DNA of 63,016 bases, filler included, from Asterionella formosa (lineage: Eukaryota), in assembly GCA_002256025.1 (NCBI GenBank). It is 26 parts of 26 records of this genome, joined end to end, with 100 filler letters (N's around TTAATTAATTAA, not from the genome) between each part and the next. Parts side by side here need not be neighbours in the genome. Positions count along the whole stretch, not along the records: positions 48,604 to 50,923 come from NKIB01015430.1; 25 more parts are not named here. One strand, written 5' to 3'. How positions within the stretch are numbered: the stretch's first letter is position 1; every line of letters begins with the position of its first letter. Made by a program: the position numbers and the translations under genes. Shown piece by piece: positions 1 through 63,016 of this stretch. The notes under the pieces are model-generated. The model made no database searches and was not told the origin of the DNA. It saw nothing but the letters and a program-made list of their open reading frames with translations.

Positions 1-2341
1 GTGACGAGACATACCACATCCACCAGGCGGCGGCCTGTCTCGCCTGGAAGCTCAGCAGAACTGGTGAGTGCTGCAAGGCTCCATGCGAAGGAAGGTGGGC
101 TGGTCCGCTGCTGCGCTGAAAACGGTTCGACCCCGTGAAAGTTACCTGTTAGTAGTATAAGAAGAAGTAATGATAATGCCATTGTTGACGTTGGGTATAG
201 TCATTCTTTCCGGTTCAATCAGTAATGGACTAATATCGGGCAGTCAAGATCCTCGTTTATCATCCCGCCGCGAGGATGATCAAAAATATGAATGATCACC
301 TCATACGTCATAGAAATCGGATGAAATCTCATCATATTTCCGGAATATAGGTATGTAGCCGAAATATCGGTACCTAGGTACCGGTACTCCCTCTGTTCAC
401 ATATATAGTTGCAACAATTCTTTAAATCGGCCCGCTCGATCCACGTCTTTAAAATGCCCTCTGTTGAAGCAATATGCATTTTCTACACGAGACGAGCGAA
501 GGGTCTTCGAAAAAGGGTCCAGAGCAAAACACAAACATTGCGATCAGGGCACGATTGTACGAAAAACGCGCCAAAAAATCGAGTTCAGGTTTGTCAAAGT
601 GTGTCTTTTAGGCTGTTGATGTCGACAGGTGTCCGAAGACTAGATGTAGTCTGAGGAATGTCTAAACAGAAATAGACAGGATTTATAAAGCAGAATAATA
701 CACAAACGAGCGGCGCGAGAAAGACCTTGACCGGTCATTCCAGGGCAATTCCCGCTCCAGCTATCGTCTTGCCATTCGGGTAATTTTTAGTTTCTAAGTA
801 ATTTCTTCAGTAATTTTTATTTAAGGGCAATATGGGGCACATCGAATTTTTCGGCAATAAAATTGCCGATTTTAGCATGACAACCAGAATAACGGTAATA
901 TGCATAGAGATGGTACAACAAGCGTAAAACACATGAGAATGATTGTAACATGCAACATAATGAAAATTGAACATGATGTTTGGAGCAACCAAAGTATGAA
1001 ATGCGATGTAATAAGTAGCATCAAATGAGAAATAGAAAAAATTGTTTTGGGTTTAGAAATGAAATAAAAAATAAGAGTTCCAATGGAGACGTATGCATTG
1101 TGAATCATTGTAGTACTTACTTACACAGGCAACATTGACTTTCCATCGCCATACAATCGAAGACCGAAAGAAGAAGAAGAAAAGCTCAACCCAATGTAGA
1201 CCTGCATCGTTATTTAGCTTCAATGGTCTGGTTGCTGCAACCATGCGCATCGCTGTAGTAGCCTGACACCAGTAGCAGTATTTCCGCCACAGTCATTCCT
1301 CTCTGCCCACCAAACAGGCAACTCTGATCATTCCATTCTGAGCAAGCGTGATCGCCATGCTGCTCCAGCACTATTGACCCTCTCTAGCTGAGTATTCATG
1401 TAGCTTCTGATACGAACTCGTAGTAGAAATGTAGCAACGCGTGTTAGTACAAGAAAAGCATTGCTTGGCGGCAATATTGACATCATTGTCAATGACTATA
1501 CAAATCAACAACGGCACAATACCACATCTTCAATGAGTAGTCATTGATAAATGCATTTGTTCTTATGTAGATATGTAAAATTGAAACAAAACGACAGTGC
1601 GTAACGACAAACAACGATGGAAGCGATCAAAACAACCCACGGAAGCAATCAAATCGGAAAGTTGATAAATACGATCTACAATCCACATTCAGTGTTTCAC
1701 TGTTGTACTTACCAATCCGCTTCAACTAGCATAACAAGCAGCAGACGATGGGATCAAAGAAAGACGAACGTTGCCTATTGCAAGCCCGAATAGAGCAAAG
1801 ACAGGCAAGATAGAGTGAGAACTATATTTTTGAGGACGAAATCGGGCATACGGTACGTGAAATCAATGAATATGTGAACAAAATTTCAGGTCTCGTAAAA
1901 ATAATACCGAGTCTACAGAGATAATATTATTACGTGTTCAAAGTAAGCGTTAAAGCATAGCTTAAACCATGCATGGTTGTTTTTAGTACCACGTATGTAT
2001 GTAGACTAGATGACTGCCGGTACCAGTAGAATATCCGTTAAGCATCATTACATACATGACCGGAGCAAAAACTTGCCACCAACATCAGATGTATCGATAT
2101 CATTGTTCGTCCGACGAAATATGGACGATGCAACTACATGAATGCCTCGAGAAGACAAGCAATCCAACAATCAACCGCATCCTTCAGGCAAAGAATCGCT
2201 ACTGGCGTCATCGCGGAACTGATTTCGCTTCAAACCGGTCATGATGGACGACGATTGGCATGGTGAAAGGTGAATTGCCGGAGTCCACTTTTCAGGAGAC
2301 GAACAAAAACGAGGTGAATTCTAGACATAAATTATAAGAAT

Positions 2342-2441
2342 NNNNNNNNNNNNNNNNNNNNNNNNNNNNNNNNNNNNNNNNNNNNTTAATTAATTAANNN
2401 NNNNNNNNNNNNNNNNNNNNNNNNNNNNNNNNNNNNNNNNN
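2342..2441. other. Artificial contig spacer (first of 25)
   Basis: N-run + TTAATTAATTAA (stops in all six frames) + N-run, 100 nt. Others start at 4782, 7220, 9657, 12093, 14528, 16962, 19395, 21827, 24257, 26685, 29119, 31545, 33971, 36394, 38817, 41242, 43663, 46084, 48504, 50924, 53343, 55762, 58181, 60599. Adjacency across spacers has no biological meaning. Confidence 0.98.
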
Positions 2442-2657
2442 ATTGCACTTTTCAACCAATATTTTAGGAGAAACCAATTGCTATAAACTTATATCTAATG
2501 ACATAGCCTTAAAGCGTACATGCTCAAGATTGGGATCGAAGTTTTAAAATTAACAAATCTGCATTTGGGAGGGTCAAACCGTGTTTTTCTCCTGTTCAGT
2601 GGGTCACAGCGGTTCCAAATATTTTTTAGTGGGTCACAGCAGTTTTTTACTGGTACC

Positions 2658-4781
2658 GTAATTGGTAAAAATTAAACCAAAGATGTATTTTCCTGTAGGC
2701 CTCTGCTATGTGTCTACTGGGTCATTTTAATACTGGCACGGTTTTGATCTGAAATGCAAGTGGAAGGACCGTGTTACAACAACAAAAGTATGTAGATATT
2801 CGAAAAATTAAATCATAACTTGAGGTTACTATTATATTCAAACCACGCGTCAGACTTCATTTTGTGTGGCAAGTCTGGACGTTTTAAAATAACCAACCCT
2901 AAAATCACCTCTCTTTTATATCATGTACATTTATGATGTATTATTATCGGTATGTTATGTACATATGTGTAGTATTTAGCTATAGGTACCCTCGTACCTG
3001 GGACCAGGTACCGGTATATTTTGTTGTTCGACAGAAAATTATACCCGTAGTGACAGCTAGTGCACTAGCAATCAAGTAACACCGTTTACACAGGCAGTGA
3101 TCATGAAGGTTTGTTATTTCGCTGTTATTGTCATCTTGTTACAACCAAAACCAAACTCTCGTTCTTCTTTGCCTGTCTCATCCCTTCTTAATTTGAATTG
3201 AATTCGTTACCACATAATCTATACAACCTCCTCCCAAATTACCAAAATCATTTATTCCAATTTAAGCATGTCATACACAAGTGGAAAATTCGCAGCTCAA
3301 GCAAAACAAGTTGCAGCAGACAATAAGGCTGGTTATCTGGAAAGCACCATTCTTGGTTGTTTTTTCTTGTTATGCCTTTCCGTCCGAGGTGGATGGCATC
3401 CCATCTACAACAGTGACAGAAGAAAAGTCAAGTTCTTTGGCTTTCTATGGTATCAATCAAGACGTCATCAGCGACCCAGAGGACAACCAGCCAGGTCAAT
3501 GTAAACCTGTGGAAGAACAATTCTCAAAGGATGATTATGAATCTGTAATTTCTAACACTGATTGGATTTCTGAGAAGCCAATTGGATATAGTGTACTCAA
3601 TCAATATCAATCAGCCATCCTAGATTTGCATGCACAGCAACAAGATGGAGGATGCAACAACATACCCAAGGAAGTACAAATGTCTGGCCATGTGAAAAGA
3701 TTGCTGAAGACAGTAAAAATGAGAAAGACACAAATTGCAAAAAGCAATTTTGATGAAAAATTGACAAGTGAATTCACGCCATACACTGCTGCTCAAGATA
3801 TCCCAAGACTTGAAGATTTTTTCTTTAAAAAAATTCGTTATCATCCATTTATTCAGTGGCATCTTTATTGATCAATATTGCCTGTTGATGACAACAAATG
3901 GGATCCTAAGAGGTGAATCACTCTTTAAGTGCGAACTTAGCGATCTTTGTTCCTTGTTACACAACAAGGATAAAAATATTCTAGAGGATATTTTAATTCA
4001 TGTGATGCGCATTGCTACTGGGAAAACAAATGGGTTAAAGACTCTTTATGGACGTTGTATTCGACATTGTGATGTCAATGAGTGTGCTATTGGTGCTCTT
4101 GGATTTTATTTAATTGCAAGATTTATGCAAAGTGGAGAAGCAGAATCATTTGATTTTACTTCAAACAAAGCCTGGTTTAATATTAAGCTGTTGACAGATT
4201 CTCAGGGCTTTGACAAGCAACACTATTTCAGTAACTGATCAGGCATATGCAAGTAACACGAAGAATGATTGCAGACACCTTGGCATCAATTCAAAACATT
4301 TCGTGCATTTTGGTCGATAGACTGGTTCAGACAAAGCAGAATTGGATGAACTTGATGGCAAGAATATCAATGCTAAACTGCCAATGAAAGCCATGCGTGT
4401 TATGGCTGGCCATCAGATGAAAAAGGAAGTGTTTTTTGCCATAAGATCACATCAAACCTTCAATGACCCTGCAACAAACAGTCTTTCCATTTATTGAAAA
4501 AGAAATTGAATCTATTGATGCAGCTACCAATTCTACCGCCTATACTTTTCTTAATTTGCTCTCTTGCCTCCGTGTCGTCATTCTGCAAGATGCAGCAACA
4601 ATGATATTGAATGGTTGGGGTCAATTTTTGTTCACATTGTTGGATGTGTTTAATTGTGAAGAGTTCAAAGAATTTTTAAAGAATATGAGTCATCATCTGG
4701 ATTTGGTTCAGGATCCAGTGGATCTTAGAATAGACTCTATTTTACCTGGTTTCAGAGATCGATTTACAAATTTGCATTCTG
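2658..4781 (+). mobile_element. Crypton-type (CryptonF/Ndc10 domain II-like) tyrosine recombinase element, defective copy A, 3' truncated by contig end
   Basis: Frameshifted peptides carry LRGES (R), GKTN (K), RH..V..C..GAL..YL..RF, WFNIKLL, HFGR (HxxR, ~4300), LPMKAMRVMAG and FLNLL..LRVVILQDAA, typical of Ndc10-II/Crypton proteins. Near-identical to 34231-36393, with different upstream flanks. Confidence 0.8.
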
Positions 4782-5039
4782 NNNNNNNNNNNNNNNNNNN
4801 NNNNNNNNNNNNNNNNNNNNNNNNNTTAATTAATTAANNNNNNNNNNNNNNNNNNNNNNNNNNNNNNNNNNNNNNNNNNNNTACATACTAGTGCCTACGA
4901 GGACAAAAAGAATTATGGCACGTTACTTTGTCTATGACAAGAAAATTATTGGGTGTTTGGTTCCACCTCGAGAAAAATGTACAGGGGGGTCCAGCAACCA
5001 TAGGGGGGTCCAGGACAATGAAGTATACGGTATCTTAAT

Positions 5040-5490
5040 TAATAACGGTACCTGGTACCAGTAGTCTACCATGTACCTGGTAAATTGTATGTACATACCG
5101 GTTGGAGGGTAGGAGTACCAAGTACCAGGTACCAGGTACCAGGTACGAAGTACGAGGTACGTAGTCTACCCTTAAGTCTACTGGATGGTACCGGTACCAT
5201 GTACCTGGTACCTGTGCAAGTTGCGGTAATTTTGCCGAAACTAAAGATTTATCATACCGGTAGCTATGTAGTTTTATCCCAGATGAAATTGTTTGTTTAC
5301 CGGTACCTGGTACCTGGTACCTGGTACCTGGTACCTGGTAAGCAAAATGACCGCAACTTGCTTGGTATGCATGCACTGTAGACAAATACAGGTAAATATG
5401 CTTCTTGTTCGCGTCGAGTGTCGAAGGGCCATGTCCCGGTATGTATGATACCAGTACCAGGTACCTGGTACCAGTAGTCTACCAGGTAGT
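5040..5490. repeat. (TACCAGG)n/(TACCTGG)n heptamer cluster upstream of 18S
   Basis: Tandem gtaccag runs at ~5116-5146 and tacctgg runs at ~5304-5340, plus scattered GGTACC palindromes. Confidence 0.85.
5216..5361. mobile_element. Small TIR element (GCAAGTTGCGGT family MITE)
   Basis: Ends GCAAGTTGCGGTAATTTTGC and GCAAAATGACCGCAACTTGC form a 19/20 inverted match. Related ends occur at ~24766, 25531-26035 and 52935-53037. Confidence 0.65.
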
Positions 5491-5839
5491 GTGTCGTTCG
5501 TATGTATGAGGTGGTAAGAGAGATGATGGTGAAGAAAGGTTTTAGAGTCAGGTTCCACAGTACGTATTTTGTACATTGTATACCTAGGGCGGTCGTTTTG
5601 AGAAAAGGTTCATGAAGGACATTGTCAGTACATGCGAGATGTGTAGAAGTACCATCTTAAAGTTATGGATACAATAGACAATAGTCCAGCCAAATGTTTC
5701 GTCGTATAATATTGTATTACATTTGTAGTGATTTGCAGTACGGGCCTGCCTACTGTTGTGAAGACTGAAACTGAAACTGAAACTGAAACCAAAACCGCAT
5801 GCTAACTCTAGCATTCGTGCTCACTCGTAAAACGGTGGG

Positions 5840-6956
5840 TTATAGGGAGTATCGTGCTGCATTTTCTTGCAGTGTGCCGCATACCTTGCCGTAGTGAAAA
5901 CTCGGCAGAAAGACCGCGTGGTTGCCTGTAGAGTCACAAGAACAACGGCGGTTGCAACAGCACAGCTAACACCGACAGACACTGTCCTCACAGAGCGAAA
6001 GCTTGTGTAGTTCTGTCCCGTGTTGGCGTTGTGATCGACGTATTCGTAGTGGGTCTGAGAGGTGATTGGGAGGTAAAATCTGTATCAGTGTAGGCTGTTG
6101 TCCCGAAATATGCTGCCAAGGTGTGCCTTGCTGTTGTGGCTCGTGCATATCGAAGTAGGATGTTGGTTTACTGTTGCGCTATGCGTACCAGTATGAAAAA
6201 GGAATTCGCACGGTGAAGGCAAGGTTTGGCGCAAGTGCAAGTAAATTGTCAAGTACTCTACTCTACGTAGTTTCGCAGTGTTTGCCGTGGTGTTTGCAGT
6301 GTTACTAATGTTATTAAATGTATTATAGAAATGTAATATAATGAATATTCATTAGACACACCGGTAAAAAACCCCATCAAGCACATGAGAAATGCGATTG
6401 ATGAAAGTGATTGTTTACTGGCATATGACCAGATCTGGTTTCCCGTGTAATGAGGCTACCAGTTGTACAGAGAGCCGCTACTTGTTCGGCGTGAAGCCCA
6501 GCGTGGTATTCTCTGTTTGGTGGTAGCCTGGGTACGCTCAAGTTGGCCTACGAACGAATATATGGTACCGGCGTGGTACTGTACCAGCCGGAGCTATAAT
6601 ATATCAGGCTCGTCTAGCATTTGTTGTAAGTTGTTGCATGACAGTTGGCGTATTCTTTATTGAATTGGCAATCTGTGATGATATCTCAACTTGGAGCACT
6701 TGTTTGCGAGAGCAATTCTCTAACTAACTGTATTGGCCTGTCATTACGGTTTACCTCCTGTACAGTTGCTGCCCTCGTTGTTTGTGTTGTGGTTCGACAC
6801 GGTCTGCAGTGTGTGTGTATTTGATTTTGGTTGTTTTTCTTTAAACATTCAAACGCAGGTCACGCACATTGTAGATCCCCCTCCCCCGCACACACGGCGA
6901 GTCAGTGACATGTGTTTGGTAGCTGGTGGTGACTGTCAAAGTTAAAGAAAGATAGC
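5840..6956 (+). other. Probable rDNA 5' external transcribed spacer / intergenic spacer
   Basis: GT-rich non-coding sequence directly upstream of the 18S start. The left boundary is a guess. Confidence 0.5.
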
Positions 6957-7219
6957 AACCTGGTTGATTCTGCCAGTAGTCATACGCTCGTCTCAAAGAT
7001 TAAGCCATGCATGTCTAAGTATAAATCTTTTACTTTGAAACTGCGAACGGCTCATTATATCAGTTATAGTTTATTTGATAGTCCCTTACTACTTGGATAA
7101 CCGTAGTAATTCTAGAGCTAATACATGCGTCAATACCCTTCTGGGGTAGTATTTATTAGATTGAAACCAACCGCTTCGGCGTGATGTGGTGATTCATAAT
7201 AAATTAGCGAATCGCATGG
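6957..7219 (+). rRNA. 18S: 18S (SSU) rRNA, 5' fragment, pennate-diatom-like
   Basis: Begins AACCTGGTTGATTCTGCCAGTAGTCATACGCTCGTCTCAAAGATTAAGCCATGCATGTCTAAG, the conserved eukaryotic SSU start. CATACGCTCG and CAATACCCTTCTGGGGTAG resemble diatom sequences. Truncated by the contig end. Confidence 0.98.
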
Positions 7220-7319
7220 NNNNNNNNNNNNNNNNNNNNNNNNNNNNNNNNNNNNNNNNNNNNTTAATTAATTAANNNNNNNNNNNNNNNNNNNNNNNNN
7301 NNNNNNNNNNNNNNNNNNN

Positions 7320-9656
7320 TCAATCTCTGCTTTGATTGCCTTGGTCCATTCGTCTTTTTCGTTACTTAATAGTGCCTGCTTGTAGCTCTTGGGTTCCAGT
7401 GGGTCAGAAGCTAGGCTCGTTGAGTGTGCTTCCTCACTAGGTTGGTGCTCTTCGTTGGTATCTTTGTTGGTATCTTCGATGGTGTCATCGTCCAATATTA
7501 GCGTGCGTGCTGCGGATGATTGCTGACGTGTGCCTGCACGAGTAGGGGTAGGTGAGGTCACAAAGCCTGTAGATAGCCTATTCATTTCTCGATCGAGCTT
7601 TGTTGATTTCGTAGCATTATTCGTACGAGGCTTGTTCGTATTCATACCACCTGCGACGGAATCTGCAAAGCTCACTCCCTTGGGAGTACTGGGATCGTCT
7701 TGTTTCGTTGGTAGCAGTGTAGTAGCCCCTTGCTCGTCAGGAGGCATTGCGTTGGTAGGTTTAGTAGGAGTGTCGAATTCCTCGTCTATTCCAGATCCGT
7801 CTGTGGTGAATTCGTCCATGTCCACTGTGGGTTTGGCATTTCCATGCCAGTCAGCCCATTTAAAGTCACTTGTGTTGAAGACCTTTTTCGTTGTAACGTT
7901 GTACATGCGGTAGGTATCACCGGCGTGGTCATGGCTGTATCCAAGAATGACACATTTGACACTTTTTTGGGGTAAGTTTCTGCCTTGGCGTCCGAATCGT
8001 GGCCCACCCCACCCTGCCAAACTGAATCAGGTGAGGATAAATCTTAGGCTGAAAGCCGTAGAAAAGCCAATCGGGGCATTTTCCCGTATTCGAGTTAGCA
8101 ACAGAGTTCGTTAGTCGTGTGTGCATGTGGACACTCTCGGCCCACAGTAGTCCCTGGTATTCGTCTGACAATTTTGCGCTGAACATGGAGGCACATGCTC
8201 GGTCTCGTATCGTCACAAATTTTCGTTCCACGACTCCGTTCTGTTGAGGAGTATAGGGGGCAGTATACTCAATCTGAATACCCTGCGTGGTGCAGACGAT
8301 ACTTAGACTGGTCATGTTTTCACCGGCGTTGTTGCAGCGTAGGAAGCGTACTACATAGCCCGCTGACTTGAGTGTAGTCAGTAGGGCATCCGCGATGCTC
8401 GCCAAAAGACTCTTCTTGTTAACAAAATAACTCCATGCCTTGCCTGTGTACTGATCCATGAATAGAATCCAGTAGTTGCTTCCAATTAGAGATTTCTTGT
8501 AGGGACCTGAAATGTCCAGGTACAATCGTTCAGCAGGAGTAGAGGCCTTGAGGGTCGTGACTTTAGGTACCGCTTTGGCCTTTGCCTTAGCTAGTGCGCA
8601 GCCTTCACACGACTGAATCTTGCCCGTAGGTTCAATACCGAGGGACTTTAGCGTTGCGCGAAGGGATGCCTCGCTGATGTGGCCGTATTTGTCGTGGGCC
8701 TCGTTGATGTCAATTTGCGTTGGTTTCTTGGTAGTTTTTGCCCTAGGAAGTTGCGTCACTGTCTTGGTATTCGTTGGAGTAGGATCAGGTGTACGGTTTG
8801 TTGTTGAGTCGTGAATAGACAAGACCGTTTCGGACTGTAGGGTACGTTTTCCCTTGAAGTAGTAAAGGACGCCTTGATCCTCACAAGAAAAGGTTAGTTC
8901 GTTGTCGTACCCTTCCTTATGTAGACTCAACTCAGACCCCTTCATGCGTGCCTTGCACCCTCCGTTCTTGACAAATTGCCCGATGCTGACGATATTCTTG
9001 TGGAAGTGAGGAGTGTAGAGTACCTTGCGTAGTAACATGGAACACGTCTTGTTGGTAATCAGAATATCACCTCGTTTCGTGCATACCACCTCTTTACCGT
9101 CACCGACAATGACCGAGACGTTGACATTTTCGACGTTTGTCATGTATTCGTCAGTCATAGTGATGTGCGTGGTAGCCCCAGTGTCCGCGAGCCAGCGCTC
9201 CGTTCCGTTGCTTGATGCGCAGTATTGGTCTTCGTACCACTCGTCTTCCATTGTAGGGACGAAACACACGCGTAGGAGTTCTTCAGTAGCTTTCTGCGTC
9301 TCGTCCATGGTACCGGGGATGTCGTCCGTCGCCTCCATACCAGTAATCTCCTCGCACATTCCCACGTACATTCCGGTTTCTTTTTTCTTCTCGCCGCGTG
9401 GTGCGCGTTTTGGTTCCGGGCAGTCTCTTGCAATATGCCCGACATATTTATTGCAATTATAGCACTTTATCTCATTTTTTTCGTTCGTACCGTTTGCATT
9501 CGTTCCGCTTGTGTTCGTTTTCGATCGGCACACGTCGGCCTTGTGCCCTTGTTTGCCGCAGTTCTTGCAGATACCTCTGTATTTCTGCGTGAATAGGGCG
9601 ATCTCCTTTGTGCTCTTCGTGCCCTTTAGCTTTCGTTTGTAGAATGCTCGGATCTT
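7320..9656 (-). mobile_element. Ty1/copia LTR retrotransposon internal region (gag zinc knuckles, protease, GAG-pre-integrase, integrase, linker to RT), defective
   Basis: CCHC knuckle CYNCNKYVGHIARDC, protease WLADTGATTH, H..YGH..CEGC, integrase LDISGP / RCNNAGE / PQQNGVVER, then LGY..YRMYN and EPKSYKQAL. Frameshift at ~7965. Confidence 0.95.
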
Positions 9657-9819
9657 NNNNNNNNNNNNNNNNNNNNNNNNNNNNNNNNNNNNNNNNNNNN
9701 TTAATTAATTAANNNNNNNNNNNNNNNNNNNNNNNNNNNNNNNNNNNNNNNNNNNNATCCATGTTACTACTACCGGTAGATCAATTCATAGCAAATGAGC
9801 CGGCTGCTCATTCTCATTG

Positions 9820-10845
9820 CTCGGATTGATTGTCTTTTGTAGAAAGAGGGAAACATTTGCAGAGTGAGTTGATGAGAAAAAAAAGTTACGAAGCCATGAT
9901 TTCGTTTCTGCTGTGCTCCTTACCATGTTCCCCAATGGCCAACCCAGCCCTGATCATATGATTGTCTGCAATCAGTGAACAACAATCGTAGAGTGAGTTC
10001 ATGAACAAACAATCGTTACAAAGGCATCATTTTCGTTGTGCTTAGCTACCATGCCGCAGCCTGATTCCCAACAAATCTCTCGCTCAACAGATTGATTGTC
10101 TGTAGACAAAGAACAGCGTTTGCAGAGTAAGTTCGTGATCAACAAGCAAGTAACAAGCACACAATCAAGCTCTTTTTATAATTCATTACAAATAGCAATT
10201 CATGCGCTAACAATTCCGAACAAAGACGAAGGAGAATAGGAGAGGAGATCCGCCCACAACAAGCAACAGCAAACAGTATCAAGCAACAAAAGGCAAGAAA
10301 ACATTGCACTTGCTTACCATGTATATTATTGTCCCCTTTGCACCAGAGGAATCGCTTCGGCAATGCGAAAAACAAATGATTGATAGCCTGCCTGACACAG
10401 AGCACGACACATTTCATTCTTCCCAAGGTTCAACCCTGCCCTGCCAAAAACATTTTGATTGTCCGTAGGAAAAGAACAAGGTTCACAGAGTAAGTTCATG
10501 ACTTGACCACTGTTCCAATTCCAAACGGAACAAGAAAGAGGAAGAACGAAATTGAGGTAGAGGAACTACAACAACAATCAAACATAGTTCAGAGCACAAG
10601 TCGAAGAACACGATGATGCAGAGCAACAAGAGGAAGAACAACAACAATCTAACACATGACCTGTCTCCATTTTCCAAAATATTAACTGCTTACCATATAT
10701 TTCTCGAACTTTCAGATGCATCCTTTCTGTACTACTGACAAGGAATAACAAAATAATTGCCTGTCTGTTTCTTCCAGAACCGGCCCGAAACAGAGTCCTC
10801 GTTGCTTTTCTGGAAGTGAAGAACATGATTCACAGAGTAAGATCA
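9820..10845 (+). repeat. Five degenerate repeats of an AG-[21 nt]-GTRAG cassette (candidate microexons)
   Basis: 21-nt cores ending AGA at 9843-9863, 9972-9992, 10106-10126, 10469-10489 and 10816-10836, each followed by GTGAGT, GTAAGT or GTAAGA. Confidence 0.55.
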
Positions 10846-11846
10846 TAGTAGCTGTTTAAACTCACACAAGACCTTTTTGTATTTCTTAACAAACAATGCA
10901 TATTCAGTTCAAAGGGAGGGCAAAGAACAATCAAGAGAAGGGTATACAGCCACAGTAACCAGAATGCACCACCAGCCAGCTCCTTGTTTCAAACAATTAG
11001 ATCCAAAGGGATAACAGCAGAAACAACAGATAGCGACAACGTCAATGACAACGACAGCAATAAAAACAACCACAATGCATAATGCATTTTACCACGAAAG
11101 TGATAATTTGTTTCTTCACCACGTTCTAGCCAGTAGCTGTTTTCCATTAAAAGAAACCTGGCGCGGACGGTCCTCCTCCTATACCTTTGCTTTGTACTAG
11201 CCATGTGTACATTCTACATAACAAAAAGCTGGGGCGCAGTCTATGCTTTGTCAGTATACTTTTTGGCGAGCAATGCAGACCTCCCGAAAATCTGACGAAC
11301 ATGGTGAATCGTTATCGAATATGCGAATTTTTTTACACAGAAATAGCTGTTGCATGTATTCGCGTTCATCTGATGATCATGTCATTGTAGTCGGCCTGAG
11401 TAGAAAATAAGAGCTGCAACCAAAGCAATTTCTTTTCGGAAAGGCTACAATTTGTCTACAATGATTATTTTATCAAATGAAATTCGGTTAACAAATCAAA
11501 TCAAAAGAAACGTTGGTAGATATGTTTTATATATACTGGCACCCGTAGTTCCATAGAAAAAGGAGTCGCATACCGGTACTATTTTAGTGTTCATCGAATA
11601 TCGTTGTAGTCAGTCGAAAATGAGAGGTATTTCCGAGATACTTCAAATAGTAAACAGTCATATCTCTAGCAAGTGGCTGGCCTTAGTGAAAGTAGCATTG
11701 GATGTATAGCTGTGTTAAATCGAATTGAATGAGATAATTTATTTTGTGGTTTTACAAATGATAAATCAAATATCTATATTGGCCGTTGTCTCTTTCTATT
11801 AAACAAATATCGGTACATAATCGCTATTTAATCGTGTTTTATCACC

Positions 11847-12092
11847 ATGAACGACGACGATTGCTGTTTGATATGTGGTAAGGGTCCATTTGTTTCCCTT
11901 CACCGTCATTACGCACATAGCCCTGAATGCAAAACAGCTGCTGAGTTGTTTCGTAAACCAGCAACTGGTCCAGACGACGGTCAGGAAGAATATGATGGAT
12001 TTCATCAATCTCCACCATCAGCTGCTGATGACTTTTCGTCGTCATTAAAGAAAAGGGCCAAAATTTGTCATGTTCAAACACTACATTTTGGC
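11847..12092 (+). CDS. 5' fragment of a protein with an N-terminal C2HC-like zinc finger (possibly transposon-encoded)
   Basis: MNDDDCCLICGKGPFVSLHRHYAHSPECK; frame stays open to the contig end. Confidence 0.4.
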
Positions 12093-12736
12093 NNNNNNNN
12101 NNNNNNNNNNNNNNNNNNNNNNNNNNNNNNNNNNNNTTAATTAATTAANNNNNNNNNNNNNNNNNNNNNNNNNNNNNNNNNNNNNNNNNNNNGTTGGATC
12201 AGCAGTAGACAACTCAACAATATCTTCGACGTCCTCATCAGCTACAACGCATTGCTTCTCTTCCGAATCAATGCGAATAGAGGCAGCATCAGAAGTTTCA
12301 GCCGTACCCACTACTTTGCTGCTCATTGCGCCAATTAATCGAGATATAGTCGATGTCGGAAGATTGGTATAGAGATGAGCGGACTACTGATTCTTGTATG
12401 ACTCACGAAGCTGAAAGGTAATGTATACAGAGTACCGTAGTATATATATAACAAAAAATAGTTGGCGCAATATTTAATAGTGTTGTGCTTGCGTATTTAC
12501 AGTTATTTTATCAGTGGCAACGGACGTGATACACAGTGATCAACGGCTTGATCAGTGATACAGCATTGGTCAGGGGTCCAAAAACTGTATCAGTGATACA
12601 CCCATGATACACCGGTGATCAGACCAAAAAAACCGTTGGTGATACACAAAAAAAAACCAAACCGCCATTTTTGTATCATATTTCGGCGATGATACACCAA
12701 TGACAACAAATAACAGAATGATAAGAACGGCCCTTA

Positions 12737-13669
12737 GGGTCGTTCTCATCATTCCGAATTTGCTGTGTCATTTCCGGGTTGTGGGCAAAAAATGACGGTT
12801 GGTATCAAAACACGGTATCAGCAACGGTAACTTGATGGTATCAATTTTGTATGATACCTTTTTTTGCCCCCTCCGAAAACGGTATCAGTGATACTGACGT
12901 TTTCACGCCGGTATCATTTCCGTTGTCACTGATAAAATAACCCCGAAAATACGCCTGCAGGGCAGTACTTTTATTGACATCTATATAATATACACAAAAA
13001 TTATTATGGTGTGCATCAAAGAAGCACAATACAATCATTATAGCGGCCGTGTGTCGTAATGTTCAGCCAGAACACCAAAGAACGAAAACCACTAGGACGA
13101 AAACCACTGAGTCGAGAATTGAACAGATTGAGTCATGTGCATAGAGACATACCCGCTATCTAATTACAGGAACCTGGTACCCTGGTACCTGGTCCGGGAA
13201 TTCATGACAAGGTACTAGGCAATAGAATACGAAAATGATCACGTGACTACGACACATACTAGCTTTGCAAATACTTTGGCTTTGGTTGTCACTACCGGTA
13301 CATTCTACCTGGTACTATCACTCGTCCAGCACGTACTAGGCAATAGAATACGAAAATGATCACGTGACTACAACAAATACATGTGCAAATACAATTGACT
13401 ACCGGTATACTAGTCCATACACATAATTCGCGTAGATTTCTTCCATGGTTTGAGGACTGGTTTGGTATAATTATGTACCTGTAGTCAGGAAGGAAAAGCA
13501 CATGTTTGTAGCCAGCCCGTAACCGTTGAATTTTCGTGATACTTTTTGGTGATACAATTTCATTTTTATTTTTGTGGAGAATGGATTTTTTCGGTTTAAA
13601 TCGAGCAGCCGTTTCATGATACTTTTTCCAAAAAAAATGATACCAAATCGAAAATGACAAGAACGACCC
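12737..13669. mobile_element. Complete non-autonomous PIF/Harbinger (Tourist-like) element, 933 bp
   Basis: TIRs GGGTCGTTCTCATCATT and AATGACAAGAACGACCC (15/17), flanked by TTA on both sides (12734-36, 13670-72), with many subterminal TGATAC/GTATCA motifs. The same TIR lies upstream of the Harbinger transposase at 39227/39260. Confidence 0.8.
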
Positions 13670-14169
13670 TTAGGGTCGTTCTTGTCATTTTCACTTATGC
13701 CATCTTTGTCGTACATTCAGGACCAACAACTTGTCGATCAAAATTGCTACACTTTGTATATACCACTGCCCTGGTTTCTTTGTCTTTGCTATGCATATAT
13801 GAATATATAGCCAGTCAAAGATGGATAAATTGTATCGGACAAGAAAAGAATTTCATACCGCAGCCGGCCGATCATTTCGCGATCAGCAGGGGCTGGTACC
13901 AGGTACCAGGTACCTGGTACCTGGCTGATACCTGGTGGCCGATACACCGGTAGGCATGAGGATGGGTTGTCGATTTATATACTGTACAGTGTATGGAATA
14001 GAAGGCAAGTCAATGCGGTACTGGTTGTGCATTTGCAAAGATTGTGAATGAACTTCCAGGTACCGGTATATGACGGTATATGATGACTGAATAAAGAAAA
14101 GAACAATGTATTTTTTGGTGTTCTCATTGTTTTTTTCCTATTATTATGGCTCCTGCATTTAAACCCTAA

Positions 14170-14422
14170 TGGTCGTTCTTATCATTTTCGATTTGGTATC
14201 ATTTTTTTCAAAAAGTATCATGTAACGGCTACTCGATTTAAACCGAAAAAATCCATTCTCCACAAAAATAAAAATGAAATTGTATCACCCAAAAAGTATC
14301 ACGAAAATTCAATGGTTAAGGGCTGGCTACAATCATGTGCATATCCCTCCAGGCTTCCCTCCAGACTAGTTCGATAATTTTCCATTACTAAAACCATGTA
14401 GGAAAACTACGCGTATTATGTA
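14170..14422. mobile_element. Further Harbinger-family end; inverted copy of ~13420-13669
   Basis: TAA at 14167-69, then TGGTCGTTCTTATCATTTTCGATTTGGTATC..., the reverse complement of the right ~250 bp of the 12737-13669 element. Confidence 0.75.
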
Positions 14423-14627
14423 GCAGTATGGAATATATAGCTGACATACCTGCTTAATTCTTGATTTGCCATGAGTCAACACAGACATGCAAGATCCTCT
14501 ATACACTTCTTCTTACACTTCCGCTTGNNNNNNNNNNNNNNNNNNNNNNNNNNNNNNNNNNNNNNNNNNNNTTAATTAATTAANNNNNNNNNNNNNNNNN
14601 NNNNNNNNNNNNNNNNNNNNNNNNNNN

Positions 14628-15222
14628 TTCCAATCAACTCAAGACCAAAGACATGATTCACTGTTACAGTGGGAGCTGAGGACGGTGACACTGTTGGTTG
14701 GGCATCCAAAGTTGGGAAGAACAGCAGCTCTGCCTCACGCTCTGCAATGATCCTTGGGGCGCGTCGTGTTTCTCCAACAGTGCGGACCACATGAGTCTGA
14801 CCGATTTCTGTGTACCCAAGCCACCTTGTTTCCACCTGGCATGCGTTTTGGACCCACACACATTGACCACAAAGCGTCTCTGTATTGCATGTGCCTGGTG
14901 TACTTAAGGAAGGACAGATTTGATCACAGCCCAATGGCACAGTCGTTGGAACATTAGTAGGATTTGCGGTTGGACTTGTTGTGGGTGCTACCGTTGTTGG
15001 TTTTAGTGTTGTGGGTGCTACCGTTGTTGGGTTTAGTGTTGTGGGTGCTACCGTTGTCGGTTTCAGTGTTGTGGGTGCTACCGTTGTCGGTTTTAGTGTT
15101 GTGGGTGCTATTGTTGTCGTTGCGGCGAACGCGCTGGTTAGTAAGCACAGAGTTATCGCAATGCCCAGCCGATAGGCAGGGTATTGCAATGAAGAAGTAG
15201 TAAAGGGGTGAATAATTGGCAT
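14628..15222 (-). CDS. Secreted mucin-like Pro/Thr-repeat protein with a Cys-rich module, 3' partial
   Basis: Hydrophobic signal (LGIAITLCLLTSAFA), about 4.5 copies of APTTLKPTTV (30-bp tandem at ~14977-15115), then CDQIC..C..C..C.W..C. Introns are possible downstream. Confidence 0.7.
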
Positions 15223-16851
15223 TGTTCACGTATTTAATTGCGAGCAATTTATGAGAAGGATCTAATTTCAAAGCAATTTTCTAACTAGTGCATCATCTAC
15301 TTGTACAACGTGTCAAAAAATATACTTTGTAATAATAGTTCGGGCCCTTTCCACTGAAATGAAACCTGGGCTAGAAACGCCTGTGTGAAACTATCCTTTG
15401 CTCGAAATGCATTTTCATGTTTTGGACATTATTTCAAACGTTACTTAAGCAATTATTTCTTTTTGGAGTCATTATAAATATCTGAACTTACAACAGTCAT
15501 TTCATGAGCCTCCGGACATATTTATAGATCACTTCGCGAGAACTGCAAAATGTCTTGTGTCCAGAACCTGTACAAAGCGGATCCAAAGGTCATTTTGAAT
15601 TTGTCTCACATAAATCAGTCTCCCGATTTACTTTCATGTACCACGTCAAATGCATCCACTTTAACATCGCGTATTCAATTTGATATCTATGACACTTTTG
15701 TCCTATCATTTGTGATTCATCTATTTTTGATGGTGATTGCTACTGCTCTAATAAAAGTACAAATTCGACAATGTTGGATGACCCTTCAAATCATGTACCG
15801 GTACCCGGTATGCAAAACATATGCTAAATTTCCAACATACTACAAGCTACGGGCGGCTACCCTGTTTTCTCTCTGCTGGGCACCAAGCCATAGCGATTTT
15901 TGTAAACTTTACTTCCACAACAAGACCACCAAAAACAATTCACTGCCCCCCCTGATGTGGGCCAGCCATCGATCACAAAGACCACGACTCTAGAAATAGA
16001 GTACCAGGGTACCTGGTACCGGTACCGGTAGTATAAGAATGCGCTATAAAAATGATTCATTTATATATATATAAAGATACATGAATGGATGATCCCATCG
16101 TCCCGAACTGGAGTTGTCACATGTAAATTCTGTCCAAACGATCCACTCCAACGCACTACTATCATCATTTTAAGAGGTAACAGGTACTACTACCTTGGAC
16201 TATCGGAACCGACAATAAGGCACGAACCAGCAAGCAAGAATCTGGCCGAATCGAAGCAGTTTGTATGTGGAGGTACCAGGTACCTGGCACTAGGTAAAAT
16301 CGAGTACAATCCAGTTCGAGTGAAACCTTGATAGCAACTCAACTCTTTTATGTTAGACATCCCAGGACTGCGCGCTGCAGCGATCACATGCATTTAATCA
16401 GATCATTAATATTCTAAATATAAATATGTGATATAGCTATCTATATATATTCAAATTTACAAAATGTTAGTTGTAAAATGCGAGATAATACCATGTACCA
16501 GGTACCTGAGTACCGGTATCTACAGGTTCGCAGACATGATCCTACCAGGGTGGTACCAAGTACCTGGTACCGGCATACAAACAGGTAGGAGTCACAGGTA
16601 TCTGGTAGAACGATCCACACTGCCTTCTATGATTCTTGATGCATTTACCGGTATTGTATGTACAAGTCCTTATCGTCCTTTAAATACACTCTCAGGCCAA
16701 TATACCAGGTATGCATTAAATATGAGCAAGGAAAACTCATCCAACAAAGACAAAAACAAAATTCAGGTCCTGCTTGTTCAACAACAAGATCCTGTCGGTA
16801 CTCAAACTAAGTCTGCTCTCACTCCAAGGTTGCCGGAACATCTTAAGCGAA

Positions 16852-16961
16852 ATGAAGGTGCTTTGCTTTCCCCTTGCGCTGTTGATTGCGCTCTCGTCAT
16901 GTGCAAGCATCGTCAATGGACTCAATGCCAATGATACGGATGAATTTACCTACGGAGCAAC
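16852..16961 (+). CDS. 5' fragment of a signal-peptide protein
   Basis: MKVLCFPLALLIALSSCASIVNG.. is open to the contig end; too short to assign a family. Confidence 0.45.
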
Positions 16962-18691
16962 NNNNNNNNNNNNNNNNNNNNNNNNNNNNNNNNNNNNNNN
17001 NNNNNTTAATTAATTAANNNNNNNNNNNNNNNNNNNNNNNNNNNNNNNNNNNNNNNNNNNNGGGGTTTGTTGAAAAGGGTGATGCTGTTGTGGTTGTCAC
17101 GATGGAGGATGGTGATGCCATTGAGGGTAGTAGTACTTTGGGACGACGTGCAACTATGATGATTTTAAGTGTCGCATAAACCAGTTTTTTCTTGTCGTTC
17201 TTTGACTGCCCTAACGAGGATTTTCGGATCGTGTTTTTTTTGGATATCATGTATCACATGAATTCATGCATGATGTAGTAGTGTGTTACTCCGTACGATT
17301 TACCGGTATGTAATAATTATATCTGTTGCTTGCAGCAAAAAGGTTGTGCCAGCAGTCACATTAATTTTGCGCCAGCCCAGCTCAGTACCTCTGCTCCTGG
17401 CTTGGGTCACACCTACCCAGTAGGTCCCGGTACCAGGTACCAGGTCCAGTAACCGAATCTTGGACTTGGAAGTCTAATATTTTTGGCGGAAAGCCTGCCT
17501 TCCTCCAATATATTTTTGGAGGAACGAACGCTTGCCTTCCTCCAGTTGGCTTTTGTTTGTAGGGGGGGAAGTCATCAATTTTCAGACTCTGCCTTAACAT
17601 ATTTGCACAACGCTCCATGATATTGGCACAGGGCGGGTTGTCTACCCGGTAGATTAGTCGTCAGCAATGCAATGAATGCCTGACGACGATGATGGTCTAT
17701 TACTGCCCTACTGGCATTACAGATTATATAGTATCAGCAACATGTGCATTTACAACATGCATCAATACGTTAGATTGCATCATTTGCATAATAGGCCGTC
17801 GGCGTCTGTGGTATTTCCTGCGAGTTGTTATGTATCATAGCTACGATACAAAGGCATATGACATCATGTGCCGGCACAGGTAATATTGGTACTGTGGTAT
17901 TACCAGGTACCCCGGATTATATTATTAAGACGCCCGGATGTACCATACCTGGTACCACGTTTCAAAACTAGATGGCCTCCTCGCGGCTGAAACAGACATG
18001 CTGCCGCAAGGACAATAACATTTGTTATAGTGAGCAATTTATTTAATGAATCCTAACTGATATATACAGACGCAAAGTTTTTTGGTACATATACACAACA
18101 AACCGCAGCAGCTTTTTGTACAAGGGAACTACCGGTGTATTTTATAGTATGTACAGTGATGGATTTTAGTCATTCTGCCACAGCACAGGACACTCAGCAG
18201 AGTTATGTGAACGATGTGTAGCCGTGGAAGGTACTGGTACCCTGGTACCAGGAGTACAAGTTACTCCAACCTCTTACCTGGTACATACCACCAGGCACCG
18301 TCCTCTGGTTGACAAATGAGACATAACCGCACTGAGACCAAAGGTCAGCAAAACCTGGCCATGCCTCTTTCTTCATAGTACCTGGCAGTAGGTACTGTAC
18401 ATACATCGGTTTACCGCAGGGTATGTACTAATTTAGATAACTCCGCCCTACATATCACATTCAACAGTCGTTGCACTCTGACATAATATATGGTCATATA
18501 TATACTCGCCTAATAGTGGACAAATAACACAATTTTTCCTCTTGTTTTCTGTTTGAGTTTTCCTGCCTCAGCTGTCATCACTGGAGTGTGTGTGTGTTTG
18601 GTTGTTTGTGTTTGTGTTTGTATTTGATCCCAAACACTACATGATTTCAGGGTATCCTCAGTTAGTTTTAGCAGCTGCCGCCACACGAACG

Positions 18692-19394
18692 ATGAGTACC
18701 GGGACCAGTGCTGAAACTAGTAGGGATCCATCGTGCTGGCGTGACAGTGCTACTACTCCAAAAGGTACCACGACTACCGGGAGGAGCTCTTGGGAACACT
18801 CAATCGCTTCCAATTCATCGCGAGACATGTTGCATGACTCCATGACCTTGTCACAAGTCTTTCATACATCCGGGAGCTCACGGACAGGAGGTTTCAATAG
18901 TACCAGTTGCAGTTTGGGCGAACCATCACGAGGACAAGGGTCATTATCATCATCCACGTCTAATGTCCATGCCTATAATGCCCATGCTACTACCGCTGTC
19001 CTCAAGTCGTCAACTACGCTCGGTGATCATTTAGGGGGAAGACGCAGAGCTGCTTCGTTGACCAGGAGCTCTGCCAAGTCCTTGAGTGAGGTGGAAACAC
19101 AGCGAAGGCAATCAGACGTTGTTTCGGCACGACGACTAGGATCGTACGACGATGTCAAGTCACTTGGGAATATCGCAGAAGCCAAGCGACACAGTAAAAA
19201 GGAAAAGAAGAAGAAACCCGCCTCCCCTTCCTCCAAGTCGAGCAAACGAGAAAAAGAAAAAACAGAATCCAAGTCCTTGTCAGACTTACTGTCGGCCCGT
19301 GACGGTACTCAACACCGTGACAACTTTTTAAGCTCGAGAAGCACAAAGCTATCAACGATTCCCTCTCAGCGAAGATTAATGGACAATGACGGCA
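18692..19394 (+). CDS. Ser/Lys-rich low-complexity hypothetical protein, 3' partial
   Basis: Long open frame from ATG 18692 (MSTGTSAETS..) with a basic NLS-like stretch KKEKKKKP. Confidence 0.6.
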
Positions 19395-19734
19395 NNNNNN
19401 NNNNNNNNNNNNNNNNNNNNNNNNNNNNNNNNNNNNNNTTAATTAATTAANNNNNNNNNNNNNNNNNNNNNNNNNNNNNNNNNNNNNNNNNNNNTAACAC
19501 TCGTACGTAGACGAAATTTCGAAAAGTCAAATGAATTATTTGAAACATCAACTAATTCAGTCTCGCGTTCAAAATTCATTGTGAAAACTTCACATGAAAC
19601 AGTTAAAACTTCACATGAAACCGTTAAAAGTAATCTTTTTTACGTGAAGAGTGGCATTAATGCATGTGAAGTACCACATAATTAACACTCATACGTAGAC
19701 GAAATTTCGAAAAGTGGCGTATTTCGCGGCTTAG

Positions 19735-21826
19735 ATGGAGTCTCACAATCGAAATTGTAGCAACCGTGTTTTTTATGCATATGGTCACTGTCGACATTGC
19801 ATGCAGGAACATCGAGTTCCTGGAATACATAGTGAAACTATGTATTGCGGTAGTGCATCTAATCATTCAAGGAAAGAAGTTAATGATGGCAGTGTAACTG
19901 CTGCAGCATTTAGGGAGATTAGACAAGAAGAGATTATGTGTCCTATCCTTGAATCAAGTGACCACAATCATCCACTTCATGACGACAGCGACGATTCAGT
20001 TTATAACAATATTCAGTCACAACAGGACAAACAATTGAGACTAAAAACTCTCCAAGGGTTGAATTCAGAAACCATGCAATATTCAGATTTTCAAGATCGC
20101 ACCGACTTTCTCCCTGAAAATGCAATGGACATGCCCCTTCCTCCTCTATTTCAACTTCCAAGTAAACATTCTCTGAACATGCATCCAATTGAATTAGAAC
20201 TCATGTTATTCCTCAACGAGAATTATCTTCCACAAGTTTACTTTGATCATCTAATGAAATGGCTGTTCAAGGCAAAAGCAATGAAATATTTTGATGGAAG
20301 GTATCAAGCTCCATCCTACCAGACTTTGAAAAAACGCATGGATATTTCATTTCAACCAACATTAGCTGGTGTTCAACTGTTGACCAAACAAATAAAGATT
20401 GATAACAATTCAAATATGATCATCCCACGCACACTCCATTATTTCGAACCAGTACAGCTCATGGCAGGATTGCTACGTGATTCCGATATCATGCAACATT
20501 TTGTACGTCACCCACAAGTGAAACTTACAACTTGTGGAGAACGCATATATGACGAAGTAACTTCTGCGACTTGGTTTGGAAATGCATTCAACAATTCTCC
20601 TGCATCAGAAAATGGAGTGTTGAAGACAGGGTGTTTATTTGTTGCCCTAGCAGTTTTAGTGATGGTTCACCTATTGATAAACAAATGAAACATTCCGAGC
20701 ATCCGTTTTTGCTGACAATGTTAAACTTAACGTTAGAGGGAAGAAAAAAAGTTGAGGGATGGCAATTAGTATCTCTTTTGCCAGACATTGAAGTCAGTAA
20801 TCTGGAAAAACAAATCAATAATGAGTTATCTGGTGACGACTTGTCCTTATGTAGACTCAAATTATATCATTCTGTTAGAGGATTTCTATTGTCGCCTTTC
20901 GAAGATCCAAACAAGTCATACGATATTTGGGTTCATGGTCTTGGTATGACAAAAGTTTATTTCCAGATTGGAATGATCATTGGTGATACAGAAGAACACA
21001 ATAAAATTTGTGGCTTCAGGGGTGTTAATGGATTATATCGACGATATGTTTGTCGTGATTGCCAAGTTTCAACTGAGGATGCTGATAATCCAGATATTGG
21101 ATGTGAACGTCGTAAAGTGTCAGATGTTAAAATGTTTCTACACAAGTTTCTTGACAAAAATGCATATCCCGATGGAAAATTAGCTACCATGTATCCCACC
21201 TGAGTATTGTGTCTCCCAATCTAATGGCAAATACGCAACAGCAAACGAGTGGTGCCGTGTTATAACGCATAATCCTATTATGCCTGCACTAATAAATCAT
21301 TTTTTTGGTGGTGACTTTGAAGGATTATTTGGTGCAACTCCATTTGAGGTTCGCTCTTCATCAATTACTACTTGGAATATTTAAGTACTACATTTTGGAA
21401 TCTTTGTACAATTATTGGACTATCCCTGAAGAATGGACATGTTTTTTTTAAGAAAGAAAATCTCCAGATATTGCAGAAAACATCTCCAATCATAAACGTA
21501 ACACTGAAACAACAGACTCTGCTTTTCTTGATCAAGAGCAACCGAAGAAACGGGCAAAGACCAAAAAGGACACACGCACCAGTTATCAAGAATATCTACA
21601 CTGGCAAAAATCAAGACCCAACACTTGTACCAGCACCAGAAATGTATTTTCGAAACTATACTTCGAACAAAGTGCTAGATATATCAATAGTCATTTGGAA
21701 AGGCAAAGCGATCGTGATATTCCAAAATTGTCATACAGATCTGGGATGACAGCTTTGTCGAAAATTTCAGGGCAAGAAATTCCCGGATTATGTCTGTTAA
21801 CTGTTTATTCAATGGGTGGAATGATG
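19735..21826 (+). mobile_element. Plavaka-like transposase pseudogene, 3' truncated
   Basis: Across frameshifts: RIYDEVTSATWF, FSDGS, HPFLLTMLNL, RLKLYH, IIGDTEEHNKICG, CRDC, FGATPFE-LHQLLLG and RQSDRDIP..SG..ISGQEIPG. Motif order matches Plavaka-family transposases. Confidence 0.7.
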
Positions 21827-22104
21827 NNNNNNNNNNNNNNNNNNNNNNNNNNNNNNNNNNNNNNNNNNNNTTAATTAATTAANNNNNNNNNNNNNNNNNN
21901 NNNNNNNNNNNNNNNNNNNNNNNNNNATAGTCCTGCTTTAGAAATTATAAATCGATTACCATGTCAAATCAACATTGCATTCATGATTCTTACCTTGTTT
22001 CATTTATCTACTAGATACACCATCAAATGTGCGGTTCATCACTGAATCCTATCGAGATAATAGAGAAGCATTTTTGTCAGCTCATCGAAAGAAAAATGGT
22101 AAAC

Positions 22105-22420
22105 GAACAAGGCAAAATAACATACCCAGAAAAGCGACAACAAGGATGGCTTAGAAACAACCCCATTCTTGTATGAATCTTCACTGTGATTTTGGAAATG
22201 GCCCTAGTATAGGAAACAAGGAGGTAGAAGTTTGAGAAGTAGAAGCTTGGGAAGTTAAACCAATGGCAAGAAGAAACAAAAACAACATACCCAAAAGGCG
22301 CCGACTACAGGGGCTTTAAAACAACCCACATTCTTCATTGAATCTTGAATATTCAGTCATGAGAGGCTATAAATTAGAAAGGATGTAGGGGTATGAGAAG
22401 AAGAAGCTCGGAAAAGAAGA
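22105..22420. repeat. Degenerate tandem duplication, period ~165 bp
   Basis: aacataccca..gctt..aaacaacc..cattctt..tgaatctt..tgagaag.agaagct.gg occurs twice. Confidence 0.6.
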
Positions 22421-23634
22421 ACGATTGCGTTAAACTTACCACACAGAGGCCATCTTTGTCATCGTAAATTTTCCTTTCGACAAGACGATTTTTCAATTAT
22501 GTGTTGTCAGGATGATACTGATAGAGTATTTAATTAATTGAAAATGGGCGCGGACACGGTTGTGCTCATATGACATACTAATAGAATGTACCATACTACC
22601 GTAGTGCAGTAAAATGAACACACTAAATACTGGCGCGGTCTGCAGTGTGGTACGAGTCTACCATGAGGACCACCAATTTACCGCCCTTCAACTACCGGTA
22701 CCAGGTAGTACCGGTAAAAAAATAGATACATCGGAAAATAAGGCAGTGGTGAGTATGGCTGGATTCATGTTCAGGGTACCTGGTACCAGTACCTGTATCC
22801 CCCCTCGTAAGCGCTACCAAGTATTTTATTTAGCTCACATGATGCAATTTTTTTCATATACAAAACACTGCAGTGTAGTCGTCATGATCGGCTGGAGCAT
22901 CCTGCAGCATGTCGTTTAAGCCTTGACCATGACGAAAATAGCGGAAATCTCTACGAAAACTGAGAGCGACGCTTTCCTATTCGGAACATGTGTCAAGCAA
23001 AACATAGACAATACAATCGTAAAAGAATAACTGTAATAACACTAAAATTGACGATGAAAATTAAAGTCGCCGATGGCGCCATTTTTATGTAGCTAATTTA
23101 GAAATGCACAATTGAAGATGACAATCTTTCTAAGGAATTCGACTCTTTCACAGTAGCTGAAAAATGAATAATACTACGGCTATGACAATAGCATGATGAG
23201 TTGAAGCTTAAGATGTGAAAATCGATCTTTATCAAGTGAGAATTGATTTATTGATTGTACCGGCAATATGTGTAGTCGTTAATGCAGGTATCAGTGCCGA
23301 CAAAGCAATGTATTATTCTTTGGCAGTTGATACCAAAAAAAATTTGAAAGCAGAAAAAATAATAATTGAATCTATATTGGGGACTATTAATATATTTATT
23401 TGGTGAAACCAGCGTAATATTGCTGCGAAGTAGCATACTTTTGCCATCATACTGTAGCAACGGCTAGTTGGTCAGTGAATATTTTTGCAAACACACATAA
23501 TTATTGGTTTGATCACATAATTATGCGATAAGTGAAATAAATTTTGTTTTAGATCACATAAATTCTGGTTTGACCCAAATAAATTCCGGAAAAAGTAGCA
23601 TAATATTTTAGAAAAGTAGCATAAATAAGTCACT

Positions 23635-24256
23635 TTAGACATAAATTCGAAAAAGTGCCGTAAACGGCGTCTTAGATGTTGTTCCTTGATTGTTTTTTCT
23701 TTTTGCACGTGTTCTAACTGTTTCGAAATTAATATTGACAGCAGGAGGAATACCAAGCGCCTCCTTTTCTCTCAATATTATACAGGCAAGTGTATTTCTC
23801 TTCACTCGTGATTCTCCTCCTCCTTTTTCTTTTCCCTCTTCTCTCACCCTCATATATTCTGCTGCCGAATTGGAAATACATTCTTTCACTTTTTCTGCCA
23901 TGATGGAGCTGGCTACTGCGGTTGTTCCCTTTGGACAACCACCATAGGGCAGGGTTCTAGTGGCAGAAATGGTGCTGCTACTTTCAGTTGATGCAGTAGT
24001 AGTGCTGGCAGGAGGCGAACTAGAACTTGTAGACATAATCATAGTATTAATGGAAGAATGATAATGAATTTTTCTGCTATAGCTGTAATTTTCTACACCT
24101 TCCATTGTCAGCATAGATATTTCGCTTTTTTGTGATTCTTCATGCACATCCTCCTCAGCAGGCTGTTTGTCCATGCTGGTAGCTACTGGTGCCACCAGAT
24201 AACCTCAATTTCCTTAGAAAGTATTTCACTTTCTGTGTAGTCACCCATGGGACAAG
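23635..24256 (-). pseudogene. Probable DNA-transposon protein N-terminal fragment (AT-hook-like plus HTH-like)
   Basis: GGCPKGTT (cf. GGRPKG) followed by L..II..ETVRTR. The frame stops abruptly in AT-rich sequence. Confidence 0.35.
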
Positions 24257-24399
24257 NNNNNNNNNNNNNNNNNNNNNNNNNNNNNNNNNNNNNNNNNNNN
24301 TTAATTAATTAANNNNNNNNNNNNNNNNNNNNNNNNNNNNNNNNNNNNNNNNNNNNGGTCAGAGGATTCAAGCCTTCCTCCACTGGTTAAATTAACACA

Positions 24400-24560
24400 A
24401 AAAGAATTATTGCTTCAGATCTTCAATTCATTATAATCCTTGATCAATGGAATCACAAGGACTTCAGAGTACATAGACATGTTAAATTATATAACTCTTT
24501 TTGAATTCGAAGTGAAGCATCTAACTAGATGTATTAGTATTTATTGAATATAGTATGAGC
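24400..24560. repeat. Dispersed repeat shared with ~56290-56420
   Basis: actctttttgaattc.aagtgaag.atctaactaga.gta.tagtattt.ttgaatata occurs in both contigs. Confidence 0.75.
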
Positions 24561-25339
24561 TAAGCTAGTGAGTCTTTCTATCATTAGCTCACTCAATGAA
24601 GATCACATTAAAGTATAACGCATAAATCAATAGGTATAAGTTGGGTTCTCAACAGGTCGAGGTCCGATATAGTATATGACATGACCTCAACCATGTAACT
24701 TGCATAGGAATTTGCCATTATACAGGATCACTCATTTTATACCCTGGTACCAGTACCTGGTGGCTGCAAGTTGCGGTCTTTTTGCTGAAATGGACAATGT
24801 GACGCTGATCAGGCGACCATTTCATCAGAGGCACACCATGATAGAGAACAAAATCAATTGAGCAACTGTTTGAAATTGTCGGTACCACGACATAGTGAGG
24901 ATGTGGGTTTAATGCTTATTGTATTCTTCTGCTTTAAGCGGAAACGTTAAAACATGGGAAAACGGCAAAACGAATTTTTTTAATTGAGATTAACATCATA
25001 CCAACTGCCTGATGTAACTATTATATTACATGTCCGTAAGTTGCTTACTTTTTTCTTTCTTTTGTTTACTGGCTATTTGCTTTTTTTGCCATTTTGCCGC
25101 ATTTTGCCATTTTCTCATTAGGAAGGAGAAAATTAGCAGAAAACCTCCATAACAATGGCGTGATACTAACGATATCAAATAGTTAATAATATTCTTCCCA
25201 TAGAATTTATTTAGTCATCGTGCTTTCGAATACACTATGCGTCAGAAGAATTCTTCGGTGATGATGCAAGTGCTAAAGCATACTGCATCGCGCAAAAAGG
25301 TAAAGCAATACGAAAAAACTCTGTGGTATGAAACAGTGG

Positions 25340-26118
25340 AAAAATAATCACGGTTTGGGGAAAATATATTCATTTATGGATAGAAAAATATGAAGTGTAA
25401 GCCACCGCTATGAAGAAATCTTAATGACTTTGAAAATTAGATCTTCATGGCTTTATACAATTAATCAAAACTGATTATTTATTCGTAGAATAGAGTGCAT
25501 TGTGTAGCATACACCTCGTACTTACATCAGCAAGTTACGGTAATTTTGTTGAACTAAGGATTTAGCTGTCTTTATCCTATATTAAATTGCTTATTCACTT
25601 TGGCCAGAAAAAATATTTTTGGAGACCTGAGGAAATTCCAGGAATTTCCTGAAGTTACCTTATGCATTTCCTTTGCTGGTTTTCCTGATATTTCCTAAAG
25701 TTTCCTGAAAGTCATAGTCATATCCTGAAATTCATAGGAATTTCCTGAAAGTCATAATGTTTTCCTGAAATTCATAGTCATATGCTTTGTATTCTCATTT
25801 TTGCAATTAGAAGAATTCCGCTATTTATTTCGCTGAATCGTGCTATGCATAGAAGTTGTCCTTTAGTACTATTTATGATAACAAATGACGCTGTCCGCTA
25901 ACACATTGTCCGTTTCAGGAAAATTACGGCAGCTTGCAGCTACAGCAACCTGATGTGGTCATTTTGCTTAAATAAGCAATTTAATATAGGATAAAGACAG
26001 CTAAATCCTTAGTTCAACAAAATTACCGTAACTTGGACGTTTCGATTGTAATTTTACTTGAATATCTTTAGTCGGAAGATAGAGTTAAATAACGGTGGCT
26101 TACAGTTTTTAAGTGGTA
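25340..26118. mobile_element. Repeat-element end shared with 43945-44220, here interrupted by a nested TIR element
   Basis: Colinear with 43945-44220, including the internal inverted repeat TGTAAGCCACCG..CGGTGGCTTACA and the common end TTTTTAAGTGGTA. Confidence 0.7.
25531..26035. mobile_element. 505-bp MITE with perfect 65-bp TIRs
   Basis: 25531-25595 is the exact reverse complement of 25971-26035 (CAAGTTACGGTAATTTTG...). Internal TTCCTGAAA repeats at ~25630-25780. Absent from the homologous site near 44140. Confidence 0.9.
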
Positions 26119-26364
26119 GCCTGAATTGCACCAAACAATATGCCCTTTGATGAGTGGTATAAGGGATGCATTACTACCCACAAGGGCCACCCTATTCTAC
26201 TTAGATCTGGTAATCCTGCATACGATTCAGTCTTACCATATTGTTTGGATAGAATTGGGATGGATAGTAGACAAGACTACTACTCAAGGCAACCTACAGA
26301 GCAGCGCCTACCTTGCTGGCTGGGTATGACAGTTGTGGCTGGGATCGCCTTCTGTCCATCCAGC

Positions 26365-26512
26365 ATTCCTTAATTGACTTGCAGACATTTACAATCATCC
26401 AGACTTCTATTTGTCTATTCTTCGCTTTGATGACTTTATTCCTTAATTGACTTGCAGACACTTAAAATCATCCAGATTTCTATTTGTCTATTTCTTCGCT
26501 TTGATGACTTTA
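26365..26512. repeat. Direct tandem duplication, ~73 bp
   Basis: attccttaattgacttgcagaca...ttcttcgctttgatgacttt occurs twice. Confidence 0.85.
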
Positions 26513-27827
26513 TGGACATCGAACAAGACCATTTTGAAGCAAATCATTTTGTCTTCAATGATGCTAGAAATATCCGAGCACTACTTTGCTCAAAAAGTCT
26601 TTGGGAACTCAGATGATAAATGGGTACATCTGTTCCTCTGGATCCATGAAGAATTCCCTGAGCTTTGACCTGTGTCACTCTTACNNNNNNNNNNNNNNNN
26701 NNNNNNNNNNNNNNNNNNNNNNNNNNNNTTAATTAATTAANNNNNNNNNNNNNNNNNNNNNNNNNNNNNNNNNNNNNNNNNNNNTGCTTGATCAAAAAGA
26801 CAAACAAGGATGTAACCACCATGACTCAAACTACCAGTACTGGTAGTCAAAAACGTCACACTTTTTCTGAAATCCTTGCTATTCCAGTATAGCCATGATA
26901 CTAAAGTAGGAGAAACAAAGGATGATGTCAATAGATTGACCACTTATTACTAAGTAAAATATTGGTGTAGTTTCTGATACTGTATGTTGTCCTGATATCA
27001 AATTGAGAAAAAGCATAAGATCATATTCTGATGCCATTAATGATTTCTTTAAAAATAGTTGAAAAAGAGATTGATGGAAATGCTAGAACAAGAAGGAGCC
27101 AAGAGCAATCACAGACAGTACAAAATGCCTGTGACAACAACATCTTGGTTCCCTCCTTGTCAAAAATCCTGCCAGCAATGATATCCAGTCACACTATCCC
27201 TCCCACTTCATACATGAATTTCTGATAGGCCGCTCTGTTAAAGATGCAAAATGATGAACAGAGAGCATTGTTATCATACAATCTCCGATTCCGAGATGTG
27301 GAAGGGCGAAAAATTCGCAGACAACATTGGTGGGAAACTGGCAATGTTCGTTCAGGAAGGTTGGCATAAGAAAGCAAGGAATCCGTTGGGGTCTCCTGGA
27401 TCTCCTTCATTGTAGAAGTGTAATCAAATAAATGTTTTGGTGGAATCATTATATGGATGATCAAATGGGGCGACAAAATGGCATCTGTTCTCCGGGGGAG
27501 TGAATGGCCTACTCATCAAGCTAATTGGGCGCTATCGCTTTGATGCTATAATCCGTTACCTCCATGTCGAGATGTCGAGACCCGTCCTGCCTGTTATGGC
27601 GGGCCTCTCTCAACTCATGCTGGCGGGCGGCGATTACCAGCTCCTTCAGGAAATCGCCACCATGCACCTACCCAACCCAACCAACACAACTGCTATGGCC
27701 TAAAAATGGGTGCCGAGACCAGCATACCGGTCTCGGATTCGGCCTAGTAAAGCCAAAATTACCCATAGCTGTGTACCCACGCTCGCATTTATGACGACTA
27801 AAGTCGCCCTTTCCATGGCCTTGTCTT

Positions 27828-27940
27828 GTCACGTGCTAGGAGTAGGTAAGGAGATTGTACGTGGTCACGTGCTAGGAGTAGGTAAGGAGATTGTAAGTGG
27901 GTACAGAGCTACGGGTAATTTTGGGTTAGGGTTAGGGTTA
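27828..27940 (+). repeat. 36-bp tandem x2 followed by a short interstitial telomere-like (GGGTTA)3
   Basis: gtcacgtgctaggagtaggtaaggagattgta.gtg at 27828 and 27864; gggttagggttagggtta at 27923-27940. Confidence 0.75.
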
Positions 27941-28316
27941 CAGAGCCATAGCGCCACTACCGGTAGTGCGTTTCAGTAAAAAATTGCTGCTCTTTCTGAA
28001 TCTATAATATGAATGGTGTGGATATATATACATGGCTCGCGGTTAAGGCGTGGGCACATTTGTTCAGTGGAAAACGTGTTTTTAACTATAAATGGTATCA
28101 ATATATTTATGGCTCGCGGTTACAGCGTGGGTATATTGCTTTAGTCGAAAAGTGTTGGCTTTTTATGAGTCTATATATATCTGGTTTGGATATGTATATA
28201 TGGCAAGCGGTTATATGTACATGTATATTACTCCAATACATTCGATGTGCAATTCCTCTCCCATCATACTGTTATCTGTTGCTCATATGGCGTGCTATTG
28301 TAATGTAGCTACGTCC

Positions 28317-29118
28317 TGTTACTAAACCCTTACATAGGAGGTATCCTTATCCTTTCTTGTATTGTTTATTTAAGGGCAAGAAATGGTCGTTTGCCTGTGG
28401 CAACACTATTCGAATTTGGTTATGATAAACCCAAACACAACCTCCAAATATTTTCAAAAGGTCACATCAGCCAGGTGCAATAAGTTCCAACAGTGGTACG
28501 CATTTTAGTGAATTTGTTACATCCATTGTCGAGCTCCCATCATAATGAATCGTAAGACAAAAGGTAAGCATCTGGATAAGGAGGATCGTTATGAGAAACC
28601 GCAAATTGACATGACTACCAAACCAGCCATTGACACGGCCACTACCTTGACAGCCTTATCGGCAAGGCGATTCAATCCCATTCCTCAAAAGCGTGCATTC
28701 ATAACTAAAACGCCGCGTATACAACGCGCCCTCAGGAGTGATGGGCCGGTCCAAACACCGGAGTTGCTAAAAAAAATACCAGGAGAGAAAAGGAAATTTC
28801 GACCTGATCCGGCTGAGGCAGACTCTGGATCATTGAAAGTTGCGCCATCGAAGGAGGAGGAGGAGGGTATTCCAGTGCTGCGGGAAGAGTTGAAAGCAAT
28901 ACGATCTGATATGGCGCAGATGATGGCTGTGTTTATGGGTGCTATGTCTAACTTTCAGCCTCAGTGTCAGGATGAACTTCAAACATTAACAGAAGCGGTA
29001 TTATCTCATGAATCGAAAGCCACAGTTGGACCAACACAACAGTTGTTTGAACCTGCACTGTGTCCTGTTTGTCAGGTGCAGTTAAACTTTCTGTCCGCTG
29101 CCACAGACCTACAGCTTC
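28317..29118 (+). mobile_element. Possible LTR retrotransposon 5' end (LTR end, PBS, gag-like ORF 28545->)
   Basis: ...CCAACA (to 28492), then TGGTACGC (PBS-like) and an ORF about 50 nt later that is open to the contig end. The LTR start is uncertain and no diagnostic gag motif is seen. Confidence 0.4.
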
Positions 29119-29218
29119 NNNNNNNNNNNNNNNNNNNNNNNNNNNNNNNNNNNNNNNNNNNNTTAATTAATTAANNNNNNNNNNNNNNNNNNNNNNNNNN
29201 NNNNNNNNNNNNNNNNNN

Positions 29219-31544
29219 ATACTGACCAACCATTGCGCCTAGATAGCGGCAAGGTGCGTTCCCTGGATCTTCAACAACCTTAAGTGTAAAATAACAAGCT
29301 AATTCTTTGACTAACTCATCAGCTGCCGCTGAAATGAGCATAACATCATCGACGTAGACCAATGCATATTCATAGTATGCTGAGCCATCCAGTTTTGTTG
29401 CTTTCCTCAACCACAGATCTGGATCAGCCTCACAAGCATAGAAATGCAAGTGATCACGTAACACAGAAGCCAGATGTGCCCGAAAGGCGGCACCAGCAGA
29501 CTTCAGACCATAAAGAGCACGAACAATCTTCAGCACACGACCTTTCAGCGGGCCAAATTCGTCCCCTGCCACAACATAATAACGCTCTGTCACAGGCGCT
29601 GTTAAATAAGCATTCCCAATGTCTGTCAGCCGTAGATTTAATCCATTTAGACCGGCAACCAACATGGCAATGCGAATTGTTTCCCTAGAAACGACACTTG
29701 AATATGTGATTGCCTTTGGGGGGTCAGTCCTATGACCTCCTGCGACATACCTAGCCTTGCGCGTGAAGTCCATCTTGACATCCCAGACTATATGTCCCGG
29801 AATCTTCTTGTACCCAGAAACGTGGGTTGCCTTTTCTGGCTGAACTTCAAAAGCTATCATCACTGCAGACATCTCCTTGCGGAGAGCATCCATCCAAAGT
29901 GTATTACCATTTTCATGGTCCAACCTTGCTGCATCGGGAATGCTACTTGGCATTTGGACCCCAAATTTAAAACCAGCTCGGTGGTGTCTACTCTGTGTTG
30001 CCTTGATGATTCGTTTCTTGCGTCTTAAGACCATTGGAACCCACCAATCAAAAGCAGGCTCAGTTTCGATTTGGTTCGCTTTGGCATATTCAGCAACTTC
30101 AATTGGATTTGTTTCCTTCAGAGTCTTTAATGGGAGCCAGGATGTAGATCCGTCCCTCCATTCGACTTCTAGATCCCAACCAGTTGTTGTCTTCTTCTTA
30201 TAATGTTTCCCGTTTCGCTGGAAGTATTGATCACTCTTCTCCACAGCCTTCCTTGAATCACGGCGATGGTCGACAATTTCTTTGAAGAGTTGGTACTGTC
30301 TACCCTCCTCGTCTACCTGACTGAGGAGATGCTCTGCCAATATATTGTATGCGCTTTGCTGTCGCTCACCATCTAAGAATTCGACCTCATAAACCCTGGA
30401 ATCTAACCTTGGAAACCTGTGCTTTCGCCCAACCAGGTTCCCGTTTGCATCCCGCTTTCGTTTAATGACCACTGCAATCATATCGCCCTCCTTGTGTGGA
30501 AGTACAACCTGAGCCTTGATCAGTGGATCGAAACTTGGACCATTAGGATCTTCTTCCAGATCTTCATCTGTAGGGAGAATGCCATCAGGGGTAGCCTCGA
30601 AGATCTCTTCTTCAGGCTCATCTACCTCAGACTGGAGGATAGCATCATTATCATGGACCCCAACATGCTCCTTTATCCTAGTCTCAAATTCTTTCATTTC
30701 ATCTCTCAGCATTGGATACTTTAAATAATCATCATCGACAATCGGCCTCACAGTCGACCGAGCGATGTACCGCCCATTCGCCTTAAGTACATAGTAACAT
30801 AAAGCTTGCCCAACGCTCTTGGAGGGGCCGAGCCATCTCCCGAGTTTCCGTCGGGCCAGGCCACTCTCGTCCATATCATTGGGATCATAGTAAATCACAA
30901 ACTGATAGAAATCGAAATCTGTATACTCCGAAATATCAGGAGTCTCACCTGTCATTACTTCATATGGAGATCGACCCTCAAGTGCAGGTCTAGACATGAG
31001 CTCACGGATGTTGGAGGTATATTCCGCTGCAAAACACCACAGCATGTCTGGACATCTGTACCTATTCATGATACGACGCCAATGCGTCTTGAATTGTCCA
31101 ATCTCGCTCTCAGCTCTGTTCATCCAGGGGCTGTGAGGCTCTGTTGTTGTGCGAGGAACTAAGTGGATCTTCCGGACTCTCTCGAACTCTGTGAAGTCCC
31201 CCGTTTCCGCAGCTGCATTGTCTGAGTGGATACCTAGTTCTGGAATCCCATATTGCCGGATGGCCGCATTGAATCTATCCCCACAATCTGCCTCAGAGCG
31301 CATTGGATACACCTTGGCCCAACACTGATCATTACAGAAAAGTTGTGCACATGTGTGTCCCCTCACCGACTTCACCTTGTCCTTGGGAAACATGGTATCA
31401 GTGTACCACCTAGTACGAAGGTGAGGGTATCGTAGCTGTCCTTGACGCGTACGAAACCGGCGGGAGAGCTCTTCCATTTGTGGGTAAAACCGAACTGCTC
31501 TTGTTGTAGATGCCTGCAGGGTACTCGCTGCAGTTGCCAAACTT
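29219..31544 (-). mobile_element. Ty1/copia (diatom CoDi-like) pol fragment: integrase, chromodomain-like insert, RT; uninterrupted frame
   Basis: Integrase YTDTMF / HSDNA / EPHSPWMNRAE; RT motifs DVKMDFTRKARYVAGGH, DIGNAYL, ALYGLKSAG and YVDD; integrase-before-RT order. Confidence 0.95.
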
Positions 31545-32700
31545 NNNNNNNNNNNNNNNNNNNNNNNNNNNNNNNNNNNNNNNNNNNNTTAATTAATTAA
31601 NNNNNNNNNNNNNNNNNNNNNNNNNNNNNNNNNNNNNNNNNNNNTTGACCGTATGTTTGGAGGAATGTGTATTAAACGTATTCATTACTTCCAATTGACA
31701 TTGAACCATTTCATTCATTCAGTTTTTAGTAAGTTTTTTTGGATTCCTGATTGTGTGTTTTTTGATTATATTTGTTTGCTTATTCTCTTCTCTTTTTAGT
31801 TGGTGAAACCGAAACTAACTTTACGGAGTATAATAAATCCGATTTTATTTTTTGGGATACTTCTCTGTATCAGTTTGTTAACCTGGACACTTGTAATCAT
31901 TCCTCCGAGTACAACTGGGCTTTCCTCCTATTATTAGCTCCTATCAGCTTCTTCCGAACAGGAATCAAGAGTCACAATCATTACTTACTGGGTCCAGTAA
32001 GATCCTTCAAGCACAGGCTCAGCAAGCAAGGAAAGTGTTTTCTTGAAACAGTTCATGCCTAGTCAATGGGTTGACGTTTTGCTGGAATGATGGAACACTG
32101 AAGTACTACAGAGAGCTTCTTGTTGATATTGAACAACAGAACGCAATCGAAAAGGAAGGAGTATCAAACAGTGAGGGTAAGCCCGACATTGAAGGTAGGC
32201 AAGACTATTTTCGTTTTCAAGAGTTGACAAGGCATGACTGGGATAATTACAATCAAGAACATAAAAAGTTTGTTTGGAATGATCCCATACCTTCGGATAC
32301 ATCCAAGAATGTATATTCTACCAACCTCCTTGACTTTGAAGAAGAGGATGAGGAACTTGGCGATAGTAGTTGGCGGTCATTCAAACATTTCACAAAACAA
32401 AAAGATGTTATCTTATAAATAGTAATTAATAGCGTTCAATTACATATAAAACATTCCTTATCTGAACCTTCAATTACAAATTTCATAAATTAGTCCATCC
32501 TGTTCCATCATGTTGCACTAAGAACAACGAAAACTTTTGACTACGACCACAACAGTGGTGCCTCCAACCAAAAACCCAGAAACTGAACAAGAACTTAGAT
32601 CGTCTGATTGGCTGGAGTCACTTAGAAAAGATGTCGAAAGTAGTATGAGCATAAATTTAGTTAGATTACTAGGCACCAACATCTATGAATAAAATTTGCA

Positions 32701-32982
32701 CATTCCCGTCATCCCCTTTGTCTCAATACCCGGTCGGAACATGACGTGGCTACTGTGAAACTATACCTATGACTACGTCAGCACTGTGAAACTGTAGATT
32801 TGCCCTACCAGCATTCCCGTCATCCCCTTGTTTCAATACCCGGTCGGAACATGACGTGACTACTGTGAAACTATACCTATTACTACGTTGGTACTGTGAG
32901 ACTGTAGGTTTGCCCTACCAGTATTCCCTTGTTCTTCCCCTTTGTTTCAATACCCGATCGGAACATGACGTGGATACTGTGA
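32701..32982. repeat. Tandem repeat, ~111-bp unit x2.5
   Basis: Units start at 32701, 32812 and 32922 (cattcccgtcatcccc..cggtcggaacatgacgtg..actgtgaa). Confidence 0.9.
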
Positions 32983-33970
32983 ATGAGGAAATGGAAACAC
33001 AGTGGTCCCTCAGGAAAACTTCACACAGAATTCGATCTTCTACAGGTGATAATGAAAGTGGCTGATAGCCATAACATTGATTTAATACCAGAACATGTTA
33101 AGGCACACCAAGACAATGACTGCGCTTATGAGGACTTGTCATGGAAAGCCAAATTAAACTGTGATTGTGACCATCAAGCCACAATGGTGCTGACCTGCAC
33201 ACAATGTCTTGGTTCTCTAGCACAAACATATCAACTACCTCCGGGACATTCAGCATCCCTGCAAATACGCAACACTGTGGTGACAACAAACATGCCAATG
33301 GCCATTCGCAATGCGGCATATCGTGATGATATGGAAAAGTATATAAAAAATATATAATTCAAATGGCTGGATGGGATACAAGAGAAATTTACGACATGGT
33401 GGATTGGACAGCAAGACACTAGGCAAGCAAAACACTCAGACATTCACGGAAAATGACAGTATTCAAGTTGTAATTTAATTTGTTGGCGACGTTTCGACAC
33501 CAGAGTAAATATGATAAGAGCATGGATAACAGATGTTTTCGATGTAAACGCCTCAACGAGGACATAATCATGTGATTACTTGCCCAGTTAATTAAGACTT
33601 CAGCACGGGAGGAGCTGCTACATCAGGCAATGGAGTCAGCTATCATGGGTCCAGGAGCATGTCACTATGTAGCTACAATAATGAAAGAGGGACTTAACCA
33701 ATGGCTAAATGGCAGGAGTTCTCCATGGGAAGGACCTATTCCCCATGCAGCGGACGTTGTAGGGAATTTGACTTTTGAGGCCTACCTGAATCAAATGGAT
33801 ATTGGGTGGGACCAAGCGTTCAAAGGCAAAGTAAGGAAATTGTAGGGAGTCGCAACGGTTACGCACAGCAAAGAAAAAGTGGATAGGGATGGCGTACTGG
33901 CGGAAAAGTGGAGCGCTAGGGTTATTTCAAGTTTATGGGATATGGCCATTAAGAGTTGGATTATACACAA
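32983..33970 (+). mobile_element. Non-LTR retrotransposon (LINE) remnant: RNase H C-terminus and downstream zinc-binding region, degenerate
   Basis: EFDLL..EHVKAHQD..LNCDCDHQA (RNase H), CFRC..ED..H..C remnant and QMDIGWDQAFKG, with several frameshifts. Confidence 0.75.
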
Positions 33971-34230
33971 NNNNNNNNNNNNNNNNNNNNNNNNNNNNNN
34001 NNNNNNNNNNNNNNTTAATTAATTAANNNNNNNNNNNNNNNNNNNNNNNNNNNNNNNNNNNNNNNNNNNNAGAATTCTGTATCGTGTTCTTATCGTGGGT
34101 TTTGAGATGCTGCAAGCAAGCTGGCAGAATGATTTACAGTACGACATCATATTTATCGTACCAGGAAGTCTTATAAAAAGGATACCGGTACGACTTACGG
34201 TATCTCGTATTCATCTACCGATACGGTACA

Positions 34231-36393
34231 GTAATTGGTAAAAATTAAACCCAAGATGTATTTTCCTGTAGGCCTCTCTTATGTGTCTACTGGGTCATTT
34301 TAATACTGGCACGGTTTTGATCTGAAATGCAAGTTGAAGGACCGTGTTACAACAACAACAGTATGTAGATATTCGAAAAATTAAATCATAACTTGAGGTT
34401 ATTATTATATTCAAACCACGCGTCAGACTTGATTTTGTGTGGCAAGTCTGGACGTGTTAAAATAACCAACCCTAAAATCACCTCTCTTTTATATCATGTA
34501 CATTTATGATGTATTATTATTGGTATGTTATCTACATATGTGTAGTATTTAGCTATAGGTACCCTCGTACCTGGTACCAGGTACCGGTATATTTTGTTGT
34601 TGGACAGAAAATTATACCCGTAGTGACAGCTAGTGCACTAGCAATCAAGTAACACCGTTTACACAGGCAGTGATCATGAATGTTTGTTATTTCGCTGTTA
34701 TTGTCATCTTGTTACAACCAAAACCAAACTCTCGTTTTTCTTTGCCTGTCTCATCCCTTCTAAATTTGAACTGAATTCGTTACCACATAATCTATACAAT
34801 CTCCTCCCAAATTACCAAAATCATTTATTCCAATTTAAGCATGTCATACACAAGTGGAAAATTCGCAGCTCAAGCAAAACAAGTTGCAGCAGACAATAAG
34901 GCTGGTTATCTGGAAAGCACCATTCTTGCTTGATTTTTCTTGCTACGCCTTTCCGTCCGAGGTGGATGGCATCCCATCTACAACAGTGACAGAAGAAAAG
35001 TCAAGTTCTTTGGCTTTCTATGGTATCAATCAAGACGTCATCAGCGACCCAGAGGACAACCAGGTCAATGTAAACCTGTGGAAGAACAATTATCAAAGGA
35101 TGATTATGAATCTGTAATTTCTAACACTGATTGGATTTCTGAGAAGCCAATTGGATATAGTGTACTCAATCAATATCAATCAGCCATCATAGATTTGCAT
35201 GCACAGCAACAAGATGGAGGATGCAACAACATACCCAAGGAAGTACAAATGTCTGGCCATGTGAAAAGATTGCTGAAGACAGTAAAAATGAGAAAGACAC
35301 AAATTGCAAAAAGCAGTTTTGATGAAAAATTGACAAGTGAATTCACGCCATACAGTGCTGCTCAAGATATCCCAAGATTTGAAAATTTTTTCTTTCAAAA
35401 AATTCGTTATCATCCAATTATTCAGTGGCATCTTTACGTGATCGATATTGTCTTTTGATGACAACAAATGGGATCTTAAGAGGCGAGTCACTCTTTAAGT
35501 GCGAACTTAGTGATCTTTGTTCCTTGTTACACAACAAGGATTAAAATATTCTAGAGGATATTTTAATTCATGTGATGCGCATTGCTACTGGGAAAGCAAA
35601 TGGGTTAAAGACTCTTTATGGACGTTTTATTCGACATTGTGATGTCAATGAGTGTGCTATTGGTGCTCTTGGATTTTATTTAATGGCAAGATTTATGCAA
35701 AGTGGAGAAGCAGAATCATTTGATTTTACTTCAAACAAAGCCTGGTTCAATATTAAGCTGTTGACAGATTCTCAGGGCTTTGACAAGCAACACTATTTCA
35801 GTAACTGATCAGGCATATGCAAGTGACACGAAGAATGATTGCAGACACCTTGGCATCAATTCAAAACATTTCGTGCATTTTGGTCGATAGACTGGTTCAG
35901 ACAAAGCAGAATTGGATGAACTTGATGGCTATAATATCAATGACCTTAGAAATTGGAATGTGGATACTCGACGTGATGTTTATTCAGCTAAACTGCCAAT
36001 GAAAGCCATGCGTGTTATGGCTGGCAATCAGAAGAAAAAGGAAATGTTTTTTGCCATAAGATCACATCAAACCTTCAATGACCCTGCAACAAACAGTCTT
36101 TCCATTTATTGAAAAAGGAATTGAATCTATTGATGCAGCTACCAATTCTACCGCCTGTGCTTTTCTTAATTTACTCTCTTGCCTCCGTGTCGTCATTCTG
36201 CAAGATGCAGCAACAATGATATTGAATGGTCGGGGTCATTTTTTGTTCACATTGGATGTGTTCAACTGTGAAGAGTTCAAAGAATTTTTAAAGAATATGA
36301 GTCATCATCTGGATTTGGTTCAGGATCCAGTGGATCTTAGAATAGACTCTATTTTACCTGGTTTCAGAGATCGATTTACAAATTTGCATTCTG
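34231..36393 (+). mobile_element. Crypton-type (CryptonF/Ndc10-II-like) element, defective copy B
   Basis: Near-identical to 2658-4781. Retains RNWN..DVYS (W and the putative catalytic Y) but has stops and frameshifts. Confidence 0.8.
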
Positions 36394-36965
36394 NNNNNNN
36401 NNNNNNNNNNNNNNNNNNNNNNNNNNNNNNNNNNNNNTTAATTAATTAANNNNNNNNNNNNNNNNNNNNNNNNNNNNNNNNNNNNNNNNNNNNACCAGTA
36501 CCTGGCACCGGTAGGGTTACCCAGGACCTGGTGCTCAGTATTCCTACTCCGTACGGATACCAGTATACAGGAAGCATCGGCCAACACCCAAGAAAATGCT
36601 TCATGTGTATCCAGTGTGGCCAGTTTGGGATTGATAGACCTCGCAAACCATGCCAATCAAACGGATATAAGTATAACCAATCAGAATATGAATAATATGG
36701 TGGGCACTGACAATGGAACTTTTTGTACAGGTGATACCTCAAGCTAGGGGGCTGGAACCTTAAGGTTCCTGCATTTCAAGCCTGGTTTAGAGGTAGGGCT
36801 TAAAAAATGATATTGAGTCAGAGTACTCAAACACACACTTTGTACGAGTAAAGCATAAATGTGTATCGCTAAACGGAGCTTTCACCAAAATACAACCTTT
36901 CCATATGCTTAGATGCAGTCTTCTGAAAAATTAGGGGTATAGGTCAACGCTATATATCTTCGGGA

Positions 36966-37108
36966 TATAGGATCTGGCGAAAAACTGCAGAAAGGAACTT
37001 CGGTTTTTAAACTATGCTATAAAGACTAGAAATTTCGGGGGAAATCACTTTATTTGGCATAGTAAAAAAACCGAAGTTCCTTTCTGCAGTTCCTCACCAG
37101 AAGTTATA
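36966..37108. repeat. Fold-back inverted repeat (~140 bp)
   Basis: Perfect 26-bp arms at 36983-37008 and 37066-37091, with imperfect extension inward and outward. Confidence 0.85.
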
Positions 37109-37749
37109 CACTAATGCTATTTAAAGGTTACCTATGTATCTAAATCGGCTTCAGACCCAGCCAACGTTGAGCTATCGTCGTCCGAAAATTCGACAAAATC
37201 GGCCTTTTCTATGGTCTCCAAAACATCGGAATCAGAACCACTCAGAGCCGAAACGTCATCATCTGAATCAGAGTCTGCTTGTGATGCAACATTTATTCGT
37301 AAAATTTCCTGTACCAAAACTTCCATTATAAGTGCGCGCAGTTTTATAAATGTACTGATTGGCTATCGCGAACTACTTACTTCTGTTTGATTTCACGAGG
37401 GACACACACCGGTCACATTCTTGGATGCACATGTAACATTTCCTTGGGTGTACTGGTAGGCCATCACTTTGTCAAGTGCAGGTACCAGTGAATGATCATC
37501 ATTGGACATTATATGTGTGGTACCTGGTACCATTATTACCTTCACATTTATAGCGCCTTTAAACTACTCTATTTGTGATAGGGCAGCCAGCATGGCGCTT
37601 CCTGGCGTGAACAGCCTGGGTGTTCTTAAATACTAACCCTCCTGATATCATCATAACATGGTATGTATTGACTTCTGGCGCTGTCAAGCGGGGATGTGTT
37701 GTGGTGTGGTGGGACTCTATCAACCTGCTATCGATGTGTGGAGTAGTGC

Positions 37750-38816
37750 AGAGTGGTGCTGGAAACGTGCTAAGGCTGGATGGTTTTGGGTCATTCTATC
37801 TCTTTGTCCTGTGACCTGAGAAGAAAGTGTGAATATAGGTTTGTGCTTATGGTTGTTTGGTTGACCGCACCATGGGTTGTCGGGGTGCCAATGGTGTGCT
37901 GCTTTTTCTCGGAAAGAATTTGTGGATGTATTGCTGTCCCTTTCTTGCCATTTCGCCGATTCCTCAAAGAGAAACTCGGCCTTCTCCAGAAACCGTCGTT
38001 TGGAGCCTAATTTGAATCTGAGAAGATCCTCCGTGGTTGGTGAAACAGATGTCTATCACTTAGACATTTGTCATATTGTTGAGCATACTGGACATCAATC
38101 CTCACATCATATTTGGACTGGACGATGTGGGTATTTTTTCCCTGATGTAGAGCCATGTTGCAATCTTCCCATGCCTGGTTGGTCAGACGCCTCATTTCTA
38201 TAATCGTACTCTGGACCCACTGTAGGGCCTGTGCCTGATTGAATTCCTGAGGCTGGGAGAGATCTGTGTGTAGTAACTTGATTGCTACCTGCCACTCTAT
38301 CGAAAGATACCCACGCAGAGTGAGCGCTCTCCCAATTGAGACCTGGGCCTTTACAGCGCTGCAAATGAGCCTTTTCTGAATTTCTGAGCTGTGAGACGCA
38401 AATTATATTTTAAAATCATTGGGTTGTTTTTCATCGAGCAGAAATTTCAGATCCCCAAATATTGTTGCTACTGCCCAGCCTGCTTTGATCCTCTGGAGAT
38501 GTGAGATAGCTATTGACAGCCTTTGTCCCAATGGTTCACCACTTTTAAATCGTTACATAGCAGCAAATGTTCTGTGTTTTCAAATGCTTTACAGTGAGGA
38601 CCACAGCCACTCTGGAGTTCCTTTTGTCAGAAAGAACCTTCTCTCCCCTGTGGGAAGCCAGCAGCCATGAATAAATTTTGTGAGCATAGTTTTTTTCTGG
38701 TGTGTCGTTTTACCTAATGCACTTGAAAATGCCTCCCAATGAATGCTATCATAGACAAAGGTAATTTTGTGTTTGCGAACGAAAAATTCCCTGTATGCTT
38801 CTTCTTGAATTGCTGT
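37750..38816 (-). mobile_element. Degenerate LINE-like ORF2 C-terminal region
   Basis: Minus strand reads YDSIHWEAFSSAL..KTMLTKFIHGWL, then Cys/His remnants, with many stops. Similar in character to 32983-33970. Confidence 0.5.
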
Positions 38817-39555
38817 NNNNNNNNNNNNNNNNNNNNNNNNNNNNNNNNNNNNNNNNNNNNTTAATTAATTAANNNNNNNNNNNNNNNNNNNNNNNNNNNN
38901 NNNNNNNNNNNNNNNNAGTCAACGAGTTGCTTATTGTCATCTGGAAAAAGGAATCGTCTGCGAAATCGGAGTTTGCATCTAACATGCTGAGAAGACCTTT
39001 GTCCCTGGTCTTTTGATATCAAGTGTCCTATTTGTTCAGACAAAACAATCCAAAATTGATGTCAGGGACTAATGGATGATGAGGATTTAGCTTGCAAGAC
39101 CCGCCATTGTTGCATGTATATAGAAAAAAGACGCAAACACTCGAAATCCCAATCTGGAATCCAAACTGGGTACTTTTCGGCTCCTGTGAATCCGGTCGGT
39201 CGGGTTGGTTTATTAAACGGAAATCAGGGCCGTTCTCATCATTTTTTTCGAGTATGTGAGGGTCGTTCTTATCATTTTTTTTCGTGTATCACGGAATTTG
39301 AATTTTTGTGAAAATGTATCAGCAACGGTAACTCGATTTGAACTGAATTTCATTCATTCCAAAAGTTTCACTGTATCACTAATTTGTGATCACATTGTAT
39401 CATAGAGTAACATTGGTCTTCAACGGCAACTGGCTGGCGACGATCATGTGTATACCCATCCAGAATATAATGATGGTCTTGATATCAAGCAACAACATAA
39501 AATATAATTACCGGTAAACTATATATTGTATTAGTAACACACCATTGCATGAATC

Positions 39556-40875
39556 ATGCCGTTGCCATTTGATTTACTTGATGATAATGATGATGACAGT
39601 AGTAATCTTGATTTCTTCTTCCTCTGTCATTTATCTAAGGAAGCAGAGGAAAAAGAACACTCATCCAAACGACAAAGGCGACGCTGTAAACGGCAGCTTC
39701 AGTCATCCGAACGACGACGACAACGAAGGCACAAGTGGCACCACGAAAGAATCTCCTGGCAATAACATGTCAAGAAACTCAATCATGAGATTGCTTTCGA
39801 GAAGACATACAGAAAGTCACACAGAGCATTCAAAAAACTCACCTCCATGCTGGAAATTCAGATTGCAGGGAATTATTCCAAATGTGGCACTTTTGAGCCC
39901 ATAATTCCCGAAATTGTGGTAGCCTTTGGTTTGCGATGGCTGGCTGGTGGCAGCTACATCGACATTCGTCATGCCTACGGTTTTAGCATTGCTTCACTTT
40001 ATCGATGTCGTGATTTATTCATTGATGCTGTACTAAACTGTGAAGAACTCGAAATTATTTTTCCAAAAGAAAAAGAAGAATTTATCAAATTGGCTTCCAG
40101 CTTTGAATGCAAAAGCTCAGAGGGCATGATGAGAGGATGTGTTGGTGGCTGCTATTGACGGCTTCCAAGCCACCATCAACCGCCCGACTATAGTTGAAAG
40201 TGGCAACAACCCTGGTTCATTTTTTTCGGTCACTACATGACTTATGGAATCAATGTCCAGACTGTTTGTGATGCTGACTCAAGATTTATTTATTTTGGTG
40301 TGATTGCACCGGGAAAATGCAGTGACCAAGTAGCTTTTGAACGAAGTTCCATTTTCGATCCAGTTGCAGCATTCAACACAGGTTTTTATCTGGTCGGCGA
40401 TGCAGCTTACACATTGTCTGATATAATGCTTGTTCCCTTTGTTGTCTCACAACGTGATGATCCAACACAGGATACATTTAACTTTTCCCTTTAACAGCTA
40501 AGGATAAGAATAGAAATGTCATTTGGTCTTCTTCAGACAAAATGGTGTGTTCTGAAAAAAAACCTATCGACAAGCTTGGAAACATCTGCACGCATTCTTG
40601 ATTCATGTGCTCGACTTCATAACTATGTGATTAATGAGAAGATAATTGATAACGAGATTATGGATGATAATCGAATACTTACAGAGATAGTTCCAGTCAG
40701 TTTGTCACCCCTTGGTTGGGGCTACTTGCCAACTGTGGAACCATTGTGTATATTGCCTGGAAGCTCTGTGATGCGAGATGTGATTCTTACCAGATTGCAA
40801 ACCTTGGGCTTGCAACGACCTCCTGTGAATATAGAGAGGAGAAGGAAAGAATTACACGAAATAAATTTAATGTAG
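39556..40875 (+). pseudogene. Harbinger (HARBI1/DDE_Tnp_4-like) transposase pseudogene
   Basis: GLRWLAGGSYIDI, GCVG-AIDG, YGINVQTVCDA, LVGDAAY, FNF..RIRIEMSFGLLQTKW and CARLHNY; stops at 39763 and 40492; frameshift at ~40150. Confidence 0.92.
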
Positions 40876-40905
40876 ACAAATATATAATTTATTCATTATT
40901 TGGAT

Positions 40906-41241
40906 TTAATCTGATGTTTCACCTTCTGAAAGCAGATGAAAATAGTGATCCCGCTTTCTCTTGCATATCTTAATTTCTAGTCGAGCCTGAACTACATCAG
41001 AATTATTGGAGTCATACCCATGATTCTCCAACTCTTCCAAATCCTTCCAAGCATTCTTGAGACGACTTTTATAGAGATCCAGAACATCTAGGATCTCTTT
41101 CTCGCGTCTTGGTCCTGCTGAAGACTGAAGCACTTGAAGTTTCACTGCATTTACTCGTTCAAAACACTCTAATGCATTTGCCATTTGTACCATAGAAGAG
41201 GAATGATGGGACAAATTGGATGAGGTAGATGAACATTTTCC
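40906..41241 (-). CDS. C-terminus of the probable Harbinger second (DNA-binding) ORF
   Basis: Helical ORF convergent on the transposase, as is usual in Harbinger elements. A Myb/SANT domain is not visible in this fragment. Confidence 0.45.
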   Translation of the reverse strand, partial: GKCSSTSSNLSHHSSSMVQMANALECFERVNAVKLQVLQSSAGPRREKEILDVLDLYKSRLKNAWKDLEELENHGYDSNNSDVVQARLEIKICKRKRDHYFHLLSEGETSD

Positions 41242-41341
41242 NNNNNNNNNNNNNNNNNNNNNNNNNNNNNNNNNNNNNNNNNNNNTTAATTAATTAANNN
41301 NNNNNNNNNNNNNNNNNNNNNNNNNNNNNNNNNNNNNNNNN

Positions 41342-42472
41342 GTCTGAAAGATCACCGCATGCATGCAGGGCAACAACGAGGTCTACAGGGGGATGATTTG
41401 GTGGCAAATAAAATGCAGTGTCCTTCATATATCTAAAAAAGTCAGCATTTAAGAATGACATTCTTTGTGAAATTCCGTGCAGTAGCGAGCTGTACTCTTT
41501 TCCAGCTTCAAGGGAAGCTGCGTTTTTGTCGACAACAGTCACAATTGCGTTTGGAAAGGCCAATGCACATTTCGTCGCCAAATCTCCTCGACCTCCACCA
41601 ATATCAAGGATATGACGTGGTGAAAGTCCCATTCTCTTGATGCGTGATACCATCCACTCTACTTGTGGATGCTTCTTTCCATGAATATAATCCGAACGTT
41701 TCAAGTTCCCTCTTGAAGAAAGAAGAGTATCGTCTTGTGATGGCAAATTCAACAGTTGATGTTTGTTGTTGTTGTCGTCACTGACATTGAGTGTAGTTCT
41801 GCATTCTTCTTCTACCAACTCATAGAGTTTCCAGGAATTGTCGAGCGGGTTTGGTGTTAGTCTTGACGATGACGAGGCCGACCCTTGTGTTACTAATTGA
41901 TCCAGAAGCTCGATATCAGCCTTTTTTAGTTTCGGTTTCCGATTTCTTGGCTTGCGTTGTTCCATCTCCACGTGTTCCTTGTGATTTTCCATTCCACTGC
42001 TGCTGCTGCTGCTATTAAGATGACGTACAATTTTCGCAATCTCAATTCTTCGTTTCCTGTTATTGCGAAGTTGGTGTATGCAGAATGCTTCTTCCCAAAG
42101 CATTGCAGTATTCCCAAGAGACGCGACAGAAACTCTTGTATCTCCTTGTATCAACGCTTGCAATACCAACTCGACAGATTTAGGATCCGGTGAACACTTT
42201 AGTAGAATCAAATTGTCTTGAACAAGATATAGGAGAACGTCCCCGCTTTCATTGTCAATACGATGATGTTCATCATTATTGTCTTTGATACAAACGCACC
42301 CATGGGCTCGTATCACAGCCCCAACAAAGCAAAACAAGGACAATGATGAGTCATTGTCCTTTTCAGTTTCTACAAAAAGTCTTGAGTGATGATTGTTGCC
42401 GACATCATGAAGCTTCAAGACGATTCCACCCTTTCTCTTGGTTCGTTTGATTATATTGCCTTGTAGGATCAT
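41342..42472 (-). CDS. SAM-dependent methyltransferase (Methyltransf_32-like) with N-terminal OB-fold-like region, 3' partial
   Basis: ILDIGGGRGDLA motif I, VVDKN and VVALHACGDLSD. Confidence 0.88.
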
Positions 42473-42814
42473 CGATCGTTTCGTTTGTCGTTATTAAGTC
42501 AGAGTACAAGGAAGGGCAGGGCAGGGCAGTTGCATGGTGAGATTCTATGATTGTATGTAGTTATCATTCCCATTGAATCATTTCTTTTTTGGATGGATGG
42601 TGGTACCAGTACCTGGTACCAGGTAATGTTGACGACATCAGGAGGCAGGCCTCCATATTTATGGACCGGTAGACAAATATATTTTTCTATATCTAACTGC
42701 TGCCATGAATGATATAGTATCATGTTTATTGGATAGTACCTGGTAGGCACCAGGTACCAGGTTAGGTACTCGGAGTACTGTATTTTAAAACTAACAATTT
42801 TATATCTTTTGACG

Positions 42815-43662
42815 ATGACGATAATCAATCACAGCATCACTCAAGCAGCCCTGCTCTGTTCTGTCGTACTCGTTCCAAACGTCCGTGCCTTCACTTCGCC
42901 ATTGACCTCCTGCCTATCTACAACAAACCCCCTCAATAGTATGTGGAAAGCTTCAGATCCTGAACAAGCCATGGAAGCCAGAGAGTCTCTGCACATTTGG
43001 CCACTGGACGAAGCCAATGCCATGTTACTTAATCAAGTTCATCCTCGATCATATGACCTCGAAACCTCGGCATCGTCACTACCACACAAAGTGTATGATT
43101 TGATAGCTATTGGAGCTGGAGCTGGAGGTTTAGTCTCTAGTAAACAAGCAGCTCGAAGAGGGGCCAAATCAGCCATGATTTCCGAATATTTGGCAGGGGG
43201 AGACTGCTTGAATGTTGGCTGCGTACCAAGTAAGGCTTTGATTAGAAGTGCTAGAGCCATTGCAGAAATAAAGAGAGCTTCTGAATTTGGGATTATTCTG
43301 GCTCTTCCTGGAGCATCACAACCTGCCGTTCAAGTTGATTTTGCGGCCATTATGAAGAGAATGAGAGGACTTCGAGCCAACATTTCACCAGCAGATGGAC
43401 ATGAGGGAACCACTGCCACTGGTGCTCACGTATACCAAGGTCGTGGACGCTTCACATCGAATACTACCATTGAGGTCAATGGCATAACACTTACATTCAA
43501 AAAGGCTGTCATTGCTACTGGGGGACGACCACTGCTCCCAAATGTTCCAGGATTGAAGCATGCGCCCTACACCACCAATGAAATACTTTTCAATCTCGAG
43601 ACACTTCCTCCGCGCATGGTCATTTTGGGAGCTGGAGTTATTGCTTTGGAAATGGCTCAGAC
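42815..43662 (+). CDS. FAD-dependent pyridine nucleotide-disulfide oxidoreductase (mercuric reductase/dihydrolipoamide dehydrogenase-like), probably plastid-targeted, 3' partial
   Basis: YDLIAIGAGAGG, GGDCLNVGCVPSKAL, VIATGGRP and ILGAGVIALE. N-terminal signal ends VRA-FTS followed by a Ser/Thr-rich transit-like stretch. Confidence 0.92.
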
Positions 43663-43944
43663 NNNNNNNNNNNNNNNNNNNNNNNNNNNNNNNNNNNNNN
43701 NNNNNNTTAATTAATTAANNNNNNNNNNNNNNNNNNNNNNNNNNNNNNNNNNNNNNNNNNNNCAACTGCTACTGCCGATCCACCATTCCGTGATGAAGTT
43801 TGAGACTCCGCAAGCAAGTAATTAGATGCAAAGAAGCTCGAGATTAATGTAATGCATCAGAAGAATTCTCCAACGATGATGCTGCCCCTGCAAAAGTGTA
43901 AAACGTAAAGTAATAAGAAAATAATTTTTGTAGTATTAACGGAG

Positions 43945-44220
43945 TAAAAATAAACACGGTTTGGGGGTAAAATATATGCATGTACAGATAGAAAAATATG
44001 CACTGTAAGCCACCGCTATGCAATAATCTTAGTGACTTTGGAAAAATTATTTCTTCATGGCTAGATACACTGAATCAAAACTGATTCCTTAATAGTATAG
44101 CAGAGAGCATTGTCTAACATAAGCGTTGTACTTGCGTCAAGTTTTGATCGTTGAATTACATAAATATTTTTAGTCGAAAGATAGAGTAAAATAGCGGTGG
44201 CTTACAGTTTTTAAGTGGTA
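43945..44220. mobile_element. Repeat-element end abutting gypsy pol (homologous to 25340-26118)
   Basis: 18-bp inverted repeat ACTGTAAGCCACCGCTAT at ~44002-44019 and 44191-44208; ends TTTTTAAGTGGTA. Confidence 0.7.
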
Positions 44221-46083
44221 CTTATTCATCTCATGCCAGTGTCATGCTATATGACCTGATTTTACCAGAATTTAATCGATCCGCTCATATTTTACAACAA
44301 AAGTGTCAAGTCTTTAATGGTCTATGCACATTTGATGTTATTTTTGGACGTGATTTCCTCCGTCAAGTTGGTTTAACCATTGATTTCGTAAACAACACCA
44401 TGTCCTGTATGGATATGATCGTTCCTATGCATCCGCTCACATTCTTTGATGATAGAGAACGTTTACAAGATGTATTATTATATTTCGATGCACCTATGAT
44501 TGTGGAATCTTCATATGCGCTGGAAATTAAAGCTGCTGAATATAATTATATAAATATTGATACAGTGGTGGATAAACAAATACATTTGACAACAATACAA
44601 CGATCATGTTTACGATCTATATTGGTTAAATATCAAACATTATTTGATGGCAAATTAAAAGTCTATCCTCACAAACAGGTACATTTGGAATTATTATTAA
44701 ATGCTGTCCCTCGTCATCAACGAGCATATCCGGTCGCTCATATTCATTTAGAAGTTTTCAAAACTGAATTACAACGATTATGTGATATTGGAGTCCTACA
44801 AAAATGTGGTGCTTCTAAATGGGCATCTCCCACTTTTATTATTCCAAAAAAGGATGGAAGTGTCCGATGGGTATCAGATTTTCGTGAACTTAATAAAGTC
44901 ATCAATCGCAATATATATCCTTTGCCTCGAATACAAACTATTCTCACTAAACGTGCTGGATATGTATTTTTCACCAAATTGGATGTTTCCATGCAATACT
45001 ATACTTTTGCATTGGATGTGGAGAGTCAAAACTTGTGTGTTATTTCAACTCCATTTGGTTTATATAAATATTTACGCCTGCCTATGGGGGTGAAACAATC
45101 ATCTGACATTGCACAAGAAACTATGGAACAGATCCTTAGTGATTTAGATGATGTGGAAATTTATATTGATGATGTGGGTTGTTTTTCAATGAATTTTTCA
45201 GATCACCTTCATTTATTGGACACTATTTTACATCGTTTACAGATAAATGGTTTTACAATTAATCCATCTAAGTGTGAATGGGCCGTCCAAGAGACAGATT
45301 GGTTAGGCTATTGGTTAACTCCTAATGGACTGAAACCTTGGTCTAAAAAAGTCCGAGCATTGATTAATATGTCTTCACCTACCAATCTTAAACAAGTTCG
45401 ATCATTTCTCGGTGCTGTTACTTACTATCGAGACATGTTTCCTAGACGATCGCATGTTCTTGGACCACTTACGGATTTAATTGGAACTAGTCCCTTTGTC
45501 TGGTTACCTATCCATCAACAAGCTTTTGAAGAAATGAAAGCATTGTTAGTTGCAGATACACTCATGCGTTATCCTGACCATAATCTCCCTTTTCATATCT
45601 TTACTGATGCCTCTGATTATCAATTAGGGTCGGTCATTATGCAAAATGATCTCCCAGTTGCTTATTATTCTCGCAAATTATCTGCTGCTCAAAAGAATTA
45701 TACTACTATTGAAAAAGAATTACTTTCTGTGGTAGAAACTTTCAAAGAATTTCGCTCTATGTTATTGGGCGCAGTTCTACATGTTCACACTGATCATCGA
45801 AATCTTATTTATAATACATTACATACACAACGTGTTCTACGATGGCGACTTTACATTGAAGAATACCATCCTACTTTTCATTATGTGAAAGGGACTGACA
45901 ATGCTATTGCAGATTCCATCTCTCGCCTCCCGAGGCTTGAGTCTTTGGTGGAGGATGATATTGATATTGGACCGAAATCTCCAACATCAACTTCCACTTC
46001 TACTTTTTCAATTGAATTAGATGATGAACCTCTGCTTACATGTTTCCTTAATCATCCCATCTTGACAGACAATATTCAATATC
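44221..46083 (+). mobile_element. Ty3/gypsy pol fragment (protease C-terminus, RT, RNase H)
   Basis: IFGRDFL, WASPTFIIPKKDG..DFRELN, RLPMG, YIDD, FTDASDYQLG, YTTIEKELL, TDHRNL and NAIADSISR in an open frame. Confidence 0.96.
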
Positions 46084-46396
46084 NNNNNNNNNNNNNNNNN
46101 NNNNNNNNNNNNNNNNNNNNNNNNNNNTTAATTAATTAANNNNNNNNNNNNNNNNNNNNNNNNNNNNNNNNNNNNNNNNNNNNAGTATTTATAACATATA
46201 TGTATGATATAGCGGTATATAGCCATGCTGCTTGCTTGGTTGCGCCTTTTTTTGTCTCGATGATGACACTGCCGGATTCAGAGCCGTCGTTGACTCTAAC
46301 AAACACAAACAAATCTTCTAAACATTGTTCATAGGCAACCACAGCAAAGAAATACACTGCATTAATTAAACAGTTACCCAAGATACAACAGCCACC

Positions 46397-47315
46397 ATGA
46401 GAGCGCCATTGAGATCAGGAATGCTTGGGCGAGGCCGAGGAGATGGAGGCCGTGGTGGTCGAGGCGGAGGAAGAGGCGATGGGGGACGCGGAGGGGGGAG
46501 AGGAGGAAGAGGAGGATTTAGAGATGAAGGACCCCCAGATCAGATTGTTGGTAAGATTTTGTTCACCATAGGAATGGATGCTGTCCAGATGCTTCAGCAA
46601 GGGAGGCTACGAGAAATTTACAATGGACCCCAACTAACCATCTCACTATCTTCCAAATACACAGAGGCAGGAAATGTTTTACATGAATGTGAGTCTGAAC
46701 TTGTTTGCAAGTGGAGCGTAGAGAACAAAGTACCATACTTCAACGCTGGTGTTTATCTAGAAAATAAACGCAAGATCGGAAAGATCGATGAAATATTGGG
46801 GAAAATATCAGAAGTATTTTTTACCGTCAAAATGGATCCGGGTGTAGTTGCCAAGTCTTTTCAGAAGGACGATGTCGTCTATATTGGTACAGATAAGCTA
46901 TTGCCTCTAGCGAGATTCACAAATCCTCCGAAAGAAAGTGGCGGACGTGGAGGTCGAACAGGACGAGGAGATGGACGAGGAGGTGGACGGTACGTTATAT
47001 TTTGCCTCACTTTTGCCAAGTCGTACTGATTCTTATTTTTCAGCTGACAATAATTCGGTTTTTTTTGCAGTGGTGGGGGCAGAGGATTTTCTCCAAGTGG
47101 CCGTGGCGCGGCCAGAGGAGGAGGTCGAGGTGGTTCGTTCGGTCGTGGTGGCGGGGGCGGAAGGACGTTTTCTGGAGGAAGAAGTGCGGGGCGGTGAGTG
47201 CTCAAAGTGGACTTATTTGTTTTGATCTTTTGCTATGTACATTTCTCTACAATTACTTACTAGCTTGATTTTATTTTCTAGTGGTGGCGGTAGAGGTGGT
47301 CGGGGCAGATTCTAG
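46397..47315 (+). CDS. GAR1: H/ACA snoRNP subunit Gar1, complete, 4 exons (46397-46550, 46665-46989, 47071-47193, 47282-47315)
   Basis: RGG-rich termini around the core [33 protein letters not shown]. Three GT-AG introns splice in frame to a C-terminal RGRF-stop. Confidence 0.95.
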
Positions 47316-47598
47316 GATACTGGACTTCCCGATTCGTCCTCATTACATACTGTCTTCGTAAAACATATAAATCGACTGCACCTTCTTCACATTGCTGGAA
47401 AACAGCCACATAGTTTTTCTTACCACCCCAAACAACAACAATTGGGATTGTTAGTGACCATTACATGCATGCTCCATAAGCATCAATGTCAGACTGAACA
47501 GGATACTGGAGCGAATACAAGGTGCAAAATTGAAAGCATTCTAACCCATTTCTATACTTCATATCTTGCATTCTCTAGTAATTAGCGCGTGTTCCATG

Positions 47599-48503
47599 TC
47601 ATTGTAGAGGCATGTCATCGGAATCGAAACAAGGCTCTGGGTATACTGACTCATCGGAATCGTCGTGGTTCACAACAGACCCCATTGGTGATGTGGAAGG
47701 TGACGCGGATGGACTGCCTACCACGGCCTTATCATCGATGTCCATACCGTCGTCTCGAGCGGTATCGCCAACTTTACCAGTGCGTCCCATGACGACCGCA
47801 GGCAATGGACATTCCAAATCTTTCCCATCAAAGACGACATCCCGTCGCCTATAGTAAAGTACGTACGCCGCACTCGAAACTACTTCGCTGGGGTCGATGT
47901 TGGTTGTAACCCGACTGTCGTCGAAATGGCACCAAACTCCATCCGTGCTCATTGCATAGGCTGTGTAATGACCTCCTCCGAGGCCACCATAATGGTTGCT
48001 CACAGCATAACAGTCATAGATCGTTTTTTCGTTGTCTGTCCAATGCATAACCTCTTTTGTCAAATCAAGTCCCTTTAAAGGGAATTCGATCAAGTAATCT
48101 ATTTTGTCACGTCTATGAGTTGAGGCGGAGTAGTGGAATCGCTTGAGATGGATGATTAAAATAGGTGGGGCACGATACAGGTGGAACTGCTTCCATGCTC
48201 GAACGTGCTCCTTGCATTGACTGCAATACCACATTTCAGTCTCTTCAAGTTGTTCCATTTGACAGTACTTCTCAATGCACTGTGCGACAGTGATGGTCTT
48301 CTGGCCCATTCTTGTCCTTGTTCCTTCAAGTGTGTATTCGTCTTCTTCAGTGTCTTCCCAACTTGCCTGGTCGAAGCACCGTTCGCTGAGATCATCGGGC
48401 CAATGAAGATAAATAGCTCCATCTGGGCCGACAGTGTCAGCGACGAATTCACTTTCTTTTGGGTCCGTGGGCGATGCAAGGGGAAAGAGGCGGCTTCCAC
48501 TCG
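47599..48503 (-). CDS. Ubiquitin-specific protease (peptidase C19, USP4/11/15-like), C-terminal part
   Basis: WYCSQCKEH, LIIHLKRF, YDCYAVSNHYGGLGGGHYTAY, FDDSRV and AAYVLYYRRR (His box). Confidence 0.95.
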
Positions 48504-48603
48504 NNNNNNNNNNNNNNNNNNNNNNNNNNNNNNNNNNNNNNNNNNNNTTAATTAATTAANNNNNNNNNNNNNNNNNNNNNNNNNNNNNNNNNNNNNNNNN
48601 NNN

Positions 48604-49176
48604 AAAAGTCATTGGATCCTTGCCCTCTCGAACCTCACCCAATCCATCATTGTTTTCAAGAGCAATAATTCGGAAGAAACCTCGCATTAAATTGCTTAAC
48701 TCTTGCTCAAAGGTAGCAGAGAAGCCTGTTCCATTATGTAGACGAAATAAATTGTAGATTGCAGATCTTTTGTTTCCATAACCGCTCTTGGACAGCCTCT
48801 CTTTTGTACGCCAATGCCGCAATCCTTGCAAGTAGACCATGAAGCCTGATGGTGTGATCTCGTTTTGCAAAATAACAGGTTCCTCTGCTGTATTCTGTAG
48901 CAAAAGGGCAAAGCCTGATTTGATGTGCATCCCGCCTTGCCTTGTTCCCATTCCTTCTGCTTCAATTTCCAGTTGTTGGAGTCGGTTTCTAGCATTTGCT
49001 GTGAGCCACCCAGTTTGATGCTCCAAGCACCACCTTGCAAACAGGAGGCTATCAGCGATGTATGCCCGCCTTGTTCCACCAGCCACAATATTTTCTATCA
49101 TCATTTGTTCATTAACATCCTGGAGAGGATGCCCATGAATAGGGACAGTATTTGCCATCATGAGGTGGAGATGCAA
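48604..49176 (-). mobile_element. N-terminal part of a CryptonS-like tyrosine recombinase protein
   Basis: TRRAY....F..W, F..YL, Y.NKRSAI..LFR and EGKDPMTF resemble the SAM-like core-binding region preceding the YR catalytic domain in stramenopile Cryptons. The catalytic domain is not in the contig. Confidence 0.6.
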
Positions 49177-49237
49177 TGAATGATGAGTATGATGTGGTGT
49201 GTGCTTTTGAAATTTCTTGCTTGATGCCGATCCTCAA

Positions 49238-49430
49238 TGAAATCGCCCATAAACACATTATACTCATGTAATTTTCATCATATGAATGCATTTTTTTCCT
49301 CGCTGAAATCGCCCATAAACACATTATACTCATGTAATTTTCATCATATGAATGCATTTTTTTCCTCGCTGAAATTGCCCATACACACATGATACTTTCG
49401 TAGTTAGCATCAAAGTGTATAAAAAAAGAT
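49238..49430. repeat. 66-bp tandem repeat x3 (third copy degenerate)
   Basis: Units start at 49238, 49304 and 49370. Confidence 0.9.
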
Positions 49431-49999
49431 TCCATCAGGACAACTACTACATATGTAAAATGCCACGAGAAAACAGCTACCAGAAAAAAACGGCCATTTG
49501 TCCGGTATTCCCCTCTAATGATCAAACTTCACTCCAAGTTCAACATAGAAGTGCTAGATATACCGTGTGAAACTATAAACTGGGAATGAACTGAAGTTCA
49601 GACATTGGTCGAAAAACCGGCCTACTGTCCGAACATTTCTACGAAAATCAGCGTAAGTGTCCGGTAGATGTCTGATGATGAGTTGCACAACCATTTTACC
49701 GGACACTGAGGTCGGTGTGTTCCGTTTGTACCAGGTAGCTACATACGACGAATTCTACACACGAGTATATGGAAAAACGGAATCCAGAATCAGCTTGGAT
49801 GTTATGCATGATGTCGAAAATGAGCATCACATCTTTACCGGTAGCGGATATCCCGGTATTTAGCGGCTGGCATGATGCATGTCTCACCTGCATACTGATA
49901 TAGGTATATTATGTATGGCTGATGCACTGTGGCTGGTCAGATTAAAGATGGTACTGAAATACCTGTATTTGGACTTAAGTAATGGTAAAAAATCATACA

Positions 50000-50923
50000 C
50001 TATTCTTCTAGCATGCCCATGGATAAATGCTTTTCTTGCTTGCGAAGGATCAACACCAATGTCTGCCATCTTAACTGAGGATGGCGGCGTATATGATGCT
50101 GATTGTTACCATCATTTACCACCAGAGTTTCTACTACTTCATAATACATTGCCAGAACTGAGGACACTGTATGAGTTTCAACCCACTTTCCAGTAGCCCT
50201 GACTTTGTTCTCTAAGTATACCATCAAGAATCTTATGTCACACAGAATTTTGCGAGCCTTTCTAGTACCACGACCCTCCTCTGCCATTATGAAATCTAGA
50301 TGGTAGACATCTCTTCCTTGCAAAATCTTAAGGGGAGGAACATCATTCCTCACATCTCCCAACCACCATTGCATCCACAAGTCTAAGGGACCAAGACTCA
50401 TTGGTAACCTCCATGTCTGGGGTAGAACATGGAATTGCCCACCATACATATGTAGTGTAAACCGCTTTGGTGCAATCATAGTAGTGCCATCTCTACCAGT
50501 AATTCCAGGTCCTCCATTAATAACCGCAAGTTCTGCTCCTGAATGTAATGAATTTTGCCCAGCTGCTGCAACAGCTGCCCTAAGGTCACTGGTCCCTTGA
50601 CGAATTAGGTCAATCATTCTGGTATCACCCAACATTCCACCATTTATTTGTCTCTGGTCAAGTTGTTTTGTAAGTCTCTCATCAAACTGATCTACAAGAC
50701 CTAAGATTAAGCGCTGCAGCCCCTGCACTTCTTGCAATAGTGCAACATGAGGAGGTATCCCTGTGAATACCAGAATAGAAGATTCTGGGTCCCATGGATA
50801 TAGGACCCGTGTGTGGTTGCTGGCAAACTCAAGCCCAACCTCAGCAACTCGAAATAATGTGGACTGCCTCATTGGATGAGAATGATCCCACATTTCCACT
50901 TTCGCTCGATGAAGTACAATCGC
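50000..50923 (-). mobile_element. C-terminal part of a CryptonS-like protein
   Basis: HPMRQSTLF, FTGIPPHVALL, YGGQFHVLPQTWRLP..LWMQWWLGD..VPPL and QLRWQTL, as recalled from oomycete/diatom Crypton C-termini. Confidence 0.6.
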
Positions 50924-52539
50924 NNNNNNNNNNNNNNNNNNNNNNNNNNNNNNNNNNNNNNNNNNNNTTAATTAATTAANNNNNNNNNNNNNNNNNNNNN
51001 NNNNNNNNNNNNNNNNNNNNNNNGTCTCCCTGTCACTACAATCTTCCTCCGTTACACCAATTCAAATGAGATAGAAGTGATCCAGCCTCACACTGCTCAT
51101 ACAATCAAATCATCGCTCACACCTAACTACCTTTGAGTTATGTTTTCTGCTATCAATCTTTTGCAATTAAACCACCATGATCACTTAAATCATGAGCTGC
51201 TGTTCGATACCGGTAAGTTTTTCTATGATCACTTCTATTGCGATATCAGTATAGATGAAAAATGATTTTTTGTATCACTGAAGATATATCTACCGTAAAT
51301 CCAATGTTCCTATCTCCCCAAATGTACACACCCACGACTAGATTTACTGATGATGGCGATTTTAGCTTTGCCCACTTCCGTTTTTCAAAATGTCATGATC
51401 CCCATTGTCTTTTCCATGGTTGGAAACATACAAATATTGATAAGTATTTCTTGCATCGGTTTCTATTATCATTTTACTTTCCAAATTTTGGCGCACTTGT
51501 GCTAGAAAGTTAGCTCAAGTCACATACTAATTTGTAGAGTGACATAGTTAGCTTAAGAAATCTATTTCCAGCCACATTTTATCTTTTGTAGGTTCTACAA
51601 GGTTCTGTTGTGCTCAAATTTCCGCAAGCCAACCAATCATTCTTTGATTCTTGTGTATCAGCACGAGCACGAAAAAATTCGCCTCACTCATAAACAAGGT
51701 GTAATGTCAAAAAACCCAAGGCAGTTAATGCATCCTTTTGCAGTGTCAATACAAACAACCAATTCTTATTTGAAAATATCTTGTTTCACATATTTTCCTT
51801 CAATTAATCATGTTATTGTTTTAGTCGTCGTTGTAGTCACTACACAGATACTGTGAAATGTCAAGTCTATTCATAGCATCCTTTGCCTCTAGTTTTCGTT
51901 CTCAATATTTGTTATTAGAATAGTTCTTTAACAATTTTTTTTCTATGTTCTTCTTGATATATGGACCAAAATGGAAAGCGTCGTTCTCAATTTTCATGTA
52001 GATATTCGCTATTTTTGTCATGGTCAAGGCTTTGACAACATGATACAAGATGCTCCATCCAAAGTTGGCTAACAGGGTGCTGTTATAGAGACTAACAAGT
52101 TGGTGATTGTTTCCAAGAAGGAGCTGTATCTGTGGCATATCAAATGTTTTGTCCAAATTCGTGTTTCTCACATTCCAGGGTTGTTTGGAAGCAATTTAAT
52201 TATTATGCCATGGCAGAAACAATTAACAGAGTGAACCAGAAGTGGGAAAAGAAGCATGATTGAGACAAGGGTATTTACCAATTAAAATCCTCTACTATTG
52301 TGTGCTCCATCAATTTATTTCATACCTTGTTAGATGTACTGCTGGAAGCAGTTAAATCAATAGGTTCAAGTTCCAGCACATACCTGCATATGTAATGGTC
52401 ACATGTATCTCCACCACACTGCATCAATTAACCAAAAAATGACTTCACCAGAGGGACCGGTATGTAGTAATAATCCTCTACCACATGAAGGTATTATGGT
52501 TCTTCCCAGTTACCGGTACATCCAATGCCTTCCACGGTC

Positions 52540-52890
52540 ACTACCGGTACATAGGTAGTAAATATTTAAATACTTAAAAGATAACTGTTCGGCAATTGAA
52601 CATCATTTATTAGTAACTGGAGTATGGTACCATCGACCAATCGCTGCTACTACTGGTGCATATGATATTATACTGGAACAAAAGGAGTACCGGACAGGTC
52701 AGCACATGCCAAATACGCATTACCGGGTACATAGGTAGTAACTATTGAAATACTTAGAGATAACTGTTCAGCAATTGAAGAGTATTTATTAGTATCTGAA
52801 GTATAATATCATCGACCAATGGCTGCAACTACTGGTTCACATGATATTATACTGGAACAAAGGGAGTACCGGTCATGTCAGCACATGCCA
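52540..52890. repeat. Direct tandem duplication, ~180-bp unit
   Basis: gtacataggtagta..aaatactta..gataactgttc..catcgaccaat..gatattatactggaacaaa.ggagtaccgg..gtcagcacatgcca occurs twice. Confidence 0.85.
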
Positions 52891-52934
52891 TATAGTTTAT
52901 CGGTAAGTACATCGGCTTTCTCATGAGTGTACCT

Positions 52935-53037
52935 GCAAGTTGTGGTAATTGTCCTGAAACTGAAACGTTATCTATATCTTTACGGGAATCCTAAGTATTA
53001 TTTTGTTAACTTCGTCAGCAAAATGACCCCAACTTGC
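52935..53037. mobile_element. 103-bp TIR element of the GCAAGTTG family
   Basis: GCAAGTTGTGGTAATTGTCCTGA ... TCAGCAAAATGACCCCAACTTGC. Confidence 0.6.
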
Positions 53038-53442
53038 TGGCACTTTTTTCCTCTTTAAGTATTCGCTCCCAGTACACGTTTCCGTAGCCGCTACGTATTT
53101 GTCCGACATCTCAAGTGCTCCATGTTGTGACAACTCGTTTCTCTCTATTAAATTTTTCCATTATGGACGTTTGTTTCGCGTTTACAAGGGTAAGAAGATT
53201 GAACACAACGTATATGATGTGGATTTGTTCCTGGAATTCCAGACCTATGTTTGATGCTTCTTGGGGTCATAGTTTCTACCGGTATATGCATTGCAACGTC
53301 ATGATTTCGGCTTTAGATGCTGTTAGCGGACAAAGGAACGGANNNNNNNNNNNNNNNNNNNNNNNNNNNNNNNNNNNNNNNNNNNNTTAATTAATTAANN
53401 NNNNNNNNNNNNNNNNNNNNNNNNNNNNNNNNNNNNNNNNNN

Positions 53443-55761
53443 TCAATCTCTGCTTTGATTGCCTTGGTCCATTCGTCTTTTTCGTTACTTAATAGTGCCT
53501 GCTTGTAGCTCTTGGGTTCCAGTGGGTCAGAAGCTAGGCTCGTTGAGTGTGCTTCCTCACTAGGTTGGTACTCTTCGTTGGTATCTTCGATGGTGTCATC
53601 ATCCAATATTAGCGTGCGTGCTGCGGATGATTGCTGACGTGTGCCTGCACGAGTAGGAGTAGGTGAGGTCACAAAGCCTGTAGATAGCCTATTCATTTCT
53701 CGATCGAGCTTTGTAGATTTCGTAGCATAATTCGTACGAGGCTCGTTCGTATTCATACCACCTGCGACGGAATCTGCAAAGCTCACTCCCTTGGGAGTAC
53801 TGGGATCGTCTTGTTTCGTTGGTAGTAGTGTGGTAGCCCCTTGCTCGTCAGGAGGCATTGCATTGGTAGGTTTAGTAGGAGTGGAGGCCTTGAGGGTCGT
53901 GACTTAAGGTACCACTTTGGCCTTTGCCTTACCTAGTGCGCAGCCTTCACACGACTGAATCTTGCCCGTAGGTTCAATACCGAGGGACTTTAGCGTTGCG
54001 CGAAGGGATGCCTCGCTGATGTGGCCATATTTGTCGTGGGCCTCGTTGATGTCAATTTGCGTTGGTTTCTTAGTAGTTTTTGCCGTAGGAAGTTGCGTCA
54101 CTGTCTTGGTATTCGTTGGAGTAGGATCAGGTGTATGGTTTGTTGTCGAGTTGTGGATAAACAAGACCGTTTCCGATTGTAGGGTACCTTTTCCCTTGAA
54201 GTAGTAGAGGACGCAATGATCCTCACAAGAAAAGGTTAGTTTGTTGTCGTACCCTTCCTTATGTAGACTCAACTCAGACCCCTTCATGCGTGCCTCGCAC
54301 CCTCTGTTCTTGACAAATTGCCCGATACTGACGATATTCTTGTGGAAGTGAGGAGTGTAGAGTACCTTGCGTAGTAACATGGAGCACGTCTTGTTGGTAA
54401 TCAGAATATCACCTCGTTTCGTGCATACCACCCTTTACCGTCACCAACAATGACCGAGACGTTGACATTTTCGACGTTTGTCATGTATTCGTCAGTCATA
54501 GTGATGTGCGTGGTAGCCCCAGTGTCCGCGAGCCAGCGCTCCGTTCCGTTGCTTGATGCGCAGTATTGGTCTTCGTACCACTCGTCTTCCATTGTAGGGA
54601 CGAAACACACGCGTAGGAGTTCTTCAGTAGGAGTCTCGGTAGCTTTCTGCGTCACGTCCATGGTACCGGGGATATCGTCCGTCGCCTCCATACCAGTAAT
54701 CTCCTCGCACATTCCCACGTACATTCCGGTTTCTTTTTTCTTCTCGCCGCGTGGTGCGCGTTTTGGTTCCGGGCAGTCTCTTGCAATATGCCCGACATAT
54801 TTATTGCAATTATAGCACTTTATCTCATTTTTTTCGTTCGTACCGTTTGCATTCGTTCCGCTTGTGTTCGTTTTCGATCGGCACACGTCGGCCTTGTGCC
54901 CTTGTTTGCCGCAGTTCTTGCAGATACCTTTGTATTTCTGCGTGAATAGGGCGATCTCCTTTGCGCTCTTCGTGCCCTTTAGCTTTCGTTTGTAGAATGC
55001 TCGGATCTTTCCTTTCAATTCGTTGAGGCTGATTGTTGTCATGCCCTTGACGACTGTAACAACCTCGCTGTATTCCACTGGAAGCTTGTCGATTACGTTC
55101 GCAATCACTTCCATTTCTTTCTTCTCAAATGACGGGTCGATCGCCATCATCTTGCTTTGTATTAGATCGAGCTCAATGAACCATTCGTCTGGATCAGAGG
55201 AGCTATCGTTCAGCTTGCATTTGTTGAAATCGCTTGCCAGCTGGATCAGGTCCGACACAGAATGGGGGGCATACCTCGCTTCGAGGTTCTTCCACGCCAT
55301 GTATGCATCGCCATCGATCAACGTTTTCGTTTTGGCTTGGTTTACAAGTCCGAAGGCGATTCCGGTGCAGCTCATGATGAGCAACTGGTACACCTTGTCG
55401 TTGGCCTCGTAGATAGCCCTGACTCCTTTGTCTGTCTCGACTTTGTACTCTTCGTCAGAACACGGGTTGTGGTTCTTGGAGTACATCGTTCGGAATCCTC
55501 TTGCCTTCGCCAGAGCGAGCGTTTTAACGCTCCACTGGTACCAGTTCGTTTCGTTGCCATCAAACTTGATGAGCCTCATGCTCTCTTCAGACATTTCTGT
55601 AGACATGTTTAAACACTTAAGTCCGTTTATAAACGTGTTAAAGTATTACCTTTTGTATAGATCTATATCGTTAGACAAAGAAGACTATAGATAGAGACGT
55701 TCGTTTCTCTTTCCGTTTCTATATTCTTATTGTGAGTTTACTAGCTAATCTAGTTTAGGTT
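53443..55761 (-). mobile_element. Ty1/copia, same family as 7320-9656, internally deleted; includes the gag start (55606)
   Basis: gag (FDG..W..W, WKNLEARY, two CCHC knuckles) and protease. Frameshift at ~54432, stop at 53904, integrase core missing. Confidence 0.95.
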
Positions 55762-58700
55762 NNNNNNNNNNNNNNNNNNNNNNNNNNNNNNNNNNNNNNN
55801 NNNNNTTAATTAATTAANNNNNNNNNNNNNNNNNNNNNNNNNNNNNNNNNNNNNNNNNNNNTCTTTAAGGTCTTGAGACAGGCAACGAAGTCGATTATAA
55901 ACATGTTGAAATGTTTTATTGAGTAATATCATGGCATCCAGCCACTGTTATTGACTCTCAGAGATATCATGAAGAAGGTAATCTTCCAGCCACATCACTA
56001 TGACTTTCTTGTTGAGACTGTTATGGTGGGACTGAGCATCTGAGTGTATTGCAACGCTCATCCAGTCAGACAGGACGATATCTATGAGTCATCTTTTGCA
56101 GCAGTAGGTGAACAAGCAAGGAATCTGCTGGACTGAAGATATATGTGTTAGCCATATCACAGGATTTACTGAAATCAATAAACAAGCTTCCTCTGAGCGT
56201 CAATTGATCATATCTTTGCTGTAAGACTCCAAATGTCGACCTGGCTTGTTAGGATACACAAAGAAGTTTGAATCTTGATGTTTAGTATGTTGTTATCCTT
56301 CATCAATGGGACCACTGGAACTTGAGAGGACATCAACAATATTAATTCTAATTGGACTCTTTTTGAATTCAAAGTGAAGTATCTAACTAGAAGTAGTAGT
56401 ATTTGTTGAATATATGAGCTTATTTGTTAATCCTTGTGTGTAACTCATTCTCTAAGTCGACACCAAAGTATACAATGAGGGTTAGTCGAGTTCTCTCATT
56501 ATTGAGTTCTGATACATATATGATATAACACTAACCCTATATACATCTGTATTGATGTGCAAGATCGCTCACCTGGTACCTGGTACCCTGGTCCTTCGTC
56601 GTGCAATGCAATACTATGCCAGTGCGTATTGACAATTAATTTTATGTACCCCCAATAATACCATTTTTTGCCGTAGTGAAAGCTAGTGCACTGGTAGTTT
56701 ACTAGCATGACACAGGTACAAAGCATGCACTGGACTAGAAATAGTTTGTGAGTGGTGGGCGGTGCCTGGTACTCCAGGTACCTGGTACGAGTACCAGGTA
56801 CCCTGGTACCTGTGCCACTACCGGTACCACTACCTGGTACTGCAGGATATTGCTAGCTTCGTCGTGTGTGATGCGAATTTAACTAGTCTTATGTATATTT
56901 AAGCAGGCCATGAAATAACTTCCGGTATGTACATTGAAAATAAAATTAGAATTTAATATAGTAAGCATGTATGTTACTATTCAGTAGTTTATGTATTTAT
57001 CTAGCTAAACAGGGTTGTAGTTGTGGATGCTCACCACCACTGCAATCTTTCAACATTTGGGTGAGGAGAATGTGAGTTACACTCCTCTTATCCTGACCAT
57101 ATGTCTCATAGATTTAGTCCAGGGCTACATGTGCCATGTACCCACTCAAACTAGCTAGATTTGCCACTGCTTCCCAGAGAACCTTGCGCCGATAGTAGAT
57201 GCATATTTCCCCATCCTCCCTCCTGCCCTGCTGCTTGTAAATAGTAGCCTTTCTGGTTTTTTTGTTCTCAATTCCAACTTCCTATTCTTACCAAGGAACA
57301 AGTTTAGTTTGGCGTATTGGAAGGTTACTTTTATAATCAGGATCCACATCCATATTTATTTGTTTGTCCTCAATACCTGCTTGATTGTTGGTGTTGTTGG
57401 TTCCTAGAGCAAGCTGTTCTACATTGACCTTTGGTACATTGCTTGGCTGGGTAGCCTAGCTAAACATGAGACATTTAAATAGCTACAACTTACTACATAG
57501 CAAATGTTGACTATTCCAATAGCTCTACTAAGGTAGAATCTTAGCTAGCTCAAGAATGGATCTGACATATGGGGATAGTGCTGCTATGTAAACTAACCCA
57601 GGTATATGATTCATCAGTTATAGACATGTTGTACAAACACAAGGCATAACAACTTCAGAACATTTAATACAATGTCTGATCTTGATGTTAATTGTTGAAT
57701 TTGCCCCTCAACATTCACACTTCTTCCAACTGTAGATGGTGCTGTCATGTCCATTGGACCTACCACAACTGGAGGAACGCCGTCACCACTAAACCTTCAT
57801 GGACAAGCAAATAGTTTTGCATGGTACATGGTTATGAACACTGAAGTCATTTACGCACCGGTATATTGTCAACTGGTGATACTGTCTATGGTCCGGCGGT
57901 CCTACTTATATGTGTGGTGTACGCATAGGCATGTCAAAAAATCATTCATAATGCATACGATGTACATATGCTGGGAAACCACCATCCTCCTTGGGATGTA
58001 TGTATATACCGGTATACGGTATACTATGTGTACCCTGGTACCTGCTGTCTGCGTACCAGTCAAAAACTGCTTAAGACCACTATGAACTGCTTAGACCACT
58101 ATAACGGGGTAATCTTACATTTTGTACTACAAACTTTTTCAATTTGAGCAATACGACCATATTTACTATGAACAAGTCATNNNNNNNNNNNNNNNNNNNN
58201 NNNNNNNNNNNNNNNNNNNNNNNNTTAATTAATTAANNNNNNNNNNNNNNNNNNNNNNNNNNNNNNNNNNNNNNNNNNNNGAGGACGATTTCCGTACCGG
58301 TGGAAAGGGATGGTGGAACTAAGCTATACAACGGAAAATTGTTACTAATATCTAATCCGCAAGAGCTCCTCAAAGTTATTGTACGTCCTTTGTCACTGAT
58401 TGTTTACGTAGTAGCAATGTTGAATTGGCTGTCATTAATTTAATTGACTAGCATATGATAGCTACAACTCTCTAGCTAGACACGCTCGTACTGCTTTTCC
58501 AACAAAATAGTTTTCACTGGCGCAAGCAGCAATGGTTCGGGCAAGTCTGCCTTGGGCAAAGTCATGCTGCGTTATGTGAACACATGCTCATGACAATATG
58601 CAGACTAAAATAAGTTCCTTAACAACAATTGCTATCCCTTCTGCCGGTACTTGGTAACAGGTACCTGTACCTAATTCCAATCATGCTGTGGGGAATATGT

Positions 58701-58786
58701 GCCTGAACGGTAAGGTACCTGGTACTGTAGTAAAGCTCTGCAAATGTGATAGTGAGTACAATAGATTTGTTGTCTAACGGTATGTA

Positions 58787-58875
58787 GGAGGCTCCAGTCT
58801 CGGTAGGATGGATTCCTTACTGGTAGTAGGACAGCACGCCTTCATAGGCGGTGGGTTCGATTTCTGCAATCTCCA
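58787..58875 (+). pseudogene. Possible degenerate tRNA-derived sequence
   Basis: GGTTCGATT B-box-like motif and partial acceptor pairing GGAGGCT/AATCTCC; no clear anticodon arm. Confidence 0.2.
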
Positions 58876-60698
58876 CCTGTCTTTCTTTATCATGAAGACC
58901 CTAGGGTGCAGCTAATGCATGAATTTAAAAAAGATCCCATTGTAACGAATGGACAATTAAAACCAGTACAGATCCCATGCACCAGTACCCAAAGTCACCA
59001 CGTTTGTTGGGATGATCCTGCAAAACAAAATTTTTGGTTTCTTATTACTGTTTTGGTCAGGGAGACGAAAAAGCGATGCAAACAGTTTTTAGGAAAACCT
59101 AATTGTCAGCCACCCATGGGCTGTGATGTAGTAGGAAGACAAAAATATAATTAAAAATGCAATTCTATTTCTTGGGAATTAATTAGTTTTTACCGCAATT
59201 GTGGACTCAAATAAAATGTATTCTGAGTATGGAGACTGGCAGTGGAAACAACGATATGGCGATGATGATCCACCTATTCTTAACAGATTAATAGTGAATT
59301 TGCCAATACCAGGAAATAGGCAACTTTGTATCTTGTATTAGTTTTTACTATTCTTGTTGCATCCACCATGTCTTGGCAACCCAATCAGATCATCAATTCC
59401 AATTTAAGGTATATCTTGCTTTGGACATGCCAATACAAGAAGTACCTTAATTTTAACCCAATGCAAGGTAGTAGCACAGAATTTTAACCAAAACAAGGTA
59501 TCCCTCGAAGCAGAACCAATAACTCATTTGCGCAACCCATAACAGTACTACCAGGATAATCTTTCAAGATTAATAGCAAACTAATATCTATAATACTACC
59601 ATTATATTCTTTAATGAATATTCAAATTTTTTTGCTTTTTAAATAAGAAGACAAATATACCGTTGAGTCCTAGTATAGCAATATCGAATTTCTGAAATTT
59701 TTTGCAACATCTGTTGGTTTTCGAGACCCAGCTTTGCCTTCTTCATGATTGCAATTCAACATTACTTTATCATACAAAGCAAATTGGAGCACAGAGAAAG
59801 ATATATTTACAATGAAGCACTGCAATGAAAGAAGCAAGAGCATGGTTAAGAAATATCATGCAAGAAAAATACATAAAAAATTCATAAATTTTGAATACAT
59901 ACATCATTTTGTAGGAAACAACTGGAGCTGTTTCCATTCCAATCACTCACTCAAAAATTCACCAGTCACACCATCACAATGAAAGGAGCACTGATACAGA
60001 GATGTCGATTCTGAAGCACTCCAAAAATGTCAAGAATCATGAGGACATACAAGCATTGATGCACAGGCAGTTGTTTTATTAAGTCCAAGAAAGTGAAATA
60101 ATATCTTTGCTTAGGTGCCGCCGTGGCATGAAACAATTTCAATTCCTGAAACATGGCAACTTGTCTATGGTTGTGTGCATTCCCTGTTCAGTAGGTGATG
60201 AATGAAATAAGTGAGAAAATGATTTGATTCACAGCATTGTAAGTCATTTGAAATAACTTGGAGGTAATGATGTTGTAATGTCAATGAATAGCATTGGCTC
60301 AGGGATGTCCCTGTGTCACCAGTATGCAAATCATTTGTATTTACTGGCATTTATACCACACAAAAAAGTACAGAATAACGGAATAATTTGGACAACACAA
60401 TTTATGTTCCCTGACAGCTAGTCACATTGTTGCCAAATTCCGGTATCGGTAGGCATTCCTGGATGGCTGATCATTTAAAACAAAAATGTACCAAATATAA
60501 TCTTTAAAATGGACACAAATGGAAAAAGCGTTAATAATGCTAACAAAGATGTAAAACTCAACCCAATGATATATATCAGGGCCTGAACAGACAACTGGNN
60601 NNNNNNNNNNNNNNNNNNNNNNNNNNNNNNNNNNNNNNNNNNTTAATTAATTAANNNNNNNNNNNNNNNNNNNNNNNNNNNNNNNNNNNNNNNNNNNN

Positions 60699-60759
60699 CA
60701 TAATTAACACTCCTACATAGAACAAATTTCGAAAAGTGGCATATTTCGCGGCTTAGATG
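60699..60759 (+). repeat. 61-bp repeat shared with 19677-19737 (partial third copy at 19495-19527)
   Basis: cataattaacactc.tac.taga..aaatttcgaaaagtggc.tatttcgcggcttagatg, 56/61 identical. Confidence 0.85.
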
Positions 60760-63016
60760 TTTGTCTGCAGCGGGAGAGTCCTCGGGATGAGGAACAGCGG
60801 CCCTTACGAGAGTACTATCAAATGCGTTTTTGGCTGCGCCCATTAACAGGACATTAGCCATCGCGATTTTTGCCATGCCAGTCTCAAGGGGCTTAAGCCT
60901 GATGACATCGGCAAATGCTAATTTCCACCTAATGTAACGGGTGTACCTCCTGCCAATTGTCCTGTATTCAATGCCAGCGATTTTGTGCATGATTCAAAGA
61001 ATGTTTCACAATATGATTGACCCAATGGGTCAATACAAAGCTCGTTGGTAACATACTGCTTCAAGATCTCGTAGTTTTTCAGAGCGGACGCATTTGGGTG
61101 GGTCAGCACAGCCCAGAGAAGCATGAGTACCTCAACGCGGACCACTTCCGAGCAAAAGTAGTGCACACCAAGTTGCCCTGCTTTGGCGTCCATGTTTGCT
61201 CATGTTGCAAGTGCACCACAAAACTCGGCAACTTCAAACAGTGAGCTACCTTTTTCAGCATTCAGGGTACCTACCATCAGACCTCCGCCCCACAACTGCG
61301 GTAGAGGATCAATGCCGGCATTTTGGCATGTTACCCAACCACGCGAGGGGGAGGTTGCAACTCCTCATCTTCCTTCGACTTGTACTGGTAATAATCAATG
61401 TCTCTATCCGTTCCCGGTTGCACTTTGTCTGCCTCAGATAGAAACCACCATTTTTGCTGTGAGCGCATTGTACAACGAAACAGAGTGAGGTCCTTTCCGG
61501 GAACACCGGGCATACCCGTCAGCTGTAATCACTCCTGCGAATTCGATTATTCCGTTAACGAATTGGAGACCTCCTGCTTGAGACACCTCGAACATCTTTG
61601 GTGGTGGACGATGATTTTTGCATGCCTCGATACAATCCTTGAGCTGTTCCCAACCAGTTAGTCTCAAGGGAAGTAATCGAGACGTGATCAATTTCAAAAT
61701 CAAACCGCGCCAAACCGAATAAAACTTATACGTCTGCGAGAGACAACGAGACGATCAAAGATTTTCTGCAAATACTCGCGACGACAGGTGATGATCAGCT
61801 CCGGTGGTTGTTTCTTGAGGGATTCATTGGTGAAGCTGTTCATGTAATCCATCACAGCTTGTGATACCATGATCGCATGATTGCATGATCTTCCATCTCC
61901 TTTGCAGACGACTTGTCATCGTTTACAATTTGTCGACTGGGAACGGCATCAAACGAGTGCGTTTAGAATCTGATGCAAAAACTCCAACAAAGGGAAAAGC
62001 GGTGTATTGATCCTGACTGACAAATAGTCAGCAAGCATAGAGAAACCGCCTTTAGCATGGAACCGTTGAATCATGCATCGCGACCCGAATTTCAAAAAGC
62101 ACATTCAAGTGATTTTTTCACATTCGAATTCCCTTTGTAGTAAAGCTTTCTTTCGATTGAAAATAAGAGCTCTAGAACTGGAAGCAAGGAACACTCGCTC
62201 GCCTTTGCGTTTTTTTTGTTGGATCTTAATGTCGTTCGCAATGATCATGGTCGCAAACTCCAAACTTACTTCCACACAACCATGTTCATGTTGTCAGATC
62301 GTTAAAGGCTGTTTGCTCTATATACGAGAATTCCAATAACTTGGTGCATGTATCCCTCAACAAAACGCCGAGCAAGTTCCGATAACTTGGTGCCAGAAAC
62401 CGATTCGATGCATCCAGTGATTCAACTGCATTTTTCCATACAACTGCGCATCAAGCCGGAGAATGAACGAAGAGTTAGCATTATAGTCATTCAGCTCTGG
62501 AATTTCCTTGTCCAAAATTGCTTGTCAGAAATAAAAGATATTTGATCCGGCATACCGGGAACGTAGTCGTAAATATTTAAACTCCCAGTTAAACCCGCAT
62601 ACCGGTAGTCGAAAAAGCACTAGTAGTTTACTAGTACTAGAGTACAGTGCACAAAGCTAGCGACAATACCTGTAGTGAAAGAGGGAACGATGGAGAAGGA
62701 CGACGAGGACGAACGAGGAGGAGGAGAGTTGTTTGAGTCGGTTAACGAACCTGACAAGCTCAAAGAGAGTTTGGAAGGGGGTATGTTCAAAGCAAGAGTT
62801 GTCAGAGGACGGAAGAAAATGGATGAGCAAGAGCCCGATGACCAGCATCAAGGAAAGAATATCCCATCATGGTCATGCAGTGAGCACTGAGAGTAGCAAA
62901 TGGTAAAGCTTTGGTGAAGTGGTCCGCATAATTGTGAGCAGATGACACACGGTGAAAAGAGACTCGACCATGGCGAACATGTTCCTGGAGTGCCTGTGTC
63001 TTAGTGGCTATATGAC

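What the first reader, a model, noticed from the sequence alone, without database searches (positions are those of the whole stretch)
48604..50923. Tail-to-head Crypton junction: C-terminus of one YR protein followed by the N-terminus of the next
Seen: within one contig and on one strand, a C-terminal fragment (ends 50000) precedes, across an ~820-bp spacer, an N-terminal fragment (starts 49176). Known: Cryptons are tyrosine-recombinase DNA transposons thought to move via excised circles. Inference: both halves belong to one CryptonS-like family. The contig then captures a right-end/left-end junction of a head-to-tail tandem array, an extrachromosomal circle, or a Crypton that targets other Cryptons. 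Both frames are uninterrupted, which suggests a young element.
Basis: partly seen in the sequence, partly recalled or inferred. Interest (0 to 1): 0.72.

Follow-up and report, generated by a model that had tools for sequence, protein, structure and literature searches.

The report
Crypton transposon joined end to end
This contig is the exact joint where the right end of an intact 3.1-kb Crypton-type jumping gene meets a left end; such joints recur in this alga's genome, several inside chromosomes, so it is most likely two copies stacked head to tail by the element's own cut-and-rejoin enzyme rather than a free circle.

Summary
Both fragments belong to one element. Exact 127-bp contig overlaps close a 3,085-bp loop with an intact 748-aa tyrosine recombinase (R-K-HxxR-W-Y). 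A 57%-identical homologue folds like Flp/Ndc10/Cre, and relatives occur in diatoms and oomycetes (CryptonS-like). The ends meet at 49680-49679 and share one CA inside an 11-bp inverted repeat. Empty paralogous sites show insertion at CA with no base gained or lost. Seven of 49 flanked right ends in this genome abut a left end, against about 0.02-0.12 expected. Two such joints lie in 34- and 47-kb contigs, one joins an autonomous to a non-autonomous copy, and two put a younger end on a decayed one. Head-to-tail stacking is therefore real and chromosomal. The window's halves are 100% identical to the two ends of what is probably one insertion, so a circle cannot be excluded for this contig (tandem ~0.70, circle ~0.18). 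Relatives show end-joining in 13 of 62 families. The element is a known kind. My searches found no paper on tandem Cryptons, but this scan has noted them before, in this genome and others.

The parts
50000..50923 (-). 3' part of the recombinase ORF of the upstream unit (last 307 of 748 aa; GIPPHV motif, coiled coil and the conserved C-terminal domain), ending at the stop 50002-50000
   Evidence: C-terminal domain model pLDDT 88.8
49679..49999 (-). Non-coding right end of the element, ending ...GTGCAACT-CA
   Evidence: 51 genome matches to the 28-nt right-end motif, flanks diverging after CA
49674..49680 (-). Crossover core: the shared CA (49680-49679) within the 7-mer CATCATC that left ends carry
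49656..49707 (.). Junction dyad: perfect 11-bp inverted arms (49656-49666 and 49697-49707), 30 nt apart, one arm in each end; likely recombinase-binding sites
   Evidence: I19; fold z -3.0 to -3.7 for the 66-nt stretch; 0 of 30 shuffles give such a dyad
49162..49680 (-). Non-coding left end of the downstream unit, starting CA-TCATCAGAC
   Evidence: 46 genome matches to the 28-nt left-end motif
49231..49428 (.). 66-bp tandem repeat (two near-perfect copies and one decayed) in the 5' leader; four other autonomous copies lack one unit
48604..49161 (-). 5' part of the recombinase ORF of the downstream unit (first 186 aa, core-binding helical domain), running off the contig into C9299
   Evidence: fold match of the homologue's residues ~60-217 to Cre/Xer N-terminal and ALOG domains

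Best explanation
The contig is the precise right-end/left-end joint of an intact 3,085-bp Crypton-type tyrosine-recombinase transposon, most likely the inner joint of a chromosomal head-to-tail array made by the element's own recombinase. Shown: a single 748-aa ORF with a full catalytic set; insertion at a CA with flank-CA-left end, right end-CA-flank and an empty site with one CA; a joint that is exactly right end-CA-left end inside an 11-bp dyad; and frequent joints, several of them chromosomal. Inferred: the recombinase binds the two arms and exchanges strands at the CA core. An existing element end offers both a perfect core (CATCATC) and a bound arm, so it is a preferred partner. Identical dimers such as this one would arise by re-integration of an excised copy at its own or its sister's end, or by right-end x left-end exchange between sister chromatids. 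Mixed dimers would arise when a new copy recombines with the end of an older one.
For: Loop and ORF: (R220, K247, H331, R334, W359, Y368/Y371). Two contigs hold parts of both halves plus the middle in order (C9192, C5732). A contig from a wild sample joins the halves across about 765 letters, the same gap as in the assembly (X3). Fold of a 57%-identical homologue: Flp Z 15.9 (rmsd 3.5, 225 aligned), Ndc10 Z 14.1 (rmsd 15.6, 300) and 13.4 (rmsd 4.2, 233), Cre by Foldseek E 7.5e-5. Empty paralogous sites: 9 of 9 loci that reach the end of the C12938 flank continue with CA and a C900-like flank; at least 5 of 9 in exact register for C15284. Joints: 7 of 49 distinct flanked right ends against 0.02-0.12 expected. 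Seven of the 12 right ends followed by CATCATC are followed by an element left end, though only about 46 of an estimated 29,000-41,000 CATCATC sites are left ends. Chromosomal joints: C251 (34-kb contig), C14113 (47-kb contig, chromosomal left flank), C14174 (autonomous joined to a complete non-autonomous copy with a flank). Aged near-identical pairs: the C15058 left half differs from flanked C7737 by 1 substitution and 1 indel, and its right half has no flanked twin among the fetched loci; the C251 remnant is 98.75% identical to its neighbour's end. Relatives: 16 of 79 metagenome loci (13 of 62 families) are end-joined, including a 99.3%-identical true dimer, L205.
Against: Both halves of the window contig are 100% identical to flanked contigs C900 and C12938, which look like the two sides of one insertion. 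That is exactly what a circle from that locus would give. No long read spans flank-unit-unit-flank. No raw-read depth was available (all runs were contigs). The flanks lie in a multi-copy repeat, so C900 and C12938 could be two paralogous insertions. A third empty-site search (C14485) found none among 9 loci. Loop-shaped metagenome contigs cannot tell circle from array.
Confidence: 0.7

Rival explanations
1. The contig comes from an excised 3,085-bp extrachromosomal circle of the intact copy between the C12938 and C900 flanks, the intermediate proposed for Cryptons.
For: Both halves are 100% identical to the two ends of that copy. The graph closes into a unit-length loop. The ORF is intact, and the joint is the exact product of right-end x left-end recombination.
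Against: Measured circles of tyrosine-recombinase elements are rare: 36 junction reads against 6,959 terminal reads for a Starship (bioRxiv 10.64898/2026.09.21.753150, passage) and about 0.001 per chromosome for bacterial SEs (PMC9345347, passage). Such levels would rarely survive assembly (inference). At least three of the six other joints in this genome are chromosomal. In wild run X7 a 51-nt junction piece has depth 26 against 122-125 for shared ends; it has only 23 letters on one side, so this is a hint.
Confidence: 0.18
2. The joint is a rearrangement breakpoint: the recombinase joined the right end of one copy to the left end of an identical copy at another locus, deleting or translocating the DNA between them.
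For: Crypton-mediated inversions and translocations are documented in Chlamydomonas (PMC9977147, passages). Further contigs identical to the right half exist (C8184, C8940). For the mixed joints C14174, C13350 and C14113 the outer flanks could not be shown to rebuild one empty site.
Against: The only flanked identical ends found (C12938, C900) rebuild a single empty target.
Confidence: 0.07
3. The contig is an assembler's mosaic of collapsed repeats and no such molecule exists.
For: The assembly is fragmented (15,436 contigs), and the element is split at repeat branch points with 127-bp overlaps.
Against: The 127-mers across this joint are not shared with the six other joints. The joint is base-perfect at the CA core. 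A 124-nt contig with no difference bridges it (68 and 55 letters on the two sides) in lake run X1.
Confidence: 0.05

Closest known systems
CryptonS DNA transposons of oomycetes and the diatom Phaeodactylum tricornutum (Kojima and Jurka 2011, PMC3212892; abstract, passages and supplementary file 1 read)
   Same: About 3 kb, one tyrosine-recombinase ORF, no Pfam GCR1_C hit, C-terminal region conserved with oomycete homologues, no long terminal inverted repeats, non-autonomous derivatives sharing the ends.
   Different: The terminal repeat is an invariant 2-bp CA (5 bp or more in 17 of 42 right ends), not TATGG or the 7-bp CTGTAAG of CryptonS-1_PTri. It has 11-bp subterminal inverted arms. The paper does not mention tandem Cryptons (its one 'tandem' is in a reference title).
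CryptonF-1_cRei of Chlamydomonas reinhardtii (PMC9977147, passages read)
   Same: Inserts by recombination at a short core resembling its own terminus, leaves a clean empty site, and begins its core with CA (CACCG / CAYCG).
   Different: CryptonF group, shown active in vivo. No head-to-tail Crypton arrays in the passages read. Activity of the present element is not shown.
Starships, circular intermediate of Hephaestus (bioRxiv 10.64898/2026.09.21.753150, passages read)
   Same: Eukaryotic tyrosine-recombinase element whose joined ends form a precise junction at a short microhomology.
   Different: Giant and cargo-carrying, with a different recombinase family. Its junction is rare (about 0.5% of terminal reads), whereas here joints make up 7 of 49 right ends in the assembly.
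Tandem arrays of Salmonella genomic island 1 (PMC2297512, abstract read) and strand-biased circularizing elements, SEs (PMC9345347, abstract and passages read)
   Same: SGI1 shows that tyrosine-recombinase elements stack in stable tandem arrays at their attachment sites. SEs show donor-derived crossover bases placed at one fixed end.
   Different: Bacterial, multi-gene and site-specific. The present element uses a loose target and one protein.

Membership tests
Crypton (broad sense, PMC13465315 and PMC3212892) | Tyrosine recombinase with intact R-H-R-Y catalytic set | tested here: met
   R220, K247, H331-x-x-R334, W359, Y368/Y371 in the loop ORF, conserved in 66 aligned homologues; homologue folds like Flp/Cre/Xer
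Crypton (broad sense) | DNA transposon without reverse transcriptase or DDE transposase, dispersed in many copies | tested here: met
   One long ORF in the 3,085-bp unit; 51 right-end and 46 left-end matches, mostly with different flanks
Crypton (broad sense) | Short direct repeat that is microhomology with the target; no true target-site duplication; no long terminal inverted repeats | tested here: met
   Empty paralogous sites hold one CA, filled sites one at each end; only 11-bp subterminal arms
Crypton (broad sense) | Moves through an extrachromosomal circle (proposed model) | not testable with these tools
   Only assembled contigs were available
CryptonS | No GCR1_C domain, but a C-terminal region conserved among members | tested here: met
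   No GCR1_C Pfam hit in the window peptides or in 66 of 66 homologues; the C-terminal peptide matches 78 of 104 homologues, including an oomycete protein at E 6e-21. ESM Atlas gives a weak lead to a remote GCR1_C relation (score 0.90, family on 33% of the cluster, low recognition)
CryptonS | 5- or 6-bp terminal direct repeats, mostly TATGG | tested here: inconclusive
   Not TATGG. Only CA is near-invariant (38 of 42 right ends); 17 of 42 share 5 bp or more (CATCA) with the left end. The published list has other repeats too
CryptonS | Stramenopile host | tested here: inconclusive
   Host not named. Named homologues are from diatoms, oomycetes and Phaeothamnion; holders are freshwater and algal runs; a diatom is inferred
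CryptonS | Clusters with Repbase CryptonS recombinases in a tree | not testable with these tools
   No Repbase sequences were available

The most novel reading that the evidence does not exclude
This Crypton family targets its own ends and moves by a copy-out route in which only one pair of strands is exchanged and replication resolves the rest, as bacterial SEs do. That would explain three things: left ends keep the donor 7-mer CATCATC (33 of 39) while right ends carry target bases (only 5 of 42 CATCATC); copy number rises; and arrays grow on old copies. A ~46-50-bp dyad at the joint, seen in 7 of 13 end-joined families of relatives, would be the conserved attachment site of CryptonS. Tandem joints might also raise recombinase expression, as circularisation does in a Starship.
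Probability: 0.3. Interest if true: 0.65.

Novelty: new member of a known kind. Interest (0 to 1): 0.42.

Why it matters
Crypton transposition is still mostly a model, and no CryptonS attachment site or enzyme was characterised in the papers I read. This locus supplies an intact recombinase, its joined-end site, matching empty and filled targets, and about 40 natural insertion flanks per end, which is enough to set up a direct recombination assay. It also warns that an end-to-end junction in short reads is not evidence of a circle, because this family and its relatives stack in tandem.

Tried and rejected
Pfam found nothing on either window peptide or on three middle fragments (0 of 5). It found only weak phage-integrase hits in 5 member rows of 66 homologues. 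A profile search of PDB sequences gave nothing below E 0.46. The C-terminal domain model had no solved-structure match (best Z 3.6, no Foldseek E<=0.001), which does not show a new fold. Two unrelated single-copy genes: rejected. Depth comparison of junction against body: not usable, since all runs were contigs, depths are summed, and the piece tables were cut (3,021 and 907 pieces not shown). Of 7 distinct runs laid, only X1 showed a piece bridging the joint by the 31-letter rule; X7 and X19 reached 23 letters across. RNA runs X9 and X19 hold parts of the element, but contigs cannot show transcription. An empty site for C14485 was not found (0 of 9 loci). The rest of the upstream C251 unit was not found in a further 20 kb. 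The dyad test on relatives used length and arm thresholds chosen after seeing four cases, and 6 of 13 families had no such dyad. Paper searches for tandem or self-targeting Cryptons listed no title on the subject; most listed papers were seen only as listings, Goodwin et al. 2003 was not seen, and Repbase reports are outside the library.

Full report
Observation. The window is a chain of about 2.3-kb contigs with N-linkers. The finding is one whole contig, G000:C15430. Its minus strand carries a 307-aa C-terminal fragment ending at 50000 and an N-terminal fragment whose first ATG is at 49161; 49176 is an in-frame TTG. Both frames run off the contig without a stop.

One element. A genome search with the contig gave 46 matches, most beginning or ending at query position 1243-1245. 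C9192 and C5732 hold parts of both halves plus the middle, in gene order, on one contig. Exact 127-bp overlaps link C15430 to C9299 to C12214 and back to C15430, closing a 3,085-bp loop with one 748-aa ORF. It has R220, K247, H331-x-x-R334, W359 and Y368/Y371. Y368 is the likely nucleophile by its spacing from W359 (Cre spacing, recalled). A contig of wild run X3 joins the two halves across about 765 letters, the same gap. A search with the middle found 104 relatives among 688 candidates, the named ones from diatoms, oomycetes and Phaeothamnion. A 57%-identical relative was modelled at pLDDT 84.6 and matches Flp (Z 15.9, rmsd 3.5, 225 aligned), Ndc10, Xer and Cre. The C-terminal fragment matches 78 of the 104 relatives and has no Pfam hit.

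The joint. The right end finishes GTGCAACT-CA, the left end starts CA-TCATCAGAC, and the joint has one CA at 49680-49679. Perfect 11-bp inverted arms lie 16 and 12 bases from the CA. The window's left half is 100% identical to flanked C12938 and its right half to flanked C900. Those two flanks are the two sides of one site in a repeat: 9 of 9 paralogues that reach the end of the left flank continue with one CA and a C900-like flank, C900 lacking about 130 bp a little further on. A second element, C15284, shows the same in at least 5 of 9 loci; a third search found no empty site. So insertion adds and removes nothing beyond the shared CA, as expected for reciprocal site-specific recombination. 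Targets are loose: a purine six bases before CA in 38 of 39, and mostly TCAT after it. Inheritance is one-sided: CATCATC stands at 33 of 39 flanked left ends but at 5 of 42 non-junction right ends. A crossover confined to CA explains this, and so does exchange of one strand pair followed by replication.

How common. Patterns found 51 right ends and 46 left ends. After merging one pair with the same flank and dropping one end with no flank, 7 of 49 right ends abut a left end: C15430, C15058, C14174, C2127, C251, C13350, C14113. Random choice among 20,000-150,000 target-like sites would give 0.02-0.12; site numbers were extrapolated from 58 kb and 126 kb of sequence. C251 and C14113 are 34- and 47-kb contigs. 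C14174 joins an autonomous right end to a complete non-autonomous copy with its own flank. In C13350 and C14113 a right end close to the family sequence sits on a left end only about 75% alike. These cannot be circles of a single copy. C15058/C7737 and C251 look like near-identical dimers that have begun to age. Among 79 metagenome loci of relatives, 16 (13 of 62 families) are looped, permuted or doubled, one being a 99.3%-identical dimer. Seven of those 13 have a perfect 46-50-bp dyad in the non-coding stretch, against 0-3 of 30 shuffles per family; the thresholds were set after seeing four cases.

Circle or array. For this contig the sequence cannot decide, because a circle from the C12938/C900 copy and a perfect dimer there give the same contig. 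I favour the array (0.70). The family demonstrably stacks in chromosomes. Measured circles of tyrosine-recombinase elements are rare (0.5% of terminal reads for a Starship; about 0.001 per chromosome for SEs). The joint also recurs in a lake sample (X1). Against: no long reads, no usable depth, and flanks that lie in a repeat.

Comparison. It works like a Crypton and meets the broad definition. It is CryptonS-like in size, domain layout and relatives (PMC3212892: abstract, passages, supplement 1), but its terminal repeat is CA rather than TATGG, and no tree against Repbase was possible. Active CryptonF in Chlamydomonas uses a similar core-matching insertion (PMC9977147, passages). Tandem arrays are known for bacterial SGI1 (PMC2297512, abstract), and strand-biased circles for SEs (PMC9345347, abstract and passages). 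PMC13465315 (passages) gave the current definition. Six searches listed no paper on tandem Cryptons. Goodwin et al. 2003 was seen only as cited. Supplements of the bioRxiv Starship paper were not seen.

Verdict. A real, well-defined new member of a known kind. The scan has already noted tandem Cryptons in this and other genomes. What this locus adds is an intact enzyme with empty, filled and joined sites, and a count showing strong preference for element ends. Interest 0.42.

Noticed in passing
window 3266-4238 (+) and 34934-35458 (+): Fragments of a different, CryptonF-like recombinase element: 3765-4235 has an NDC10_II hit at E 2.5e-5, below the curated cut-off; 34934-35458 resembles 3266-3871.
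   Followed up: partly
L032 (G000:C251) 5279-5438: The upstream unit of this joint is only the last 160 bp of a right end, 98.75% identical to the neighbour's own end. It starts exactly at an internal ATGATG that, read backwards, resembles the left end; possibly a secondary recombination site.
   Followed up: partly
L138 (G000:C15085) 2322-2482: A right end followed directly by a second copy of the last ~125 bp of a right end.
   Followed up: no
L137 (G000:C2235) 1834-3700: A left end and a right end of the family face in opposite orientations, suggesting an inversion or an inverted nested insertion.
   Followed up: no
L140, L106, L297; L013, L115, L137; L157, L161: Different copies of the family sit behind the same flank sequence in other repeats: repeated use of the same site in multi-copy elements, or alleles.
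   Followed up: partly
window 50003-50500 (-): The CryptonS-type C-terminal domain folds confidently (pLDDT 88.8), has no solved-structure match, and gets a weak language-model lead to GCR1_C, hinting that CryptonS and CryptonF tails may be distantly related.
   Followed up: partly
window 49623-49680, run X19: A 2,891-nt contig of a poly(A) RNA run (depth 96) contains a family left end, perhaps an insertion in a transcribed region.
   Followed up: no
window 7268-9704, 53391-55645, 29171-31588, 44190-46139: LTR-retrotransposon fragments (copia-like gag/protease/integrase and gypsy-like reverse transcriptase; labels from recalled motifs, not from a call).
   Followed up: no
window 46370-47314 (+) and 47599-48503 (-): Neighbouring contigs hold a GAR1-like glycine-arginine-rich gene with introns and the end of a ubiquitin-specific protease (labels recalled); unrelated to the finding.
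   Followed up: no
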